From the NCBI GenBank assembly GCA_965198115.1, contig OZ240241.1, positions 6,976,001 to 7,040,000 of the forward strand: a stretch of 64,000 nucleotides of DNA, written 5' to 3'. Positions 1 to 64,000 of this stretch are shown piece by piece (the first letter of the stretch is position 1; every line of letters starts with the position of its first letter). The stretch is from Candidatus Latescibacterota bacterium. Lineage in GTDB: Bacteria > Latescibacterota > UBA2968. The position numbers were made by a program, and so were the translations under genes. Below the pieces are notes generated by a model that saw only the letters and a list, made by a program, of their open reading frames with translations, was not told the DNA's origin and did no database searches.

Positions 1-1619
1 GCCTCGCTCTGCCGGCTGCTGTCGCGTCTAGCTACCGCCTCGAAGACTTCGCTCGCGAGACCGTAGTGTCGATGGTGAAACAAGTATCGACCTACTTTGT
101 GGGCGGAAGCCACGCTGGAGCCGGCAAGGTCCGACAGCAAGAGCAGCATAGGTTCGTCTACGGGCGAGGTGGTGGCGAACGCCTGAACGAAAGTGAGTCG
201 TTTTTCTGCCTCGTGGGCTTGATCGCCGTCCGGGAATCGTTCCAGAAAAAGCTGGTATTCACGTGTGGCTGCTTCTCGCCTGCCACCGCGTTCGTGTGTG
301 AAGGCGAGAGCGAACTGAGCGCTTGCTGCGAGAGGACGGTGTTCGTGGACGACGAGTGGCTTGAGTTGAGCGACGGCGCGGTCGTACCACCCCAGATCAT
401 CACGGTAGAGTTCACCAACGGCCAGCCGGATTCGGCTCCGGACTATTGAAGGGTCGTTCTGCTCGAGTCCATCTTCGTAGGCGGCCAGTGCCTTCCGTGC
501 GTCTCCCACCTTCCGCCAAACGTTGCCCAGATCCAGGTAGGATTCGTGCGATAGTAGGTGGTCTGGAAACTGATCCTGAAGAAGCGAAAAGGCCTCGGTG
601 GCTTCACGGTATCGTTTCTGATCGGCAAACGCGCGGCCCAGGCCCAGACGGGCTTCGGCCAGGAACGGACTCTTCGGATAGGCCCTCAGAAATTCGGCGT
701 AGAGCGGAAGGGCGTCACCCCCCGACTTCCGCATTGACTCGGCCAGGCCGAGCACCGCGCGCTGACGGCGCTCGTTCCTTGGGAGGGCACGCCTGGCCTG
801 CTGGTAGATTTCGACAGCACGTTTCCATCGCTCGTGCTCGGTGAACCACGCCGCCGTGACCAGGTAGGATTGTTCAGCCGCACGGCTTTTCGGGAACCGC
901 CTTCGCAGATCGGCGAACACGACCTCTGCACGCTCGAGGTCCCCATCGCCCAGCGCCACCCGACCGATTTCGAGCCGCGCATCGGATTCTCGTTCGGAGG
1001 ATTCGATGGATTCGAAACGGGCAAGCGCTTCCTGCGTACGACCGGCACGGAGGAGAACAAGACCGAGCGCGTAGCTCGCTTCGCTGACGAGCGGCGAGCT
1101 TGCGTGGCGAGTGATGAGCTCCTTGAAGGCCGACTCGGCCTCCGTCGTCATTTTTGCGCGGTTGTAGTTTATCCCTGCGGACAGCAGATCCTGAGCGGCG
1201 TACTCTCCCGCTTGAAACCTGTTGTGAAGCTCTTGGAAGGCCGCCCCCGCACGAGCGTGCTCACCCGATCGTTCTAGGGATCTGGCCCGGTTCCGCATGG
1301 CTCCAGCAACCTCGAGGTGTTCGGGATGGCGATCGATGAACGATTCGAAAGCTTCGACCGCGGACACCCACTCCTGGGCGAGGTAGTGAGCATCGGCAAG
1401 CCGGAACCGAGCCTGTGCGATTCTCTCGCTGGTGGGGTAGTTGAGGATGAAGCGTCGGAATTCCTGGGCGGCCGTGCTATACAGTTCGTCCGAAAAGAGG
1501 CGCTGAGCGTATTCAAAAGCCTCCCGCTCATCCTGCAGGGCCTGAGCGAAGACGAGTGATTTGGGACCGGCCAGGAGAACGGCCAAAATGGCCGAAAAAT
1601 GAATGAGACGATGTAGGAT
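1..1619 (-). CDS. Secreted tetratricopeptide-repeat protein (BamD/CpoB-like TPRs), 3'-truncated by window edge
   Basis: Not in the ORF track. Manual minus-strand translation is open from 1619 to position 1: ILHRLIHFSAILAVLLAGPKSLVFA|QALQDEREAFEYAQRLFSDELYSTAAQEFRRFILNYPTSERIAQARFRLADAHY... with repeated 'A..F..yP.S....A...LG' TPR units. Start uncertain (ATC 1619 after a GAGGT SD, or TTG 1586). Confidence 0.85.
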   Translation of the reverse strand, partial: MLHRLIHFSAILAVLLAGPKSLVFAQALQDEREAFEYAQRLFSDELYSTAAQEFRRFILNYPTSERIAQARFRLADAHYLAQEWVSAVEAFESFIDRHPEHLEVAGAMRNRARSLERSGEHARAGAAFQELHNRFQAGEYAAQDLLSAGINYNRAKMTTEAESAFKELITRHASSPLVSEASYALGLVLLRAGRTQEALARFESIESSERESDARLEIGRVALGDGDLERAEVVFADLRRRFPKSRAAEQSYLVTAAWFTEHERWKRAVEIYQQARRALPRNERRQRAVLGLAESMRKSGGDALPLYAEFLRAYPKSPFLAEARLGLGRAFADQKRYREATEAFSLLQDQFPDHLLSHESYLDLGNVWRKVGDARKALAAYEDGLEQNDPSIVRSRIRLAVGELYRDDLGWYDRAVAQLKPLVVHEHRPLAASAQFALAFTHERGGRREAATREYQLFLERFPDGDQAHEAEKRLTFVQAFATTSPVDEPMLLLLSDLAGSSVASAHKVGRYLFHHRHYGLASEVFEAVARRDSSRQSE

Positions 1620-1751
1620 GACAACCTACCTCGGGGCAGCACTGCCTTGTTTAAGTTAGGGCTGTGAGCGAATTTAAAGTATATTTCGATGCCAGTCAAT
1701 TCGAATGCCAACCCCCATATGCGAGTGGTCACGATCTGCAACTTTGGCAGT

Positions 1752-2639
1752 ATGGATTCGGTTACTCTATCATCATATGCAAAACTCAACCTCGGCTTGA
1801 AGATAACGGGACCCCGCCGGGACGGATATCACAATATCCGATCTCTTTTTCAAGAGGTTGACCTCGCAGACACGCTCTCCTTCGAGTGTTTGGACGAAGA
1901 TAGGGTGGAAATCGCGTGCCCCACCCCGGGCGTGCCCACGGACGGACGAAATCTGACTTCTCGTGCCGCAAAACTGCTCAAAATCGAATTCAAAGTCACA
2001 CACGGGGTTCGCATCGGAATTCAAAAGCGAATCCCAGTCGGTGGTGGTATGGGAGGGGGAAGCGCAAACGCCGCCACCACGCTCATTGCCCTACAGCGTC
2101 TGTGGGGGTTGAGGGTCGACGATCGGCATCTACAAGCGATGGCCCTGTCCCTTGGCTCCGATGTCCCCTTCTTCCTGACCGGGGGGGCGTCACTCGTTTC
2201 GGGGCGTGGGGAGCGCATCGAGCCTGTCGCTGGGATCGCGGAAGTCAGCTTCGTAGCGGTCGATCCGGGATTTTCAGTCAGCACGTCGTGGGCCTTTGCA
2301 AATGTGGAATTCGCCTTGACAGAAGGTACCCGTTATATTAGTTTCTTGAATTCTGTGAAGGCCTCTGGTCGCGTCGACGCACAGGGGCTGTTTCGCTGCT
2401 CAACAAACGACTTTTTGCCCGTCGTTTTAGCAAAATTTCCCGCCGCAAAGGCCGTTATCCGGCAGCTGGCTGAGGCGGGATCTTTGTATTCTGACGTGAC
2501 GGGTAGCGGGTCGGTCTTCTTCGGCTGTTTTCGAGATCCGGATGCAGCGGTGTCCGCCGCCAGCCGACTACGGTCAGCCGGGTATCGTGCCTGGCCGTGC
2601 CAACCCCGATCCCTCGTTGGGTGCTGCCGGGTCGTCTAA
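1752..2639 (+). CDS. ispE: 4-diphosphocytidyl-2-C-methyl-D-erythritol kinase
   Basis: AKLNLGLKI..R.DGYHNI, KRIPVGGGMGGGSANAA, LGSDVPFF and TGSGS GHMP-kinase motifs. ATG 1752 chosen over 1689 by family length. Confidence 0.95.
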   Translation: MDSVTLSSYAKLNLGLKITGPRRDGYHNIRSLFQEVDLADTLSFECLDEDRVEIACPTPGVPTDGRNLTSRAAKLLKIEFKVTHGVRIGIQKRIPVGGGMGGGSANAATTLIALQRLWGLRVDDRHLQAMALSLGSDVPFFLTGGASLVSGRGERIEPVAGIAEVSFVAVDPGFSVSTSWAFANVEFALTEGTRYISFLNSVKASGRVDAQGLFRCSTNDFLPVVLAKFPAAKAVIRQLAEAGSLYSDVTGSGSVFFGCFRDPDAAVSAASRLRSAGYRAWPCQPRSLVGCCRVV

Positions 2640-2698
2640 GGGTAAGACAGCGGCCTTTGGAGCCGCTTATCGGGGTTCGAATCCCTGCCCGGCAGCCA
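2625..2698 (+). tRNA. tRNA-Gln (anticodon TTG)
   Basis: Acceptor TGCCGGG/CCCGGCA followed by G-CCA; anticodon arm GCGGC-CTTTGGA-GCCGC; T loop GGTTCGAATCC. Canonical position after ispE. Confidence 0.95.
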
Positions 2699-2745
2699 CT
2701 CTTCCGTCGTGAGGCCCGTGCACCGGGCAAAAAGGGAGTGTCGCG

Positions 2746-3429
2746 ATGTCTGAAACCGCCGTCCTTCAGGCTGCAGAACGCACAGAAGCCGGGAAGGGCT
2801 ACTCGAAGCGTCTTCGAGGGAGTGGTCGTATTCCGGCTGTCGTGTACGGGCCGGAGATCCAGCCGGCCAACTGCTCTATCGACCAGCGTGATTTTCATTC
2901 GATTGTGAGTGAGCACGGCCGCAATGCGATCATTACCCTCCAGATTGCCGGGAGCCAGAACGGTTCCCATTCGACCATTATCAAGGAGGTGCAGCACAAT
3001 CCTCTTTCAGGTCAGGTGCTCCACGTCGACTTCCATCGCATTTCGCTTACCGAGCGTATCGTCGTAGAAGTGCCTGTCATCAGCGAGGGTACCCCGCTGG
3101 GCGTTAGAAACGACGGCGGCATCCTGGAGCAATTGCTGCACGAGATCGAGGTGGAATGTCTCCCGACAGAAATTCCCGATGCCGTTTCGTTCGATGTTTC
3201 TGACCTCGTGATTGGGGACAGTGTTCACATCTCCGATCTTTCTCCCCCCCCGGGCAATGCGGAGTTTGTGACCGACGGCGATCGATCGGTGTTCGTGCTC
3301 GTCCCACCGACCGTCCGTCAGGTGGATGAAGAAGAGGAAGAGGAACTGGTCGAAGAAGAAGAGGAGATGCAAGAGCCCGAGGTTATCGAACGCGGGAAGC
3401 GGGATGACGAAGAGGAGGAAGACGAATAG
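2746..3429 (+). CDS. rplY: 50S ribosomal protein L25/general stress protein Ctc
   Basis: GKGYSKRLRGSGRIPAVVYG, EVQHNP..HVDF, GGILEQ; acidic C-terminal tail. Confidence 0.95.
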   Translation: MSETAVLQAAERTEAGKGYSKRLRGSGRIPAVVYGPEIQPANCSIDQRDFHSIVSEHGRNAIITLQIAGSQNGSHSTIIKEVQHNPLSGQVLHVDFHRISLTERIVVEVPVISEGTPLGVRNDGGILEQLLHEIEVECLPTEIPDAVSFDVSDLVIGDSVHISDLSPPPGNAEFVTDGDRSVFVLVPPTVRQVDEEEEEELVEEEEEMQEPEVIERGKRDDEEEEDE

Positions 3430-3449
3430 CGCGGTCGGCCTGGCGTATC

Positions 3450-4034
3450 GTGGTCGGAATCGGCAACCCAGGACGGCGATACAGTCATACGCGCCACAAT
3501 GTCGGATTCGAGGTAATCGATCGGTTGTCAGAAATCGGATCGCGGACGGCTTCGGTTACCTACGTTGCATCCGTTCGTCGGTTTTCGTGGTGCAAACTGG
3601 TCGCAGCCAAACCGACGACGTTCGTGAACGACACGGGGGATGCCGTCGTCGATCTGCTGAACCGATTCGGGGTAGGACTTAAGGAGATTTTGGTCGTCGT
3701 CGACGATGTGCATCTCGACGTGGGTCGTCTCAGGCTGCGACGAAGCGGGTCCGATGGCGGCCACAACGGTCTTAAATCCATCATCGCGTCGACAGGTAGC
3801 CGGGAGTTCGCCCGCCTGAGGTTCGGCGTCGGACCAGCCCCTACCGGTGGAACGATGATCGAGCACGTGCTTGGGCCCTTCGCTTCCGAAGAAGATCGAG
3901 TTCTGGTGGAAAGAGCGACCTCACGCGCGGCCACAGCCGCCATCGGGTGGTCGCGGGATGGAATTGAAAGGACAATGAATCTGGTGAACAGCATCGACGA
4001 CGCCCAGCCAGGCCAGTTTGGGGACAGGGCGTAA
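3450..4034 (+). CDS. pth: Peptidyl-tRNA hydrolase
   Basis: VGIGNPG..Y..TRHNVGF, KPTTFVN, DD, GGHNGLKSI. True start may be ATA 3426. Confidence 0.95.
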   Translation: MVGIGNPGRRYSHTRHNVGFEVIDRLSEIGSRTASVTYVASVRRFSWCKLVAAKPTTFVNDTGDAVVDLLNRFGVGLKEILVVVDDVHLDVGRLRLRRSGSDGGHNGLKSIIASTGSREFARLRFGVGPAPTGGTMIEHVLGPFASEEDRVLVERATSRAATAAIGWSRDGIERTMNLVNSIDDAQPGQFGDRA

Positions 4035-4154
4035 ATGATGGGTCCCTCAGTGGGGAATATTCGGCCTCGCATTCGCGGGGCTTATCTCTGGATAGATAGC
4101 GTGTCCCACAACAGGTCTCCAGTCGAGGCCTGAGAAGGAGGTTCGCCGCACACA

Positions 4155-6437
4155 ATGGAAGGTCACATTGAGCTACCCCCGCTAGGGCAATCCGAACTCA
4201 CGTTGCTATGGGCGGTTCTCGCCTCTGCTTTTGTGGCCCTGGCATATGGGTGGTATCTGGTTCGCAAAGTACTGAGAGAAGACCCGGGCACTCCCAAAAT
4301 GCAAGAGATCGCCCTCGCAATCGAGGAAGGGGCAATGGCTTATCTGGGCCGTCAGGTGAGGACGATGATCTGGTTCGTCATTCTCATTACGATCGGCCTT
4401 TATTTGATGTATCAAAGCCTTCCTGACCAATATCCCCATCCGTTGCCGATCGGTGTGGCCGTGGCCTTCCTGATGGGGGTCATGGCCTCGTATGGCGCCG
4501 GCTATGTGGGCATGTGGCTCGCGGTAAAAGCGAATCTTCGAGCGGCAAACGCGGCGCTCAAGGGTTTTAAGCCGGCCCTGGAACTGGCCTTCCGAGCAGG
4601 AACCGTGTCGGGCATGTTCACGGTGGGATTCGGCCTCCTCGGCGCCGTGCTGATTTTCATGATTTTCCGAGAAGAGGCCATGAAAGTACTCGTCGGCTTC
4701 GGCTTTGGTGGGTCGCTGGCCGCTCTCTTTATGCGGGTGGGCGGAGGGATCTTCACGAAAGCGGCCGACATCGGCGCCGACCTGGTTGGCAAGGTCGAGC
4801 AAAACATCCCGGAGGACGATCCACGCAACGCTGCGGTGATTGCCGACAACGTTGGTGACAATGTGGGCGACTGCGCGGGTATGGCCGCCGATGTTTTCGA
4901 GTCTTACGAGGTCACACTCGTCGCGGCGATCATTCTTGCTGCGGTGCTGACAGTCGCTCCCGATTTCAGGGAGATCTATGGCGACGCGTCTTCTGCCTTC
5001 GCGTTGAAACTGATCATTTTTCCCCTGCTCATCAGGGCGCTCGGGGTGTTCTCCTCGATCATCGGTACGTGGGCGGTCCGGGCCAAAGAGGAGTCGCTTG
5101 CGGACCCGATGCGGCCGATCAGCATCGGCTACTGGACAGCTTCCCTGGTATCAGTCGTCGGGTTCGCGATCATCAACTACTGGTACGTGCTCGATCCGAT
5201 TACGGGCCAACCCGATTTCCGATTCTTCTGGGCGACGACGATGGGGATCGTGCTCGCGCTCGTGACTCTCTGGTTGACGAACCACTTTACGCATCCTGAT
5301 CTCAAACCGACGACGGAAACGGCCGTTGCTTCGAGGACCGGGCCGGCAACTTTGCTGCTGGCCGGCATGGCCGAGGGCCTGGAGTCCACGGTTTGGGCGG
5401 CTTTAACGATCGGGCTGACGATCATTTCGTCCCTCATCATCTTTCCCGATAGCCCTGCTCTGGCAGCGTATGGAATCGCGTTGACGGGCCTTGGATTGTT
5501 GACTACGACAGGCTTCATTCTCGCCATGGATACCTACGGTCCGATTACTGACAATGCCCACGGCATCTTCGAGTACTCGGGTATAACCGAAGAGCACGAG
5601 GCCAGTCGCAACCTCGCGTGGATGGATGCGATCGGAAACACGACAAAAGCATTGACGAAGGGGCTTGCGATCGCGACGGCTGTGATCGCAGCAATCTCAC
5701 TCTTTACTTCATTCATCGATGCAACGGGGCTTGTCCAGACCGGTATCCAGGTCAACCTGCCCGAAGTCTTTGTCGGGCTTCTGATCGGGGGCGCGGTTCC
5801 GTTCCTGTTTTCTTCGTTCGCCATCAAGGCGGTCGGTCGCGCCGCCTTCCTGGTCGTCGAGGAGGTCCGCCGTCAGTTCAGAGAACATCCCGGGATCATG
5901 ACTGGGGATGAAAAGCCGGAGTACGCAAACTGTGTTTCGATCGTGACCTCTGCCGCACAGAAAGAGCTGCTGGGGCCGGGCATCCTGGCGATCGCGACTC
6001 CGATCCTTGTCGGGTTCAGTCTTGGCCCCGGTGCGCTTGGAGGCTACCTGGCGGGGTCGATCCTGACCGGTCAGCTCCTAGCAGGCTTTATGTGCAACAC
6101 GGGGGCGACGTGGGACAACGCAAAGAAGAAGATCGAAGATGGATTCATGGGTGGCAAAGGGTCAGAAGCGCACATGGCCGGTATCATTGGCGACACGGTG
6201 GGGGACCCGTATAAGGACACAGCCGGCCCTGCGTTCAACCCGTTGATCAAGGTGATGAATTTGGTCGGTCTGCTTGTGGCTCCATTCATAGTTCACGTGA
6301 GTCTTCACGAGATATCGATCAGTCGAATCGTGATCGTCGTGCTCTGTCTGGTGACGCTAACGATCGGTGTCATCTTCAGCAAGCGCGGCTCGCTGGTCGA
6401 CATGGGTGTCGAAGAGTCTGCCGAAGCAGCGGACTGA
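4155..6437 (+). CDS. hppA: Membrane proton-translocating pyrophosphatase, predicted K+-independent
   Basis: GGGIFTKAADIGADLVGKVE, EDDPRN, DNVGDNVGD, GDTVGDPYKDT; GNTTKA carries Lys at the K+-dependence position. Confidence 0.95.
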   Translation: MEGHIELPPLGQSELTLLWAVLASAFVALAYGWYLVRKVLREDPGTPKMQEIALAIEEGAMAYLGRQVRTMIWFVILITIGLYLMYQSLPDQYPHPLPIGVAVAFLMGVMASYGAGYVGMWLAVKANLRAANAALKGFKPALELAFRAGTVSGMFTVGFGLLGAVLIFMIFREEAMKVLVGFGFGGSLAALFMRVGGGIFTKAADIGADLVGKVEQNIPEDDPRNAAVIADNVGDNVGDCAGMAADVFESYEVTLVAAIILAAVLTVAPDFREIYGDASSAFALKLIIFPLLIRALGVFSSIIGTWAVRAKEESLADPMRPISIGYWTASLVSVVGFAIINYWYVLDPITGQPDFRFFWATTMGIVLALVTLWLTNHFTHPDLKPTTETAVASRTGPATLLLAGMAEGLESTVWAALTIGLTIISSLIIFPDSPALAAYGIALTGLGLLTTTGFILAMDTYGPITDNAHGIFEYSGITEEHEASRNLAWMDAIGNTTKALTKGLAIATAVIAAISLFTSFIDATGLVQTGIQVNLPEVFVGLLIGGAVPFLFSSFAIKAVGRAAFLVVEEVRRQFREHPGIMTGDEKPEYANCVSIVTSAAQKELLGPGILAIATPILVGFSLGPGALGGYLAGSILTGQLLAGFMCNTGATWDNAKKKIEDGFMGGKGSEAHMAGIIGDTVGDPYKDTAGPAFNPLIKVMNLVGLLVAPFIVHVSLHEISISRIVIVVLCLVTLTIGVIFSKRGSLVDMGVEESAEAAD

Positions 6438-6442
6438 TCCAA

Positions 6443-6487
6443 CTTTCCCGCCCGGTTTCGTGCCGGGCCGTCAAGTCCAAGGGGAGG
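6443..6487 (+). promoter_or_regulatory. Putative S6:S18 autoregulatory leader
   Basis: CTTTCCC (6443-49) can pair with the SD GGGGAGG (6481-87); inner hairpin CCCGG..CCGGG followed by CCG, directly upstream of rpsF. Confidence 0.55.
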
Positions 6488-6491
6488 CAAA

Positions 6492-6848
6492 GTGGCTCGA
6501 GACTATGAGTTGACGATGATCGTCGATTCGCAGCTCGGTGACGAAGGTGTGACTCAGACGGTCGAGCAATACAAGACCTACCTGGCCGAACACGACGTTA
6601 CCGAGGTCGGCGTAGATCGACGGGGCGTGCGGAAGCTCGCCTACGAAATCAAGAAGCACGCACAAGCGGACTTCACTTTTATGCAGTTCGCCGCCGAATC
6701 CGATGTCGTGTCGGAAATGGACCGGCAGCTTCGGCTCGACCAGAGTGTTCTGCGGCACCTCTTCGTTCGCATCGAGGGCCTCGAACTCCCGGAAGAGGAA
6801 GTCGAGGCCGAGGAAACAGTGGTCGAAACGACGGAGGAGACAGCGTGA
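6492..6848 (+). CDS. rpsF: 30S ribosomal protein S6
   Basis: [23 protein letters not shown]; strong SD. Confidence 0.95.
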
Positions 6849-7072
6849 ACACGAGGGGTCGTATCAAGGTCTGTCGCTTCTGCGAAGACAAAGCGCTGAA
6901 GATCGACTACAAAGATGAGCGGATGCTTCGACGTTTCGTGACAGAGCGGGGCAAGGTCATCCCCCGCAGGATGTCCGGGACTTGTGCGCGACATCAACGG
7001 AATCTCGTGACGGCGATCAAGCGTGCCAGAAACATCGCAATTCTGCCCTGTGCCGCAGAGACTGTCCGCTAA
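6845..7072 (+). CDS. rpsR: 30S ribosomal protein S18 (Zn-binding form)
   Basis: [28 protein letters not shown]...AIKRAR. Confidence 0.95.
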
Positions 7073-7088
7073 TCACAGAGAACCGACG

Positions 7089-7532
7089 ATGAAAATCATT
7101 CTTACGCAGGATCTCGAAAACCTCGGTGCCGCAGGCGACGTCGTGGATGTCAAACCCGGATTCGCGAGGAACTTTCTTCTCCCTCGCCAGATGGGACTCG
7201 TGGCGAATAAAGGAAACCAGGCTCTGTTCGAGGAAGTCAGGAATCGGCGGAGCGCTCAGCTGGTCCGCGAGCAGCGAGAGGCAGAACAGAAGGCCGAGGC
7301 ATTGAGTAAAGCTTCGGTCAACATTGCCGTCGCGGTAGGCGATGAGGACCGGATCTTCGGATCGGTGACATCACAGCAGATTGCCGACCTGTTGAACGAG
7401 CAAGGTCTCAAGGTCGATCGTCGTACGATCCAGCTCGACGAGCCGATTCGAGCGCTGGGCGTTTACGACGTTCCGGTCAAACTTCACGCCGAGGTCGAAG
7501 CCAAAGTGAAAGTGTGGGTTGTGAAGGAGTAA
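7089..7532 (+). CDS. rplI: 50S ribosomal protein L9
   Basis: MKIILTQDLENLG..GDVVDVKPGFARNFLLP, IFGSVT, IRALG.Y.V.VKLH. Confidence 0.95.
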   Translation: MKIILTQDLENLGAAGDVVDVKPGFARNFLLPRQMGLVANKGNQALFEEVRNRRSAQLVREQREAEQKAEALSKASVNIAVAVGDEDRIFGSVTSQQIADLLNEQGLKVDRRTIQLDEPIRALGVYDVPVKLHAEVEAKVKVWVVKE

Positions 7533-7556
7533 GCGCTCCTGCGATGGCGTATACGA

Positions 7557-7587
7557 ATGGGGCCGCGGCAACAACCGCGGGCCCATT
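7557..7587. terminator. Hairpin after rplI
   Basis: AATGGGGCCGCGG...CCGCGGGCCCATT inverted repeat between convergent genes; weak U-tract. Confidence 0.45.
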
Positions 7588-7731
7588 CCACTTGTGTGTC
7601 TTGAAGAAAAGAGAAGCGTGAGTCAGGATTTTGTGTCTCCAGGGTCGAATAACGACCGACGGTCGGCCGTCGATCTTTCCTACACGGAACGATTCGAGGT
7701 TGCACAGCCGAATCGAGTCCGAGACTGAAAG

Positions 7732-7987
7732 TCAGCGTCGACGTTTGAAGACGGAGACGACGACCTCCCCCTTGATGGGATAGGAGCCAGCAAGTTCCCA
7801 TCCCTCTCTTCCAAGGCTGTTGAAGCGGCCGAGGTCGCTCCCCTTCGCGAAGATACTGGCTGTGGTTGATGACCTTGTACTCCCACCTGGCCGTATTTGC
7901 TCCCGATTGTCCGTCAATGGGAGTTTGCGCCACGAGGAGCCCGACGAGGGCGAGCCCGATGGCTAACACGAGGTATCTTCGTTTCAT
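7732..7987 (-). pseudogene. Small secreted DUF4177-like protein, frameshifted near 7860 as sequenced
   Basis: Signal peptide plus WEYKVIN in one frame; IFAKGSDLGRFNSLGREGWELAG...VFKRRR* in another. Removing one base joins them into the typical WEYK...LG.EGWEL...FKR pattern. Confidence 0.7.
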
Positions 7988-8000
7988 CGATCCTTCCTTC

Positions 8001-8954
8001 TCAAAGGTCGGCGGCGAGACGGAATCCGAGGTTGCCGGTCGAGCTATCTGGGGTGTTTGCGCTGCGGGCGGCGACGCGGTAACGATTGCAGTACGAGTCG
8101 TGACACAGGTAAGACCCGCCCCTCATCGCGCGGGCATCCCCTCGGTCGGGTCCTCGCGGGTCACGCGGATCACTCTCTTTATGGTAAGCTGGCGAGAACC
8201 AATCTTCGCACCATTCCCAGACATTCCCCGATACATTATTTAAACCGTAATCGTTGGATTGGAAGGCATCGACGGGTGAGGTTCCAATATATCCGTCCGA
8301 CTCCGTATTCGAGTCTGGGAAGCTTCCTTGCCAGATATTGCACCGATGCTTCCCGCCCGGGGTGAGTTCGTCACCCCAGGGATAGGTGCACCCCTCCAAT
8401 CCTCCACGGGCCGCGAATTCCCATTCTCCCTCTGTTGGCAACCTCCCAGCGGCCCATTCACAATAGGCTCTCGCATCATTCCACGAGATATGGACGACCG
8501 GGTGGGCCCCGCGACCGTTAAGTCCGCTGGTCGGGCCCTCGGGCCGCTCCCAGTATGCGCCTTCGACAGGCCACCACCACGGGGTGATTTCGACCACTCG
8601 GTCGATTCGGGCGGCCGTGTCTGGGGAGACGAAGAGATGGAATACGAACGACCAGCCGAATAGCTCGGCCTCCGTCTTGTAGCCTGTTACCCGCACGAAC
8701 CTTGAAAACTCGGCATTCGTCACGGCGTGGGCGCTGATACGGAAAGGTGATACGGCAACTTCACGTGCCGGACCCTCACCATCATCGGGAAAACCCTCCG
8801 CATCGTCTGTTCCCATGAGAAAACTGCCGCCCTCCAGTTCCAACAAATCCTTGACCTGCCTCCCGCGAGAAACACCCTTCTTTCGAGAGCGTTTCGGACG
8901 CTGGGAGGGGCGCCTATCGTTGAGTCTTTGTGGACTGCAGCAGGCTGATTTCAT
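8001..8954 (-). CDS. Formylglycine-generating enzyme (sulfatase-modifying factor 1 family)
   Basis: RLPTEGEWEFAARGG, GNVWEW, RGGSYLCHDSYCNRYRVAAR (both catalytic Cys), NLGFR. Confidence 0.92.
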   Translation of the reverse strand: MKSACCSPQRLNDRRPSQRPKRSRKKGVSRGRQVKDLLELEGGSFLMGTDDAEGFPDDGEGPAREVAVSPFRISAHAVTNAEFSRFVRVTGYKTEAELFGWSFVFHLFVSPDTAARIDRVVEITPWWWPVEGAYWERPEGPTSGLNGRGAHPVVHISWNDARAYCEWAAGRLPTEGEWEFAARGGLEGCTYPWGDELTPGGKHRCNIWQGSFPDSNTESDGYIGTSPVDAFQSNDYGLNNVSGNVWEWCEDWFSPAYHKESDPRDPRGPDRGDARAMRGGSYLCHDSYCNRYRVAARSANTPDSSTGNLGFRLAADL

Positions 8955-8999
8955 TTCCTCAACCCGTGATTCTGAGGTTATAGCTCAATAAGCAGGCGA

Positions 9000-9028
9000 A
9001 TGATAACCGGGCCCCAAGGACGTGTCAA
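9000..9028 (-). promoter_or_regulatory. Sigma70-type promoter for the FGE gene
   Basis: Minus strand TTGACA (9028-9023), 17 nt, TATCAT (9005-9000). Confidence 0.65.
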
Positions 9029-9084
9029 GAATCCGGCCGGAAGCTGATATACTAGGAGCGAGGTGATCGGAACGTGTTCGAAGG

Positions 9085-10050
9085 CTACCGATAGACTTTG
9101 ACCACAATCTGACCTCTGATGACGGTCGCCGATGTGATGTTGGACCCACCCCTTGCTTCGATCCAGAAGCGATAGTTGCCGGTTTCGACGTCCCTGAGCA
9201 ACCCGTAAGTCTGCACCGTCGTGCCGATAATGCCAGTTGATGGGAGCCCGGCTGCGATGGACCCTATGGGTCCCAGATCCACGTTGACCGGAGTGACCTG
9301 TTTGTAGCCCAGGCGAACCTCGAACGGAAAATTGGTGACCAGCTGGAAATACAGCTGGAATTCGAGGTCAACGAGTCCCTCTACATCGATGAACTGATCA
9401 AAGCCTACGGATTCGAACTCTGGGCCGAAGAAGACAACGTCGCCTTCCAGATCGTAGAAGATCGTGGTATCGAGCTGTGCAGACTGAGCAGGCTGTCCTG
9501 GGCCCACCCAGCGGCCTTCACTATCGAGTACAGCCGTGTCGCCAACCGAGAGACTGTCTACCGTTAGCAGTAAAGTTGTCAACGTGCCAGTGGCGTCCCA
9601 CGTGCCTCCTCCCCCGACTAGCTCGATCGATGACGGCGTAATCGTCGTGGCGGCGATATTGTCCGCTTCGCCGGACCGCATCGCATACGCCACGCTCACC
9701 ACACGCTGTCTGGGCAAGAGTTCGCCCGTCTCCGTTGCGAGGGAGAGGAAAAGGCTGTCTCGTTGGAAGACTCCTGCTGGGAAAGGTTCGAGGCTGCCAA
9801 GCAGGACGTTGAACACGCCGGCCGTGGCCGAAACGGGTTGTGATTCCTCCCATAAAGCCTCACCACCAGTCGATGCGGTATGAAAGCGGAAAGTGATCGT
9901 CAGAGTTTCTGGATTTCCGTCTGTCTCGGTGATTCGGCCCTGGTAATTCTCGGTGATTCGGCCCTGGTAATTAATGAGTTGCGGAACGTCCGCGGAGAGA
10001 GTGTGTGATCCGATTATCGCGGCGAAAATCAGGACGTAGATTCGATTCAT
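9085..10050 (-). CDS. Secreted hypothetical protein with 'VPQLINYQG' N-terminal domain
   Basis: Signal peptide; VPQLINYQGR...LWEE...GVFNVLLG...LLPRQ..SVAYA pattern of secreted fibre-like proteins; 8-aa tandem duplication. Confidence 0.75.
   Translation of the reverse strand: MNRIYVLIFAAIIGSHTLSADVPQLINYQGRITENYQGRITETDGNPETLTITFRFHTASTGGEALWEESQPVSATAGVFNVLLGSLEPFPAGVFQRDSLFLSLATETGELLPRQRVVSVAYAMRSGEADNIAATTITPSSIELVGGGGTWDATGTLTTLLLTVDSLSVGDTAVLDSEGRWVGPGQPAQSAQLDTTIFYDLEGDVVFFGPEFESVGFDQFIDVEGLVDLEFQLYFQLVTNFPFEVRLGYKQVTPVNVDLGPIGSIAAGLPSTGIIGTTVQTYGLLRDVETGNYRFWIEARGGSNITSATVIRGQIVVKVYR
9925..9972. repeat. Perfect 24-bp tandem duplication
   Basis: CTCGGTGATTCGGCCCTGGTAATT x2, encoding NYQGRITE twice. 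Confidence 0.95.
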
Positions 10051-10201
10051 CGATACCCTCGAAATGGGGTCATTTCGGTCTGAATGATGAATGTAAGCTC
10101 CATCGGATGGGGGTGCAATTCTAGATCACGGATGACTTGCGCACTGTCAATGGGAGAGTTTATATTGCCTGGACCGATTGCGCACATCACTTGAATGGCG
10201 G

Positions 10202-10825
10202 ATGGAAGAATTGGCAGAATACACTGAAATCGTCGAGATGGAGGTCGTCGGGGTTGCCCCCGAACCCAACAGCAATCGCCCTCTGGTATGGCTGAAAGAC
10301 AAAGACCAGAAGGTGTTTCTGCCCATCTCCATCGGCAATTTTGAAGCGACCGCAATTTACATGGAAATCTACAACGAGCCGCCTCCTCGTCCAATCTGCT
10401 ACGATCTCATGCGGCAGGTGGTCGAGCAGGTGGGGGCCACCGTCGATCGCATTGTGATTAATGCCCTCAAGGACGGCACCTTCTTCGCGGAAATCACTGT
10501 TTCGGGCAGCGAAGGACGGTTCGTCATCGATTCGAGGCCTAGTGACGCGATCGCGCTTGCGCTACGCGTAGAAGCCCCTATCTTTGTCGATCCCCAGGTC
10601 ATCCACGACGCCGGACTGACGATCGAAGGTGAGGACGGGCCGGCGATCTGGGGCGAGGATCAACCGGAGTCGGAACGACCCGAAGCAGAATCACGCATCG
10701 AGGATATACCCGACGGAGATGCTTTGCTGGTCACGTTGAAAGGGAGATTGAAGGAGGCCGTTTCGAACGAGGACTACGAGGAAGCTGCGCGCCTCCGAGA
10801 TGAAATAGGGCGATTGACTGCGTGA
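10202..10825 (+). CDS. Bifunctional nuclease family (DUF151) protein with C-terminal UVR motif
   Basis: LPISIG.FEA.AI, PPRP, IDSRPSDAIALA; ends AV..EDYEEAARLRDEI. Confidence 0.9.
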   Translation: MEELAEYTEIVEMEVVGVAPEPNSNRPLVWLKDKDQKVFLPISIGNFEATAIYMEIYNEPPPRPICYDLMRQVVEQVGATVDRIVINALKDGTFFAEITVSGSEGRFVIDSRPSDAIALALRVEAPIFVDPQVIHDAGLTIEGEDGPAIWGEDQPESERPEAESRIEDIPDGDALLVTLKGRLKEAVSNEDYEEAARLRDEIGRLTA

Positions 10826-10952
10826 ATTTCATATTCACTTGCCCGCTGCCTTCGACGTGCCAGATTTCAGGGTGATAAGAAGCTGATTACGGGCGTTCTT
10901 AAAGCGTCTTTAACTCCATTTGTTTACGTGATTTGGATCACCGAGAATTCGC

Positions 10953-10981
10953 TTGACAGCCCATTTTCCTATTCGTATACT
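10953..10981 (+). promoter_or_regulatory. Near-consensus sigma70 promoter for the surface-protein locus
   Basis: TTGACA (10953-58), 17 nt, TATACT (10976-81); about 380 nt upstream of the ATG at 11369. Confidence 0.75.
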
Positions 10982-11368
10982 TTGGCTTGTCGCTTTGGCT
11001 ACGACTACAGGATTTTCCTGTAAGCTACAAAAAAACAACGGACTTATATCGGAATTCTGGCGAGTGGAAATGTTTCTCTTTAAGTTGGGGGTTAGGGCCT
11101 TGCCGGGGATAGACATTCAAATCGCGTAAAAACAGGTAGTTGTGCTACTGCGCAGCCGATATTTGTGGCCAAAATTAGTGAGATTTAAATAAACTTGGAG
11201 GGCAAAAAAACTTACGGAAGGGAGGGAGATGTTATCGTAAATGGGCTGTTGGCTTTCACGAGCCGGATGCCGGATTTTCGTGAAAGCGAGTATATAGTTC
11301 CGCAGTGACTCTATGGGCTTGAGCGTGAGTTTTTTGCCTTCGAGTTATCCACTTCAAGGAGAGGGTAA

Positions 11369-14300
11369 ATGACCTTCAAGAAAATTGGAAGCCTTTTACT
11401 GGGAGCCCTGATGGTTGTGGGGTTGTCCAGCGCCGTTTCTGCCCAGACGATTCTGGAAGACGGCGATGGCGTCCGACTACGTGTTACAAACCCCGATAAC
11501 GGCGGATTCGCCGGGATCGGCAAGACTGTCGAAGTCGAAGTGCATTACCTGACTTCGATTGCTCCAACCAATATTCATGTGGCCATCGTGACGGACACGA
11601 CCGGCATTGAGGCGGACGAGTTTTCGGGAGGGACCCTGAATGATGCCAACCTGTTCGACGGCGCGTTCTTCGAAGAGGCCGCGATAGTCGATGATGTCCT
11701 CACGATCACTGTGGCCGATGGCGACAATGTCGTTCCCGAGGCGGTCAGTGGTGAAACTTCGTTCAGCAAAATTGTGTTCAAGTTCGAGGTGGAGGCTTCG
11801 GTGGATGTGTCGAGCAGCTCGGCCACGCTGTCCGCCGTCGCATACGTTGACAACCTCATCGAAACCGAGGGACAGGTGTTCAGCAACCTTGACACCGATG
11901 TGCCGACCATCACGGGCGACACAGGTGGTACGACCTTCGGTTTCGTGGGTGATGGTGTACAATTCGGCATCGACGCCACCCGTCCGACGGGTGTCATCAC
12001 GAACGTCTTCATCGATGCTAACGTCGCGGATACCGACGGTGACGATATACTCGATGGTGCCGGTGCCAAGAAGAGCCAGATTTTCAATCCCGGTTGGCTA
12101 ACGGGGATTGTTGATAATAACTTGAATGACGATATAGTGCCGATCGCGAAAGTCGACGACTTCGGTGACCTCGCTGCCTTGATTGAGGACATTGATGTTT
12201 CGACGGCTATGAATGGCCGACTGGAACTTACAGGTGGAGAACCCGTTTTCGCGGACATACCCGTCACGGCAATTAACGTTGGCGACGATCTAACGGTCAG
12301 CTTCAGGGTGACGAACCCCCCGTCGGGAGCTACCGGCGTGGTCTACATCGCCGACCCAGTCGATGTCATGGCAGGTAACGCCGCTGACAGTTCGATCTTC
12401 ACCTTCACCTTCACCTTTCTCGAGCTACTTGAAGGCACGGTCCGTGATTCAATCACGGTCGACTCTGGTTTGGTCGATGTGCTCGCGGAGGGTGATCCCA
12501 AGTTCGTCGGGAATAACCGGCGCATTATGGCCGCCGCATTCCTGGCGGATCGAGCGGGTAACCTGAGCGGGGCAACCGCTGACGCGGATGATCCCTTAGC
12601 TGAGACCGACCCGAACATTCACGTGCTCGATCTCACGCCTGCGACGATCACGCCGGTGCGGCCGAAGACGGCGACGGGCGAACTTCCCGACAGCAGCCGG
12701 TTCACGGCACTGGCCAAGAGCAGCATCTCCATCGTCGACCTGGTGAACGGTACGACTTCTCCGGACGTCGACTTCAATCTCAATCCGTTCGAGTTGTCGG
12801 TCGATGAAGGACTCACGGACATTCAGGTGACCTTCGTGACCGGTGGTGACGAAATTTCCCTGTCGTACAAAGAGAGGAACAACGCCGGCGATCTCGACAA
12901 CGATGTTATCGAAGACGCAGGCCTGGATCCGGCGCTCATCGCCGCGACCGACGAGTTGGTGGACGGCAATGGCGACGGCGTGCCCGACGCTGCGGTCAAG
13001 TTCGACCTCAGCAGTCTGATCATCGACCCGGATGCCGACGGCGATCTCAAGCGCGAAACGAACAAACAGGGCGGTCACAAGGGGTCGTGGACGGTCACGG
13101 TCGTGGACAGCGCCGGTAACGTGACCCACGACACGCAAGCGGATATCTGGTTCGACGGCGTCGCTCCGGATACGATGGATGCGAACTACTTCCCGACGGA
13201 GGCCGGAGCGCCCAGGGATCAGGACACCGACGTTCCGACGATCACTTCGGAAACGTCGGCTGTCGTGCTTAGGCTGTCCGAGGCATTGGACTCCCTGGCT
13301 GTCCAGTATGTCGAGAACACGGCGGTTTCGCCCACTACGTCCCTCATTCGCGTTCCACCGGGCGATGTGAATTTGGCTATAACGGACTCGCCGATCACAC
13401 TGACGCTTTCCGATTCGCTCATAACTGGCGAAGAGTACAAGCTCCAGGTCTTCCAGCGCGATCTTGCGGGCAACGTCAGCATGACGGCCGCCCAGACTCT
13501 GTTGTACGACAACGAATTCCCGAACCCCGAAGCCAGCGAGTTCAAGGTCGTGCAGGACAACAAGGATGTGGTCGCCGGTCAGTCAATGACCATCACAGTC
13601 ACGGCTCTGGACAGTGCTATGACGGCGGATATAGGTTCTGAGGTTGTTGACGTCACGTACGGTACTGAGGCATTCATTCGCATCGAGGAAGTTGTTTCGG
13701 CGAAGAAAGCGGCTCACATCACCTATACGTTCGATGGTGACGGTGTGACCGACAACGAGGATGGTACGGCCACACTCGACACTGACAACTGGAACCTCGG
13801 TGTGCGAGATGTCGACATTGTTTCGACGGGAATCATCGAAGCTTTCATCGCGATCGTGGAGGACAAGACGGGTGACGATGTCAACTTCGATGGCCAGACG
13901 GCGGATACGCTGAGTGTCGAGGCTGCGGATTTCCGTGCCTTCGCAGTGAAGGTGCTGGAAGACGGTGTCGAAACGGATGAAGTTTCTGGTGAGTTCACCG
14001 TTTGGGTACATCCAACGGATATCCACGGCAACATGAGCGCCAAGCTGTTTGAAGAGGGAGTCGGCACGACGCCCGTGGAAGCGGATTCGCTGAAGTTGTT
14101 GGAAGCGAATATTAAACCGGCCAATGTGCTTGCGGAGATATTTGTCGAGTTATCGGCTAGCGTCGGCGATGTGGTTCCGCCGCCAGGCCCGCAAGCTTTG
14201 CCCAGAGAAGGCTACGCCTTCACCGCCACTGCTCCAGACCGCGCAGGTGAAGGTCTCGTGATTACGGTCCGTTCTGTCGATGGCGGCACGCTCGGTTTCA

Positions 14301-16348
14301 CGGATGATGTCAATGAAAAGTTCAAATTGGCTACCGGATCTAGTGAGTCACTCACCTTCACGCCGTTCGGTGAAGTTCCGCCGCCGCCGTTGCCCGACCT
14401 CGTAGCTCCGGCAACCCTGATCGTTCAGGACTACCTCGGAGCCGACGGGCTGGGCGATCAGGGTGGATTCGTGATCGTGTCTTACACTGCCTCTGAGGGT
14501 GCTGCGCGTCATCGCCTCTATCGCAAGATCCCGGTTCGGGCCGGACGGGACGAGAATGGCGACTTGGTTGCATTTGAGCCATTTGAGACACCGGTTGACA
14601 TGTGGGTGCCTTGGGCGTCGTTCGATGCTGCCGCTGATGATGACGGCATTGGACGTAGTGTCGTTCCAACGCTCGATAACGTCGCATCGAGCTGGGCCAT
14701 CACAGCAGAGCGTGGCGGTGCCTCTTCGGGGCAAACGGTTGCATCGAAGCGTGTGTTCACGAAGCAACTCGTTCAGAATATGGTCTCGTTCCTCGGCGTC
14801 GATCCGAACCGTGTCCTCTCAACAGAGGAACTCGGCGAGGTCTTTGCACCGTCAGAGGACTATGTGAAATCGATCATCGGTGACCAGAAGGACGTTCAGT
14901 TCACGGCCCTCGATATCGACTTTACAGCGCTGGTCGGTGGAGCCAACACGGTTCCGCAGTCCATCCGCACGCAGACCAGTCCGATTCAGTCTTCGGCCCG
15001 CACGGAAACAGATGCACCCGTGAAGGCCGTTGACAACCTGCCCCCCGCCGCTGTCGAAGGCGCTGCCGGTACATTCGACGGTGCCAACGTCAGCCTTGAG
15101 TGGCAGGTGTCGAGTGACGACCGCGTGGTGGGTAGCATGAGTTATCTCGGCCACTCGATTCCGATCGCGGGTGTGGATCGCTACGAAGTGTGGCGTGGCG
15201 AGAGTGTAGACGCGCTGGAACTCTATGACACCGTAGAGGCTGGCGAAACCACCTTCCTCGATCAGGAAGTCCCGGGCTTTTCGTCCGTGATTTACCGGAT
15301 CGATGCGGCTGATCTCGATAACGTCACACAGGGAACCGCGGTCACGATGGAACTCCTCACCTCGAGGATTCCCTACGAGACAGCTGATGGTCTCCCGGTG
15401 TATATCATCCTCGTGAATGGTGCGACGCCCTTGACGCAGGACTTCGAGGACTTCATTGCCTTCGCGGGTGCATTCCAGAAGTCGGCTGGTGAGTCAGGAT
15501 TCCTGTTCCAGGCCGATACCGACGACAGCGGCACGATCGACTTTACAGACTTCCTGGGCTTTGCCGGCGCCTTCCAGCGCGAGGCAGTTGCTCCGGCAGG
15601 GATGAAGGTCGTTCCCGCAATGCTGTTGCCCGGTGTGAACGACAACGTCGAGCTCGCACTCAGCTTGAGTGACAGCAAGGTACTCGCTGGTCAGACCGTG
15701 ACGGTAAACGTCGCCCTGGCCAACGCTGCCGCGCTCAACGGCTTCGGTTTCGAGCTGCTCTACGATGCGGATAAGTTTGAGTATGTCGAATCCGCAGCGG
15801 CCGAGCAGGATCTGCTGAAGTCCGGTGGTGCGGACACGCCGCTGTTCCTCGCTCACCAGGAAGAGGTCGGCCAGCTGATGATCGCCAACGCGATCGTCGA
15901 CGGCGCGCCAGTTTCGGGTGAGGGTGAGGTTGTGAGCCTGACGTTCAAGGTGCTTCAGGAGTTCGAGGAGAACGCACGGTTCGAGATCGCTGACGGTATC
16001 GTGTTCGATCACGAGCAGCTTTCGAACCCGGTCGTCGCCCTCGGCAGCCTGAGCGTCGAAAGCACCCCGACGGAGTTCGCGTTGCTGCAGAACTTCCCGA
16101 ACCCGTTCAACCCTGAAACCACGATCAAGTACAACCTCGCCGAAGGGACGAACGTCAGCCTCCGCATTTACAATGTGGTCGGTCAGGTCGTTCGCACGCT
16201 CGTCGCTGAGCCCCAGACGGCAGGTCGCTACACGGTCCGGTGGAACGGAACGGACGATCGAGGGGTGTCCGTATCGAGTGGGATCTACTTCTACGAACTC
16301 CGTAGCAGCGGATTCCAGGACGTCAAGAAGCTGATGCTGCTGAAGTAA
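11369..16348 (+). CDS. 1659-aa acidic secreted surface protein: Ig-like repeats, dockerin-like EF-hand pair, cohesin-like domain, FlgD-Ig/T9SS-type C-terminal domain
   Basis: SD AAGGAGAGG; signal peptide ending AVSA|Q; repeated D.AGN Ig-type motifs; DFEDFIAFAGAF...DTDDSGTIDFTDFLGFAGAF; VTVNVALANAAALNGFGFELLYDADKFEYV; LLQNFPNPFNPETTIKY...WNG.DD.G..VSSGIYFY...KLMLLK. Confidence 0.88.
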   Translation: MTFKKIGSLLLGALMVVGLSSAVSAQTILEDGDGVRLRVTNPDNGGFAGIGKTVEVEVHYLTSIAPTNIHVAIVTDTTGIEADEFSGGTLNDANLFDGAFFEEAAIVDDVLTITVADGDNVVPEAVSGETSFSKIVFKFEVEASVDVSSSSATLSAVAYVDNLIETEGQVFSNLDTDVPTITGDTGGTTFGFVGDGVQFGIDATRPTGVITNVFIDANVADTDGDDILDGAGAKKSQIFNPGWLTGIVDNNLNDDIVPIAKVDDFGDLAALIEDIDVSTAMNGRLELTGGEPVFADIPVTAINVGDDLTVSFRVTNPPSGATGVVYIADPVDVMAGNAADSSIFTFTFTFLELLEGTVRDSITVDSGLVDVLAEGDPKFVGNNRRIMAAAFLADRAGNLSGATADADDPLAETDPNIHVLDLTPATITPVRPKTATGELPDSSRFTALAKSSISIVDLVNGTTSPDVDFNLNPFELSVDEGLTDIQVTFVTGGDEISLSYKERNNAGDLDNDVIEDAGLDPALIAATDELVDGNGDGVPDAAVKFDLSSLIIDPDADGDLKRETNKQGGHKGSWTVTVVDSAGNVTHDTQADIWFDGVAPDTMDANYFPTEAGAPRDQDTDVPTITSETSAVVLRLSEALDSLAVQYVENTAVSPTTSLIRVPPGDVNLAITDSPITLTLSDSLITGEEYKLQVFQRDLAGNVSMTAAQTLLYDNEFPNPEASEFKVVQDNKDVVAGQSMTITVTALDSAMTADIGSEVVDVTYGTEAFIRIEEVVSAKKAAHITYTFDGDGVTDNEDGTATLDTDNWNLGVRDVDIVSTGIIEAFIAIVEDKTGDDVNFDGQTADTLSVEAADFRAFAVKVLEDGVETDEVSGEFTVWVHPTDIHGNMSAKLFEEGVGTTPVEADSLKLLEANIKPANVLAEIFVELSASVGDVVPPPGPQALPREGYAFTATAPDRAGEGLVITVRSVDGGTLGFTDDVNEKFKLATGSSESLTFTPFGEVPPPPLPDLVAPATLIVQDYLGADGLGDQGGFVIVSYTASEGAARHRLYRKIPVRAGRDENGDLVAFEPFETPVDMWVPWASFDAAADDDGIGRSVVPTLDNVASSWAITAERGGASSGQTVASKRVFTKQLVQNMVSFLGVDPNRVLSTEELGEVFAPSEDYVKSIIGDQKDVQFTALDIDFTALVGGANTVPQSIRTQTSPIQSSARTETDAPVKAVDNLPPAAVEGAAGTFDGANVSLEWQVSSDDRVVGSMSYLGHSIPIAGVDRYEVWRGESVDALELYDTVEAGETTFLDQEVPGFSSVIYRIDAADLDNVTQGTAVTMELLTSRIPYETADGLPVYIILVNGATPLTQDFEDFIAFAGAFQKSAGESGFLFQADTDDSGTIDFTDFLGFAGAFQREAVAPAGMKVVPAMLLPGVNDNVELALSLSDSKVLAGQTVTVNVALANAAALNGFGFELLYDADKFEYVESAAAEQDLLKSGGADTPLFLAHQEEVGQLMIANAIVDGAPVSGEGEVVSLTFKVLQEFEENARFEIADGIVFDHEQLSNPVVALGSLSVESTPTEFALLQNFPNPFNPETTIKYNLAEGTNVSLRIYNVVGQVVRTLVAEPQTAGRYTVRWNGTDDRGVSVSSGIYFYELRSSGFQDVKKLMLLK

Positions 16349-16364
16349 CAGCACCAGTATACGG

Positions 16365-16394
16365 AGCGGGAGCCAGAGTCATCTGGCTCCCGCT
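16365..16394 (+). other. 13-bp intergenic stem-loop without U-tract
   Basis: AGCGGGAGCCAGA-GTCA-TCTGGCTCCCGCT between the two surface-protein genes. Confidence 0.7.
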
Positions 16395-16426
16395 TCACAC
16401 AGCCAGGAAATAGAGAGCAAGTTTTA

Positions 16427-17866
16427 ATGGAAGGAACGAAGATGGTGAAGAAAGGGATGATGGCATTAGCCGTCCTGCTTTTCCTGGTGCACAGCGCGCA
16501 CGCGGGACCTAATGCGGCCGCTGTACCGTCACTGGACTTGACGGCCGGAAACTCAACGGACGATGGGGTGACGGTTGCGACTGATGTCGCCGAAGGCACG
16601 GCGATCCAGGTCGAGGTCTTCGCGACGGGGATCGCATCGACACTTCTGGGTATGAATCTCGAATTCACGGTGGATCAGGCCGTGGTCACCGCCGTTGGTT
16701 ATAGCGGCCCATTCGATATTCCACTCGTACAGGACACGAGTGTGGGCGCGGTGAGCTTTTCAGGCCCAGTCACGATTGATGCCGCAGGCTTCCTCGGAAC
16801 GGTGACTTTCGCTCCGGCGGCTGGCGTGACGACAAGCACTGAGTTCGAGATCACATTGGCGTCGATCGTTCTTGGCGATGCCAATCAAGTTCGAGATACA
16901 CTCTCGGTAACGGGCGTGACGTCGACGCTGACGTTTAACCAGGCGCCTCCGGGTCCTCTGGAACTCAGTGGCCCTGCCGATCCGATCGATACGATGGGAT
17001 CGGGAACGGCCGATATCGCCATTGCCAATCTGACGAGCGGCGACACGATCGAATGGACCGTGTCAGTCACGGGCGGTGCTGGCGCGGTTGCTGGAGTAAC
17101 AGGTCAGAGCGGATCGGCATCGATCGGCACAGAGTTTACGTTCAGTACCACGGCGAGCGCTGCGACAGAGACGATCACGCTCGAGGCTAGCGGAGCCAAC
17201 TCCACCGTAACGGTTTCGGCGTCGGTCAACGGCACGGCGATCGGCACCTTTGCGGTGGTGTTCAGCCAGCTGTCGGCGGCCGAGCTCTCCTCCTTTGGTG
17301 GTGAGATCGTCGAAGAGGCGGTCGTGCTCAACTGGACGACTGTTTCGCAGACGAACAACGCCGGTTGGCGTGTGCTTCGGAGTGAAGACGGCGTAACCTA
17401 TACGCCCGTCAGTGATCTCATTCCGGGCGCCGGGACGACGGACGCGACACTTCCTTACCAATTCCAGGATGAGGATGTGCCGGCTGTGGAGCTGATCTAC
17501 TATCGCCTCGAGCAGGTCGATCTGGACGGTCGCATTTCGCAGACCAGCCCGATCGAGGTCATTCTGGGCGCGCGTTTCCTCGACTTGCCGAGTGACTTCG
17601 GGACGAGCATCTACCCGAATCCGTTCAACCCCAGCACGACGATCGCCTACAACCTTCCGTCAGAGGCATCTGTTTCGATCGTGATTTACGACGCACTCGG
17701 CCAGGAAGTTCGCCGGCTGATCAGCGAGACGAAATCTGCTGGACGTTACACGATTCGGTGGGATGCGCGTGACAATCTTGGACGCGGCGTCGGTAGTGGC
17801 GTTTACATTGCCAAGGTCGAGGCCGGACAGTTTTCGGCTGCGCAGAAGATGCTGCTCCTGAAGTAA
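16427..17866 (+). CDS. Secreted protein with N-terminal cohesin-like domain and FlgD-Ig/T9SS-type C-terminal domain
   Basis: Signal peptide ending AHA|; IQVEVFATG...GMNLEFTVD; ELSSF...LNWTTVSQTNNAGWRVLRS...YYRLEQVDLDG pre-CTD module; YPNPFNPSTTI...WDARD..G..VGSGVY...KMLLLK. Confidence 0.85.
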   Translation: MEGTKMVKKGMMALAVLLFLVHSAHAGPNAAAVPSLDLTAGNSTDDGVTVATDVAEGTAIQVEVFATGIASTLLGMNLEFTVDQAVVTAVGYSGPFDIPLVQDTSVGAVSFSGPVTIDAAGFLGTVTFAPAAGVTTSTEFEITLASIVLGDANQVRDTLSVTGVTSTLTFNQAPPGPLELSGPADPIDTMGSGTADIAIANLTSGDTIEWTVSVTGGAGAVAGVTGQSGSASIGTEFTFSTTASAATETITLEASGANSTVTVSASVNGTAIGTFAVVFSQLSAAELSSFGGEIVEEAVVLNWTTVSQTNNAGWRVLRSEDGVTYTPVSDLIPGAGTTDATLPYQFQDEDVPAVELIYYRLEQVDLDGRISQTSPIEVILGARFLDLPSDFGTSIYPNPFNPSTTIAYNLPSEASVSIVIYDALGQEVRRLISETKSAGRYTIRWDARDNLGRGVGSGVYIAKVEAGQFSAAQKMLLLK

Positions 17867-17885
17867 CGGCAGGAAAGATTTTGGG

Positions 17886-17927
17886 AAAGAGGTCGCCCGC
17901 GCTTTTGGCAGGCGACCTCTTTTTTTT
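17886..17927 (+). terminator. Rho-independent terminator
   Basis: AAAGAGGTCGCC...GGCGACCTCTTT followed by a T-run. Confidence 0.85.
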
Positions 17928-18949
17928 GGCTCTATCCGGGTTTCTCAACGGTGAAACTATAGAATGACAAGGTCATAGATCGTTCCTTACGCTTGGTTGT
18001 GTCCGAGTTACTGCGCATCTCTGCCTCGACGCTGTCGGATCTCCTTCACCGATCCATCACGCGGCTTCGTGAAGGTCATCGTATCCGAGGGCTCAAAACC
18101 ATCGGGATCGACGAGATCTCCTACGCCAAGCGTCACAGGTACGCCACGCTCGTTTACGATCTGGACCGCTCCTGCGTGGTGTGGGTTGGCCGCGGCAGGG
18201 CGCGTAAAACGATCGATCGGTTCTTCACAGAGGCTCTCAGTCCCTACCGGAGATCCAAGATCGAGTGGGCCTGCTGCGACATGAGCGAAGCTTACATCGG
18301 AGCCATCCAGGAACACTGTCCGAATGCCAAGCTGGTCCTCGATCGCTTTCACATCGTCAAGGCTCTCAATGCCGCCGTTGACGAGGTCCGTAAGGACCAG
18401 TGGCGTGAAGCTGCCCCGGATGAGCGCAAAGCCATGAAGGGCCTCCGATGGCTCCTCTACCGGCACTCAGCGACACGCTCCAGAGGGGATACCCGGACAC
18501 TCAAAGCACTGGAGAAGGCGAACTACCGAATCTATAGAGCCTGGAGACTCAAGGACGAGTTCGAGCAGTTCTGGGAATACAAAGCGCCCTGGGCTGCCGA
18601 ACGCTTCCTGAAATGCTGGACGACGTCCGCACTCAGAAGTCGACTTGAACCCCTGCGAAAGTTCGTCAGGACCCTGCGACAGCACTTCTTCGGCGTCCTC
18701 GCATTCGTGAACACGCGTCTTACCAACGCCATCGCCGAAGGCCTCAACCGAATCGTCCAAATCGTCAAGAACCGAGCCAGCGGATTCCGCACACTCGACG
18801 CATTCAACGATATGATCTTCCTTACCGTCGGAGACATAAACATCCCTGAGCAGATTCCGAAGAGGTTCCGCACACTCTAACCGCGCCCCCATGCCAGGAA
18901 CCACGGCACCTTCACCCACTTCATCTCGTTGAGAGATCCGGATATAGCC
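17928..18949 (+). mobile_element. ISL3-family insertion sequence (internally deleted, 1022 bp)
   Basis: Terminal IRs GGCTCTATCCGGGTTTCTCAACG and (rc) GGCTATATCCGGATCTCTCAACG, 20/23 match; T8 on both sides (17920-27, 18950-57) as 8-bp TSD. Confidence 0.9.
17993..18880 (+). CDS. ISL3 transposase, N-terminally truncated
   Basis: IGIDEIS..K.H.Y.T, CCDMS..Y, DRFHIV, TNAIAEGLN..I...K..ASGFR. 295 aa, shorter than the usual ~400+ aa; no N-terminal Zn finger. Confidence 0.88.
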   Translation: MVVSELLRISASTLSDLLHRSITRLREGHRIRGLKTIGIDEISYAKRHRYATLVYDLDRSCVVWVGRGRARKTIDRFFTEALSPYRRSKIEWACCDMSEAYIGAIQEHCPNAKLVLDRFHIVKALNAAVDEVRKDQWREAAPDERKAMKGLRWLLYRHSATRSRGDTRTLKALEKANYRIYRAWRLKDEFEQFWEYKAPWAAERFLKCWTTSALRSRLEPLRKFVRTLRQHFFGVLAFVNTRLTNAIAEGLNRIVQIVKNRASGFRTLDAFNDMIFLTVGDINIPEQIPKRFRTL

Positions 18950-18971
18950 TTTTTTTTGTAGGAGAGAGTAC

Positions 18972-19961
18972 GTGGAGGAGACTCGAATCGGGCTGATCGG
19001 ATGCGGCAGCAACATGACAGGACATCTGCGACGGCTGGTCAACATTGTTCAGGCGAGGGTCGTGGCGCTTTCGGATCCGTCAGAGGAAAGTACCGCACGG
19101 ATGCGAGATCGGGTCGAAGAAGCGGGCGACCTGCCCCACTACGATGATCACGAGAAGATGATTGCAAATGAAGACTTGGATGCGGTGGTGATTTCCTCGC
19201 CGCATACGCTTCACTACGAGCAGATCGTCGCGGGACTAGAGGCGGGGTTGCACGTGCTGACCGAGAAACCGATGGTGTGCACTGTGGCCCACGCGAAGGC
19301 GGTGATCGCGAAGAGCGAGGAAGTCGATCGGATTCTGATGGTCTCCTACCAGCGCCATCTCGCCCCAACGTTCCGGTTCATGCGCAATCAGATCGCATCG
19401 GGAGAGATCGGTCCCGTGCAGTTCGTCAACGCTCTCCAAGACCAGAATTGGTATCGAAGCCAACAGGGCAAGTGGCGCCAAGTGGCGTCGCTTTCGGGTG
19501 GCGGGCAACTCAATGACTCAGGAAGTCATCTGCTCGATATCGTCCTGTGGATCGTGGATCAGGATCCTGTCGAGGTGAGCGCGCAGATGGAGTATTTCGA
19601 GGCCGAAGTCGACATCAACACATCAATGACGGTTCGATTCGAAAGCGGAGCCATTGCGAGCTTTTCCGTCGTGGGGAATGGTCCCGGACCGGGTATGTGG
19701 GAGGATATTACGATCTGGGGTCAGCACGGTGCCTTCTATTCCCGTAACGGGGCGCTGACCTGCAAGTATGGTTCCGATCCGGTCGAGATGACGGACTTGC
19801 CGACACGATTCTCGAGCCCCGACCAGAACTTCGTGGACGCCATCCACGGTCACGATGCGGTCCAGGTGCCGCCTGAATGCGGGTTGCGGGTGATTCAGCT
19901 GACCGAAGCGGCCTGGGCGTCCGCCGAACAGGGCGGGAGGCCGGTTGTGGTTACGCGCTGA
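18972..19961 (+). CDS. Gfo/Idh/MocA family oxidoreductase
   Basis: IGLIGCG, HVLTEKPM, GGGQLNDSGSHLLD. Confidence 0.92.
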   Translation: MEETRIGLIGCGSNMTGHLRRLVNIVQARVVALSDPSEESTARMRDRVEEAGDLPHYDDHEKMIANEDLDAVVISSPHTLHYEQIVAGLEAGLHVLTEKPMVCTVAHAKAVIAKSEEVDRILMVSYQRHLAPTFRFMRNQIASGEIGPVQFVNALQDQNWYRSQQGKWRQVASLSGGGQLNDSGSHLLDIVLWIVDQDPVEVSAQMEYFEAEVDINTSMTVRFESGAIASFSVVGNGPGPGMWEDITIWGQHGAFYSRNGALTCKYGSDPVEMTDLPTRFSSPDQNFVDAIHGHDAVQVPPECGLRVIQLTEAAWASAEQGGRPVVVTR

Positions 19962-19964
19962 GTG

Positions 19965-19993
19965 TTGACAACCCGTCGCTGCCCGGCTACTTT
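19965..19993 (+). promoter_or_regulatory. Sigma70-type promoter
   Basis: TTGACA (19965-70), 17 nt, TACTTT (19988-93). Confidence 0.55.
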
Positions 19994-20031
19994 TCATGTG
20001 TACTGTGGTCCACCCCTGGAGACGAGTCCCC

Positions 20032-20358
20032 GTGCAGGTGAGGAGTATCGAATTCCAGGAAAACTTCCGGAGCGTCACGGTCGAAGCCTCTCGACAGCAG
20101 AATGTCGTTCAAAGGGAGGCCGAGATCGCCCAGCATCAGGCTTCTGCCGCTGGACTGGAAGAGCAGGTTCTGAATCCTTCACGTCCACGCCCGGCGACGG
20201 AAACGGAAGGCCGCATTGTCGATCCTGATGCCCGTGGTCGGGAATCCGAACGGTAAACCTCCCGACGCCAGGGCTCTCGCGCGGGTGACGATTCAGACGC
20301 GGATTCGGAGTCTTCACGGGGTCTCCCCCGGGGTTCGTTGGTCGACATTACGGCCTGA
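20032..20358 (+). pseudogene. Small hypothetical protein with in-frame TAA (20254-56), ending G..VDITA
   Basis: VQVRSIEFQ...ESER*TSRRQ...RGSLVDITA*. Promoter upstream; terminator 25 nt after the second stop. Confidence 0.55.
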
Positions 20359-20382
20359 ATCCCCGACAAGCTTGGCCAGGAT

Positions 20383-20410
20383 GCCGTTCCTCTTGGGGAG
20401 CGGCTTTTTT
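20383..20410 (+). terminator. Rho-independent terminator
   Basis: GCCGTTCCTC-TTG-GGGAGCGGC followed by a T-run. Confidence 0.75.
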
Positions 20411-20470
20411 ATGTGATTCTGATGAACATAACACATTGATTGTTAAATAGTTATACTTCCTTGCCCTGTC

Positions 20471-20499
20471 TTGACTTTGGGTGGGGGCTATGCTAAACT
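20471..20499 (+). promoter_or_regulatory. Sigma70 promoter (extended -10) for the proteasome operon
   Basis: TTGACT, 17 nt, TAAACT with TG-n immediately upstream. Confidence 0.65.
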
Positions 20500-20540
20500 A
20501 ATCGAACGGCCCGGCGCTCACCGCTCAGATCCACGGGGAG

Positions 20541-22265
20541 GTGGTCTCGATCAACCTGCAAGACGATCAGAATCAACAACGGCGCACGCCTGAGGATTTC
20601 CTTCAGGACTACGTCGACATGCAGCACACATTCGAGTCGCTCACGATCATCGATCAGATCCTTATGTCGATGGACGAGAAGGACCGACGACGGCCCCTTC
20701 TCTACCAGCTCCGGAGGCAATTGCAGGAAGATGAGATCACGTTCGAGGAGGCCCGTCGCGCGATCGTCGAGTTGGAGTCCGCGCTCGAAAAGGTCACGGC
20801 CCCGTCGAACCGCATCGGTATCCTTCTCGAGGCCGTCCAGAACGACGTTGCGTGTATTTCGGTGGGGGGCTCCGAATATTTCGCCAACGTCGACACTCGC
20901 ATCAACGACGACGATCTCAGGGTTGGAACGCGCGTGCTCGTGAACGAAGCCTTCGCGGTCGTGGGTGACCTGGGCTATCCGCAGGGCGGGCCGCTTGCCA
21001 AAGTCCTGGACGTGATGGACGATGGCAGGATTCGCGTTGGACAGGAACACGGCACCCAAACAACAATCCTCACGCGATCGACGGATCTGATCGATCAAGA
21101 GCTGAAGACGGGCGAGGAATTGCGGGTCGATCCAACTTTCCGTGTGGCGATCGAACGGATTCCGAACGCCGAGGTCAACGACTACTACCTGGAAGAGATT
21201 CCTCAACTGCCGTGGGACAAGATCGGTGGCCAGGACGAGGCCATCCAGGCCATCAAAGACACGATCGAGATTCCCGTGTTGCATCCCGATCTGTTCGAAC
21301 GGTTCCAGTACAGCACGCCGAGGGGCTTCCTGCTGTTTGGACCTCCCGGGTGCGGAAAGACGCGGATCGGAAAGGCCACAGCTTACAATTTGGCCAAGCA
21401 CATCAAGGAGGAGTCCAAGCTCTCGCTGAAGCAATGTTTCATGCACATCAAAGGTCCCGAGATTCTGAACATGTGGTTGGGCGAGTCCGAGCGCCAGGTG
21501 CGCGAGATCTTTGCGAGGGCACGCGAAAAGAGGAAAGAGGGCTATCTACCGGTCGTCTTCATCGATGAGGCAGAATCGATCCTGGGTACCCGCCGTGCCA
21601 TGCGATCGCACAGCATCAGCAACACCGTGGTCCCGATGTTTTGTGCAGAAATGGACGGGATCGAGTCGCTCCAGGACGTCGTTATCATCCTGGCTTCGAA
21701 TCGCCCCGATCTGATCGATCCGGCGATTCTGAGACCCGGGCGCGTGGACCGCAAGATCAAGGTGATCCGGCCCGATCAAGAGGGTGCAACCGAAATTCTG
21801 AAAATCTACTTGACGTCCGACCTGCCAATTTGCGAGGTCGATGTAACCGCCGAGGGCGGCCACACGCAGCCAGTGATCGACCGATACGTGAATGAGATGG
21901 TGTCCGAGATTTTCGCGCGTCGCGACGATACGCGCTTTCTCGAAGTGACCTTGCGGAGTGGACGCAAAGAGACGCTCCACCGTGGCGATTTGTGCAGTGG
22001 AGCCGTTCTAGAATCGATTGTTCGCCGGAGCAAGGAACTGGCGATCCTTAGGTCGATCGCCGCTGGCGAGGAAGAGGGCATCTCACACGACGACCTCATG
22101 GGGGCCATCGCGACCGAATACGCCGAGAACGAAATTTTCCCTCCGACGGACAACACCGAGGACTGGCTAAAGTTGCTGGACTACGATCCAGAAAACGTGG
22201 TGCGTGTGTCCCCGATCCGACCGCAAACGGACCGGCGGAGGTCGACGTCGCAGCGCGTGATCTGA
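20541..22265 (+). CDS. arc: Proteasome-associated AAA ATPase (ARC/Mpa-like)
   Basis: N-terminal coiled coil and OB region; GPPGCGKT; F.HIKGPEILN.WLGESERQ; FIDEAES; SNRPDLIDPAILRPGR.D.KI. Confidence 0.95.
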   Translation: MVSINLQDDQNQQRRTPEDFLQDYVDMQHTFESLTIIDQILMSMDEKDRRRPLLYQLRRQLQEDEITFEEARRAIVELESALEKVTAPSNRIGILLEAVQNDVACISVGGSEYFANVDTRINDDDLRVGTRVLVNEAFAVVGDLGYPQGGPLAKVLDVMDDGRIRVGQEHGTQTTILTRSTDLIDQELKTGEELRVDPTFRVAIERIPNAEVNDYYLEEIPQLPWDKIGGQDEAIQAIKDTIEIPVLHPDLFERFQYSTPRGFLLFGPPGCGKTRIGKATAYNLAKHIKEESKLSLKQCFMHIKGPEILNMWLGESERQVREIFARAREKRKEGYLPVVFIDEAESILGTRRAMRSHSISNTVVPMFCAEMDGIESLQDVVIILASNRPDLIDPAILRPGRVDRKIKVIRPDQEGATEILKIYLTSDLPICEVDVTAEGGHTQPVIDRYVNEMVSEIFARRDDTRFLEVTLRSGRKETLHRGDLCSGAVLESIVRRSKELAILRSIAAGEEEGISHDDLMGAIATEYAENEIFPPTDNTEDWLKLLDYDPENVVRVSPIRPQTDRRRSTSQRVI

Positions 22266-23821
22266 TGTCGATGGAGCGAATCTTCGGGATCGAGACGGAG
22301 TATGGCATTACGATCGACGGCGTCGACAAGATGGATGTCGTCGAGGAGTCGATGCAGCTCATTCGGTGTTACTTGCAGGGCGATTTCGTTCCGTTGTGGG
22401 ACTATCAGCTCGAGAATCCGCGAAAGGATGTGCGTGGTTTCGAAGTCGACGAGTTGCTGAACGACACGGATGAAAAGGTACATCTGCAGCAGGATCGACA
22501 GCGCAAGATCCCGTTCAAGGAACTCAAGAGCGACCTGGTCATCTACAATGGAGCGCGTTTCTACAACGACCATACGCATCCCGAGTATTCGACGGGCGAG
22601 TGCACGGGCCTGTTCGAGCTCGTGGCACACGATAAAGCCGGCGAGCGTATCGTCAGCATTTGCGCCGAACGACGCACCGAAGCGCTAAAGACCGGAGAGG
22701 TCCGCGTTTACAAGAACAACACGGATTTCGAAGGTCACAGCTATGGCTGTCACGAGAACTATCTTATGGGCCGCCAGGTGCCCTTCGATCGAATCGTGGC
22801 AGGGTTGCTCCCGTTTTTCGCGACGCGTCAGATTTTCGCGGGAGCAGGAAAGGTCGGGGAGGAGCGCGGCGACCGGGCGCCAATCTACCAGCTGTCACAA
22901 CGGTCCGAGTTTTTCGAGGTCATCGCGAGCGTCGACACGATGCACAAGCGGCCGCTCGTGAACACGCGGGACGAGCCGCACGCGGATTCGGAACGTTGGC
23001 GTCGACTCCACGTCATCATCGGCGATGCCAACATGTCGGAATTCGTGACGGCGTTGAAGGTGGGCACGACCGCGCTGGTCGTCGACCTGATCGAATCAGA
23101 TCGGCTGCCGGACTTCCAGCTGCGGGATCCGATAGCGGCCCTCCGAAACGTCGCGAAAGACCAGACTTACCAGTGGCTGGTCGAGGTGGAGGGTCACCCC
23201 AACCGGTTGGTATCCTCCGTCGACGTGCAACGGGAGTATCTGAACCTGGCGCAAGAAGATTACGCGGGTCGAGATGAGGAGACGGATTGGGTGCTTCGCT
23301 CGTGGGGAGAGATCCTCGACGCGCTCGAAGCGGATCCCCTTTCCCTCGTGGGCACGCTCGATTGGGTCACCAAAAAGTTTCTGATCGATTCGTTTTGCGA
23401 AGAAGAAGGCCTGTCGTGGGATAACCCCGATCATCTTTTCTGGATGCAAAGCCAGGATCTGGAGTATCATAATGTCGATCAAACACAAGGTCTCTACTAT
23501 CTCCTGGAATCCCAGGGACAATTCGTGAGGCTGGTCGACGACGGCGAAATTGCGACGGCGATGGCCGAGCCCCCGCGACGTACACGCGCATATTTTCGGG
23601 GTCGTTCGCTGGAGAAGTTCAGGGACGAGGTCAAATCGATCAATTGGGACCGGATCGTGTTCGGTTTGAACGGCAAGCACGAGTCGATCGACCTCAAACC
23701 GATGGTCGATTCGGAGCTGGCGCATCGATGTAACAACGTGTTGGATGCGTCCGAATCGGTCGCTGAGCTTTTTCACGGTTTGCAGAAAGTCGAAATGCAT
23801 CCTACCGCGGCGCTGACCTGA
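22265..23821 (+). CDS. dop: Dop-like depupylase/deamidase (PafA2)
   Basis: GIETEYG, Dop loop (W.Y..E.P..D.RGF), NGARFYNDHTHPEYST, KNNTD..G.SYGCHENY, RRLHVIIGDAN. Confidence 0.92.
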   Translation: MSMERIFGIETEYGITIDGVDKMDVVEESMQLIRCYLQGDFVPLWDYQLENPRKDVRGFEVDELLNDTDEKVHLQQDRQRKIPFKELKSDLVIYNGARFYNDHTHPEYSTGECTGLFELVAHDKAGERIVSICAERRTEALKTGEVRVYKNNTDFEGHSYGCHENYLMGRQVPFDRIVAGLLPFFATRQIFAGAGKVGEERGDRAPIYQLSQRSEFFEVIASVDTMHKRPLVNTRDEPHADSERWRRLHVIIGDANMSEFVTALKVGTTALVVDLIESDRLPDFQLRDPIAALRNVAKDQTYQWLVEVEGHPNRLVSSVDVQREYLNLAQEDYAGRDEETDWVLRSWGEILDALEADPLSLVGTLDWVTKKFLIDSFCEEEGLSWDNPDHLFWMQSQDLEYHNVDQTQGLYYLLESQGQFVRLVDDGEIATAMAEPPRRTRAYFRGRSLEKFRDEVKSINWDRIVFGLNGKHESIDLKPMVDSELAHRCNNVLDASESVAELFHGLQKVEMHPTAALT

Positions 23822-23851
23822 AGCCCGGAATGGACAATCACGGAGGCAACC

Positions 23852-24037
23852 ATGTCAAAGTGGATTGAATACGAAAGACGCACACGCCCGGTACCGGGCG
23901 AGGGGCCCGACGGTGATGACGAATCCGGCCCGACCCGGCCGAAGGTGGAGCGTCCAGACACGCGCGACCTGTTGAAGCGCATGCGTCGTGTCGATCCAAA
24001 CCAGGCGCGACGCTACCGGCAAAGGACAGGAGAATAA
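23852..24037 (+). CDS. ubact: Ubiquitin-like protein UBact
   Basis: SD GGAGG; 61 aa; LLKRMRRVDPNQARRYRQRTGE with the C-terminal R[T/S]G[E/Q] signature; occupies the pup position. Confidence 0.93.
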   Translation: MSKWIEYERRTRPVPGEGPDGDDESGPTRPKVERPDTRDLLKRMRRVDPNQARRYRQRTGE

Positions 24038-24044
24038 GCGCCGC

Positions 24045-24830
24045 ATGAGTGATGGCGGCGATTTTTTCGATCTCCTGAAGTCGGAGGGTTATCGGTTTCC
24101 GGCGAACGTCGTTTCGGGGGTCGAGCCCGATGCGAAGGGTCTGCCGTTCCAGCCGACCGAGGGGACGACGATCCTCGCCCTCCGTTATCGTGACGGCGTG
24201 GTGGTGGCCGGTGATCGGCGGGCGACGGCGGGCAACGCCGTTCTCTACGATCGCGCGGACAAGGTCATTTCGATCGATCGCAATTCTGTCATGGCGATTT
24301 CGGGTTCACCGGCCATGGCGTTCGAGATCGCCAGAATCCTCGAGCACTCCTTCCAGTATCACCGACGACGCCAGCTGCAGGAAATGAGCATGGAAGCAAA
24401 GCTCCGTCGTCTCTCCCTCCTGATTCGTGACAATTTACCCATGGCGGTCCAGGGAATCGGCGCGGTCATCCCGATCTTTGCCACCTACGATCTCCAGAGT
24501 GACGTCGGTCGCATTTACTTTTACGATGCCCTCGGCGCTCAGTTCGAGGTAGCGGATTTCGCGACGACGGGGTCGGGTGCCGCTGCGATTCGGGGAGCCA
24601 TGTATTACACGAACCGGTGGAGCGGAACGCCCTATCCCGAGCTGGGTCGTGACGATGCCGTCGGATTGTCACTGCGTCTTTTGTATACCGCGTCGGAATA
24701 CGATTCTGCGACCGGCCGTTACGAACGATCGACGGATATCCTCCCGACCGTCAAGACGATCACATCGGACGGCCAGGATGACATCGAGCCGGATGAACTT
24801 CGCGATCTTCACGCCCGGTTCCTGGACTGA
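24045..24830 (+). CDS. prcB: 20S proteasome beta subunit
   Basis: Propeptide, then G|TTILAL...AGDRRAT.G, DKV, TGSG, D.ATG. Confidence 0.95.
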   Translation: MSDGGDFFDLLKSEGYRFPANVVSGVEPDAKGLPFQPTEGTTILALRYRDGVVVAGDRRATAGNAVLYDRADKVISIDRNSVMAISGSPAMAFEIARILEHSFQYHRRRQLQEMSMEAKLRRLSLLIRDNLPMAVQGIGAVIPIFATYDLQSDVGRIYFYDALGAQFEVADFATTGSGAAAIRGAMYYTNRWSGTPYPELGRDDAVGLSLRLLYTASEYDSATGRYERSTDILPTVKTITSDGQDDIEPDELRDLHARFLD

Positions 24831-25621
24831 TGATGCTGCTGGACGAACCCTATCGCTTCGCCGAAGCGATCGCGAATCGGCGCGATTACATCGAGGATCA
24901 ATTGCGGGGTGGCAGTCCCGTGGTCGGTCTGGCGTTCGCCGACGGCTTGCTCGTCGTCACGCTACGCGGTGGCTCTCAAAAGCTGTTCGAGGCATACGAT
25001 CGTATCGGTCTCGGGTCCGTCGGTCATCCTACCGACATCGAAAAGCTTCGTCAGTCGGCGGTCGATCTCGCCCACGTGATCGGGTTCAACTACTCCGATA
25101 CGGATGTCACGCTTCAACAGATCGTACATTTCGGACTCGGGCCGGCCGTGAAGACCTCGTTTGACGACGTCATACGGTCCCCCTATATTGCGCGCGTTCT
25201 GCTGGCCGAGCTCGGATGGGCGGACGCTGAATCCTCGTTCTACACGGTCGACTACGACGGGACGTTCAATCGGTTCGAGGGTGCGGCTGCCATCGGCGGT
25301 CTGCCAGAATCCGATGGGATCATGCGGGACCACATGCTCGAAGCGAATCCCGCGAACCACTCGCTCGAGGCCGCTGTTTCACTCGCGCTCGAGGCCTGGG
25401 GAATCGGTCGGTGGGTTGGCGAGCAGGATAGCTTACCAGCCGACGATGAAGACTTGAAGTCCGCCTCCGCAGATGCCGATACGGCAGCGCCGCTGCGTGA
25501 TGGCTTGCAGACGCTGGAAATCGAAGCAGCAGTCTTAGACCCGTCCTTGACGGGGAAATCCAAGTTTCGCCACGTAAAGGCAGAGGAAATCGAATCTGTC
25601 CTTGCGTCCATAAAGGGGTAG
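24830..25621 (+). CDS. prcA: 20S proteasome alpha subunit
   Basis: EPY...RRDY...GSPVV, KLFE.YDRI...G...D, EAAVLD...FR; no catalytic Thr. Confidence 0.92.
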   Translation: MMLLDEPYRFAEAIANRRDYIEDQLRGGSPVVGLAFADGLLVVTLRGGSQKLFEAYDRIGLGSVGHPTDIEKLRQSAVDLAHVIGFNYSDTDVTLQQIVHFGLGPAVKTSFDDVIRSPYIARVLLAELGWADAESSFYTVDYDGTFNRFEGAAAIGGLPESDGIMRDHMLEANPANHSLEAAVSLALEAWGIGRWVGEQDSLPADDEDLKSASADADTAAPLRDGLQTLEIEAAVLDPSLTGKSKFRHVKAEEIESVLASIKG

Positions 25622-25650
25622 TGGTCGAACCAGCCCCTCGTCCACATTTC

Positions 25651-25677
25651 GCCGGGCCTTGCGAGGTCTGGTTTTTT
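25651..25677 (+). terminator. Putative intrinsic terminator between prcA and pafA
   Basis: GCCGGGCCT-TGCG-AGGTCTGGT (G:U-rich stem) followed by a T-run. Confidence 0.5.
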
Positions 25678-25689
25678 GTTTGATTGCCC

Positions 25690-27162
25690 ATGGAAGATCG
25701 CATCTTCGGACTGGAAACCGAATACGGCTGTATGGCGCCGGAACACGAGGGATTCGTGAGTCCGGATGCGATCTCCGTAAAGGTGAAGGACCATATCTTC
25801 CACTCCGAGCGGATCGGTATCGTGGACATTCACTACCGCGGTCGAGATGAACCGCCAGGGAACGGCGGCTTCCTCTACAACTCGGGTCGTGTCTACATCG
25901 ACATGGGCCACATCGAGTATACGACCCCGGAGTGCAAGGGTCTGTTCGATGTCGTCGCTTTCGATCGTGCTGGCGAACGGATCCTTCAGCGGGCGCTCAA
26001 GTCACTCGGTCTGGAGAAAGAAGCGGCGTTTTTGAAGAACAATGTCGACCACTTCACGGGTGCGACATTCGGCTGCCACGAGAACTATCTGGTTCGGCGG
26101 AACGTGCCTTTCTCGACGGTGGTCATTCCGTCTCTGCTTCCCTTCCTGGTGACCCGTCAGATCTTCGCCGGCGCCGGACGCGTGGGCAGCTATGACGACA
26201 GCTTCTACTACTACGGTCGGGAAGACCGCGAGGAGGCCTATCGCGAGGACCCCGTCGCCTACCAGATCTCGCAGCGTGCCGACCACATCGTGACCGAGAT
26301 CTACCAATGGATTCAGTTTTCGCGGGCGATCATCAACACGCGAGACGAGCCGTTGGCAGACCATAGCCGGTTCCGGCGACTCCATCTGTTGGTGGGTGAC
26401 TCCAACATGTCGGAATACGCCGCCGCTCTAAAGATCGGAACGACAGCCATGGTCCTAAACCTCCTGGAACGGAAGGTGTTTCCGAGGGACGTGGGGTTGA
26501 CCGATCCCGTGTGGGCCCTGAAGGAAGTCTCGCGGGACCCGACCCACCGCTGGCTTTTGGAGCGGAGCGATGGACGCACGCTGACAGCAGTCGATATCCA
26601 AAGGTCGTATCTGGAGCTCGCACAGCGCCACCTGGTGGGCATTGACGACGAGTCGGATTGGGTGTTGCAAGAATGGGAGCGCACGTTGGACGATTTGGAA
26701 CGCGATCCAATGTCGTGCGTGGACCGCGTCGACTGGGTGACGAAAAAGTGGCTGCTCGATATGTTCCGCGAAGAGGAAGGACTATCGTGGAGCGATCCGT
26801 GGATGCAGAGCTTGGATCTGGAGTATCACAACATCAATCCGGACAAGAGTCTCTACTACGATCTGGAGCGCCAGGGTTCGATCCAGCGTGTCGTGAAAGA
26901 CGATCACATCGATCGGGCGAGCTTCGAGCCGCCGCAGGACACCCGGGCCAAGGGCCGCTCACGGCTCGTCAAGGTTCTATCGGAAAATCGCGTTCGTTAC
27001 ATCGTAGACTGGGATTCGGTGTATCTGGAGAACGAACATCACCTGAGTTTTCGGGATCCGTTCGAGACGTATGATGACGAGGTCGATGAATTCGTGGAGG
27101 AGATCAGGAACGCGTCGAACGCGCCTCCGTCACCGGGGTCGATGCGAAGACCCCCCAGATAG
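25690..27162 (+). CDS. pafA: PafA-like UBact/Pup-protein ligase
   Basis: GLETEYG, FL.N.GR.YIDMGH.EYTTPEC, KNN.D...TFGCHENY, R.IINTRDEP.AD, RRLH..VGDSNM, DLEYH, PP.DTRA. Confidence 0.93.
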   Translation: MEDRIFGLETEYGCMAPEHEGFVSPDAISVKVKDHIFHSERIGIVDIHYRGRDEPPGNGGFLYNSGRVYIDMGHIEYTTPECKGLFDVVAFDRAGERILQRALKSLGLEKEAAFLKNNVDHFTGATFGCHENYLVRRNVPFSTVVIPSLLPFLVTRQIFAGAGRVGSYDDSFYYYGREDREEAYREDPVAYQISQRADHIVTEIYQWIQFSRAIINTRDEPLADHSRFRRLHLLVGDSNMSEYAAALKIGTTAMVLNLLERKVFPRDVGLTDPVWALKEVSRDPTHRWLLERSDGRTLTAVDIQRSYLELAQRHLVGIDDESDWVLQEWERTLDDLERDPMSCVDRVDWVTKKWLLDMFREEEGLSWSDPWMQSLDLEYHNINPDKSLYYDLERQGSIQRVVKDDHIDRASFEPPQDTRAKGRSRLVKVLSENRVRYIVDWDSVYLENEHHLSFRDPFETYDDEVDEFVEEIRNASNAPPSPGSMRRPPR

Positions 27163-27188
27163 AGAAACGAACTGAAACGTTTACCGAC

Positions 27189-27216
27189 GGCCGATCCTCG
27201 ACGAGGGTCGGCCTTT
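27189..27216 (+). terminator. Terminator hairpin after pafA
   Basis: GGCCGATCCTCG-A-CGAGGGTCGGCC-TTT. Confidence 0.65.
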
Positions 27217-27225
27217 CGCTTGTCA

Positions 27226-27744
27226 TCACCGGTATCGTCGACCGCCACGTCGGGCGATGGATAGATGCTGACGGGCCAAAGCCTGGCTCGATCGATCGAG
27301 GGTGGTGAAGTCGGGGATTGCGTACCGCCGTGCCGAGTCACCGTCCGTGAGGACGACGCGCGGAAAGGCCCGTGTATCCGCGTCCCCATCCCCGCGAATC
27401 AGGAGCTCATACTCTCCTTCCTCCGTGTCGACGAGACAGCGTGCGCCTTCGGGCCTCCTGTCGACGCTGACGATTCGGGTGATCTCGGGAACGTGATACT
27501 TCTCGCGCATGAGACGGCCGATCACGCGCCGACTGTCGCCGTCGAGCTCAGCAAGATCGGGAATCAGGCCGATTTCCGAGCCCCGTGCATCGCGAAGGGA
27601 GATCCAGAGACCGGAGTTGGATTCGGGAAAGCATTGCACGATAGACACCCCGCTTACCGTGACGTTCTGATGCTGGAGGCAGATGACATTGCTGTCCTGG
27701 GAGATTGTGAGCACTGCTGGGTCGAGGATCGTGTTGGCTGTCAC
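27226..27744 (-). CDS. DUF1854 domain protein
   Basis: CFP.S...ISL.D..G.EIG.I..L.ELD..SR......Y..P.IT.I, VDT..G, D...RY.IPD...LD..S. GTG start just after the ABC gene. Confidence 0.82.
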   Translation of the reverse strand: MTANTILDPAVLTISQDSNVICLQHQNVTVSGVSIVQCFPESNSGLWISLRDARGSEIGLIPDLAELDGDSRRVIGRLMREKYHVPEITRIVSVDRRPEGARCLVDTEEGEYELLIRGDGDADTRAFPRVVLTDGDSARRYAIPDFTTLDRSSQALARQHLSIARRGGRRYR

Positions 27745-27754
27745 GAATTTCCCC

Positions 27755-29547
27755 CTAGGTCGTATCGCCATCCTGTAGGGCGAATTGAAGGTCGCAGAGT
27801 CTTGCGTAGAGACCGCCCAGTGCAAGGAGCTCCGTGTGCGTCCCGTGCTCGGCCACACGGCCTTCGTCGATGACGAAAAGCTGATCGGCCTTCCTCACGT
27901 GGAGAGGCGATGTGCGATGGCAAACGTCGTCCGCCCCGCCATGAGTCGGTCGAGCGCTCCCTGAATGAGGACCTCGGTTTCGGTGTCGACTGACGACGTC
28001 GCCTCGTCGAGAATCAGGATTCTCGGGTCGGAGAGGATGGCGCGTGCGATGGCGACGCGTTGTTTCTCTCCCCCCGAAAGGCGAACCCCCCTCTCTCCGA
28101 CGAATGTGTCATAGCTGTCTGGAAATCCGCAGATGAAGTCGTGGGCGTTCGCCAACGCGGCGGCTTCGAGGATGTCCCCCGGTTCGGCGTGGAGTCGACC
28201 GTAGGCGATGTTTTCCCGGATTGTGCCGTTGAACAGAAAAGGATCCTGCAGGACGATCCCGATTCGGCTCCGAAGCGCATTCAGCGTGACATCCATCAGG
28301 GGATGACCGTCCACGCGCACTTCGCCTTCGTCGGGATCGTAGAATCGGCAGATGAGATTGATGATCGTGGTTTTGCCCGCGCCGCTCGGCCCGACGAGAC
28401 CGATGAGTTGCCCCGGTTCGGCGAGGAGACTGACGTCGTTCAGGACCGGCGGGCCGTTTTCGTAGGCGAACTGGACGTTTCGGAATTCGATCCCACCCTG
28501 GATGGTGTCGAGCGTCCGAGCACCCGGCCGATCGCGGATGTCGGGTTCTGTGTCGAGGATGTCGAAGATGCGTTGGGCGGAGGCCGCGGCCCTGACGATG
28601 GTGTCGTTGATTCGCGTGAGGCTTTCGACAGGACCGTAGAAACGCCAGAGATAGTTTTGGAATGCGAACAACGTTCCGATGCTGAGTCCACCGAGGATGA
28701 CTTGCGACCCGCCATACAGCAGGATCATGAGTGGGCCGAGGGTGATGACGAGACGCGAGATCGGAAAGAAGGCGGCCCGTGTTCGGATGATCCGCATGCC
28801 GATTTGCCAGAGCGCACGGCATCGATCCGTGAACCGTGCCAGTTCGTGGTCTTCCCGGGCGAAACACTGGATGACGCGGATACCCGACAGATTGTCCTGG
28901 AGGATGGCGCTGATGTCTGCGGCCCGCTCACGTGCCATCGCATACAACGGCCGGATGCGGCGGTTATAGGCGGCGATCATAAGGCAGTAGACAGGGAGCG
29001 GAGCAAGGGTAACGAGTGCGAGCTTCCAGCTGAGTGCGAAAAGCAGGACACCCAGGATGAGGACGGTGAAGATGTTGACGACGACGCGCTCGATCGAGTC
29101 GGTGACGGTGTTTTGCAATGACTCGACGTCGGCGGTTGCTCGTGACATGAGCTCACCCGTGCTTCGGGCGTTGAAGAACCGGAGGGACAGTCGCTGCAGG
29201 TGATCGTAGACTTCTGTCCGAAGGGAGAGCAGGATGTCTTGCCCGGTTTTCTGGAGCAGGAATCGATTGAGGATGTTGAGGCCTGCGCGCATCAGGTAGA
29301 GCACGAACAGCCCACCCGCGAGGAGCACGAGGAACCGGAGGTCGCCCCGCACGCGCGCCGGATCGAACGTGTCGCCGACATATTGGCCTTCGGACACGTA
29401 GACGGTGAGGATGTTGTCGACGACGTGGCGCATGACGAGCGGCTGAACGGAATCGAGACCGATCGAGACGACGGTGCATGAGACACCCATAGCCACGCGC
29501 GCCCTGTAGGGACTGATGTAGGAGAGAAGTCGAAGGAAGACGTTCAT
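27755..29547 (-). pseudogene. ABC exporter (fused TMD-NBD), frameshifted near 27899 as sequenced
   Basis: GPSGAGKTT, LSGGEKQR, ILDEATSS, AHRLST. Adding one G restores VRKADQLFVIDEGRVAEHGTHTELLALGGLYARLCDLQF up to TAG 27757-55. Confidence 0.88.
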
Positions 29548-29594
29548 GGGCAAAGTTTGTGAGTGTTTACTCCTTCGGACGGCACAAAAGACGA

Positions 29595-30224
29595 TCAGCT
29601 GAAGCGCTCTTCCTTCCACGGGTTGCCACGGTCGTGATAACCGGCTTTTTCCCAGAACCCGGCCCGGTCGTGGGTCGTGAATTCCAGTCCATTCACCCAT
29701 TTCGCGCTCTTCCAGGCGTAGAGCTTCGGGACAACGAGTCGCATCGGGCCCCCGTGTTCGGCGGTCAGTGGCGCGTGGTTCCAGCTGTGGGCGAAGAGGA
29801 CGTCGTCTTCGAACAGGTCGGCAACGGGCAGGTTTGTCGTGTATTGGCCATGGGCGTGTACGGTTACGTATTGCGCGTCGGGGGCGAGGTCGACGCGTTG
29901 GATGACCTCGCCGATGGGGATACCCGTCCAGATGTTGTCGAGCTGGCTCCAGCGGGTGACGCAATGGAAGTCGGCGGTGATGTCGACCTGTGGCAGGGCC
30001 ACAAACTCATCCCAGGTCCACTCGATTTCGGCGGCCACTGCGCCGAAGACCCTCAGCCGCCAGCGATCGGTTTTGACACGCGGTGTGTATCCGTGCGTGA
30101 GGACCGGGAACTTTGTCGTCAGATATTGGCTCGGGGGTATCCGCCTTTCGGGGTCGTCGTCAGGCTTGCGTCTGGGCTCGGCTCGTCGCAGGCGGTCGAC
30201 CCGATCTTTGGGATCGACGTTCAC
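29595..30224 (-). CDS. Sulfite oxidase-like molybdopterin-dependent oxidoreductase
   Basis: RIPP.Q, DFHCVTRWS, EHGGP.RL..P.LYAWKSAKW, GFWE..GYH..G.PW.EERF. Confidence 0.9.
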   Translation of the reverse strand: MNVDPKDRVDRLRRAEPRRKPDDDPERRIPPSQYLTTKFPVLTHGYTPRVKTDRWRLRVFGAVAAEIEWTWDEFVALPQVDITADFHCVTRWSQLDNIWTGIPIGEVIQRVDLAPDAQYVTVHAHGQYTTNLPVADLFEDDVLFAHSWNHAPLTAEHGGPMRLVVPKLYAWKSAKWVNGLEFTTHDRAGFWEKAGYHDRGNPWKEERFS

Positions 30225-30877
30225 GACTCGATTCCGACCCGCCCGGAAACGACGTCGGAGGTGGACACGACACGAACATCCCGTACCTGCCACGACTTGA
30301 CGAGCGTTTCCCCCCGATCGGGGTCGATGGCGCGCGTGGCGTCCAACACGAGGGAGATGGGCGTGACGTTTCTTTCGAGCAGACCCTCGATGGCGAACCG
30401 ATTACAGACGTCGAGCGCTACGCCGTAGAGGACGATTTCGTCGGGAGCCAGTTCGGCGATGACGGTATCGATGTTCGGGTTGGAGAAGACGTCGAATCGC
30501 TTCTTTCGGATGACGATCTCCCCGCGGTGCGTCGACAGTTGTTCCTGAATTTCTCGTTCGGGAATCGCGTCGGTGTCGACCCAGAGGGGGTCGAGCGGCA
30601 CCGTTTCATCGACTTTCAGCTGGCCCGGTGTATCGATCAGACAATGGGGTGGAAACGTCTGTTCGAAGTCGGGATCATCGGATATTTCGGGATCCGACAG
30701 GTCGTGATAGTCGACAGAGGCGACGATTCGGCCGGTTTTCCGGGCATACTCGGTCAGCTGTGAGAGATTCGTGCAGATTTTCTCAGCACCATTCACGTAG
30801 AGCTTGCCGTGGGGGTGGATGAAGTCGACCTGTGTATCGACGTCCCAGAATACTGTTTTCACAGCGCATCCTTTCAC
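30221..30877 (-). CDS. Nicotinamidase/isochorismatase-family cysteine hydrolase
   Basis: DVDTQVDF..P.G.L.V.GA, D.H, FPPHC, K...DVF, GVALDVC. Confidence 0.88.
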   Translation of the reverse strand: MKGCAVKTVFWDVDTQVDFIHPHGKLYVNGAEKICTNLSQLTEYARKTGRIVASVDYHDLSDPEISDDPDFEQTFPPHCLIDTPGQLKVDETVPLDPLWVDTDAIPEREIQEQLSTHRGEIVIRKKRFDVFSNPNIDTVIAELAPDEIVLYGVALDVCNRFAIEGLLERNVTPISLVLDATRAIDPDRGETLVKSWQVRDVRVVSTSDVVSGRVGIES

Positions 30878-30916
30878 GCAATGGTCGCTGCAAGATAGGG
30901 TCGAAAACAGGGGGGA

Positions 30917-31642
30917 TCAAACAGGGGGCCGACAGAGCGCGGAGAGAAGGATGCCCGTGGCGACGGCGACGTTGAGCGACGTGACGGCGCCTTTTGAGGG
31001 GATCGCGCAAACCTGGTCACAGCGTTCGAGCGTCAACCGGCGAAGACCGGATTCTTCGTTGCCGAGCACGAGCAGCCACGGACGAGCGGTATCGATTTCC
31101 GCGACGGGCGTATCCGCGTGCTCGGAAGATCCAAGAATCCACAGCCCACGCTGCCTGGCCGTGTCGAGGCCTCGTGCCAGGTTCGTTTCCACGCTGAAAG
31201 CGACCCGTTCGACTCCACCGGAGGCGACATCGTAGACGGTCTGGGACACGGGTGCTGCCCGGTCGCGGGTCAGGATGATGCCTTTGACACCGTAGAACGC
31301 GGCGGATCGAAAGATCGATCCAAGGTTTTGAGGATCCTGCACGCTGTCCAGGGCCAGATACAGGCCGTGGGTCACGTCCGGTGGGATCACGTGCGTAATC
31401 GGGACGGCTTCCTTTTCCTTCACGACGGCTTCCGAGAGGCCGGTCCTGCCTTGCCCGCGTGCGGGTTTTGACGATCGGACCTGGGGTTCGTTGATCGGTA
31501 AGCCGATCCCTTGCGCTTCGGATCTGACCGTCTCCCAGGTTTCGCTGACTTTGCCTTTGGGTAATCGAATCTCGAACACATCCTGCGGACGGGTGTCGAG
31601 GACAGCCAACACGCTGTGTGGATTGTGGAGGAAGAGCGGCAC
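30917..31642 (-). CDS. TrmH/RlmB-family SPOUT RNA 2'-O-methyltransferase
   Basis: LDSVQDPQNLGSIFRSA, LGNEESGLR, SLNVAVA. Confidence 0.9.
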   Translation of the reverse strand: MPLFLHNPHSVLAVLDTRPQDVFEIRLPKGKVSETWETVRSEAQGIGLPINEPQVRSSKPARGQGRTGLSEAVVKEKEAVPITHVIPPDVTHGLYLALDSVQDPQNLGSIFRSAAFYGVKGIILTRDRAAPVSQTVYDVASGGVERVAFSVETNLARGLDTARQRGLWILGSSEHADTPVAEIDTARPWLLVLGNEESGLRRLTLERCDQVCAIPSKGAVTSLNVAVATGILLSALCRPPV

Positions 31643-31645
31643 TCG

Positions 31646-32092
31646 TTACTCAGCCTCGGGCGAGGCGATAGGTTGCGTACCGGCTCCGTATCGGTAGACG
31701 AGCACGCCCCCGGTATAGCCACTCCATCCTGCGAGTAGCGCGCTTAAGACGGCTGCCAGGAGCCATACACGACCGATCCGAGAGAGGAAACGCTTCTTGA
31801 CGGTCAGGTGTATTCGGGCGAGTGCAAGACCCGCGACAAGCCAGGCGGTGAGGGTGGCCGCATCCTCGTGGCGTGTCAGATCGTGGGCAATTCCGTCGAT
31901 GAGTCCGGCCGTTTCGGATGCGGATTCACCCGTGAGCGCTGCTGGCACAGCTGTCACGGCACCCGCGAGGAAAAGGATGAGCCCCGCCGTATGCAACTCG
32001 GTTCTACGAAATAGCCAGGCCGCGGCGTCCAGGATCACGCCGGCGATGATGAGCACGATCGGAAAGTGGACGATGAAGGGGTGCCAATCCAT
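31646..32092 (-). CDS. DUF2231 membrane protein
   Basis: HPFIVHFPI, ALTG, HE, G..GG.LVY.YG.G. Confidence 0.85.
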   Translation of the reverse strand: MDWHPFIVHFPIVLIIAGVILDAAAWLFRRTELHTAGLILFLAGAVTAVPAALTGESASETAGLIDGIAHDLTRHEDAATLTAWLVAGLALARIHLTVKKRFLSRIGRVWLLAAVLSALLAGWSGYTGGVLVYRYGAGTQPIASPEAE

Positions 32093-32244
32093 GCAAGGAA
32101 GGAACACCGTTCGGGATGGGTTGAAAACCGAAAAAATGGGTTCGGTGGGCGATTCACCGATTGATCGTGACACCGCGATCGTTTTGTGTTTTCTTGGCTG
32201 TTCGTAAGTGATTGACAATCAATCGTTTCAAGTAAGGGAGTCCC

Positions 32245-35067
32245 ATGGACGAGCAACCCAACCGTCTCTGGATTCTGCTGGTCATTCTGGGTTTGGCGAT
32301 CGGTCTGAGTTGGATCGTCTCCTACTACACGGACTGGCTCTGGTTCCTGGCGGTGGAATACGATCACGTTTTCTGGCAGTCCGTGAAGGCGCGGTTTGCG
32401 ACCGGAGGCTGTTTTGCCCTGCTAGCGGGCATTGTTGTGGGGATCAACCTGTATTTCGCGGGGAAATTCACGCGTTTCGCGCTGGAGGTGGGTGGATCGC
32501 CCGGTGAGGGCGGCATCCCGATCGAGGGCTTACTCAAGCGCCGTCGGGGGTATGTGATTGCGACTGCCGCGCTCGTTTTCGTGATGGGAAATATCGGGGC
32601 CGGGCAATGGCCCCTCGTGTGGCGTTACCTGCACAGCCAGTCCTTCGGCACGATCGATCCGATCTTTGCCCGTGACGTCGGGTTCTACGTGTTCGCGCTG
32701 CCGTTTTACCAGTTCGTGGTGAACTTCCTGATCGGCGCGGTGATCGTGTCGGCCATTGTCGTGGGCTTGACGTACGCGATGAGCGGCGGCGTCCGGCTGC
32801 AGGAGAGCGTCCAGCTGATGCCACGGCCCCTCGCCCATTTTTCCGCGCTGGGCGGCGTCTTCCTGCTGCTCGTCGCGTGGAGCTACCGGCTGAAGGTCTA
32901 CGGCCTCCTGTTTTCTCAGGGGCGCATCTTTTCGGGCGCGGGCTACGTGGACGTGAACGTGCAGATCTGGGCGTACTGGTTCCTCGTCATTCTGTTCATC
33001 GCGACATCCGTGATCTTTTTCGTGAACGTGACACGGCGCGAGAGTCGCTACCCGTTGATTGGGCTGGGCATTCTCGTGGGTGGGGCGGTGGTCGTCGGAT
33101 CGGTTCCGGGGACGGTGGTACAAAAACTGATCGTCGATCCGACGGAGCTATCCCGAGAGACGCCGTATATCGAGCATAACATCGCGGCGACGCGCCAGGC
33201 TTACGGTCTCCACCGGATCGAGGAGCGACCGTTCACGGCCGAAGAAACCCTGACGCGGGAGGACATTGATCAGAACGATCTGACGATTCGCAACGTCCGA
33301 ATCTGGGACGAGCGCCCGATGGAGCAGACGTATCAGCAGGTTCAGGAAATCCGGCCGTATTACGTGTTCACGGATGTGGACGTCGATCGCTACACGATCA
33401 ACGGGGTCTATCGTCAGGTGATGCTGTCTGCGCGCGAGATGGACATTCGGCGTCTTCCGCAACAGGCACGCGCGTGGGTGAACGAGCGTCTCCAATACAC
33501 GCACGGATACGGTGTCGCGGTCAGCCCGGTGAATCAGGTTTCTCCAGAAGGGCTCCCGGAGTTCCTGGTTCGGGACATTCCGCCGGTCGGTTTGGAAGAT
33601 CTCGACGTGTCGCGGCCGGAGATCTACTATGGCGGCATGACCTACGGAACCGTTGTCGTCAAAACGGCGACGCGAGAGTTCGATTACCCGAGCGGAAGTG
33701 AAAACAAGCAGACGATCTACGCCGGCGATGGGGGTGTCACGATCGGGGGATTCTTCAACCGCCTGGCGTTCGCGATTCGGTTAATGGACCCGAACCTGGT
33801 GCTGAGCAGCTACATGCTCCCCGAATCGCGTTTGATGTATCATCGCCAGATCACGGAACGGGCGAGGAAGATCGCGCCCTTCCTGCACTACGACGGCGAC
33901 CCTTACCTGGTGATCTCCGAGGGACGGCTGTTCTGGATTCTGGATGCCTACACGTCGACCAACATGTATCCCTATTCGACGCGAACAGGCGGCCGGAATG
34001 CGATCAATTACATCCGCAACTCGGTCAAGATCGTCGTCGACGCGTATCACGGCGATATCACGTTCTATCAGGCCGACAGCGAGGACCCACTGATCAATGC
34101 TTACGCGAGCATCTTTCCTCGACTGCTGAAACCGATCGATCAGATGCCCGACGATCTTCGCACGCACGTTCGCTATCCTGTGGATCTGTTTCGTGTGCAG
34201 GCCTTCATGTATCGGACGTATCACATGCAGGATGTGAACGTCTTCTACAACCAAGAAGATCTTTGGGAGATTCCGAACGAGATCTACAGCGATCGCGCTC
34301 AGCGAATGGAGCCCTATTACATCATCGTGAAACTCCCTGGCGAAGACCGAGAGGAGTTTCTGTTAATGGTGCCGTACACGCCTGCGAAGAAGGACAACAT
34401 GATCGGCTGGCTTGCGGCACGGTGCGATGGAGAGCACTACGGAGGTCTGGTTGTCTATCAGTTGCCGAAGGACAAGCTGATTTTCGGTCCCATGCAGCTG
34501 GAGGCACGCATCGACCAGCAGCCGGAAATTTCGAGCCAGCTGACGCTTTGGGGGCAACGCGGGTCCCAGGTGATTCGGGGCAATCTACTGGCGATTCCGA
34601 TCGAAAGCTCCTTCCTGTATGTCGAACCGATCTACCTTCAGGCGCGACAGGAATCGGATGAGCCGCAGCAACTCGGTCCGGACGGCGAACCTCAACCAAG
34701 ACGACAGCAACAGGACCAGTCGTTCGGGAACAACGAGAGCACCGCCATTCCCGAGCTGAAACAGGTGATCGTCGCCTATGCGGGCCAGGTCGTGATGCGC
34801 GACACGTTCGAAAACGCACTCAACGAGTTATTCGGGCGGGCTCTGGCCGTAGCGACCGATGGGGAAACCGACGGCAGCGGGATGGCTGTGAGCGATCCGA
34901 CTCGACGTCCGCCAGCGACTGCCCACGATCTGGCCAACCGGGCCGAACAGCACTACAGGAACGTTCAAGATGCGATGAAGGTCTGGGACTGGGCGAAGGC
35001 CGGCGCCGAAATGCAGGCGCTCGAAGAATCGATCGAGGCACTTCAGCGATCGTTGAAGCAGGAGTGA
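32245..35067 (+). CDS. UPF0182 family membrane protein
   Basis: TDWLWF, DP.F..D.GFY.F.LP, NI.ATR.AYGL, NVRIWD, YTHGYG, NYIRNSVK..VDAY.G, VIRGNL. Confidence 0.93.
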   Translation: MDEQPNRLWILLVILGLAIGLSWIVSYYTDWLWFLAVEYDHVFWQSVKARFATGGCFALLAGIVVGINLYFAGKFTRFALEVGGSPGEGGIPIEGLLKRRRGYVIATAALVFVMGNIGAGQWPLVWRYLHSQSFGTIDPIFARDVGFYVFALPFYQFVVNFLIGAVIVSAIVVGLTYAMSGGVRLQESVQLMPRPLAHFSALGGVFLLLVAWSYRLKVYGLLFSQGRIFSGAGYVDVNVQIWAYWFLVILFIATSVIFFVNVTRRESRYPLIGLGILVGGAVVVGSVPGTVVQKLIVDPTELSRETPYIEHNIAATRQAYGLHRIEERPFTAEETLTREDIDQNDLTIRNVRIWDERPMEQTYQQVQEIRPYYVFTDVDVDRYTINGVYRQVMLSAREMDIRRLPQQARAWVNERLQYTHGYGVAVSPVNQVSPEGLPEFLVRDIPPVGLEDLDVSRPEIYYGGMTYGTVVVKTATREFDYPSGSENKQTIYAGDGGVTIGGFFNRLAFAIRLMDPNLVLSSYMLPESRLMYHRQITERARKIAPFLHYDGDPYLVISEGRLFWILDAYTSTNMYPYSTRTGGRNAINYIRNSVKIVVDAYHGDITFYQADSEDPLINAYASIFPRLLKPIDQMPDDLRTHVRYPVDLFRVQAFMYRTYHMQDVNVFYNQEDLWEIPNEIYSDRAQRMEPYYIIVKLPGEDREEFLLMVPYTPAKKDNMIGWLAARCDGEHYGGLVVYQLPKDKLIFGPMQLEARIDQQPEISSQLTLWGQRGSQVIRGNLLAIPIESSFLYVEPIYLQARQESDEPQQLGPDGEPQPRRQQQDQSFGNNESTAIPELKQVIVAYAGQVVMRDTFENALNELFGRALAVATDGETDGSGMAVSDPTRRPPATAHDLANRAEQHYRNVQDAMKVWDWAKAGAEMQALEESIEALQRSLKQE

Positions 35068-35134
35068 AAGACAGCAGAAACAGCAATGGTTGATAGACGG
35101 TGGACGGTGGGCGGTGACGACGGGCTTCGCCCCC
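35068..35134 (+). repeat. Degenerate heptamer array ending in GGCTTCGCCCC
   Basis: ACAGCAGAAACAGC...TAGACGG TGGACGG TGGGCGG...GGGCTTCGCCCC immediately after a stop codon. Confidence 0.7.
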
Positions 35135-35219
35135 TATTGCTGGAGATCATAGCAAACAACTTGCTCCGAAGCCCTTGGCGGAGGCGGTAAACGGCGGGGC
35201 AGGAGTAGATAGGAAATGC

Positions 35220-35256
35220 AAGGCGGGCATCGATTTTTGATCGATGCCCGCCTTTT
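35220..35256. terminator. Bidirectional terminator hairpin
   Basis: AAGGCGGGCATCGAT-loop-ATCGATGCCCGCCTT between convergent genes. Confidence 0.85.
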
Positions 35257-35276
35257 ACGTAGCCAGTGATTGAAGG

Positions 35277-36779
35277 CTACTTGTAGGTCTTCATTTGTCC
35301 TGATTGATAGCGTTGCCAGTATTCATCGAGGGTGGCTTTGATCTGTGGGCTGAGGAGGACACCCCCCAGGATGTTGGGGAAAGCCATGCCGAGGATCATC
35401 ATGTCGGAGAAGCCGATCACGTTGCTGAGCGAGGTGACGGACCCGATGAAGACGAAGGTGACGAAGATGATCCGGTAGACGAGGATGGTCGACGGGCCGA
35501 AGAGATACTCCCAGGCCCTCTCGCCGTAGTAGGACCACGAGATCATGGTCGAGTAGGCGAACAGAAAGACAGCGACCGAGAGGACGTATCGGGCACCGGG
35601 AACGAAGGACTCGAAGGCTGCGGCGGTCATGGCCACGCCCTTGTCCGCGTATTCGGGGTCGTCGTAGACGCCGGTGATCATACAGACGAGCGCGGTCATC
35701 GTGCAGATGACGATTGTGTCGATAAACGGACCGATCATCGCGACGATGCCTTCACGTGCGGGCTCGTCGGTTTTGGCCGCCGCGTGAACGAAAGCTGCGG
35801 ATCCCAGCCCGGCTTCGTTCGAGAAGACGGCACGGCGAATACCGGTGACGAGGACGCCGAGGAAGCCGCCGTAGAGTGCGGGACCGGTGAAGGCTTCCGA
35901 GACGATACGCCCCAGGAGTGAGGGCACGTCCGAAATGTGTGCGAGAATGATGATGACGGCCGTGAGGACGTAGAGCGAACACATCGTTGGCACGAGCCGC
36001 GACGTCACCGCGCCGATGCGCCGGATGCCTCCGATGATGACGATGGCGACGAGGAATGCGAGCAGGAGTCCGATGACCCAGTTGAATCGATGGAAGAAGG
36101 AAGAGACGGTGCCGAGCACTTCGAGGGTCTGGTTGGCCTGGAACATGTTGCCCCCGCCGAGGGACCCTCCGATGGTGAGCATGGCGAAGACGACGGCGAG
36201 CGTACGTCCGAGCGGGGCGAGGCCCTTCCTGGCCAGACCGTTTTCGAGGTAGTACATCGGGCCACCGGAGATGTGACCGTCGGGGTGCACCTGGCGATAC
36301 ATCACGGCCAGGGTACACGAGGCGAGTTTGGCGGACATTCCGAACAGGGCGATGGAGACCATCCAAAACACGGCCCCGGGCCCGCCCGTGCCCACGGCGA
36401 CCGCGACACCGGCGATGTTTCCGAGGCCCACCGTGGCGGATAGTGCGCTGGTAAGTGCCTGAAAATGGGAGATTTCACCGGGATCGTCCGGGTCGTCGTA
36501 GAGTCCGCGGATGACATTGATGGAGTGCTTGAACCCCCTGAGGTTGAGGAAGTTGAAGTATAGACTGTAGTAGACCGCGCCGAAGACGAGAACGACGACG
36601 ATCAGGGGAACGCCCGTGCCGAAGTCCGCGAAGAGGACGTCGGCCATGAGGTTCACCGTGTCACCGAGAAGATCGTTGAGCTTGGCGATCTTGTCCTTGA
36701 CCCAGCCGTCTTCCTGAGCGAATGCACTGCTTCCTGATAGCAGCAGGACGAGAAGCACGGCGATCACGCGGTGGCGCAT
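35277..36779 (-). CDS. Alanine/glycine:cation symporter (AGCS family)
   Basis: FQAL..ALSATVGLGNIAGVA, GGPGAVFWM, GGPMYY, FSNEAGLGSA, FIDTIVICT. Confidence 0.95.
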   Translation of the reverse strand: MRHRVIAVLLVLLLSGSSAFAQEDGWVKDKIAKLNDLLGDTVNLMADVLFADFGTGVPLIVVVLVFGAVYYSLYFNFLNLRGFKHSINVIRGLYDDPDDPGEISHFQALTSALSATVGLGNIAGVAVAVGTGGPGAVFWMVSIALFGMSAKLASCTLAVMYRQVHPDGHISGGPMYYLENGLARKGLAPLGRTLAVVFAMLTIGGSLGGGNMFQANQTLEVLGTVSSFFHRFNWVIGLLLAFLVAIVIIGGIRRIGAVTSRLVPTMCSLYVLTAVIIILAHISDVPSLLGRIVSEAFTGPALYGGFLGVLVTGIRRAVFSNEAGLGSAAFVHAAAKTDEPAREGIVAMIGPFIDTIVICTMTALVCMITGVYDDPEYADKGVAMTAAAFESFVPGARYVLSVAVFLFAYSTMISWSYYGERAWEYLFGPSTILVYRIIFVTFVFIGSVTSLSNVIGFSDMMILGMAFPNILGGVLLSPQIKATLDEYWQRYQSGQMKTYK

Positions 36780-36930
36780 CGGGGTCTCCCTTGGCGGGTT
36801 TCGTGATGAGGTTGCTGGGATTTCGTCAGGCTCGAAAGGTCACTGAATATGAGACAATGGCTGCCGCAGATCAACCGTATTCGCGGCCAACTCATCGTGC
36901 AAGTCTTTCGGAAACACTGTATTACGACGG

Positions 36931-38751
36931 ATGAACCTTGACAAAATCAGGGCTTCCTCGGATTATGCTGAGGTGAGACTCTCTTACTTCCTTCCCTTCG
37001 CGGAGTGGATCGGTGAACTCAAGGATCGCCGGGTCCTCCGAACCGATGTCGTCGCAGGCATCACGGTCTTCACGATTCTGATCCCGCAGTCGATGGCCAA
37101 CGCCCAACTCGCGGACCTGCCGCCGCACTACGGTCTCTACGCTGCGTTCCTCCCACCGATTGTAGCGGTGTTGTTCGGTTCTTCACGCCATCTGTCGACG
37201 GGTTCGGTGGCCGTCATTTCGCTCATGTCCGCCGGGGCGATTCAGCCTCTTGCCACGCCGGGGTCCGAGCTCCATATCTCGCTAACGATCCTCCTGGCTC
37301 TGATGGTAGGCCTCATTCAGCTGGGTCTGGGTCTGGCTCGTCTTGGTGCACTGATCAACCTGCTGTCGCATCCGGTCATCCTCGGGTTCACGAATGCAGC
37401 TGCGATCATCATAGGGACGTCGCAGATCGGAATGCTGTTCGGTGTGGAGGTCGCGCCGGGTGGTTCTCACTTTGCGCGTGTCTGGGGGATGATTCTCGAG
37501 GCTGTCGCGGATCCCCACGTGCCGACGATGGGTGTTACGGCTCTGGCCTTCGGATCGATGCTGATCACTAGATGGCTGGGGTCTTCTTCTCCGTGGATTC
37601 TGACGGCTGTGATCGTGACGACGGTCGCGAGCGCGTGGGGCGATCTAGCTGAGACGCACGGCGTCCTGGTCGTCGGAGCTATTCCGAGGGGTCTTCCCAG
37701 CTTCTCGCTCCCGTCTGCGACACCGGGGACGATACGTGCCCTGTTGCCGGCGGCGGTGACGATCGCCCTGGTGGGTTTCGTCGGGTCGATCTCGATCGCG
37801 AAGGCGATCGCTACTCGAACCCGCCAGCGTGTCGGGACCAATCGAGAGCTCCTGGGTCAGGGGCTGGCGAATCTCGTGGGCAGCCTGGCGCAGAGCCATA
37901 CCGTGTCGGGGTCCTTCGTCAGATCCGCCGTCAACTTCCGGGCCGGTTCCGTGACAGGATTTTCCTCGATCGTAGCCGGACTCCTGGCGTTTATGACGCT
38001 TCTTTGGTTGACGCCGTTGTTCTACCATCTGCCGTTGGCGACGCTTGCCGCGATCATCGTGATGGCCGTTGCGGGGCTGCTTCAGGTCGAGCCGATCATA
38101 CGGGCGTGGCGAATCGAACGTCACGATGGCGTGGTCGCCGTGGCGGCTTTTGGAATGACGCTGGTATTCGCCCCGCATCTGGATGTCGGGATCCTCGTGG
38201 GGGTCGGCCTTTCGCTGATTCTGTATCTGTACCGAACGATGAACCCGAGGATCGTGATGCTTTCCAAGCACCCCGACGGGTCGCTCAGAGACGCGGATGC
38301 GCACGATCTGGAGACGTGCGATCACGTGTGCATGATCCGATTCGACGGTTCACTTTACTTTGGGAGTGCAGGATATTTCGAGGACAAGGTGCTGGAGCGT
38401 GCGGCCGAAATGCGTGACCTCGCCTTCCTGATCGTGGACGGCGAGGGTATCAATCAGGTCGATGCGACAGGCGAGGAGAAGCTGGTCAGCGTGGTCGAGC
38501 GTTTGCGGGAGGCCGGTATCGAGACCCTCTTCATTCGAACGAAAATGCAGATTCTGGATGCGCTCAAACGGACCGGTTCCTACGAGGAGCTCGGTGCCGA
38601 TCGGTTTTATCCCGAACCCGATCGTGCGCTCAAGTATGTGTGGGATACGCTGAACGAATCGGAGGAGTCCGACTGTCGGAGGGATTGCCCGACCGAGTGT
38701 CCCCTCAATCGTGCTCGACCGCTCGCGCCAGTGGCGAATTATAGAGTCTGA
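36931..38751 (+). CDS. SulP family anion transporter with STAS domain
   Basis: D..AGITV...LIPQSMA.A.LA.LP..YGLY, GSF.RSA.N, RFDGSLYF STAS region. Start may be GTG 36973. Confidence 0.93.
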   Translation: MNLDKIRASSDYAEVRLSYFLPFAEWIGELKDRRVLRTDVVAGITVFTILIPQSMANAQLADLPPHYGLYAAFLPPIVAVLFGSSRHLSTGSVAVISLMSAGAIQPLATPGSELHISLTILLALMVGLIQLGLGLARLGALINLLSHPVILGFTNAAAIIIGTSQIGMLFGVEVAPGGSHFARVWGMILEAVADPHVPTMGVTALAFGSMLITRWLGSSSPWILTAVIVTTVASAWGDLAETHGVLVVGAIPRGLPSFSLPSATPGTIRALLPAAVTIALVGFVGSISIAKAIATRTRQRVGTNRELLGQGLANLVGSLAQSHTVSGSFVRSAVNFRAGSVTGFSSIVAGLLAFMTLLWLTPLFYHLPLATLAAIIVMAVAGLLQVEPIIRAWRIERHDGVVAVAAFGMTLVFAPHLDVGILVGVGLSLILYLYRTMNPRIVMLSKHPDGSLRDADAHDLETCDHVCMIRFDGSLYFGSAGYFEDKVLERAAEMRDLAFLIVDGEGINQVDATGEEKLVSVVERLREAGIETLFIRTKMQILDALKRTGSYEELGADRFYPEPDRALKYVWDTLNESEESDCRRDCPTECPLNRARPLAPVANYRV

Positions 38752-38756
38752 GGCTA

Positions 38757-38780
38757 ACACGAAGGCGCGAAGACGCGAAG
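38757..38780 (+). repeat. Three 8-mer units RCRCGAAG
   Basis: ACACGAAG GCGCGAAG ACGCGAAG, 5 nt after the SulP stop. Confidence 0.6.
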
Positions 38781-38853
38781 GAGAACCAGGGTCTCGGGTT
38801 ATGGACTCGACATAAGTCGCCTACTCAGGATGATCGTCAACAGCAGCCATCAG

Positions 38854-39450
38854 TTAGGCGCAGCGTCGGTCGAGCTCGTTGTGGACGAGGACGATGCAGT
38901 GGGAGGCGAACAGGAGTCGTGGCCCGAGGCTGACGGGTGTTGCCCCGAGTCGGCGAAGATACTTGTCGGTCTTCCTGGGCATGGAGAGAAAGTCGGTGAA
39001 GACGAACGAGGGTGTTTCGCCGAAATCCATCTCTCGGATGTCGGCGCCTTTGCGGTCGAGATAGAAGAGATGATCGTGTGAACGATCTTGCAAGAGACGT
39101 TCGAAACCTCGCTTGGCGACGGTCAGACCCGGAATCGCCTCTAGAGCGTCGTTGGTGTCGAGACCCTGCCCTGCTTCAAGTGCATAGCGAATCGACTTTG
39201 CGATACTTTGCTCGTCGAACCCTTCGAGCGATCCGAGCGTCCGACCGTCGAAAGTGACCGTTTTGGGTGGGTCCGATGGGCCGTCGAGGACGATGTGGAT
39301 GACCGTGTCGTCCCGAATGTGATTCGCGTAGAACAACGCGTTCGATACGCAGTGCGCGACGACCTCGAAATGTCCGACCGCCGGTAGGTCGAGCAGATCG
39401 AAATCGGGCGATGTCGGACCCCTGCGTGCCCGTAGGATGAATTCTCTCAA
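38854..39450 (-). CDS. trmY: tRNA (pseudouridine54-N1)-methyltransferase TrmY-like SPOUT protein
   Basis: MREFILRAR..PT, H...NA.F.A...R.D...H.VL.GP...PKT, F.EQ, F.F.D...MP, SLGP..LFASHCIVL.HNELD. Confidence 0.85.
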   Translation of the reverse strand: MREFILRARRGPTSPDFDLLDLPAVGHFEVVAHCVSNALFYANHIRDDTVIHIVLDGPSDPPKTVTFDGRTLGSLEGFDEQSIAKSIRYALEAGQGLDTNDALEAIPGLTVAKRGFERLLQDRSHDHLFYLDRKGADIREMDFGETPSFVFTDFLSMPRKTDKYLRRLGATPVSLGPRLLFASHCIVLVHNELDRRCA

Positions 39451-39460
39451 GGATCAGGCC

Positions 39461-40207
39461 GTGGTCGGTGCTGTCACAATTCTGGTTTCGTTGCTGTACG
39501 CCCCCCTTTGGGGAGCTGAGGAAAACAAGCGTTCTACGAAAGACGCCGCAACCGATTCAGTGATGGTGAGTCTGCAGGCGCTAAGCAAAGGAGTTGTTTC
39601 GTGCGTCGCCGACGTCGAGACCGTCGTCACCATCGAAGGCCAGCGTGTCGAGATTCAGGGCACAGGTTCGTTCAAGCTGCCCAATCGGATGCGGGTTGAA
39701 AAGCGACTTGCCGATGGGGCTCGGGAAGTTTCTGTGTCGGACGGTAGTTATCTGTGGATGTACGATGTGGACGAAAACACCGTGACCCGGATCAACCTGA
39801 GTAGTGTCTATTCGGCCACGGACGTGGAAGCCGATCTGGATCAGTTCGATCCGCTCAGACCTTTCCGTGGCGTCGAGTGGGAATCGATACGTCACGCCGG
39901 CGAAGACACGACGGGAGGCGCCACGGTCCAGATCTTTTGGGCAAGACCGTTGCCCAACCTGCTGACGACACAACTTCCGACGACGATCGATCGCGTGGAG
40001 CTGCGTGTTGCTTCGAAAGATGGACTATTGCGCTCCGCGACGCTGCTGAATGTCGATCGGAATGCCGTGATCGTGCAACGATTCAAGAACATCGACAGCG
40101 ATCAGGACGTGGACGACGGACGTTTCCGGTTCGTGGTGCCTGCAGGGGCGCATCCGGTGGACGCGACTTCGGAGATGATAGAACTTTTGCGTCCCGACAC
40201 CGATTGA
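39461..40207 (+). CDS. LolA-like outer-membrane lipoprotein carrier/sorting family protein
   Basis: Signal peptide; G...FK.P.RMR.E, VSDG..LW.Y....N.V, F.F..P.GA..VD. Start 39461 or 39437. Confidence 0.75.
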   Translation: MVGAVTILVSLLYAPLWGAEENKRSTKDAATDSVMVSLQALSKGVVSCVADVETVVTIEGQRVEIQGTGSFKLPNRMRVEKRLADGAREVSVSDGSYLWMYDVDENTVTRINLSSVYSATDVEADLDQFDPLRPFRGVEWESIRHAGEDTTGGATVQIFWARPLPNLLTTQLPTTIDRVELRVASKDGLLRSATLLNVDRNAVIVQRFKNIDSDQDVDDGRFRFVVPAGAHPVDATSEMIELLRPDTD

Positions 40208-40208
40208 T

Positions 40209-40757
40209 TCATTGCAGGATGTATTTGGAGTAATAGAGTGCCTTGATGGGCGGCGGCTCGAGTTGTCCAAGTTCTTCGAGGACCGCGTTGTATTCCCACC
40301 CCAACATCGTGTTGAACTCATCGAGGAGACGCTGCCGCGTTTCCTCTTTGATTTTGGGCGTCCTGAGCTCTTCTCGTGTGTATTCGCTGTAGACATCGAT
40401 CATCATGTTCTGTGCTTTGGCCCAATTCCACGGTTTGAGGATCATTTCGTCGAAGACCAGGGACCGATTGTTGTAGGCGATGTCGAACTTGAGGATGAGG
40501 AAAAATCGACCGCGGCTGTCGAGAGGGTTGATGAAGAGCTCGGGCATGTCGAGATAAATTTCTTCCTCGACAATCGATTCGGGCTGGACATAGTCCGGTA
40601 CCACTGTCCCGTCGTCGACGGGTTCTTCGCGGATGAGAAACCACCAGATCAGACCGCCTATCAGTGCGAGCGCCAATACCGCCGCAACGATGATGGCGAT
40701 CCAGTTCAGTTCGTCTTCTTCGCCCTCGTCATCGAGGATTTCTTCGTCATCGGCCAT
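40209..40757 (-). CDS. FliL-like single-pass membrane protein
   Basis: Acidic N-terminus, TM ending GG..WWF, FINP.DS.GR.FL, EL.T...KE..R..L....N, I..LYY.KYILQ (FliL C-terminal pattern). Confidence 0.75.
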   Translation of the reverse strand: MADDEEILDDEGEEDELNWIAIIVAAVLALALIGGLIWWFLIREEPVDDGTVVPDYVQPESIVEEEIYLDMPELFINPLDSRGRFFLILKFDIAYNNRSLVFDEMILKPWNWAKAQNMMIDVYSEYTREELRTPKIKEETRQRLLDEFNTMLGWEYNAVLEELGQLEPPPIKALYYSKYILQ

Positions 40758-40819
40758 AGTTTACATGATAGGGTGATTCCCAAACCCGGACAAACGTGCA
40801 CGCTGAAACCGAGGTGACT

Positions 40820-41995
40820 ATGTTAGAAGAGTCGATCGTGACGGCCATCAAGGAAAGTGTCGACAGAGAGCGTCTGGTCGAGACGGCAACCGGGCTTGTG
40901 AACGTCCCGAGTCCGACGACGGAAGCCGGTGCGGTGGCCGACCATTTCGCCGGGATTCTCACATCCGACGGGTTCGATGTTGAACGGGTGGAGGCGGACT
41001 GGCCGGAATCACCTGCCGTTGTGACCCGGCTCCGTTCGAGTCACGAAGGTCGAACGCTCCAGTTCAACGGGCATCTCGACACCGTCCACCTGCCTTTCGT
41101 CGACGCATCGGTGGCAGATGGCGTCCTGCGTGGGTCGGGTGCCTCGGATATGAAGGGCGGAATCGCCGCGTTCGTCGAAGCGATGCGAGTGTTGCGAGAG
41201 ACGGGCTTCCTTCCAGCCGGATCGATCCTGCTGACTGCCCACGACCATCACGAAGGACCCTGGGGCGACAAGCGACAGCTGAAAGCCCTGATTCGGGATG
41301 GCTACGTGGGAGATGCGGTGATGCTGCCGGAGTATCTTGCGGGCGTCCTGCCGCTGCGAGGTCGCGGGATGGGCATCTTCAGGGTCGGCGTATCGCGGCC
41401 AGGAGATCCGATTCACGAGGTGCTGCGCCCCGACGGCCTTCCGAACGTGGTCGCGGCTTCTGTGAGGATCACGGATAGGCTCTACGCGTTGGCTGACGAC
41501 CTGAAGGCGCGTAGCCCGGGGCCAGGCGTCGACACGGTGTTCGTCGGGCAATTGGAGGCAGGCGAGATCTACAACCAAGCGCCCGTGGAGGCCCGCCTCG
41601 CGGGTACACGCAGGTGGACGGTGGCCGGTTCGGGTGATGAGGCGATCGGTGAGGTGGCGGCGGTTGTGGAGGAGGCGGCCGCCCCCTTCGGTGTCGAGGT
41701 GTCGTTCACGTCGACGCGACAGGGAGAGGCGTTCGCGATTGACGAAGGGGAGGCGGTCGTGGGCGCGTTCCAGGCCGCCCACACGGCTTCGACGGGACAT
41801 CCGTTGGCCGTGGGGGAGAAGCCGTTCCTGGACGACGGAAACCTGTTTCTCGCTCACGCGGGGATACCGGCGATCACGCACGGCCCCGATGCACACGGCG
41901 CGCACACGACGGAGGAGTGGGTTTCGGTGGATGAGCTCGTGCGTGTGGCCGAAGTCTACGCCCTCACTGCCATCGCCTTCTGCGGGGGGAATTGA
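40820..41995 (+). CDS. M20/ArgE/DapE family metallo-hydrolase
   Basis: NGHLDTV, G.GA.DMKGG, GP....AH...E. HE replaces the usual EE. Confidence 0.88.
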   Translation: MLEESIVTAIKESVDRERLVETATGLVNVPSPTTEAGAVADHFAGILTSDGFDVERVEADWPESPAVVTRLRSSHEGRTLQFNGHLDTVHLPFVDASVADGVLRGSGASDMKGGIAAFVEAMRVLRETGFLPAGSILLTAHDHHEGPWGDKRQLKALIRDGYVGDAVMLPEYLAGVLPLRGRGMGIFRVGVSRPGDPIHEVLRPDGLPNVVAASVRITDRLYALADDLKARSPGPGVDTVFVGQLEAGEIYNQAPVEARLAGTRRWTVAGSGDEAIGEVAAVVEEAAAPFGVEVSFTSTRQGEAFAIDEGEAVVGAFQAAHTASTGHPLAVGEKPFLDDGNLFLAHAGIPAITHGPDAHGAHTTEEWVSVDELVRVAEVYALTAIAFCGGN

Positions 41996-42879
41996 CGGGC
42001 TTGGATATCTCGGCCGGGGAAGCCGTCGGTCTCGCCTGCGCCTTTGTCTGGGCGCTCAACGGGGTGATCATACGGACGCAGTCCTACAAGGTTCCTCCAG
42101 TGCTGATGAACGCGATCCGGTGTGCGGCGGCGGGCATCTGTTTCTGGATCGGGCTGGCGGTGACGAGTTCGCTCGCCGTCTACGGATTGCTCAGCGCGAG
42201 GGAATGGGGGCTTCTGCTCGGTTCGGTGGTCATCGGCGTGACGATGGGCGACACGCTGTATCTGTGGTCGATCCGGGAGATCGGGATCTCCCGGACGATG
42301 GCGCTCGTGAGCGTTGTTCCGTTGACCACGCTGTTCTTCGAACACGTCCTGCTCGACCAGCCATTTCCGCCCCGTTTCGTCGCTGGGTGTTGTCTCGTGG
42401 TGATCGGGGTGACATCTCTGTCGCTCAAGTCGAAGTTGGAACGAAGCAAGGGGGCGGGCGATCGGCAGTGGCTCGGTGTTCTGCTTTCGCTTTCGGCGGC
42501 CGTGCTGTGGGGTCTAAGCACGGTGATGATCAAGCCGGCGATCGAACAGCTGTCGCCGATCGAGGCTAACAGCGTGAGAATGCCTGTGGTCGTGCTGTTT
42601 CTGTTCGCGGCCCATCGCTTCACCGGATCCGGCCCCGTAGAGGCTTCGCGGTCGACCCTCGCGATCGTGGCTGCGACCGGGCTGCTGGGTATGGGTCTGG
42701 GGTCCTACCTCTTTTTCAAGGCGATCGATACGATCGGGCCGGCGAAGACGGCCGTCCTCGCAGCGATCGCGCCGGTGTTCGGGATGGTAATGGCGGTGGT
42801 GTTCTTGAAGGAACGAGTGACAAGACGGGTGATAGCGGGTGTGGGGTTGTGCGTGGGAGGTGTGTGGTTCGTCCTGTGA
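41992..42879 (+). CDS. DMT/EamA family transporter
   Basis: About 10 hydrophobic helices in two EamA repeats; FLKER. Confidence 0.88.
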   Translation: MTGLDISAGEAVGLACAFVWALNGVIIRTQSYKVPPVLMNAIRCAAAGICFWIGLAVTSSLAVYGLLSAREWGLLLGSVVIGVTMGDTLYLWSIREIGISRTMALVSVVPLTTLFFEHVLLDQPFPPRFVAGCCLVVIGVTSLSLKSKLERSKGAGDRQWLGVLLSLSAAVLWGLSTVMIKPAIEQLSPIEANSVRMPVVVLFLFAAHRFTGSGPVEASRSTLAIVAATGLLGMGLGSYLFFKAIDTIGPAKTAVLAAIAPVFGMVMAVVFLKERVTRRVIAGVGLCVGGVWFVL

Positions 42880-42888
42880 AACCGGGAA

Positions 42889-42916
42889 TGACCAATGACA
42901 GGTGACCAGTGACAAA
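42889..42916 (+). repeat. Four heptamers TGAC(C/A)RR
   Basis: TGACCAA TGACAGG TGACCAG TGACAAA just after the DMT stop. Confidence 0.7.
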
Positions 42917-42931
42917 AGTGAAAGCTCTGCA

Positions 42932-45900
42932 TTGACCGATACCCTTGAGCTTTTCCATCCGCTGATCGAGAAGTGGTTCGAGGAGCAGGTGGGGAATCCG
43001 ACGGATGTGCAGCGGCAGGCCTGGCCGAGAATCGCGGCGGGTGAGCACGTTCTGATCACTGCGCCGACGGGCAGCGGGAAGACGATGGCCTCGTTTCTGT
43101 GGGCGATCAACCAGCTGGTGACCGGAGCGGTTCCGTGCGGTTTCACGAGCGTGGTTTACGTCTCTCCGCTAAAGGCACTCAACAACGACATTCAGAGAAA
43201 CCTCCTGTCGCCGCTTCAGGCGCTTCGGTCGATTTTCGACGAAGCCCACGAGGTGTTTCCGGACATTCGGGTCCTCACACGGAGCGGCGACACGCCACAG
43301 TCCGACCGCCGGCGTATGCTGCGTGAGCCACCCGAGATTCTGATTACGACACCTGAGAGTCTGAACCTGATGCTGAGTTCGAAAGGGGGATGCTCTATTC
43401 TGGGTGGGGTCAGGTCGGTACTGCTGGACGAGGTGCACGGCGTGTTCGATTCGAAGCGGGGTGTGCATTTGATGACCGCCGTCGAACGTCTCACGCGGCT
43501 GTCGGGCGAGTTCCAGCGCATCGCGCTGTCGGCCACGATACGACCGATGGAAACGGTCGCCGATTTCGTGGGCGGCTTTCGTCTGGAGGGAGCGGCCGAG
43601 GCGCCGAGCTTTACGCCTCGCAGCGTGACGCGAGTCGCTTCCTCCACCGAGAAACGATACGATCTCAGCATCGTGTCGCTCGACGAAGCGTTCGATCCGG
43701 CCGACCCCGACGCCGTCTGGGGTCCCGTGGTGGAAGACTGCAAGTCTCACATTCGCACGAATCGTTCGACGCTGATCTTTGCGAACAGCCGCCGTCTCGT
43801 CGAGACACTCACGCTAAAGATCAACGAGGGTGAGCCCAAGCCCATCGCCTACTCGCATCACGGTGCGCTGTCCCGGGAAATCAGAACGGAAGTCGAGGCC
43901 CGGCTGAAGTCAGGGGATCTGCGCGCCATCGTCGCCACGAATTCGCTGGAGATGGGTATCGACATCGGTGCACTCGACGAGGTCCTTCTAGTTCAGTCGC
44001 CGCGGGCCATCTCTTCGGCCGTTCAGCGGGTCGGACGGGCGGGGCACCATGGGCGAAGTGAGTCGTGCCGTCTTCTACCCGACGCACGCGCAGGATTTCC
44101 TGGAGTCGGCGGTCTTGGCGAAGGGGATCGCCAGCGGCGATATCGAGGCGGCGAGGCCGGTGAGGAACCCGCTGGATGTGCTCGCGCAGGTGCTCGTGTC
44201 GATGACGTGTATGGAAACGTGGCCACTCGAAGGGCTGTATGCGTTCGTGCGAACGTGCTGGTCGTTTCACGAGCTGAGTCGCACGCAGTTCGACCTCGTG
44301 ATCCGTATGCTGGCCGGGCGCTATGCGGACAGCCGAATCCGGGAACTGCAGCCACGTGTTTCTGTCGATGGACTGGAGAACACGGTGACGGGCAGGAAGG
44401 GGGCCCTCCAGGTTCTGTATCGATCGGGTGGGACGATCCCGGATCGTGGCTACTTCCATATGCGACACGTTCAGGGCGATGCGCGAATCGGGGAACTGGA
44501 CGAAGAGTTCGTGTGGGAGGCGGATGTCGGCAAGACATTCACCCTGGGGACCCAGCAATGGCGAATCGAGCAGATCACGCACAATGATGTGTTCGTCAGC
44601 CCTGCGAGCGGCAATGTCAAGGATCTTCCGTTCTGGAAGGCGGAAGGGTACGCGCGGGATTTCCACTTCTCCGAGCAGATCGGAGGGTTTCTGGAGGATG
44701 CCGACGGGCGTGTGGACGATTCGGAATTCGAAGCGTCCCTCAGATCGGGCTATGGCCTGGACGAAGCTGCGGCAGATCGGCTGACGACTTTTTTGAAGGA
44801 TCAGAAGTCGCGCACACGGACGTCGCTGCCGCATCGTCATCACCTGCTCGTGGAAGCCGTGGAGTCGGGTCCGAAGGGGGCACCCGGCAATCAGATCGTG
44901 CTGCATACCCTTTGGGGAGGACGTGTGAACGTTCCCTTCGCGCTGGCGATGGAAACCGCGTGGGAGGATCGCTTCGGACAGCCCCTCGAGGTCTTTCCGA
45001 ACAATGAGGGCGTCGTCCTGATGGTTCCGGACGACGTCGAACCTGAAGAAGTGCTCTCGCTCGTCACGCCAGCCAATCTGGAGTCGCTGATTCGGCGCCG
45101 TCTCGAAAGTTCCGGTTTCTTCGGCGCGCGCTTCAGGGAATGTGCGGGTCGGGCGCTCGTCGTGACCCGGACAAGGGCTGGCGAACGGATGCCTCTGTGG
45201 CTGAGCCGTCTGAAGTCGAAAAAGCTTCTGGCCGCGGTCAGCCGGTTCGATGACTTTCCGATTCTGCTTGAGACGTGGCGCGCCTGCCTGCAGGACGAAT
45301 TCGATCTGGAGAATCTCGGAAAGGTGCTGGGCGAGCTTGAGTCGGGCGCGGTCTCGTGGAGTTGTGCGCAGACGATTTTTCCAAGTCCGATGGCGCAGAC
45401 GGGGGCGTGGCGGCAGGTGAATCAATATATGTACGGGAACGACTCGCCGAAGGGAGGTGTTTCGTCCAACCTGCGAAACGATCTGATCCGGGATGCTGTT
45501 CTGATACCGGAGCTGCGTCCGACGATCGATGGCGATCTCGCCAGCCGGTTCGAACAGAAGCGACAGAGGCTGTGGCAAGGCTATGCGCCCGGTGACGCGC
45601 TCGACCTCGTGGAGTGGATCAAGGAACGGATCGCCCTACCGGAGGAGGAGTGGAACGCGCTGTTAGACGCGATCCGGCGCGACCACGTGGAGGAGGCGAG
45701 TGGTCTGATCGAGGAGGCGTCCGATCGGCTGGCACGACTCGATATCGGTGATCGCTCGCTCGTCCTGGCCATCGAGCGTCTGGCCGAGGTCTGTTCCGCC
45801 TGGTATGCCGGTTCCGACGTGATCGCCGGGCGTCTTTCGGACGATCGACCGATTGAAATCGTGGCACAGGCGGACTCGGTGGATGAGGAGGGGGAAGAAA

Positions 45901-47369
45901 TCGTCGATCGTTTGCTGGGTGAATGGCTGTCGTTCTATGGGCCGACCGAGCTGGCCGCGATCGCCGAGCGTCTGGGGTTGGATCGGCTGATGGTCGAATC
46001 CGCGATCGACGATCTGGTCGAGTCCGAGACGGTCGTACAGGGGACGCTGCTCGAGGCGGATGCGTCGAACCTCGTGTGCGATGCCGAGAATTTCGAGATT
46101 CTGATTCGGTTGTCGCGATCGGACGCGAAGCCTTCGTTAGTGGCGCGGCCGATCGAGGAGCTGGCGCCGTTCCTGGCCCGATACCAGGGACTGGCGGAAC
46201 CGGTTGAGGGCGTGGAGGGCGTCTACAGGGCTGTCGAACGTCTATCAGGGTATCGCGCCCCAGCTGCGTTGTGGGAGTCCGAGTTTCTATCCGCCCGCGT
46301 GGCCGGCTACGAAGGGGGAGATCTGGACACGTTGATGCAGGAGGGGGGCCTGCGCTGGATCGGTACGCTGGGTGAACAGGTGACGGTCTATCTCGCACCC
46401 GACCACGATCTGCTCTTCGATGATGCGGTCGAAACGGTCTCCGGGGACGATCGTCACCGGACGCTCTTTCCGGATTCAACGGCGCGGTATGATTTTATGA
46501 CTTTGTTGAAGCGAACGGGGATGCAGGCGCCGGCGCTTTCGACCCTGCTGTGGGAAGGTGTGTGGTCTACGACCCTCGTGAACGACAGCTTCGGGGCCTT
46601 GAGACGCGGTCTCGAAACGCGGTTCACCGCGCCGGAGACGGTTGCGGATTTCTCTCGTACGACAGGGCGGAGCCGGAGAGCGACTTTCGGGGCCTGGCGG
46701 AGCCAGGTGTTGCCAGGGAATTGGATGCCGGTGACTCCGGTTGAACCGCCCGATGGACTGGTCGATCGGGAAGAACGAAACAAGGACCGTGTCAGAATGG
46801 TGCTCGACCGGTATGGCATCGTCTTCAGAGAGCTGCTCGCGCGGGAGACTTCGCCATTCAGGTGGGGCGCGCTGTTCCGGTCCCTCAGGCTGATGGAGCT
46901 GTCGGGTGAAGTCGTGGCCGGGTATTTCTTCGAGGACCTTGCGGGTCCCCAGTTCGCCTCACACCAGGCGTTCCGGATGCTTCAACGAGAATTCGAAGAT
47001 GTCGTTTTTTGGATGAGTGCCGTCGACCCAGCCTCGGTATGCGGGCTGCCGGTGGACGCTCTCAGGGGGAAACTCCCACGACGGATTCCAGGAAACCATC
47101 TTGTCTTCCGTGGGACAGAATGCGTGATGACGTCGCTTCGGTCGGGAAGGGAGCTCACGATCGATCTGGATCCGACGGACGCCGACCTCCCCTCTTGTTT
47201 AGGCGTCCTGCGACACCTGATGACGCGCCATTTTAACCCGATCCGGTCGATCACGGTCGAAAAGATCAACGGTCAGGACGCTGGGACGGGACCCTACGTC
47301 GACGTCCTGAGGACGGTCTTCGACGCCCACGTTGACTTCCGTTCCGTGGTGCTACATCGAAAGATTTGA
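42932..47369 (+). pseudogene. lhr: Lhr-family SF2 helicase (long form), frameshifted near 44050 as sequenced
   Basis: APTGSGKT, SPLKAL.ND, ITTPESL, DEVH, SAT, HHG.LS, QRVGRAGH, then GEVSR...NPLDVLAQ, GGTIPDRG, GELDEEF in the next frame; C-terminal LDRYGIVFRE...LMELSGEV..GYF. Confidence 0.9.
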
Positions 47370-47397
47370 AGAATTACCAGTTTGCCGTAAGCGCACG

Positions 47398-47446
47398 GTC
47401 ACACTGAGTCCTTCGACTCCGCTCAGGACAGGCTCCCGTCGAAGTG
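47398..47446. repeat. Nested REP-like element
   Basis: GTCACACTGAGT[CCTTCGACTCCGCTCAGGACAGGCTC]CCGTCGAAGTG. Confidence 0.75.
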
Positions 47447-47477
47447 TCGGTAGTTGGAGGGTTCCTGAGTTGTATGT

Positions 47478-47503
47478 TAAAAGTGGCCCCGGGGCCACTT
47501 TTA
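47478..47503. repeat. Perfect 26-bp palindrome
   Basis: TAAAAGTGGCCCC|GGGGCCACTTTTA. Confidence 0.9.
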
Positions 47504-47570
47504 TGGCCATTTAAAATGGATCTAATCTGTTATGCTGTAAAATAACCAGATAAATACTGATTCACATAAT

Positions 47571-47590
47571 ACCCATATATATATATGGGT
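47571..47590. promoter_or_regulatory. Perfect 20-bp palindrome, putative VapBC operator
   Basis: ACCCATATAT|ATATATGGGT, 34 nt upstream of the antitoxin ATG in an AT-rich tract. Confidence 0.65.
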
Positions 47591-47624
47591 TAATAAATAT
47601 TGTGATATTGTATAAACTGATATT

Positions 47625-47870
47625 ATGAAGACGACCATAGACATTTCGGACAGCCTTCTGTTAAGGGCAAAACAGTTGGCCAAAGAGCAGAATGTGACGC
47701 TCCGGAGTCTTGCCGAAGAAGGTCTGCGGAAAGTGATCGAGGAGCGCTCGGCGCGTGAACCGTGCCGGGTAAGCCCGATTACCTTTCGCGGCAAGGGGCT
47801 CTCCCCTGAGTATCAAGGCGCATCATGGGAGCGCATTCGAGACGCTGCATACGGAGGGCGTGGCGCGTGA
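47625..47870 (+). CDS. vapB: VapB-family ribbon-helix-helix antitoxin
   Basis: MKTTIDISDSLL..AK..A......LR.L.EEGLR. Confidence 0.88.
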   Translation: MKTTIDISDSLLLRAKQLAKEQNVTLRSLAEEGLRKVIEERSAREPCRVSPITFRGKGLSPEYQGASWERIRDAAYGGRGA

Positions 47871-48304
47871 TTGCTGTGGACACGAATCTACTGATCTACG
47901 CCCACCGGGAGGATTCGGATTTCCACAGCCCCACGATCACGGCTTTACAAGGGCTAGCGGAGAACGGTAGCCGGTGGGTCATTCCCTGGCCTTGCCTCCA
48001 CGAATTTCTTGCCATCATTACGCATCCAAGAATCTTCGATCCGCCCACCCCGATACCTCTCGCGCTGGAGGCGATGGAGGTGTGGCTGAGGTCGCCAGGG
48101 TGTGAGATGATAGGTGAAGAGCCGGGCTACTACGAAGAGCTGAAGCGGCTCATTACAAACGGAAAGATCTCAGGGCTGTTGGTTCACGACGCTCGGATCG
48201 CAGCGCTGTGCATTCATCACGGCGTCCAGGTGCTCTGGACGGCCGATCGGGACTTCTCCCGATTCGCCTCGCTCAAGACCCACAATCCCGTTGGTGCCAA
48301 CTAG
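47867..48304 (+). CDS. vapC: VapC PIN-domain toxin
   Basis: GTGA overlap with vapB; IAVDTNLLIYA, HEFL..ITHP.IF, HDARIAA, TADRDF.RF. Confidence 0.92.
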   Translation: MIAVDTNLLIYAHREDSDFHSPTITALQGLAENGSRWVIPWPCLHEFLAIITHPRIFDPPTPIPLALEAMEVWLRSPGCEMIGEEPGYYEELKRLITNGKISGLLVHDARIAALCIHHGVQVLWTADRDFSRFASLKTHNPVGAN

Positions 48305-48620
48305 CTGTTGATTTCGGGTACTCAAGTAGGCAAGAAGCGACTTTCCCGCTAACCGTTTCAGTTGGATACGCTTCGGTTCCAGATGCAGGCATCGGGTCAG
48401 CCCTCCCTAGGTTACGGTCTTTCACCAAAGGTCCCAACCCCGGTCAGACACTGAGCGGCTCTGCCGTGGACCTTGCCGTTCTTCCCGCCTAACCTTTTCG
48501 ATCGTCACGTCCGCTGTCCTCGCGCCCTGCGCATCACGACATCGACCCACGTGCCCCGAGACTTTAAGTGAGTGGCTCCGCTCCGTATCTTTCCTCTGAA
48601 ATCAAGCCGAGGAGAAAACG

Positions 48621-49400
48621 TTGGAAGCGGCAGAGCAAGACACAAAAGGCTACGACTTCGAGGTGGTCGACAAGCGGCTTCGAAGCCTGCGATCGGATAC
48701 CGTCAGTATCGGAGAACTGGGGGAAGCTTGTGGGCTACCTATCCTGGCCGCGAAGGTGGGCGATCGAACGGCGGATCGTCTGACGGTTCTGATGACCGGC
48801 GGTGTCCACGGCGATGAGCCCGCGGGTGTCGAATGCATCCTCCGGTTCCTCGAAGGGTCGGTCGAGGCCTACCTGGACCGTTTTTTCTTCTGTGTGATTC
48901 CGTGTGTGAATCCCTCGGGCTACGTACAGGGGACCCGGGAGAACGCTGATGGCCAGGACATCAATCGGGCGATGTCGGATGACGACGTCGTCGAGTCGGT
49001 CCTTCTGCGACGTTTTATTGCCGGTCGACATTTTCATCTGTTTTTCGATCATCACGAAGATTACGAGGCGACGGGATTCTACATTTACGAAGCGCAGCGC
49101 CAGGATCGACTGCTCGGCACGCAGATGGTCGATGCGATTAAGTCGATCGGCCCGGTCGACGGGGATGAGAATACCGATGAGGGGCTCGACCTGCCCATCT
49201 CGGAAGGTCTTTATGCGATCAACCCGGAATGGAAGGATCAGGGATGGTCGGCCCATGCCTACTACGAGCACGCGGAGCACGTTGTCCTGTGTGAAACACC
49301 ATCGACTGCGTGGCCCCTGGATCAGCGTGTCGATGCCCATCTGACTGCACTGCGGTTGACGCTGGATCACTATACCCAGGTTTCAACGGATTCGACGTGA
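48621..49400 (+). CDS. M14 family metallocarboxypeptidase/succinylglutamate desuccinylase-like protein
   Basis: GGVHGDEPAG, PC.NP.G, RENA.G.D.NR, DHHED, ETP; SD GAGGAG before TTG. Confidence 0.85.
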   Translation: MEAAEQDTKGYDFEVVDKRLRSLRSDTVSIGELGEACGLPILAAKVGDRTADRLTVLMTGGVHGDEPAGVECILRFLEGSVEAYLDRFFFCVIPCVNPSGYVQGTRENADGQDINRAMSDDDVVESVLLRRFIAGRHFHLFFDHHEDYEATGFYIYEAQRQDRLLGTQMVDAIKSIGPVDGDENTDEGLDLPISEGLYAINPEWKDQGWSAHAYYEHAEHVVLCETPSTAWPLDQRVDAHLTALRLTLDHYTQVSTDST

Positions 49401-51721
49401 ACGAAGACGACCTCCGAGCCGCGCTCCCCGATGTGACCTCGCCGTTCGCGTTCGACGCGCTCGGAGCGGAGGTGACTGTACATCGGGATTCCTGGGGCAT
49501 CCCTCACATCCGAGCCGAGAATGAACGCGACTTGTTCTTTGCCCAGGGTTTTGTGACGGCCCAGGATCGTCTATGGCATATGGACTACGACCGACACCGC
49601 GCGCTCGGGCGGTGGGCAGAATGGGTGGGTGTCTCGGGTGTCGAACAGGATCGACTGATGCGCACGGCCGGAATGGGCAGGACCGCTAAGCTCGACTACG
49701 ACGCGTGCAGTGATTCTGCTCGCGCGATGGTAGACACATACACGGCGGGCGTGAATGCCTTTATCGAGACAACGAAAGCCCTGCCGGTTGAATACACACT
49801 TCTAGAATGTGAGCCCGAGACCTGGGAAAACTGGCATTGTATCACGGTCTACAAGATGCGCAACACTCTGCTAGGGACGTTCGAACCAAAACTGCTGCGC
49901 ACTCGCCTCGCGGGAAACCCGGATGCCGCTCCGACTCTGGTACGGCTGTTGAACGGATATCCAAACGGCCATCTCGTGACCGTGCCTCCGGGAGAGGAAT
50001 ACGACGGTGAACGGCTGAACGGGCTGGCGTCTCTGTCGCGGGCGCTGGAAGAGATCGACCGGCTGAACGAGGTCGAGGCGGGGTCGAACGCGTGGTCAAT
50101 ATCGGGTGCCCGTACGGCCTCGGGAAAGCCTCTGGTGGGCGGCGATTCGCACCGAGCGCTCGACACGCCGAGCGTCTACTATCAGGTCCACCTGAGCTGC
50201 CCCGATTTTTCGGTGATCGGTCATTCGGTCCCCGGTATGCCCGGAGCACTCCACTTCTGCCACAACGAGCACGTTGCTTGGGGAATGACGTATGGGAGTG
50301 CAGACACTCAGGACCTCTTCATCGAGCGCTTCCGAGATGAGGATGGGAAACGAACCTACGCGTTCGAAAGCGAGTGGAGAGAAGCAGAGGTGCTTCCGGA
50401 ACGCTTGTTCGTAAAGGGGAGCGATCTGGTCGATCTCGAGGTGACGATCACGCATCACGGACCGGTCGTGGCAGGCGACCCCGGCCAGGGGGTTGGAGTC
50501 AGCATTTCGGATCCCGGGCTGATCGAGGGGACGCCGTGGGTCGATGCGGCCCGCGATGCAATGGCTGCCCGGAGTGTGGAGGAACTGCATACTGCATTTG
50601 CCAGGTGGAACGATCGAGTCAACAACTACGCTGTCGCAGACGTGAAGGGGACGTTCGGCTACCTGCACGAGGGCAGGATCCCGATTCGGGGAGAGGAAAA
50701 CGGTTGGCGCGCCGTTTCCGGGTGGGATGGGAAGCACGAGTGGCGTGGCTATATTCCACAAGACGATCTGCCCAGGTCCATCAATCCGGAGACGGGGTAT
50801 GCGATCACGTGCAACCAGCGAGTGGCGCCGAGCGACTATGCTCATTACGTCGGGGTGAACTTTACGCCAGAGTTCCGTGCGCGACGTATCCAACGGCGTC
50901 TCGACCGCATCCCGGCCGGTGAGGCCACGGTCGAGGATATGGGCTCGATCCACGGGGAACGCCAGTCCACGCCTGCTCGCGTACTCGTCGAACGCCTGGC
51001 CCGGACCGAATCGGATGATGAGCGCATTCGAAAAGCGCTGTCTTACCTGCGCGGATGGGACTGCCGGATGGATCGGGATCACGTGGCACCCACGATTTAC
51101 GCCGAGACCCGATCACAGCTGATCGAGCGGCTGACCCGTCACCTGTTCAAATCGGAAGGCGATCGGCTTCTTTCGAAAGAACCGGGTGCCGACGCGCACG
51201 TTCGGCTCGTTGCCCTCGAGATCACGCTGGGCCTGCAGCGAGGGGACGAAAGTTTACTGCCCGATGGTGAGACGTGGGATTCGATCTTGTTGGATTCGTT
51301 GGGGCAAGCGATGGATCGACTCGACGCGAGTCTCGGGCCGGATCTGGATGAATGGTACTGGGGCCGCGTACACCGAACACGTCCCTCCCATCCGCTCTCG
51401 GACACGTTTCCCGACGCTGCCGAATACTTGGATCCACCTTCGCTCGGCGTCCACGGGGATGCCGATACACCGCTGGCCGGCAGCTACCCTCTTGATGCGC
51501 GTTATACGGTGAGCGGACTGTCTGTGAACCGTTACATTCACGACCCGTCCGATTGGCCGAACTCGCGTTGGATCGTTCCCCTGGGCTCGTCGGGTCATCC
51601 TGGAAGTCCACACTACGCCGATCAGGCCGAGCTCTGGGCCGACGTCGAGTTCATTCCTCAGCTGTGGGATTGGGATGAGATTCAGGAACAGGCGGAGACG
51701 ACCCAATTGCTTCACCCCTAG
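49397..51721 (+). CDS. Penicillin acylase (S45 Ntn-hydrolase) family protein
   Basis: RD.WGIPHI.A, AQGF.TAQDRL, G|SNAW beta-chain start, G.SG.P.SPHY.DQ; no signal peptide seen. Confidence 0.92.
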   Translation: MNEDDLRAALPDVTSPFAFDALGAEVTVHRDSWGIPHIRAENERDLFFAQGFVTAQDRLWHMDYDRHRALGRWAEWVGVSGVEQDRLMRTAGMGRTAKLDYDACSDSARAMVDTYTAGVNAFIETTKALPVEYTLLECEPETWENWHCITVYKMRNTLLGTFEPKLLRTRLAGNPDAAPTLVRLLNGYPNGHLVTVPPGEEYDGERLNGLASLSRALEEIDRLNEVEAGSNAWSISGARTASGKPLVGGDSHRALDTPSVYYQVHLSCPDFSVIGHSVPGMPGALHFCHNEHVAWGMTYGSADTQDLFIERFRDEDGKRTYAFESEWREAEVLPERLFVKGSDLVDLEVTITHHGPVVAGDPGQGVGVSISDPGLIEGTPWVDAARDAMAARSVEELHTAFARWNDRVNNYAVADVKGTFGYLHEGRIPIRGEENGWRAVSGWDGKHEWRGYIPQDDLPRSINPETGYAITCNQRVAPSDYAHYVGVNFTPEFRARRIQRRLDRIPAGEATVEDMGSIHGERQSTPARVLVERLARTESDDERIRKALSYLRGWDCRMDRDHVAPTIYAETRSQLIERLTRHLFKSEGDRLLSKEPGADAHVRLVALEITLGLQRGDESLLPDGETWDSILLDSLGQAMDRLDASLGPDLDEWYWGRVHRTRPSHPLSDTFPDAAEYLDPPSLGVHGDADTPLAGSYPLDARYTVSGLSVNRYIHDPSDWPNSRWIVPLGSSGHPGSPHYADQAELWADVEFIPQLWDWDEIQEQAETTQLLHP

Positions 51722-51772
51722 ACCAGTCGACGGTGGGCAGCAGACGGTGGATGGTAAATACGGCTTCGCCCC
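51722..51772 (+). repeat. Degenerate heptamer array ending in GGCTTCGCCCC
   Basis: GACGGTG GGCAGCA GACGGTG GATGGTA AATACGGCTTCGCCCC after a stop codon. Confidence 0.7.
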
Positions 51773-51803
51773 ATTACGCGATGACATTTCGGTGGGATCG
51801 GTC

Positions 51804-51854
51804 GAGCCTGCACCGAGCGGAGCCTGTCCTGAGCGGAGTCGAAGGGTCGAAGTG
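51804..51854. repeat. Nested REP-like element
   Basis: GAGCCTGCACCGAGCGGA[GCCTGTCCTGAGCGGAGTCGAAGG]GTCGAAGTG; the inner copy is the reverse complement of the 47.4-kb inner copy. Confidence 0.8.
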
Positions 51855-51979
51855 ACTGCGAACTGTTGCCGAAAGAAGCCACAGACTCTACCGATTGTCA
51901 TTGATGTTGCGACACAGAGTCGTTGAGCATCGTCACACTACTTCCCCGAATAGGGCCACGATCATCGACCTGCCACACA

Positions 51980-52008
51980 TTCGTGTTCATCTGTGTTCAT
52001 TTGTGGTT
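51980..52008 (-). repeat. 10-mer array (rc AACCACAAATGAACACAGATGAACACGAA)
   Basis: TCGTGTTCAT CTGTGTTCAT TTGTGGTT. Confidence 0.65.
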
Positions 52009-52043
52009 CCAACGTAGCAATAGCTGAAGCCAGGACAGAGACA

Positions 52044-53031
52044 ATGAATCGACTGACGGATGAGGATCTGGATCATTTCGAGCGGGAGGGATTCCTGCTC
52101 GTCCGGGGGCTGCTCGATTGGGCAACCGATCTGCGGCCGGTTTGGGAGGAGTACGAGCAGGTTCTGGATCGGTTGATCGATGAGCTGATCGAAGTGGGAG
52201 AGATGAGGTCTAGACACGAGGACCTGCCCTTCGGGAAACGGCTGACCCAGGCCTATCGCGAGTCGGGACGTGTTCTCTCGCAGTACTTCGACTGCTCTCT
52301 CCCTCAAAAGGGCACGCGTGAGGATTCGCCGATCTGGGTGGGTCCCGAGGTTTTCAGGGCACTGAGCAACGAGACGCTTCTGGATGCCGTCGAGGATCTG
52401 ATCGGACCGGAAAATCTTCTCGAATCCCGTTCAGCACATTCGAATCAAGCCGCCCCAGGACGCTCTACCGGAGAATCGGCGAGATCCCAAGACCGGGTAT
52501 CTCGGTGGCTTCGACGCCGGTGTGACGCCGTGGCACCAGGACAACGGGGTTGTACTTCCCGACGCGGACGAGACGAATATGTTGACGGTTTGGTTTCCGC
52601 TGACTCGAGCGACGTGTGAGAACGGTTGCCTGAAGATCATTCCGAGAAGTCATCGTGAGGGTCTGCTCCATCATTGCCCGGGCGTTTCCGGCCTGAATGT
52701 GCCCGACGCGATACTCGATCTCGACGCCGAGTTGACCGTTCCGATGGAACCGGGTGATGTGTTGTTCCTGACGCGGCGTACGTGCCATTCCTCGCTGCCG
52801 AATATGAGCGATGACATTCGCGTGAGCTTCGACATCCGATACAATCCCACCGGACAGTCGACAGGCAGGGACGTGTTTCCGGGATTCGTCGCCCGCAGTC
52901 GGGCGCATCCCGAGACGGAACTGCACGATCCGGAGGTCTGGGCGCAGTCGTGGTACGACGCCCGCGCGAGGCTAACGATCGAAAACATCCCCGCCTACAA
53001 CAGATGGACGGCCGATCATCCAATGTGCTAG
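52044..53031 (+). pseudogene. Phytanoyl-CoA dioxygenase (PhyH) family protein, frameshifted near 52412 as sequenced
   Basis: F.REGFL.V, LLDAVEDLIGP; removing one A from GAAAATC gives EIFSNPVQHIRIKPP...PWHQD, TVW.PL, NGCL..IP.SH, PGDVLF, H.S.PN.SD..R.SFD.RY. Confidence 0.88.
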
Positions 53032-53075
53032 GTAGCAGCAGGGGGGCAAGGTGCCGGGAGCAGCGGAGGCTAGAG

Positions 53076-53717
53076 ATGAGCGAGATGAAGGTGGGTGTGA
53101 TAACCGGGGGTCACGCGTTCGACGTGATCGGGTTCCATCGTCTGTTTCGGTCGTTCGATGGGATGGATTGCTATACGCAGTCGCTGGAGGAATGGGCTGC
53201 GGACTACGGGCGCCACGGCAGGCGATATGACTCACTCGTTTTCTACAATATGCACAAGCCTGTGCCGGAAAAATGCCCTAGCGGACCGCGCACACGGGCG
53301 GCGATTGACTCGCTGGCCGAAGGCCCCGGTCACGTGATTCTTCACCACGGGATCCTTGCATTCAAGCAGGATCCGATGTGGGATGCGATGGTTGGGCTCA
53401 CGGACCGGACGATCGACGGTTCCAGCCACGATGAAACGCTGACGGTTCACGTCGAGACCGATGGGCATCCGATTACGGATGGCTTGAGTGACTGGACGAT
53501 GGTGGACGAGACCTACGATTTCCGCGATGTGGATCCGGAAGGGAGCGAAGTCCTGCTGACGGTCGAACACCCGAACAGTATGTCGACGATGGCGTGGACG
53601 CGTCAGTACGAAGATGCGCGCGTGTTCAACGATGTCTTCGGTCACGACGACCAGACCTGGTCGAACGAGAGCTTCAGGACGGTGCTGGAAAGAGGCATCA
53701 AGTGGGCGGCGGAATAG
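53076..53717 (+). CDS. ThuA-like (class I glutamine amidotransferase-like) domain protein
   Basis: TGGH.F, HPIT.GL.D....DETY, AW.R.Y...RVF....GHD, RGI.WA. Confidence 0.85.
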   Translation: MSEMKVGVITGGHAFDVIGFHRLFRSFDGMDCYTQSLEEWAADYGRHGRRYDSLVFYNMHKPVPEKCPSGPRTRAAIDSLAEGPGHVILHHGILAFKQDPMWDAMVGLTDRTIDGSSHDETLTVHVETDGHPITDGLSDWTMVDETYDFRDVDPEGSEVLLTVEHPNSMSTMAWTRQYEDARVFNDVFGHDDQTWSNESFRTVLERGIKWAAE

Positions 53718-53758
53718 ATCAAAGTGGAGAATGTGAAATCCAGAATGGTGGGTGAACG

Positions 53759-54589
53759 ATGAAGATAGCTTACAGCACCTACGGGCTGCAGCCGGTCGAT
53801 CCGCTCGAGGCGATCACAAGGGTCAAGGAGATTGGATACGAAGGGCTCGAGCTGAATATCGGAAACGACTGGCCAACCGCGCCCGAAAAGCTCGACACGT
53901 CTGCCCGAAAACGGGTTACAGAGGCCTATCAGGAGGTCGGGTTCCCATCCCCCGTGCTGATGAGTTCTCTGGGTTTATGCGCAGACGGTGAGGATATCGA
54001 CGAAAAGAGCAACGCCCTTGCCGTGGCCTGCACGCTTGCCACGGATCTAAACTTCGACGGTTCTCTTCCTGTCGTGACGACGACGCTCGGCGGGCAAAGT
54101 GCGTCCTGGGAAGAGGGTAGGGAGACTGTCGCGAAGCAGCTCGTACGTTACGCGAGTGTGGCCGCCGATCGCGGTGCGACGATCGCCGTTGAACCGCACG
54201 TGGGGCACGAGTTCGACTCGCCGGAGAAGGCCGTTTGGATGGTCGAGGCCGTCGACCGCGAGTCGGTGAGACTCAATTTCGACCACAGCCACTTCCACGT
54301 GCTGGGAATGGAGCTGCGGCGCAGCGTCGAGCTCTGTGCGCCCTATTCGGTTCACACGCACATCAAAGACGGCGCGATGGTCGACGGCAAGGTCCTTTTC
54401 GAGCTTCCGGGCGAGGGAAGTCTGGACCTGGTGGCCTACCTGCGTGCTGTCAAGGATGCGGGCCTCGATGTCCCGATCACCGTAGAGGTAAGCGCTCAGA
54501 TCTGGAAGCGTGACGATTATGACGCGTGGGATGTGGCTGAGCGCTGCTGGCGATATCTGAGCGAGGCGAGGGAGAAGCTGAACGGGTGA
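53759..54589 (+). CDS. Sugar phosphate isomerase/epimerase (AP endonuclease 2 TIM barrel)
   Basis: GY.G.EL, AVEPH, NFD.SH, HTHIKD, PGEG..D, TVE. Confidence 0.88.
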   Translation: MKIAYSTYGLQPVDPLEAITRVKEIGYEGLELNIGNDWPTAPEKLDTSARKRVTEAYQEVGFPSPVLMSSLGLCADGEDIDEKSNALAVACTLATDLNFDGSLPVVTTTLGGQSASWEEGRETVAKQLVRYASVAADRGATIAVEPHVGHEFDSPEKAVWMVEAVDRESVRLNFDHSHFHVLGMELRRSVELCAPYSVHTHIKDGAMVDGKVLFELPGEGSLDLVAYLRAVKDAGLDVPITVEVSAQIWKRDDYDAWDVAERCWRYLSEAREKLNG

Positions 54590-54605
54590 GGAGAGACGGG
54601 GAGAG

Positions 54606-54644
54606 CCCTTCGATACGCGACCTTTGGTCGCTACTCAGGACAGG
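54606..54644. repeat. REP-like element with an inserted hairpin
   Basis: CCCTTCGATAC-GCGACC-TTT-GGTCGC-TACTCAGGACAGG; arms match the 47.4- and 51.8-kb copies. Confidence 0.7.
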
Positions 54645-54713
54645 CGGGGGACCAAGACGCACTTCGTGCTCAGAAGCAGTGGCAACCACGTCGCGTAGGA
54701 ATCGGAGTTCGGA

Positions 54714-55859
54714 ATGAAGATTGTGAAGATCGAGCAGTTCTTTCCGCGGAAGCGGATGCGGCTGATTAAGATCTCGACGGACAACGGGATCGCCGGGTGG
54801 GGAGAAACGACGCTCGAAGGAAAGCCGAAGAGCACGCACGCGGCTGTGGAAGAGCTGGCGGATTACCTGATCGGGAAGGATCCACTGAGAATCGAGCATC
54901 ACTGGCAGCACATCTATCGATCAGCCTTTTTCAGGGGTGGAAACGTGCTGATGTCCGCTCTTTCGGGGATCGACCAGGCGCTCTGGGACATTGCCGGGAA
55001 GCATTTCGACGTGCCCGCATTTCAGCTAATGGGTGGGGCGGTTCGTGACCGTATACGGGTCTACGCGCACTGGGGTATCCGCGATTTGTCGGATGAAGGT
55101 CTTGCCCAGTCAAAGGCCCGTCTGGAGATGCTCCAGAAGAAGGGGGGCTACAAGGCGTTCAAGTCCGGGCCCGGGGGTAAGTGGCGCGGCCACGAGCCTC
55201 CCTCCGTTATAGACGACTTTGTGAAGAAGGCATATACGATGCGCGAGTGGGTCGGAGACGACTGCGAATTGGCCTTCGACTTTCACGGTAAGATGACGCC
55301 CGGATTGGCCGTCGAGATCTGCCAGGAACTGAAGGGGATGCGTCCGATGTTCGTGGAAGAGCCCGTCCCGCAGGAGAATGCGGATGCGCTGAAAGCGGTA
55401 TCGGAGAAGGTGACGTTTCCGATCGCAACGGGGGAGCGGCTTCTGTCACGCTGGGAATTCCGGGAGATCTTCGAGAAACAGGCAGTTTCGTATCTGCAGC
55501 CCGATGGTTCGCACGCTGGAGGCATTTCGGAACTCAAGCGTATCGCGAATATGGCGGAAGTCTACTATATGCACATGATGCCGCACTGCGCGATCGGGCC
55601 TGTCGCCTTCTCTTCGTGTATGCAAGTCGACGCAGTGGTACCCAACTTCCTGATCCAGGAGCAGGTTGACGTGGGGCTTGGAGAGGGTCTGCTCGAGGAT
55701 CCGTGGGTTGTCGAAGACGGGCACATCGATCTTCCGACCGGGCCGGGCCTCGGGTTCGAGATCGATGAAAATGAGGCCGAGCAGGATTGCGGCATCTATG
55801 AGGAAGAGCTGGGTGGAGAACACTTCTACGAGTCGGACGGGAGTGTGGCCGATTGGTAG
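54714..55859 (+). CDS. dgoD: Galactonate dehydratase-like enolase-superfamily enzyme
   Basis: GWGE..LEG, FRGG..LMSALSGIDQALWDI.GK, DFHG, EEP, A.GER, QPD..H.GGI.E, PHC..GP. Exact substrate uncertain. Confidence 0.82.
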   Translation: MKIVKIEQFFPRKRMRLIKISTDNGIAGWGETTLEGKPKSTHAAVEELADYLIGKDPLRIEHHWQHIYRSAFFRGGNVLMSALSGIDQALWDIAGKHFDVPAFQLMGGAVRDRIRVYAHWGIRDLSDEGLAQSKARLEMLQKKGGYKAFKSGPGGKWRGHEPPSVIDDFVKKAYTMREWVGDDCELAFDFHGKMTPGLAVEICQELKGMRPMFVEEPVPQENADALKAVSEKVTFPIATGERLLSRWEFREIFEKQAVSYLQPDGSHAGGISELKRIANMAEVYYMHMMPHCAIGPVAFSSCMQVDAVVPNFLIQEQVDVGLGEGLLEDPWVVEDGHIDLPTGPGLGFEIDENEAEQDCGIYEEELGGEHFYESDGSVADW

Positions 55860-55861
55860 AG

Positions 55862-55906
55862 CAGAGGACAGAAAACAGGCGCCAGACGACAGCGGAGATG
55901 GCTTCG
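55862..55906 (+). repeat. Degenerate heptamer array ending in GGCTTCGC
   Basis: CAGAGGA CAGAAAA CAGGCGC CAGACGA CAGCGGA GATGGCTTCGC, directly after a stop codon. Confidence 0.7.
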
Positions 55907-56025
55907 CGAGCCCACCAGAGGGTAGTCGCAGGTCTTCAGCCTGCGTTCGTTCTGCGGGCGGGATAGAACTGGCGAGCAGACGTGGCTATGCAGTCCCAAT
56001 CGCTCAGTGACCGAGAATTCACGTC

Positions 56026-57261
56026 GTGTCGTTCCGAAACAATCTGACAAAATACGCCGAGTTGACGGTTAAAGTTGGTCTTAACGTTCAGCCCGGCCAG
56101 CAGCTCGTCGTGTCGTCACCGATCGAGGCGATTGAACTGACCCGGGCAGTCGTCGCGGCGGCCTACGACGCGGGATGCCGCTACGTGGATGTGATCTGGA
56201 GGGATGAGCAAATAGAGCTGGTCCGGTTCGAACACGCTCCTGGCGACTCGTTCGAGGAGTTTCCAAGTTGGCGCATTGACGGGTTGGTGGCCTGCGCGAA
56301 GCGGGGCGACGCTTTTCTGAGCATCACCGGGAACAATCCTGATCTGTTGAAGGATCAGGATCCAGACTTGGTTTCATTAGTTCGGAAAGTCGAAGCCGAA
56401 CATCGACAGCCTTTCAGCGCGCTCGTATCGAAGAGCGCGATGAGTTGGTGTGTCACCTCGGCTGCAGTAGAGCCCTGGGCGGCGCGCGTGTTTCCAGAGG
56501 TGAATCCCGCAGAGCAGCTGGACCAGCTTTGGGACGCTATTTTCAAAGCTTGCCGGGTCGACGAGGACGATCCCACGCGTGCGTGGCAGATTCACATCGA
56601 GGAACTGGAACATCGCCGAGGCTATCTGAACGAGAAGGCGTACGATTCGCTCAGATACGAAGGACCTGGCACGAATCTCTCCGTTGGACTGCCGGATGGC
56701 CATCTATGGTGCGGGGCAGCCGAAACGAACGAAGAGGGAACGGTTTTTACACCGAATATACCGACTGAGGAAGTCTTCACGATGCCCCATTGCCGACGTG
56801 TGGACGGAACGGTCGCGTCGACAAAACCACTGAATTACGGAGGGTCTCTCATCGAGGACTTCAGTCTAACTTTTTCCGAAGGTCGTGTGGTCGAGGTCCA
56901 AGCTGGAGCAAACGAGAGGATCTTGCGTAAGCTTGTCGAGACGGACGAAGGAGCGGGCCGATTGGGGGAGATCGCACTCGTTCCTGACAGCTCCCCGATT
57001 TCGAAAACCGGTCTTCTCTTTTACAACACCTTGTTCGACGAAAATGCTTCGAGCCACGTAGCCCTCGGTCGTGCCTACAGCATCTGCCTCGAGGACGGAG
57101 CGCAAATGGAAGAGAAGGCGCTGAACGAAGCAGGCGGCAACACGAGTGTGACGCACGTGGATTTCATGATTGGCTCGGATGAAATGAACATCGATGGCAT
57201 TACAAGGGAAGGCTCGCGCGAGCCCCTGATGCGGGATGGCGAGTGGGCATTCGACATCTGA
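56026..57261 (+). CDS. Aminopeptidase (M29, AmpS/PepS family)
   Basis: KYAEL.VKVG.NVQ.GQ, PNIPTEEVFT.P, LGE.ALV, NTLFDENA..H.ALG.AY, S..HVDFMIGS. Confidence 0.94.
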   Translation: MSFRNNLTKYAELTVKVGLNVQPGQQLVVSSPIEAIELTRAVVAAAYDAGCRYVDVIWRDEQIELVRFEHAPGDSFEEFPSWRIDGLVACAKRGDAFLSITGNNPDLLKDQDPDLVSLVRKVEAEHRQPFSALVSKSAMSWCVTSAAVEPWAARVFPEVNPAEQLDQLWDAIFKACRVDEDDPTRAWQIHIEELEHRRGYLNEKAYDSLRYEGPGTNLSVGLPDGHLWCGAAETNEEGTVFTPNIPTEEVFTMPHCRRVDGTVASTKPLNYGGSLIEDFSLTFSEGRVVEVQAGANERILRKLVETDEGAGRLGEIALVPDSSPISKTGLLFYNTLFDENASSHVALGRAYSICLEDGAQMEEKALNEAGGNTSVTHVDFMIGSDEMNIDGITREGSREPLMRDGEWAFDI

Positions 57262-57358
57262 ACCAACGTCGTAGACGTGTTTGACTCTCCACCGGAAGAG
57301 TAACTGCATCGGTTCTTTAAGAAGATTGGATTACTGAACTTCAAGTGGAGCTACAGCT

Positions 57359-57661
57359 ATGAAAGTAATCGCTGATTTGTGCGTGGTACCCATTGGGGTG
57401 GGTGTTTCCGTTTCGGAATACATCGCGGTGTGTGAGCACGTGTTGAAAGAGGCAGGTCTCGAGGTCAAGCTTCACGCATACGGGACGAATATCGAGGGCG
57501 AATGGAACGCTGTGTTCGAAGCGATCAAGCGATGTCACGAGGTCGTCCACGAGATGGGAGCCCCGCGCATCTCCACGACGATCAAAGTGGGTACGAGGAC
57601 AGATCGGATACAGACGATGCAGGAGAAGATCGATAGTGTGAACGAGAAGCTCGAGAGCTAG
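57359..57661 (+). CDS. MTH1187/YqgV family thiamine-binding protein
   Basis: VVPIG.G.SVS.Y, LHAYGTNIEGEW, CHE..H..GA.R....K...RTD. Confidence 0.92.
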   Translation: MKVIADLCVVPIGVGVSVSEYIAVCEHVLKEAGLEVKLHAYGTNIEGEWNAVFEAIKRCHEVVHEMGAPRISTTIKVGTRTDRIQTMQEKIDSVNEKLES

Positions 57662-57671
57662 GGCGTAGAAA

Positions 57672-58037
57672 ATGATGCGACTGACGCGTTGGTCTATCGT
57701 CGTTGTCCTGAGTCTTGGTTTGATGGGGTGTGGGCCGGGTGATGGAGCGTATGTAGACCATCATCCAAATGGGAAAGTGAAGGTCGAGGGGACCTACCGG
57801 GATGGGATGAAAACGGGGAAATGGACCTACTACTGGTCCGATGGTGCCAAGCAGACTGAGGCCACTTACAAAAAGGACAAGCCTTCGGGGACGTGGACAT
57901 ATTACGATAAGAGTGGCAACGTGATCGGTCGGGGCTCGTATCGAGATGGGAAAATGTGGGACGGGACCTTCGTTCGGTATGTGATCGGCACGACGAAGAT
58001 TATGCGATTGAAGGAAGGGAAGGAGCTGGCAAGGTAG
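57672..58037 (+). CDS. MORN-variant repeat (YwqK-like) lipoprotein
   Basis: Lipobox LMGC; repeats of NG..K.EG.Y.DG...G.W.YY. Confidence 0.8.
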   Translation: MMRLTRWSIVVVLSLGLMGCGPGDGAYVDHHPNGKVKVEGTYRDGMKTGKWTYYWSDGAKQTEATYKKDKPSGTWTYYDKSGNVIGRGSYRDGKMWDGTFVRYVIGTTKIMRLKEGKELAR

Positions 58038-58171
58038 AAGACAGTTGACGTTGGTAGACGGTAGACGGTAGACGGTAGACAGTGGACAAAACCTCCAGGT
58101 GGGCGGTCAGCAGACGCGACAGCTTCGCCCCTTTGCCAGATGACAGAGGACAGCGAAGACGGCTTCGCCCC
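58038..58171 (+). repeat. Heptamer arrays with two GCTTCGCCCC endings
   Basis: (GGTAGAC)x4 at 58053-58080 plus AGTGGAC; then GCTTCGCCCC; CAGATGA CAGAGGA CAGCGAA GACGGCTTCGCCCC. Confidence 0.85.
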
Positions 58172-58247
58172 CTTGTCCCGGTGGGAGCAGCTTTCAGCTG
58201 CGAACAGATCGTTATGGGGAAGGCGAAACATACTTGAGAGGCATTAA

Positions 58248-60263
58248 ATGTTGAGATCCATCCTACAGCGGGGGTGGGCTCCTTTGAGGTTGGCTGTCGT
58301 GATGGGACTCTTGGGAGTCCCATTTTCTGTTTCGGCAAGGAATCTCGATGCGAAGGTCGATTCGCTCCGGGCGGCCGCGGCGGATACGTCGCGCGCGTGG
58401 GCCGACCGCGTCAAAGACCTGAAGTGGGCCATACGGATGGACCTGACGGGCGGTTCGCATTACCAACTCGCCCGGCTTTATATGGAGGAGGGTGGGCCAG
58501 ACGACCAGTTGGATGTCGAGTTTTGGTTGCAGGGAGCCATCGCCCGAGATCGCAAGAACGCCGAATTCAGAGCGACGTACGCCAAGCTGCTATGGCAACT
58601 GGACGAGATCGAAACGGCAAATGTTCAGGCCAAGAAGGCACTCGAGATCGACCCGGACCAGGTCTGTGCGCTTTACTATGCCGGCCGTTACGCAGCTTGG
58701 GGAATGGATCGCCACTATCGTACGATCTCGATGGGCTATTCGAATCAGATCGCAGTTCCGTTCAGTCTGCGCGCCTTCGGCGAAGATCGTATGCGTCAGG
58801 CTATCGAGCATTTGACGCACGCGATCGAAGTAGACCCCGGTCACGACCCGGCTCGCCAATTGCTCGCGCTGGTCTACTACGAGGCCGAAGAATACGACTC
58901 GGTCATCGATCTATTCGAGGAGAGGGTGGTGAAGGGTGAGGATGCTGACAGCTTCTTCTTTGTCGGTCTCGCGTTTCAGGGCAAGGGCTATCTGAAGACA
59001 GCCTATCGGTACTACCTGAAGGGCTTCGATCTTCTGTCGGAGGACGAGCAAACCTTCTTTCGCTCTATCGTGCTTGCGGGCGATAAGGCCAACTCCGGGG
59101 GTCTCGACGGATTCTGGACGGAGAGAGATCCCCTGTTTCTTTCGCCGCTGAATGAGCGATTAATGGACCACTGTGGACGCGTCGCCTACGCCAATCTCAG
59201 GTTTTCCGATTCCCATCAGGAACTCAAGGGATGGGAAACAGACAAAGGAGAATTGTATATTCGGTACGGCGAACCGAAGGAGCGTGTCGTAAGAGCGGGC
59301 GAGTTCAACCGCCCACGCCTGGAAGTGTGGGCATATGATGATTTCACGCTCTGGTTCGCGAATCCTATTTCATCGGCGTGGAAATTCGAGGGAGCACGCA
59401 TTCGTCGTATCTCGATAGATGTGAAGGAAGACTTTATCGAGAGGGTCTACGAACGTTTCCCCGACCCTTACGCGTGGGATCGGTATCGTCCCTTACACCA
59501 GCTGGCTCAGTTCCGGGAGAGGGACGGAGAAACGCGAGTCGAGTTTTACTATGCGCTGCCCCAAGGTCGTGTTCAATCGTCGGGACAAGGGGCAGGCTTC
59601 GCCGACGTCGATCTCAGGAAGGGTGTGTTCCTGTTCGACGCGAATTGGGATACGGTCAAGACGACCGTGACGGATGTGCAGCGATTGCCGCGGGTCCGTC
59701 TCAAGTCGATAAAGCGCGACTATTACTTTGTGAGTGAACAGTTTCAGGTTGCTCCAGGCGAGTATTATTTCGCCGTTGAGGCCGAGAATCCTGAGACACG
59801 CGAAATTGGCTCGGTTCGTGATTCCGTTCAGGTTCGAGCATTCTCGTCCGACAGTCTGGAAATCAGCTCGGTTTTGCTCGCACGGCGCATCGAATTGCGT
59901 GGGGAGCAACGCGATCGAGCGGACTTTCGGATTTTGCCAAATCCTCTAAGGCGATACGATTTCGGTTCCCGAGGTGCGATCTATTTCGAAATTTACAATC
60001 TATCCCAGGACGCGTTCGGTGAGACGCACTACGAAGTGACCTACCAGCTGCGTTCCGTCCCGGAGGTCGGTAGTCCGAGTAAAGCCCGATGGATGACCGC
60101 GCTGACTTACGAACACAAAGGGTCGACCGCAAACGAACCGGTGTTCTTCAACATGGACTTCAAAACGATTCCTCCCGGTCTCTGGGATGTGCGTGTGGTC
60201 ATACGTGATCTGACGACGGATGAGACCGCCTTGTCCCACGAGTCGTTCCGCGTTCTCTGGTAA
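58248..60263 (+). CDS. GWxTD domain protein with N-terminal TPRs
   Basis: Signal peptide, TPR helices, FW..RDP...S..NE...H..RV.YA...F, GWETDKGELYIRYGEP; C-terminal beta domains (YFEIYNL). Confidence 0.9.
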   Translation: MLRSILQRGWAPLRLAVVMGLLGVPFSVSARNLDAKVDSLRAAAADTSRAWADRVKDLKWAIRMDLTGGSHYQLARLYMEEGGPDDQLDVEFWLQGAIARDRKNAEFRATYAKLLWQLDEIETANVQAKKALEIDPDQVCALYYAGRYAAWGMDRHYRTISMGYSNQIAVPFSLRAFGEDRMRQAIEHLTHAIEVDPGHDPARQLLALVYYEAEEYDSVIDLFEERVVKGEDADSFFFVGLAFQGKGYLKTAYRYYLKGFDLLSEDEQTFFRSIVLAGDKANSGGLDGFWTERDPLFLSPLNERLMDHCGRVAYANLRFSDSHQELKGWETDKGELYIRYGEPKERVVRAGEFNRPRLEVWAYDDFTLWFANPISSAWKFEGARIRRISIDVKEDFIERVYERFPDPYAWDRYRPLHQLAQFRERDGETRVEFYYALPQGRVQSSGQGAGFADVDLRKGVFLFDANWDTVKTTVTDVQRLPRVRLKSIKRDYYFVSEQFQVAPGEYYFAVEAENPETREIGSVRDSVQVRAFSSDSLEISSVLLARRIELRGEQRDRADFRILPNPLRRYDFGSRGAIYFEIYNLSQDAFGETHYEVTYQLRSVPEVGSPSKARWMTALTYEHKGSTANEPVFFNMDFKTIPPGLWDVRVVIRDLTTDETALSHESFRVLW

Positions 60264-60357
60264 CTCTCCAGCATCCGCAGGACGATTGACCCCAGACGGG
60301 TGTTGGCTTAGTGTCAATCAACCCCCGTCCCCGATCCTACCTGGATTCTTCTTCCAC

Positions 60358-61065
60358 TTGCCTGAACACGGCATCAATACCTACAACGAGACCTCCCTCC
60401 ACGCGTCGCTGAAGGCGTACTTCGCCGGACCCGGAGGCGAATGCGAAGTGCCTGTCGATGGCTACATCGCCGACCTCGTGCAGGACGGTGTGCTGGTGGA
60501 GATTCAGACCACCAATTTCGGGGCGATGCGAAGGAAGCTTCAATCCCTGATCGTGAAGCATCCCGTCCGGCTTGTTCATCCGATTGCGGCCGAGAAGTGG
60601 ACCGTTCGGCTCGATAAGGCGGGTGAGCGGATCGGAAGGCGGAAATCGCCCAAGCGTGGCCGTTGGGAGCACGTGTTCGGAGAGCTCGTGGCGTTCCCAC
60701 AGCTGATGCAGGATCCGAACTTCACGCTGGCAGTGATTCTGATTCAGGAGGAAGAGGTCCGGATCGTCGACGGAAAACGTCGTCGTCGCGGTCGGGATTG
60801 GAAACGATCCGAGAGACGTCTGTTGAAGGTCGTGGACCAGCGACTGTTCCTGACACCCTCGGATCTAATGCGGGAAATCCCGGATACGATGCCTGTTCCA
60901 TTCACGACGGCGGATCTTGCAAAAATGCTGTCGATGCCGCGCTGGTTGAGTCAGAAAATGGCCTTTTGTCTTCGACAGATGGGAGCGATTGCGTCGGTCG
61001 GGAAGAAGCGTAATGCGATCCAGTATGTCTTTTCGGGGGATGATGCGGCGGCCGTTGCGGTGTGA
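60358..61065 (+). CDS. Hypothetical protein, PD-(D/E)XK nuclease-like fold predicted
   Basis: I...NE.SLH..LK, EV.V.GYIAD......EIQT, RKSPK, C-terminal winged-helix-like segment. Start uncertain. Confidence 0.7.
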   Translation: MPEHGINTYNETSLHASLKAYFAGPGGECEVPVDGYIADLVQDGVLVEIQTTNFGAMRRKLQSLIVKHPVRLVHPIAAEKWTVRLDKAGERIGRRKSPKRGRWEHVFGELVAFPQLMQDPNFTLAVILIQEEEVRIVDGKRRRRGRDWKRSERRLLKVVDQRLFLTPSDLMREIPDTMPVPFTTADLAKMLSMPRWLSQKMAFCLRQMGAIASVGKKRNAIQYVFSGDDAAAVAV

Positions 61066-61085
61066 TTCAAGTCGACCCTGGAGAA

Positions 61086-61120
61086 GGGCCGTTTCCGCAG
61101 CCTGCGGGAGCGGCTTTTTG
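61086..61120 (+). terminator. Rho-independent terminator
   Basis: GGGCCGTTTCCGCAG...CTGCGGGAGCGGCTTTTTG. Confidence 0.7.
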
Positions 61121-61176
61121 TATTTTAGGGAAAGACCGTTAGATGTGTTATACCGATTGAAAGGGGAACCCACAGA

Positions 61177-62115
61177 ATGAGCACGGATCGTTGGTTCTGC
61201 GAGCAGGCGTGGGTGCGCGACGGCGATGGGCCCTGCGTGACGCTGGGGCAGGAAGGGGCGTTCGACGATATGCATATCTTCGGGCCAGCCGTAGCTCTAG
61301 TAGATGATGTCTATCGTCTCTACTACTGCGGTTCCCGGGGCGAAGTGAACGAGCGCGTTTTTCGGATGGGGCTCGCGACGAGCGACGACGGGATCGAATT
61401 CACGAGACACTCGGAGGCCCCGGTTCTCGATTTCGGGGAGAAGCCATCTGTTCTCACCCCGTCGTTTCTGCGTTCGGGCGACGGCCACGCGCTCCGAGAG
61501 GACGGGCGTTTTCGGCTTTGGTTCTCGTCGACGACCTTCCCACCGGGCATTGTCCACACGGTTCACGAGACCACGAGCGCGGACGGTGTTGTGTGGGACA
61601 TTCCGTCGGACGCGAAGGTGGGGGACGCCGCCTATGCGCCGACCGTCCTCAAAGACGAAGATCGCTACCAGATGTGGTACACCGATGTTTCCTCCTTGCC
61701 GTGGACGATCCGGTTCGCCAAGAGCGGAGACGGTCACACGTGGAACGTCCACGACGATCCGGTGCTCGACGTGGATGCGTCGTGGGAACACAACCCGCTG
61801 GTCTACCCGACGGTGGTGAAACGGGACGGGACCTACCTGATGTGGTACGGCAGCTACAGCGAGCCGGAGCTGAAGCGCACTGCGATCGGTTTCGCGGCGA
61901 GCGTCGACGGGTTGCACTGGGAAAAACACCCGCGGAATCCGGTGTTCGGACCGGACCCGAACCGGGAATGGGAGTCGCACTATACGACGAGTCAATCCCT
62001 GCTGGTGCTGCCCGATGGTTCGATACGTATGTGGTACGCGTCACGAACGAAACCACCGTTCACGCACAAGTATCTGGCGATCGGTACGGCGTTGTGGTGT
62101 AATGCCTTTGCGTAA
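61177..62115 (+). CDS. Five-bladed beta-propeller glycosyl-hydrolase-like protein (GH32/43/130 clan-like)
   Basis: Repeated P.V....D.Y.MWY...IG.A.S.DG..W blades. Confidence 0.8.
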   Translation: MSTDRWFCEQAWVRDGDGPCVTLGQEGAFDDMHIFGPAVALVDDVYRLYYCGSRGEVNERVFRMGLATSDDGIEFTRHSEAPVLDFGEKPSVLTPSFLRSGDGHALREDGRFRLWFSSTTFPPGIVHTVHETTSADGVVWDIPSDAKVGDAAYAPTVLKDEDRYQMWYTDVSSLPWTIRFAKSGDGHTWNVHDDPVLDVDASWEHNPLVYPTVVKRDGTYLMWYGSYSEPELKRTAIGFAASVDGLHWEKHPRNPVFGPDPNREWESHYTTSQSLLVLPDGSIRMWYASRTKPPFTHKYLAIGTALWCNAFA

Positions 62116-62164
62116 CACTCAAAAACTGGGACCACGGAATACACGGACGGAAAAACAAACCAGG

Positions 62165-62352
62165 ACCACCTCTCACGTTCGTTCGAGGCAGGCTACATAC
62201 ACGAAAAACACGAACGGAAAGACACAGACCATCGCTCTTGGCCCTTGCATAGCACGAAAGGCTGCGGGATCACGGACCACACCGTCGGAAAACGGAACCT
62301 GAACCACCTCTCACGTTCGTTCAAGGCAGGCTCCACACACGAAACCCACGAA
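62165..62352 (+). repeat. ~50-bp imperfect direct repeat (62165-62214, 62303-62352) with CACG 9-mer units
   Basis: ACCACCTCTCACGTTCGTTC(G/A)AGGCAGGCT(A/C)CA(T/C)ACACGAAA(AA/CC)CACGAA twice; CACGGAATACACGG at 62133. Confidence 0.85.
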
Positions 62353-62497
62353 AAGAGACGCCTAAGTCTCTTTGGTCTGCCTCATAGAACAAGAAATAAC
62401 CTACGCGGGGTTCCACTTATGACGGCGAACGACTGGTCGAGCTGCTGATCCATACCGAGGAACAGCTACAGAGTACCTGACAAAGGATCGCGATGAG

Positions 62498-64000
62498 ATG
62501 AGCGACGAGCCTAACAAGATTATCTACTCGATGGTGCGTGTGAGTAAGTATTTCGACAAGGAACCCGTGCTCGAGAACATCAATCTGTCCTACTTCTACG
62601 GGGCGAAGATCGGCGTGCTCGGACTGAACGGGTCGGGCAAGTCTACTTTGCTGAAGATTCTTGCGGGGGTGGATACGACGTTCAACGGGGAGACGCATCT
62701 GGCGCCGGGTCATACGATCGGATTCTTGCCGCAAGAGCCTGAGCTGGATCCGGCACGCACGGTCAAGGACGTCGTCGAGGAGGGGGCGCAGGAGCTCGTC
62801 GACCTGATGCGGGAATACAACGAGATCAGCGAGAAATTCGCAGAGCCGATGTCGGACGACGAGATGAACAAGCTGATCGAGCGCCAGGGTGAGGTTCAGG
62901 AACAACTCGATGCCAAGAATGCGTGGGATGTGGATGCGCAACTCGACCAGGCGATGGACGCGCTACGCTGTCCTCCTGGTGAGACTCAGATCGATGTGTT
63001 GTCTGGGGGCGAGTGTCGGCGTGTGGCGCTCTGTCGTCTGCTGCTGCAGAAGCCCGACATCCTGTTGCTGGATGAGCCCACGAACCACCTGGACGCGGAA
63101 TCGGTCGGATGGCTGGAGCAACATCTCCAGCGCTATGAGGGTACGGTCATTGCCGTTACGCACGACCGGTACTTTCTGGACAACGTGGCGGGATGGATCC
63201 TCGAACTCGATCGAGGACGTGGGATTCCGTGGAAGGGCAACTACTCATCCTGGCTGGAGCAGAAGGAAGCTCGTTTGGAAACAGAAGAGCGCCAGGAATC
63301 CCAACGTCGGAAGACACTGCAGCGAGAGTTGGAGTGGATTCGAATGTCTCCACGAGGTCGGCACGCCAAATCGAGGGCGCGTATCAGCTCCTATGAAGAT
63401 TTGCTGAATCAGGACGGCGCTTCGCGGGACAGAGAGCTGGAGATATTCATCCCAGCGGGGCCTCGTCTGGGAAACGTCGTGGTGGAGGCGGAGGGTGTGC
63501 GGAAAGGGTATGATGATCTGCTCCTGGTCGATGATATGACATTCGCCCTTCCGCCGGGCGGTATCGTCGGTGTGATCGGCCCGAACGGGGCCGGCAAGAC
63601 AACGACCTTCCGGCTGATCACAGAGCAAGAACAGCCAGATGCAGGCTCGATTCGGATCGGTGATACGGTTCAGCTCGCATACGTCGAGCAAAGTCGGGAC
63701 GATCTGGACCCGAGCAAGACGGTCTGGCAAGTTATCTCGGATGGTCAGGATGTGCTGGAGCTGGGCGGCCGCCAGGTGAATTCGAGGGCGTATGTCGCGC
63801 GTTTCAATTTCTCGGGCGGAGATCAACAGAAGCCGGTCAACCAGCTGAGCGGTGGTGAACGGAACCGCGTTCATCTCGCGCGTATGCTCAAGTCTGGCGC
63901 GAATGTGTTGTTGCTCGATGAACCGACGAACGACTTGGACGTGAATACGATGAGGGCGCTTGAAGACGCGTTGCTTGATTTCGCCGGATGCGCTGTCGTT
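62498..64000 (+). CDS. ettA: Energy-dependent translational throttle protein EttA (ABC-F), 3'-truncated by window edge
   Basis: Not in the ORF track. MSDEPNKIIYSM..VSK...LENINLSYFYGAKIGVLGLNGSGKSTLL, LSGGE, LLDEPTNHLD, THDRYFLD, second NBD GPNGAGKTT and LSGGERNR; frame consistent to 64000. Confidence 0.95.
   Translation, partial: MSDEPNKIIYSMVRVSKYFDKEPVLENINLSYFYGAKIGVLGLNGSGKSTLLKILAGVDTTFNGETHLAPGHTIGFLPQEPELDPARTVKDVVEEGAQELVDLMREYNEISEKFAEPMSDDEMNKLIERQGEVQEQLDAKNAWDVDAQLDQAMDALRCPPGETQIDVLSGGECRRVALCRLLLQKPDILLLDEPTNHLDAESVGWLEQHLQRYEGTVIAVTHDRYFLDNVAGWILELDRGRGIPWKGNYSSWLEQKEARLETEERQESQRRKTLQRELEWIRMSPRGRHAKSRARISSYEDLLNQDGASRDRELEIFIPAGPRLGNVVVEAEGVRKGYDDLLLVDDMTFALPPGGIVGVIGPNGAGKTTTFRLITEQEQPDAGSIRIGDTVQLAYVEQSRDDLDPSKTVWQVISDGQDVLELGGRQVNSRAYVARFNFSGGDQQKPVNQLSGGERNRVHLARMLKSGANVLLLDEPTNDLDVNTMRALEDALLDFAGCAVV

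Follow-up and report, generated by a model that had tools for sequence, protein, structure and literature searches.

Organisation of the p1-p2 locus

The window, a stretch of 64,000 nucleotides from a Candidatus Latescibacterota genome, contains two neighbouring genes, p1 and p2, bounded by a promoter and an intrinsic terminator (Table 1). The long acidic protein singled out by the initial annotation is real and corresponds to p1; the suspicion that the lineage lies outside the Bacteroidota was also correct, as it is an FCB lineage with a homologue named Candidatus Latescibacterota. Promoter sites matching 11-12 of 12 positions are found 258-463 nt before p1 in 16 of 19 loci (12/12 in 11), and the 8.4-Mb genome holds 61 such sites. 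The leader implied by the promoter position folds at -122 kcal/mol, against -103+/-6 kcal/mol for mononucleotide shuffles; Rfam gave no match across 10700-18100. The hairpin between the two genes recurs in 19/19 relatives' loci (z -3.6 to -7.9 vs mononucleotide shuffles), with its position kept and its sequence not; it likely acts as a partial terminator or stabiliser, with p1 made in excess over p2.

p1 and p2 are adjacent in all 19 relatives fetched. Based on promoter, hairpin and conserved adjacency, we suggest that p1 is likely a major surface protein and p2 likely its minor partner, which would be present at a lower level past the hairpin. The acidic, Cys-free composition of p1 and its variable N-terminus before a conserved tail point the same way, making p1 a candidate major surface protein for this uncultured order. 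Its codon bias, at only the 77th percentile of a genome that is itself weakly biased, does not speak for very high abundance.

Table 1. Features of the p1-p2 locus (window positions) and the stand-alone cohesin-CTD gene (position in genome G000, contig C1).
Feature	Position	Strand	Remarks
sigma70 promoter	10953..10981	+	near-consensus, 11/12; 387 nt upstream of p1
Long 5' leader	10982..11368	+	inferred from promoter position
p1 ORF	11369-16348	+	1659 aa, pI 4.05, Cys-free
p1 Sec signal peptide	11369..11443	+	judged by inspection and conservation; Ala25 invariant
p1 passenger	11444..15373	+	tandem Ig/FN3-like beta-sandwiches; AF2 and fold searches
p1 dockerin, type-II-like	15401..15580	+	both Phe/Ala-rich helices kept
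p1 dockerin Ca loop 1	15416-15451	+	degenerate
p1 dockerin Ca loop 2	15515-15550	+	canonical
p1 dockerin-cohesin linker	15581..15634	+	candidate processing site; Lys1413 invariant
p1 class A (pre-CTD) cohesin	15635..16054	+	PF00963 and PDB cohesin matches
p1 type A T9SS CTD	16067..16345	+	TIGR04183 36.5 bits (cut-off 23); PF13860/PF18962 passed
15-bp stem-loop between p1 and p2	16363..16396	+	z -5.9
p2 ORF	16427-17866	+	479 aa; called gene begins at M6, 16442
p2 signal peptide	16442..16504	+	probable start M6
p2 cohesin-fold domain, class B	16505..16945	+	variable; AF2 and fold comparison
p2 Ig-like domain and conserved FN3 domain	16952..17581	+	FN3 ends in invariant Gly-Ala-Arg directly before CTD
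p2 type A T9SS CTD	17594..17863	+	TIGR04183 45.8 bits (cut-off 23); PF13860/PF18962 passed
Intrinsic terminator ending the operon	17885..17928	+	z -3.0
Stand-alone SP-cohesin-CTD gene	G000:C1:1278184-1279026		signal peptide, one cohesin, CTD only

Domain structure of p1 and p2

In line with the initial annotation, no catalytic domain was recognised in p1 or p2: Pfam/NCBIfam scans of both returned the CTD and a sub-threshold Big_13 match and nothing else, and the AF2 model of p1 residues 26-1210 is a row of Ig/FN3 sandwiches with pLDDT 74. An enzyme reading was dropped on the family and fold searches. Foldseek searches with the whole p1 and p2 models gave only generic multi-Ig matches (TM at most 0.26). 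The N-terminal part of the passenger varies strongly between orthologues (19-27% identity), while the tail is conserved. A scan of genome contigs with a p1 segment gave no match, and a scan with the p1 alignment gave mostly CTD matches in other FCB phyla. The Bacteroidota O-glycosylation motif occurs 386 times in the p1 family against 197 expected; the window's own p1 has 10 against 10.1 expected, i.e. no enrichment.

The tail of p1 combines a dockerin, a cohesin and a CTD. The family profile matches the PDB dockerins 2y3n_B (E 1.4e-6), 4wi0_B, 4u3s_B, 5g5d_B and 2b59_B and the cohesins 2ozn_A, 1tyj_A, 2y3n_A and 5g5d_A, which we take to be type II; 2y3n_B, 4wi0_B and 4u3s_B are the best matches for the genome-wide dockerin profile as well. 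The EF-hand pair read from the sequence earlier is thus a dockerin, but not an intact pair: loop 1 lacks the Asp pattern at positions 1/3/5, with similar erosion in 24 aligned orthologues, and of the two intact Ca-binding loop-helix repeats that define a type II dockerin p1 has loop 2 alone. The short linker originally noted (APAGMKVVP) is likewise present; the linker varies except for Lys1413 (15605-15607), which is invariant in 24/24 orthologues. The proposed cohesin was confirmed by PF00963 (15659-16018; 40.4 bits, cut-off 24.1), a match missed by the whole-protein Pfam scan, and with 60% mean identity it is the most conserved part outside the CTD. A predicted complex of p1 dockerin (1336-1410) and cohesin (1419-1566) with Ca scored 0.34, 0.17 and 0.10 against a mark of 0.32; its controls did not fold, and we do not count it as evidence.

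p2 does begin with a cohesin-like domain, as had been thought: the best matches of the AF2 model of residues 26-173 are cohesins (2vo8_A, Z 11.7, rmsd 2.8 over 125 residues), with pilin domains scoring Z 9.4-9.6. p2 may be the adaptor or cap first suggested, but with 31% mean identity, compared to 60% for the p1 cohesin, its domain belongs to a different, variable class. In relatives this domain also stands before the dockerin in many CTD-less proteins encoded next to the stand-alone cohesin-CTD gene described below. Both genes end in the type of CTD that was claimed for them, although the YPNP motif applies to p2 only and p1 has FPNP.

Secretion machinery

Both proteins have the traits of type A T9SS cargo, with a signal peptide and a type A CTD in a genome that encodes SprA and PorV. 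The search proposed earlier for sprA and porV homologues was positive: SprA scores 645 bits and is present in 21/21 genomes, and eight PorV-family genes exceed the cut-off. T9SS is known to export folded and very large cargo (PMC9251779), and we suggest that p1 and p2 would fold in the periplasm and then leave via SprA-PorV. GldM (0/13), GldN (0/1) and GldL (0/5) gave no match and GldK only sub-cut-off FGE-type matches, in searches whose positive controls were also silent. A C25-CTD protein resembles PorU (292 bits vs cut-off 420), with His and Cys intact, and has a weakly PorZ-like neighbour (38 vs 260 bits). P. gingivalis PorU has a preference for small residues at P1 and does not favour Lys (PMC5445135), a point against processing at Lys1413; for the C25 peptidase of this genome, the alignment did not clearly place the S1 residue.

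Extra copies of a stand-alone cohesin-CTD gene adjoin dockerin genes

The p1 tail is a genome-wide module, with eight dockerin-cohesin junctions in G000, also on unrelated passengers. Class A cohesins in G000 are preceded by a dockerin or a signal peptide, and in G004, G011, G014 and G022 they number two only, that of p1 and that of the stand-alone SP-cohesin-CTD protein. The latter's cohesin is homologous to that of p1 (25% identity, E 6e-14). The stand-alone protein is found at 42% identity or more in 39/40 relatives (one match is a contig-edge fragment; G019 has a p1-type match only), and its conservation exceeds that of the p1 passenger.

We left the initial set of loci around this gene out of the counts because it had partly been picked with dockerin matches in view, and redid the test with controls on 20 new copies: all those in G029, G030, G033 and G039, plus the two of G027's five not fetched earlier. 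The four primary copies (hem/galU locus) have no dockerin neighbour. The 16 extra copies are spread over several separate clades; a CTD-less dockerin ORF lies no more than 750 bp from 15 of them, the sole miss being a frameshifted copy. Arbitrary 15-kb windows contained any dockerin gene in 1/10 cases, and windows around other CTD genes in 4/10, with 1/10 within 1 kb (Fisher 3e-5 and 5e-3, both overstated by the kinship of the genomes). Gene neighbourhood is a sign of coupling, not of where binding occurs, and the genomes are kin.

These data bear on the view, to which we give little credence, that the cohesin fold serves only as a spacer in front of the CTD and that the dockerin is just a Ca-binding fold with which it does not interact, with the genes clustering as surface-protein islands. 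The degenerate first Ca loop of p1 and the FN3 domain in the same pre-CTD position in p2 would suit it, as would the modest enrichment of dockerin genes near PorV and CTD genes in general (11/36 vs 4.7 expected; 4/10 control windows). It does not sit well with the retention of a protein consisting of signal peptide, cohesin and CTD only, nor with the placement of the G000 class A cohesins, and dockerin genes lie next to duplicates of the stand-alone gene much more frequently than next to other CTD genes.

Dockerins outnumber CTDs 4-9-fold in five near-complete genomes (dockerin/CTD matches 59/10, 42/10, 61/7, 64/16 and 95/23), and most CTD-less dockerins keep both Ca loops. By a heuristic, 25/30 dockerin proteins from the stand-alone gene's loci have a signal-peptide-like N-terminus and none a lipobox; in G000, 11/27 CTD-less dockerin ORFs passed, many resembling frameshift fragments. 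The 15 such locus proteins scanned are adhesin-like (CARDB, LRR, YWTD, He_PIG, FG-GAP, WD40, S8) and up to 2277 aa long; neither CTD nor autotransporter families were listed for them. Neither GH nor CBM3 was listed in 40 dockerin, cohesin or CTD proteins of G000 or in 15 from relatives; a cellulosome reading was dropped, as p1 and p2 each carry a single cohesin and no GH/CBM3 cargo was found.

A proposed two-part secretion signal

Because the stand-alone gene adjoins CTD-less dockerin genes, we suggest that the cohesin-CTD likely binds dockerin proteins and would export them. We see an even chance that the cohesin-CTD serves as a T9SS carrier for which the dockerin is the tag, with p1 as the fused form of the two and binding putative. 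The carrier would bind CTD-less dockerin proteins in the periplasm, take them along through SprA, and may afterwards keep them on the surface. p1 would have its carrier built in, and a possible nick at the Lys linker would leave passenger and dockerin clipped to the cohesin-CTD; the earlier idea of a passenger held in this way across a possibly cleaved linker fits both the invariant Lys and the stand-alone gene. In its full form, the proposal is a two-part type IX signal, in which a 60-residue dockerin tag on 40-100 surface proteins is recognised by a cohesin-CTD carrier that passes through SprA, in a T9SS possibly without the PorLM motor, with S-layer-like p1 as the fused, Lys-cleavable version; this we advance tentatively, as slightly short of an even bet.

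The carrier-dockerin gene coupling would be explained equally well if the cohesin-CTD were an anchor only, as in SdbA-type anchoring, so that both it and p1 were secreted and fixed to the outer membrane while the dockerin proteins left by another route and then docked. This is also how Ca. Stygibacter has been modelled (PMC8542988), and the PorU-like peptidase with its PorZ-like neighbour would be in keeping with it. However, 40-100 Sec-type proteins in each genome would then need a second way out, and this counts against it because we found no T2SS/T4P platform (PF00482, 0/41 genomes; control 13/14), no autotransporter or two-partner domains in 55 proteins scanned, and no lipoboxes; one lone secretin is encoded. 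Moreover, the in-cis anchor of p1 would duplicate the CTD-based attachment. We regard the anchor-only arrangement as unlikely.

The initial annotation suggested a head-to-tail lattice, in which each p1 would use its dockerin to hold the cohesin of a neighbouring p1, giving a polymer or S-layer with p2 as a cap. Both modules do occur within one likely abundant protein, and the high conservation of the cohesin would be expected. We know of no cohesin or dockerin in TfsA and TfsB of T. forsythia, which the two-gene CTD pair recalls: these large T9SS cargo proteins, whose genes bear consecutive numbers, form a surface layer (PMC5445135). No family-model match connects them to p1 and p2, for which a lattice would be putative. 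One dockerin and one cohesin per chain, a plug and a socket separated by 18 residues near the anchor, would give a linear chain at most, and an S-layer fold was not prominent in the p1 fold search (best row 4uid_B, Z 8.3, rank 46). The lattice is disfavoured by the presence of the p1-type tail on unrelated passengers and by the cohesin-CTD half standing alone beside CTD-less dockerin genes, and we consider it improbable.

If the two-part signal is true, prediction of T9SS secretomes changes, as CTD searches would miss most surface proteins of this order, and cohesin-dockerin pairs gain a transport role beyond assembly. It would also explain how CTD-less dockerin proteins exit in diderm 'cellulosome-like' systems, and provide T9SS hosts with a generic display tag, N- or C-terminal.

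Comparison with known systems

In SdbA-type anchoring, a protein with a single cohesin and a domain that sorts it to the cell envelope takes up dockerin-tagged proteins. The clostridial type II X-dockerin/SdbA pairs (PDB 2b59, 2y3n, 4u3s) are the closest solved dockerins and cohesins; here, in contrast, there is a T9SS CTD instead of SLH, an outer membrane to cross, Phe/Ala-rich helices and no glycoside hydrolase cargo found. ORF2375 of Archaeoglobus fulgidus also contains a cohesin. Its dockerin strongly binds the cohesin of the consecutively numbered ORF2376 in a non-cellulosomal setting (PMC9705933). A. fulgidus is an archaeal monoderm without T9SS, whereas p2 has a variable cohesin-fold domain with putative binding.

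For Ca. Stygibacter (Cloacimonadota), Williams et al. (2021) proposed a CTD-bearing cohesin scaffoldin; the system of this diderm, likewise inferred from genomes only, shares proteins that start with a signal peptide and end in a dockerin, and a cohesin protein with a CTD (PMC8542988). Its scaffoldin is a single 3,755-aa, multi-cohesin, CBM-bearing protein with GH and peptidase cargo (PMC8542988). The present genomes instead have a minimal SP-Coh-CTD gene with a single cohesin, whose duplicates lie next to dockerin genes, and a tail in which Doc, Lys linker, Coh and CTD are fused; most of the cargo resembles adhesins. The planctosome, with dockerin and cohesin in one adaptor chain (PMC6461901), and Chlorobium Cag_2037/Cag_2038 (bioRxiv 10.64898/2026.03.19.712371) are likewise non-cellulosomal and diderm, but use a lamin-tail anchor or T1SS export, not T9SS; the accessible parts of these two sources describe no carrier gene.

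In the literature searched, we found no description of dockerin-cohesin systems in Latescibacterota, although earlier work may mention such modules, and none of piggy-back T9SS export or of carrier-dockerin gene coupling; term searches of PMC4454575, PMC11557425 and PMC7323717 gave zero matches. T9SS cargo is held to require its own CTD (PMC12618676; PMC9251779). In the Tat hitchhiker and peroxisomal piggyback routes, subunits without a signal are taken across a membrane by a partner that has one (PMC9251779), as is proposed here; those routes use other translocons and fixed enzyme partners, whereas our proposal has a dedicated carrier and a generic tag shared by 40-100 proteins.

Architecture of p1 and p2

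Both open reading frames of the initial annotation are real. The first, p1, encodes a 1659-residue protein of pI 4.05 with zero cysteines (signal peptide, Ig/FN3 passenger, dockerin, Lys linker, cohesin and CTD, the T9SS C-terminal sorting domain), and p2 is the next gene. The sorting domains ascribed to both are of type A and each score above the TIGR04183 cut-off, and the p1 cohesin passes PF00963 (40.4 bits). A profile built from 24 p1 homologues matches solved dockerins and cohesins at the expected positions, the best matches being type II entries. The p1 dockerin is upheld, but as an EF-hand pair it is incomplete: both helices are retained, while calcium loop 1 is eroded in all 24 aligned rows.

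The AF2 model of p2 (pLDDT 73) bears out the predicted opening cohesin-like domain, residues 26-173 folding as a cohesin (Z 11.7 and rmsd 2.8, with Z 9.4-9.6 for pilin domains), followed by Ig, FN3 and CTD. That of p1 (residues 26-1210, pLDDT 74) consists of serial Ig/FN3 sandwiches, and a fold search with it matched no catalytic fold, in agreement with the lack of a catalytic domain noted earlier. One FN3 domain of p1 holds a conserved helical insertion starting with an invariant Lys-Arg, and another basic site lies near residue 780; both are possible further processing sites.

Coordinates of the features discussed (window positions unless a contig or locus is named; G000 is the genome containing the window and C1 its contig).
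Feature	Position	Strand	Content
Secreted protein	9085-10050	-	
p1	11369-16348		
Helical insertion in p1	14741-14975		residues ~1125-1200
p2	to 17866		
ISL3-family transposase	17993-18880		
Pup-proteasome cluster	20541-27162		ARC-type ATPase, two Pup-ligase-family genes, proteasome subunit
Lhr-type helicase	42902-44587 and 44049-47369		overlapping ORFs
Putative carrier gene	G000:C1:1278184-1279026		
ISL3-transposase-like ORF	G000:C1:1285394	antisense	
Secretin gene (L159)	G000:C1:3328112-3330223		
C25-CTD peptidase cluster (L158)	G000:C1:4353936-4370733		
Small family f2 proteins	L209:6839-7873; L168:13181-13609; L180; L181; L182		

Conservation of the p1-p2 locus

The p1 passenger is matched in 33 of the 41 genomes of the order, and 20 regions from 19 of these 33 were taken for locus comparison (the 20th is a paralogue cut at the edge). 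The locus is syntenic: a p2 orthologue immediately follows a p1-family gene in 19/19 genomes, usually with a bifunctional-nuclease gene on one side and a Gfo oxidoreductase on the other. In ten of the 19, the locus has two p1 copies. Identity among 17 p1 orthologues is 19-27% in the N-terminal passenger, 52% in the dockerin, 60% in the cohesin and 79% in the CTD; the p2 cohesin-fold domain reaches only 31%. One p1-homologue cluster includes a member that NCBI names Candidatus Latescibacterota, and most of the closest clusters in the Atlas belong to that phylum. A tandem p1 pair on a contig labelled Rhodothermaceae (L019, CAZCYQ010000066.1) has a cohesin near-identical to that of genus g4 of this order, and the contig is likely mis-binned.

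A sigma70 site scoring 11-12 of 12 lies 258-463 nt 5' of p1 in 16/19 loci (sites scoring that high total 61 in G000), a strong hairpin lies 3' of the p1 stop in the window and in all 19 relatives' loci, and p2 has a terminator downstream. We infer that these traits are consistent with p1 being an abundant surface protein and p2 its minor partner, while the codon bias of p1 (77th percentile) counts against high abundance. The Bacteroidota glycosylation motif occurs 386 times in the p1 family against 197 expected, and 10 times in the window's p1 against 10.1. In our view p1 is very probably T9SS cargo and quite likely the major surface protein; that it is a true crystalline S-layer is rather doubtful. 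Giants of 2450 and more than 2636 aa in the p1 family and of 1912 aa for p2 (loci L113 (G036), L116 (G013) and L104 (G014)) point to modular passenger growth.

Dockerins, cohesins and sorting domains

G000 is a single 8.4-Mb contig with numerous frameshifted ORFs, in which iterated profiles find dockerins in 54 ORFs (51 at 30 bits or more), cohesins in 20 and CTDs in 22, with dockerin and CTD together in only seven. The tail of p1 recurs as a module across the genome. Dockerin matches per genome range from 23 to at least 103 in the order versus 0-28 elsewhere in the phylum, and CTD matches from 7 to 23 in five near-complete genomes; most dockerin proteins therefore lack a CTD. Those of G000 bear NHL, Kelch, LRR, BNR, FG-GAP, CARDB, FN3, S8, M10 or M28 domains; the scan, which covered 40 G000 proteins, listed no glycoside hydrolase among them. 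The cohesins split into class A, which precedes the CTD, and internal classes. With a dockerin and a cohesin in one chain, p1 could also assemble head-to-tail into a lattice; we regard this as improbable.

Each of the eight G000 dockerin-cohesin junctions has a linker containing Lys or Arg, and linker Lys/Arg content is 15.6% versus 5.3% in passengers. In p1, Lys1413 is invariant (24/24) and the preceding residue is small in all 27 rows parsed by pattern, of 48; the site is a candidate cut site. P. gingivalis PorU favours small P1 residues rather than Lys (PMC5445135).

In the small f2 proteins, a CTD-like domain stands mid-chain or N-terminally, in one case preceding a dockerin. Short cohesin-CTD and dockerin-cohesin-CTD look-alikes in the ESM Atlas are found also in Fidelibacterota, Zixibacteria, Eisenbacteria, Gemmatimonadota and Bacteroidota (one cluster is viral), and by this likeness the system may extend beyond the order.

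A stand-alone cohesin-CTD gene as putative carrier

One G000 gene, the putative carrier (below, the carrier), encodes a signal peptide, a class A cohesin homologous to that of p1 and a CTD, and nothing else. It has a match of at least 42% identity in 39/40 relatives; the same query, run at E 1e-20 on 41 genomes from other orders or groups, gave zero matches. Four relatives (G004, G011, G014, G022) have two class A cohesins each, those of p1 and the carrier, for 42-84 dockerins.

In a first set of loci, extra carrier copies (those other than the primary copy at the hem/galU locus) adjoin CTD-less dockerin genes; since this set was picked partly with hindsight, the neighbourhood test was repeated on 20 new loci, namely all copies in G029, G030, G033 and G039 and two of the five in G027. 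There, 0/4 primary copies had a dockerin neighbour, while a CTD-less dockerin ORF lay within 750 bp of 15/16 extra copies, the lone miss being a frameshifted copy. As controls, arbitrary windows held a dockerin gene in 1/10 cases, and other CTD genes had one within 15 kb in 4/10 and within 1 kb in 1/10. Fisher values for this adjacency are overstated because the genomes are kin; the extra copies are distributed over several separate clades.

By a heuristic, 25 of the 30 dockerin proteins encoded at carrier loci start with a signal-peptide-like segment, and a lipobox is seen in none of them. A domain scan of 15, the largest of 2277 aa, showed adhesin-like proteins and listed neither a CTD nor an autotransporter family. 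Many carrier-locus dockerin proteins open with a p2-type cohesin-fold domain directly ahead of the dockerin, which ties this domain of p2 to the carrier-dockerin system.

Export machinery and proposed mechanism

The T9SS route proposed for p1 has counterparts in the genome: SprA is found in G000 and in 21/21 genomes searched, and eight PorV-family genes exceed the cut-off in G000. A PorU-like C25-CTD peptidase of 1966 aa has His and Cys in place but scores under the PorU cut-off. Its cluster also contains a propeller-CTD protein with a weak PorZ match, an NHL protein with a frameshifted dockerin after it, and a PorV-family barrel that bears an additional fused domain. Searches for GldL, GldM and GldN gave no match, with positive controls equally silent. 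The T2SS/T4P platform (PF00482) was found in 0/41 genomes (controls positive in 13/14), and G000, which lacks it, has a sole secretin gene.

Beyond the observed architecture, export genes, synteny and carrier-dockerin gene coupling, we suggest that class A cohesins would bind the dockerin, so that CTD-less dockerin proteins would meet the carrier in the periplasm and then pass through SprA, with p1 as a fused form whose built-in carrier lies behind a possibly cleavable Lys linker. As these proteins have Sec signals and extracellular domains, and a T2SS is lacking, this would be their simplest exit; SprA passes folded and very large cargo (PMC9251779). We give this scheme as a whole an even chance, and export by hitchhiking on the carrier a little less than that. 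Alternatively, the carrier could be a surface anchor only, with dockerin proteins exported by another route, which we think unlikely; that the modules form a non-binding spacer we consider highly unlikely.

A CTD-equipped non-cellulosomal cohesin-dockerin system is of an already known kind. Diderm cohesin-dockerin sets have been published for Ca. Stygibacter, whose scaffoldin bears a CTD (PMC8542988), for the planctosome (PMC6461901) and for Chlorobium Cag_2037/2038 (bioRxiv 10.64898/2026.03.19.712371). The A. fulgidus ORF2375/2376 pair resembles p1/p2 (PMC9705933). A literature search with most subscription journals outside its coverage found no minimal carrier gene, carrier duplication beside CTD-less dockerin genes or piggy-back export. 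The significance of p1 and p2 is as a way in to a proposed order-wide tag-and-carrier system.

Other features of the window

An ISL3-family transposase is inserted directly past the p2 terminator and is not there in a same-genus relative (L097); an antisense ORF elsewhere on the contig resembles it. In close relatives, the Pup-proteasome cluster shows partial synteny with p1-p2. The Lhr-type helicase is broken across two ORFs, among many apparent assembly frameshifts. Finally, a secreted protein, syntenic in several relatives, gives a weak match of 33 bits (cut-off 60) to the Bdellovibrio MAT fibre N-terminal model; close to its N-terminus, a short internal segment is duplicated in frame.

Follow-up and report, generated by a model that had tools for sequence, protein, structure and literature searches.

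We analyzed a six-gene cluster, arc-dop-ubact-prcB-prcA-pafA, located at positions 20541-27162 of the window (the whole 64,000-nucleotide stretch of DNA under study) and encoded entirely on the + strand, and identified it as a UBact conjugation-proteasome locus of the kind already catalogued in other bacteria. In the reading that we consider probable, the product of the last gene ligates Glu61 of UBact to lysines, ARC feeds the tagged proteins to the PrcBA proteasome, and Dop recycles the tag. The first step of this pathway lies at the level of the sequence, where all six genes are intact and equipped with their catalytic residues. Every ORF is free of stops and frameshifts, and one-base overlaps (TGATG) join arc to dop and prcB to prcA. 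The sequence-only reading had described six intact and ordered genes, and this description was confirmed, with all frames open on the same strand at the positions listed in Table 1.

Table 1. Genes and predicted transcription signals of the UBact locus, with positions given in the window.
Feature	Position	Strand	Remarks
predicted sigma-70-type promoter	20471..20499	+	TTGACT-17-TAAACT, extended -10 TG; upstream of arc
arc	20541..22265	+	574 aa, GTG start
dop	22265..23821	+	518 aa
ubact	23852..24037	+	61 aa; ends RQRTGE, codons GGA GAA TAA
prcB	24045..24830	+	261 aa
prcA	24830..25621	+	263 aa
terminator-like stem-loop with T-run (possible attenuator)	25651..25677	+	between prcA and pafA
pafA (pafA-like)	25690..27162	+	490 aa
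terminator-like hairpin	27189..27223	+	operon end; 11-pair stem

Host, distribution and transcription signals

Each of the six genes is present as a single copy in the 8.43 Mb genome, which consists of a single contig, and this genome contains exactly two genes of the Pup-ligase family. One contig from run X1 covers the stretch with 0 differing letters; this run may be the source sample, so the agreement is not independent. The closest loci belong to Latescibacterota, with the PafA being 97% identical to that of the nearest one (L001), and BamA scored above its cut-off in a profile search of the genome, both of which agree with the earlier view of the host as a non-actinobacterial and probably diderm organism; LpxC gave no match in the genome search. 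When scored against actinobacterial profiles, all five non-tag products fell below the cut-offs, with 470.7 bits against 504.75 for ARC (TIGR03689), 455.8 against 492.3 for Dop (TIGR03688), 375.9 against 551.3 for PafA (TIGR03686), and 169.2 and 74.2 bits for the beta (TIGR03690) and alpha (TIGR03691) subunits of the 20S proteasome, respectively. UBact was the sole product above its own cut-off. Two ClpP-family genes are found elsewhere in the host genome, so the proteasome is not the sole protease of this host.

Two sets of loci were used for comparison. The genome loci are the best 80 of the 186 retrieved with the last gene, mostly from Latescibacterota, while the second set of 78 metagenome loci was obtained using as a seed a UBact assigned by NCBI to a Methylacidithermus. 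The six-gene order was identical in 75 of these 80 genome loci (best 80 of 186), the remaining 5 being interrupted by contig ends, and the 78 metagenome loci displayed the same layout wherever the contig was long enough. Because gene order and layout recur in both genome and metagenome loci, the operon is ordinary among UBact carriers. UBact itself was detected in 114 of the 140 genomes of the phylum that were searched (35 of 52 in the high-quality subset), and the class of the host has it in 112 of the 116 genomes searched, the window's own genome included. Although the compact operon had been proposed as a ready-made reconstitution target, there is nothing special about it in this respect, as most relatives carry the same operon. 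The conserved genes that flank the locus encode a Gfo/Idh oxidoreductase, a signal peptidase, a DUF6263-like protein, a DUF1854 protein and an ABC transporter; as candidate parts of the system they were dropped, since their identity varies between sub-lineages.

A motif similar to the promoter predicted upstream of arc occurs 5' of arc in 18 of 72 loci (best 80 of 186), as judged with a pattern that was picked after the sequences had been seen and whose background amounts to 23 matches in 2.59 Mb, or approximately 0.004 per window of 461 nt. The earlier claim of one predicted promoter over all six genes needs one qualification: a terminator-like stem-loop splits prcA from pafA. This hairpin recurs in the four nearest loci (L001-L004) but is missing from most others. 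The prcA-pafA gap is 30 nt or less in 46 of 79 loci (best 80 of 186), where the two genes are close or overlapping, and the entire 79-nt spacer folds no better than its shuffles (z -0.57). If active, the hairpin before pafA would lower expression of the ligase relative to the other five genes. An Rfam scan of positions 19800-27500 returned 0 matches, and a candidate non-coding RNA upstream of arc was discarded, as that stretch contains a small conserved ORF.

The UBact tag and its route into the proteasome

The UBact ORF scored 82.8 bits with NF033388 (cut-off 35) and 78.6 bits with PF20513 (cut-off 27.8). A search for Pup (PF05639) gave 0 matches in the genome, and the same search was positive in the C. 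glutamicum control. The recognition of a UBact signature in the sequence-only reading is supported by these results, as both tag models are passed, the tag ends in RQRTGE and no Pup is detected in the genome; relatives are named by NCBI 'ubiquitin-like protein UBact [Candidatus Latescibacterota]'. The C-terminal motif of UBact is R[ST]G[EQ]. Consistent endings were observed in both locus sets, with RQRTG[EQ] in 78 of 78 genome loci (best 80 of 186) and QR[TS]G[EQ] in 75 of 76 metagenome ORFs. Of these 78 genome loci (best 80 of 186), 51 have E and 27 have Q as the last residue; among the 76 metagenome ORFs, 37 end in E, 38 in Q and one otherwise. In a further tag set, all 120 of 120 sequences terminate in E or Q. 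A quick PrcB tree built from 139 rows implied 12 switches between E and Q, at least 7 of them forced by well-supported branches.

The tag has a pI of 10.1 and is composed of an N-terminal half of proline, glycine and acidic residues and a basic, almost invariant C-terminal half, the net charge of the last 30 residues ranging from +3 to +7. For the last 30 codons, comparison with the loci of 77 relatives yielded a pN/pS of 0.08, a value that is uncorrected and in which synonymous sites are near saturation. This 61-aa ORF is thus conserved in relatives and, by this codon comparison, under purifying selection. A sequence search of the PDB with UBact gave 0 matches at E values up to 10.

ARC comprises an acidic N-terminal coiled-coil segment, two OB domains (Pfam OB_N and OB_C) and an AAA domain in which Walker A and Walker B are intact; none of the 67 ARCs compared departs from the Walker A, Walker B or arginine-finger motif. 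Residues 62-85 show a mean net charge of -3.9 and -3.4 in the two locus sets, and this acidic segment fits the basic tag. In the proposed pathway, the acidic coiled coil at the N-terminus of ARC would bind the basic C-terminal half of UBact, and the proline/glycine-rich N-terminus of the tag would be threaded into the ARC pore. The pore loop reads M-W-L-G, and that of Mpa is given as K340-F341-V342-G343 in the accessible text of PMC8755798.

On the side of the protease, PrcB carries a 40-residue propeptide and the catalytic residues Thr41, Asp57 and Lys73, equivalent to Thr1, Asp17 and Lys33 in PDB hits and invariant in 78 of 78 and 66 of 66 copies. In PrcA, Lys51 aligns with the docking lysine K52 (alignment to 3h6f_A), and this lysine is likewise invariant (79/79 and 49/49). 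The R26 position is occupied by Gly27; Arg is found there in just 2 of 79 relatives, the position being otherwise Gly or variable, and 52 of 79 and 34 of 49 sequences have Arg or Lys at the adjoining alpha position 26, which speaks against a clean loss of the arginine. The equivalent of the mycobacterial alpha residue G23 is Gln or Arg/Lys, and that of E119 is an aliphatic residue or Thr; both mycobacterial residues have a part in the docking pocket. The ARC tail ends here in SQRVI, with no tyrosine and no GQYL/HbYX motif. A terminal Val or Ile was observed in 74 of 74 genome loci (best 80 of 186) and in 32 of 32 metagenome loci whose ARC gene runs to its end, a count that leaves out one frameshifted fragment, and a penultimate Tyr was present in 0 of these 74 (best 80 of 186) and 0 of these 32. 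In mycobacteria, according to the available portions of bioRxiv 10.1101/249060 and PMC12288473, alpha R26 is the partner of the tail tyrosine and K52 that of the tail carboxylate, and opening of the gate requires both the GQYL tail and alpha R26; the present locus lacks both, which counts against the preferred pathway.

An alternative is that tagging mostly does not serve degradation, with ARC unfolding or disassembling its substrates, Dop untagging them, and the 20S gate staying unopened or depending on another factor. The ARC tails without a penultimate tyrosine and the Gly or variable residue at the alpha R26 position (Arg in 2 of 79) speak for such a use; Bpa/PafE had no match in the genome, but this search is uninformative, as it likewise gave none in the controls. 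We nevertheless consider this alternative unlikely, given that prcB and prcA remain in the operon with intact catalytic residues, that the docking lysine is invariant, and that the tail always ends in Val or Ile. An invariant docking lysine together with a last tail residue that is always Val or Ile suggests that this contact has been kept. In the preferred pathway, where tagged proteins are delivered to PrcBA, ARC would dock by placing the carboxylate of its Val-Ile tail and two small hydrophobic residues against alpha Lys51, with no tyrosine-arginine contact.

The PafA-like enzyme and Dop

The last gene product scored 375.9 bits with the PafA profile (TIGR03686) and 370.5 bits with the Dop profile (TIGR03688), both below the cut-offs, and matched the sequences of solved structures with 292 bits for Dop and 248 bits for PafA. 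Across all 27 UBact-adjacent PafA-like copies, fifteen active-site and motif positions do not vary. The enzyme displays a D-M-G-H motif where PafA has D-V-G-S-H, the one-residue insertion of PafA being absent, and, as in PafA, there is no Dop-type His after the catalytic Asp. Its loop region measures 57 residues, compared with 87 in the Dop partner and a median of 43 in PafA. The positions that discriminate Dop from PafA were taken from the accessible part of PMC7947786; scored after its Table 1, the enzyme shows the PafA-type Phe (position 7) and Asp (position 46), while its alpha-loop (HIVTEIYQWIQFS) is PafA-like at 2 of 9 positions and Dop-like at 1. That same part of PMC7947786 indicates that loss of the loop favours ligation and that the alpha-loop region decides activity, and carboxylate-amine ligase chemistry requires a tag end of the terminal E/Q type, as stated in the available sections of PMC2588565.

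A structure model of the enzyme (pTM 0.88, from a 49-row alignment) matched the fold of Dop (5lrt) with a Z-score of 40.8 (rmsd 3.1 over 422 residues) and that of PafA (4bjr) with a Z-score of 38.5 (rmsd 2.9 over 416 residues), two values that are too close for assigning function. Residues 164-211 have a pLDDT below 50, so the helicity of the alpha-loop is not readable from it. The lost His, the 57-residue loop region and the PafA-type Phe and Asp argue for a ligase, and the last gene product is presumed to be the UBact ligase. It is not a plain PafA, as its earlier name would suggest, both family scores lying below the cut-offs. By analogy with the Pup pathway, this enzyme would use ATP to phosphorylate the gamma-carboxylate of Glu61 and would then form the isopeptide bond.

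The two paralogues might instead divide the work differently from Dop and PafA, the last product being either a mixed enzyme (ligase together with hydrolase or transamidase) or a ligase that its conserved aromatic alpha-loop confines to a few targets. Several observations point in this direction: the equal HMM scores for both families, the Dop-type spacing around the catalytic Asp in 20 of 23 scored UBact PafA-like copies, the alpha-loop Trp at position 31 in 22 of 28 copies, unlike both Dop and PafA, the grouping with UBact Dop in two trees, and the mixed Dop/PafA activity engineered in the laboratory, as reported in the accessible part of PMC7947786. However, every locus pairs a single enzyme that has the long loop and the His with a single one that has a short loop and no His, a division that Pup systems share, down to the operon positions, and we regard this alternative as quite unlikely.

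The dop product scored 455.8 bits with TIGR03688 versus 365 bits with TIGR03686, both below the cut-off. Its loop region spans 87 residues, its motif reads D-H-T-H, and the His adjoining the catalytic Asp is kept in 44 of 44 UBact Dops. With a full-length Dop loop and the Asp-His motif, this protein is predicted to be a Dop-type deamidase/deconjugase. From the C-terminal Glu it had been deduced that Dop would act only as a deconjugase, which is true of what this genome needs but not of what the enzyme is able to do. In C. glutamicum, where Pup has a terminal Glu, deamidation is unnecessary according to the available text of PMC3511204. Because terminal E and Q alternate among relatives, Dop likely keeps its deamidase ability, and the family as a whole must keep deamidation or regain it easily. 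For the present locus, Dop would remove and recycle the tag, with deamidation unneeded and probably possible. We consider it highly improbable that the operon has decayed or persists as a silent relic, in view of ORFs free of stops and frameshifts, purifying selection on the tag, a conserved promoter and the presence of UBact in nearly the whole class of the host (112 of 116 genomes).

Origin of the ligase and comparison with known systems

Phylogenies of PafA and Dop against those of Pup systems, which had been suggested as a check, were computed and gave a divided answer, with two trees placing the UBact ligase with Pup PafA and two with UBact Dop. Among the 150 representatives listed, 85 were kept (at least 420 aa, core motifs) and one misaligned row was dropped; the labels of the reference PafA and Dop rows come mainly from NCBIfam scores, irrespective of the neighbouring tag, and only a few of these rows carry names. 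The grouping with Pup PafA was obtained with FastTree on 104 rows (support 99) and with IQ-TREE on 28 hand-picked rows that include several long branches (89/99). In contrast, IQ-TREE analyses of 34 and 47 rows, with the enzymes found beside UBact, joined the ligase to UBact Dop (100/98 and 97/99), and one unlabelled row, P0030, was placed on that side. AU tests rejected neither placement (p 0.216, 0.119 and 0.114). In all trees, which have no outgroup and do not show direction, UBact ligases and UBact Dops form separate, well-supported groups, apart from the actinobacterial ones. One ancient Dop/PafA duplication is described in the accessible part of PMC7947786, from sequences of Actinobacteria and Nitrospirae.

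It is conceivable, although we hold this view only tentatively and lean against it, that UBact represents a separate invention, in which a duplication separate from that of Pup systems turned a UBact Dop-like enzyme into the ligase, with a different loop solution, a charge-reversed tag and a tyrosine-free unfoldase that opens the proteasome. If the ligase had such a separate origin, it would constitute a second natural split between hydrolase and ligase. The UBact class occurs widely among uncultured bacteria of the sea and of soils, and its study bears on whether tag-and-destroy proteolysis operates outside actinobacteria, whether an ATPase tail without tyrosine can open a proteasome gate, and whether Pup-type ligase activity arose twice. 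Moreover, being basic and served by a ligase of its own, the tag could prove orthogonal to Pup and might provide a second protein-labelling tool.

UBact conjugation-proteasome loci of Gram-negative bacteria were reportedly named by Lehmann, Udasin, Livneh and Ciechanover in 2017 (doi 10.1016/j.bbrc.2017.01.037). Such loci outside actinobacteria were pointed out by Iyer et al., in the available sections of PMC2588565. Our search of the accessible literature, which includes few subscription papers, found no experimental study of UBact. Compared with known UBact loci, the present one shows a tag that passes both NF033388 and PF20513, surrounded by a Dop/PafA-family pair, ARC and 20S genes, and exhibits no system-level difference; the locus is of an already catalogued kind and adds nothing to the catalogue.

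With the Pup-proteasome system of Actinomycetota, the locus shares the same six gene families, the same enzyme fold, the chemistry of a terminal E or Q, the beta catalytic residues, the alpha docking lysine, and a Dop that bears both the Dop loop and the Asp-His motif. Pup itself is acidic, and the coil of Mpa basic. The UBact tag, in contrast, has no detectable similarity to Pup, is basic, and ends in [TS]G[EQ] instead of GG[EQ]. UBact-type ARC terminates in Val/Ile instead of GQYL and has Met at the position of Mpa K340; its alpha subunit no longer has R26 and carries Gln or Arg in place of G23; and the UBact ligase lacks both the D-V-G-S-H motif and the PafA alpha-loop. Judging from the sequences compared, the tyrosine-free ARC tail, the basic tag and the ligase without the PafA signature loop are class-wide characteristics and not peculiar to the present copy.

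Surroundings of the operon

A small open reading frame ahead of arc has no Pfam match and is conserved in three related loci. An in-frame TAA interrupts it in the genome of the window, and its counterpart in L001, one of the nearest loci, continues open to a similar C-terminal end; it may be a truncated gene. Farther upstream, inspection by eye revealed an ORF resembling an ISL3-type transposase fragment and two large, secreted-looking proteins with similar, FlgD-like C-terminal domains. An FlgD-domain protein is also encoded close to the operon in L057.

Features described in the text, with coordinates in the window unless a genome is given
Feature	Position	Strand	Remark
Two large proteins	11369-17866	+	1659 and 479 aa
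Transposase-like ORF	17993-18880	+	
Small ORF	20032-20358	+	conserved in L001, L005, L055
In-frame TAA	20254-20256		
Terminator-like hairpin	20383-20410		belongs to small ORF
Tandem UBact matches	G026:C69:7179-7576		two; relative's genome
tRNA array	G000:C1:2870558-2872531	-	20 genes in 2 kb; window's genome

Host genome

BamA was found in the genome of the window, and LpxC had no match in this complete genome; therefore, lipid A of the classical kind may be missing from the outer membrane. The same genome carries a tRNA array, possibly on a mobile element, whose isotypes duplicate those encoded elsewhere.

Operon and ligase variation in relatives

Insertions of 1.6-2 kb interrupt the operon in L047, L048 and L079, the sites across these loci being prcB-prcA, prcA-pafA and dop-ubact. 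In one relative UBact matches occur in tandem, the second being weaker and lying within a 168-aa frame.

Among the presumed UBact ligases, a subgroup (L108, L110, L111, L116, L120, L125 and L128) carries a longer motif, D-A-V-G-x-H, following the catalytic Asp; this motif is nearer to the D-V-G-S-H of PafA, the ligase of the Pup system. L108 and L128, the only members of this subgroup included in trees, remain within the UBact ligase group.
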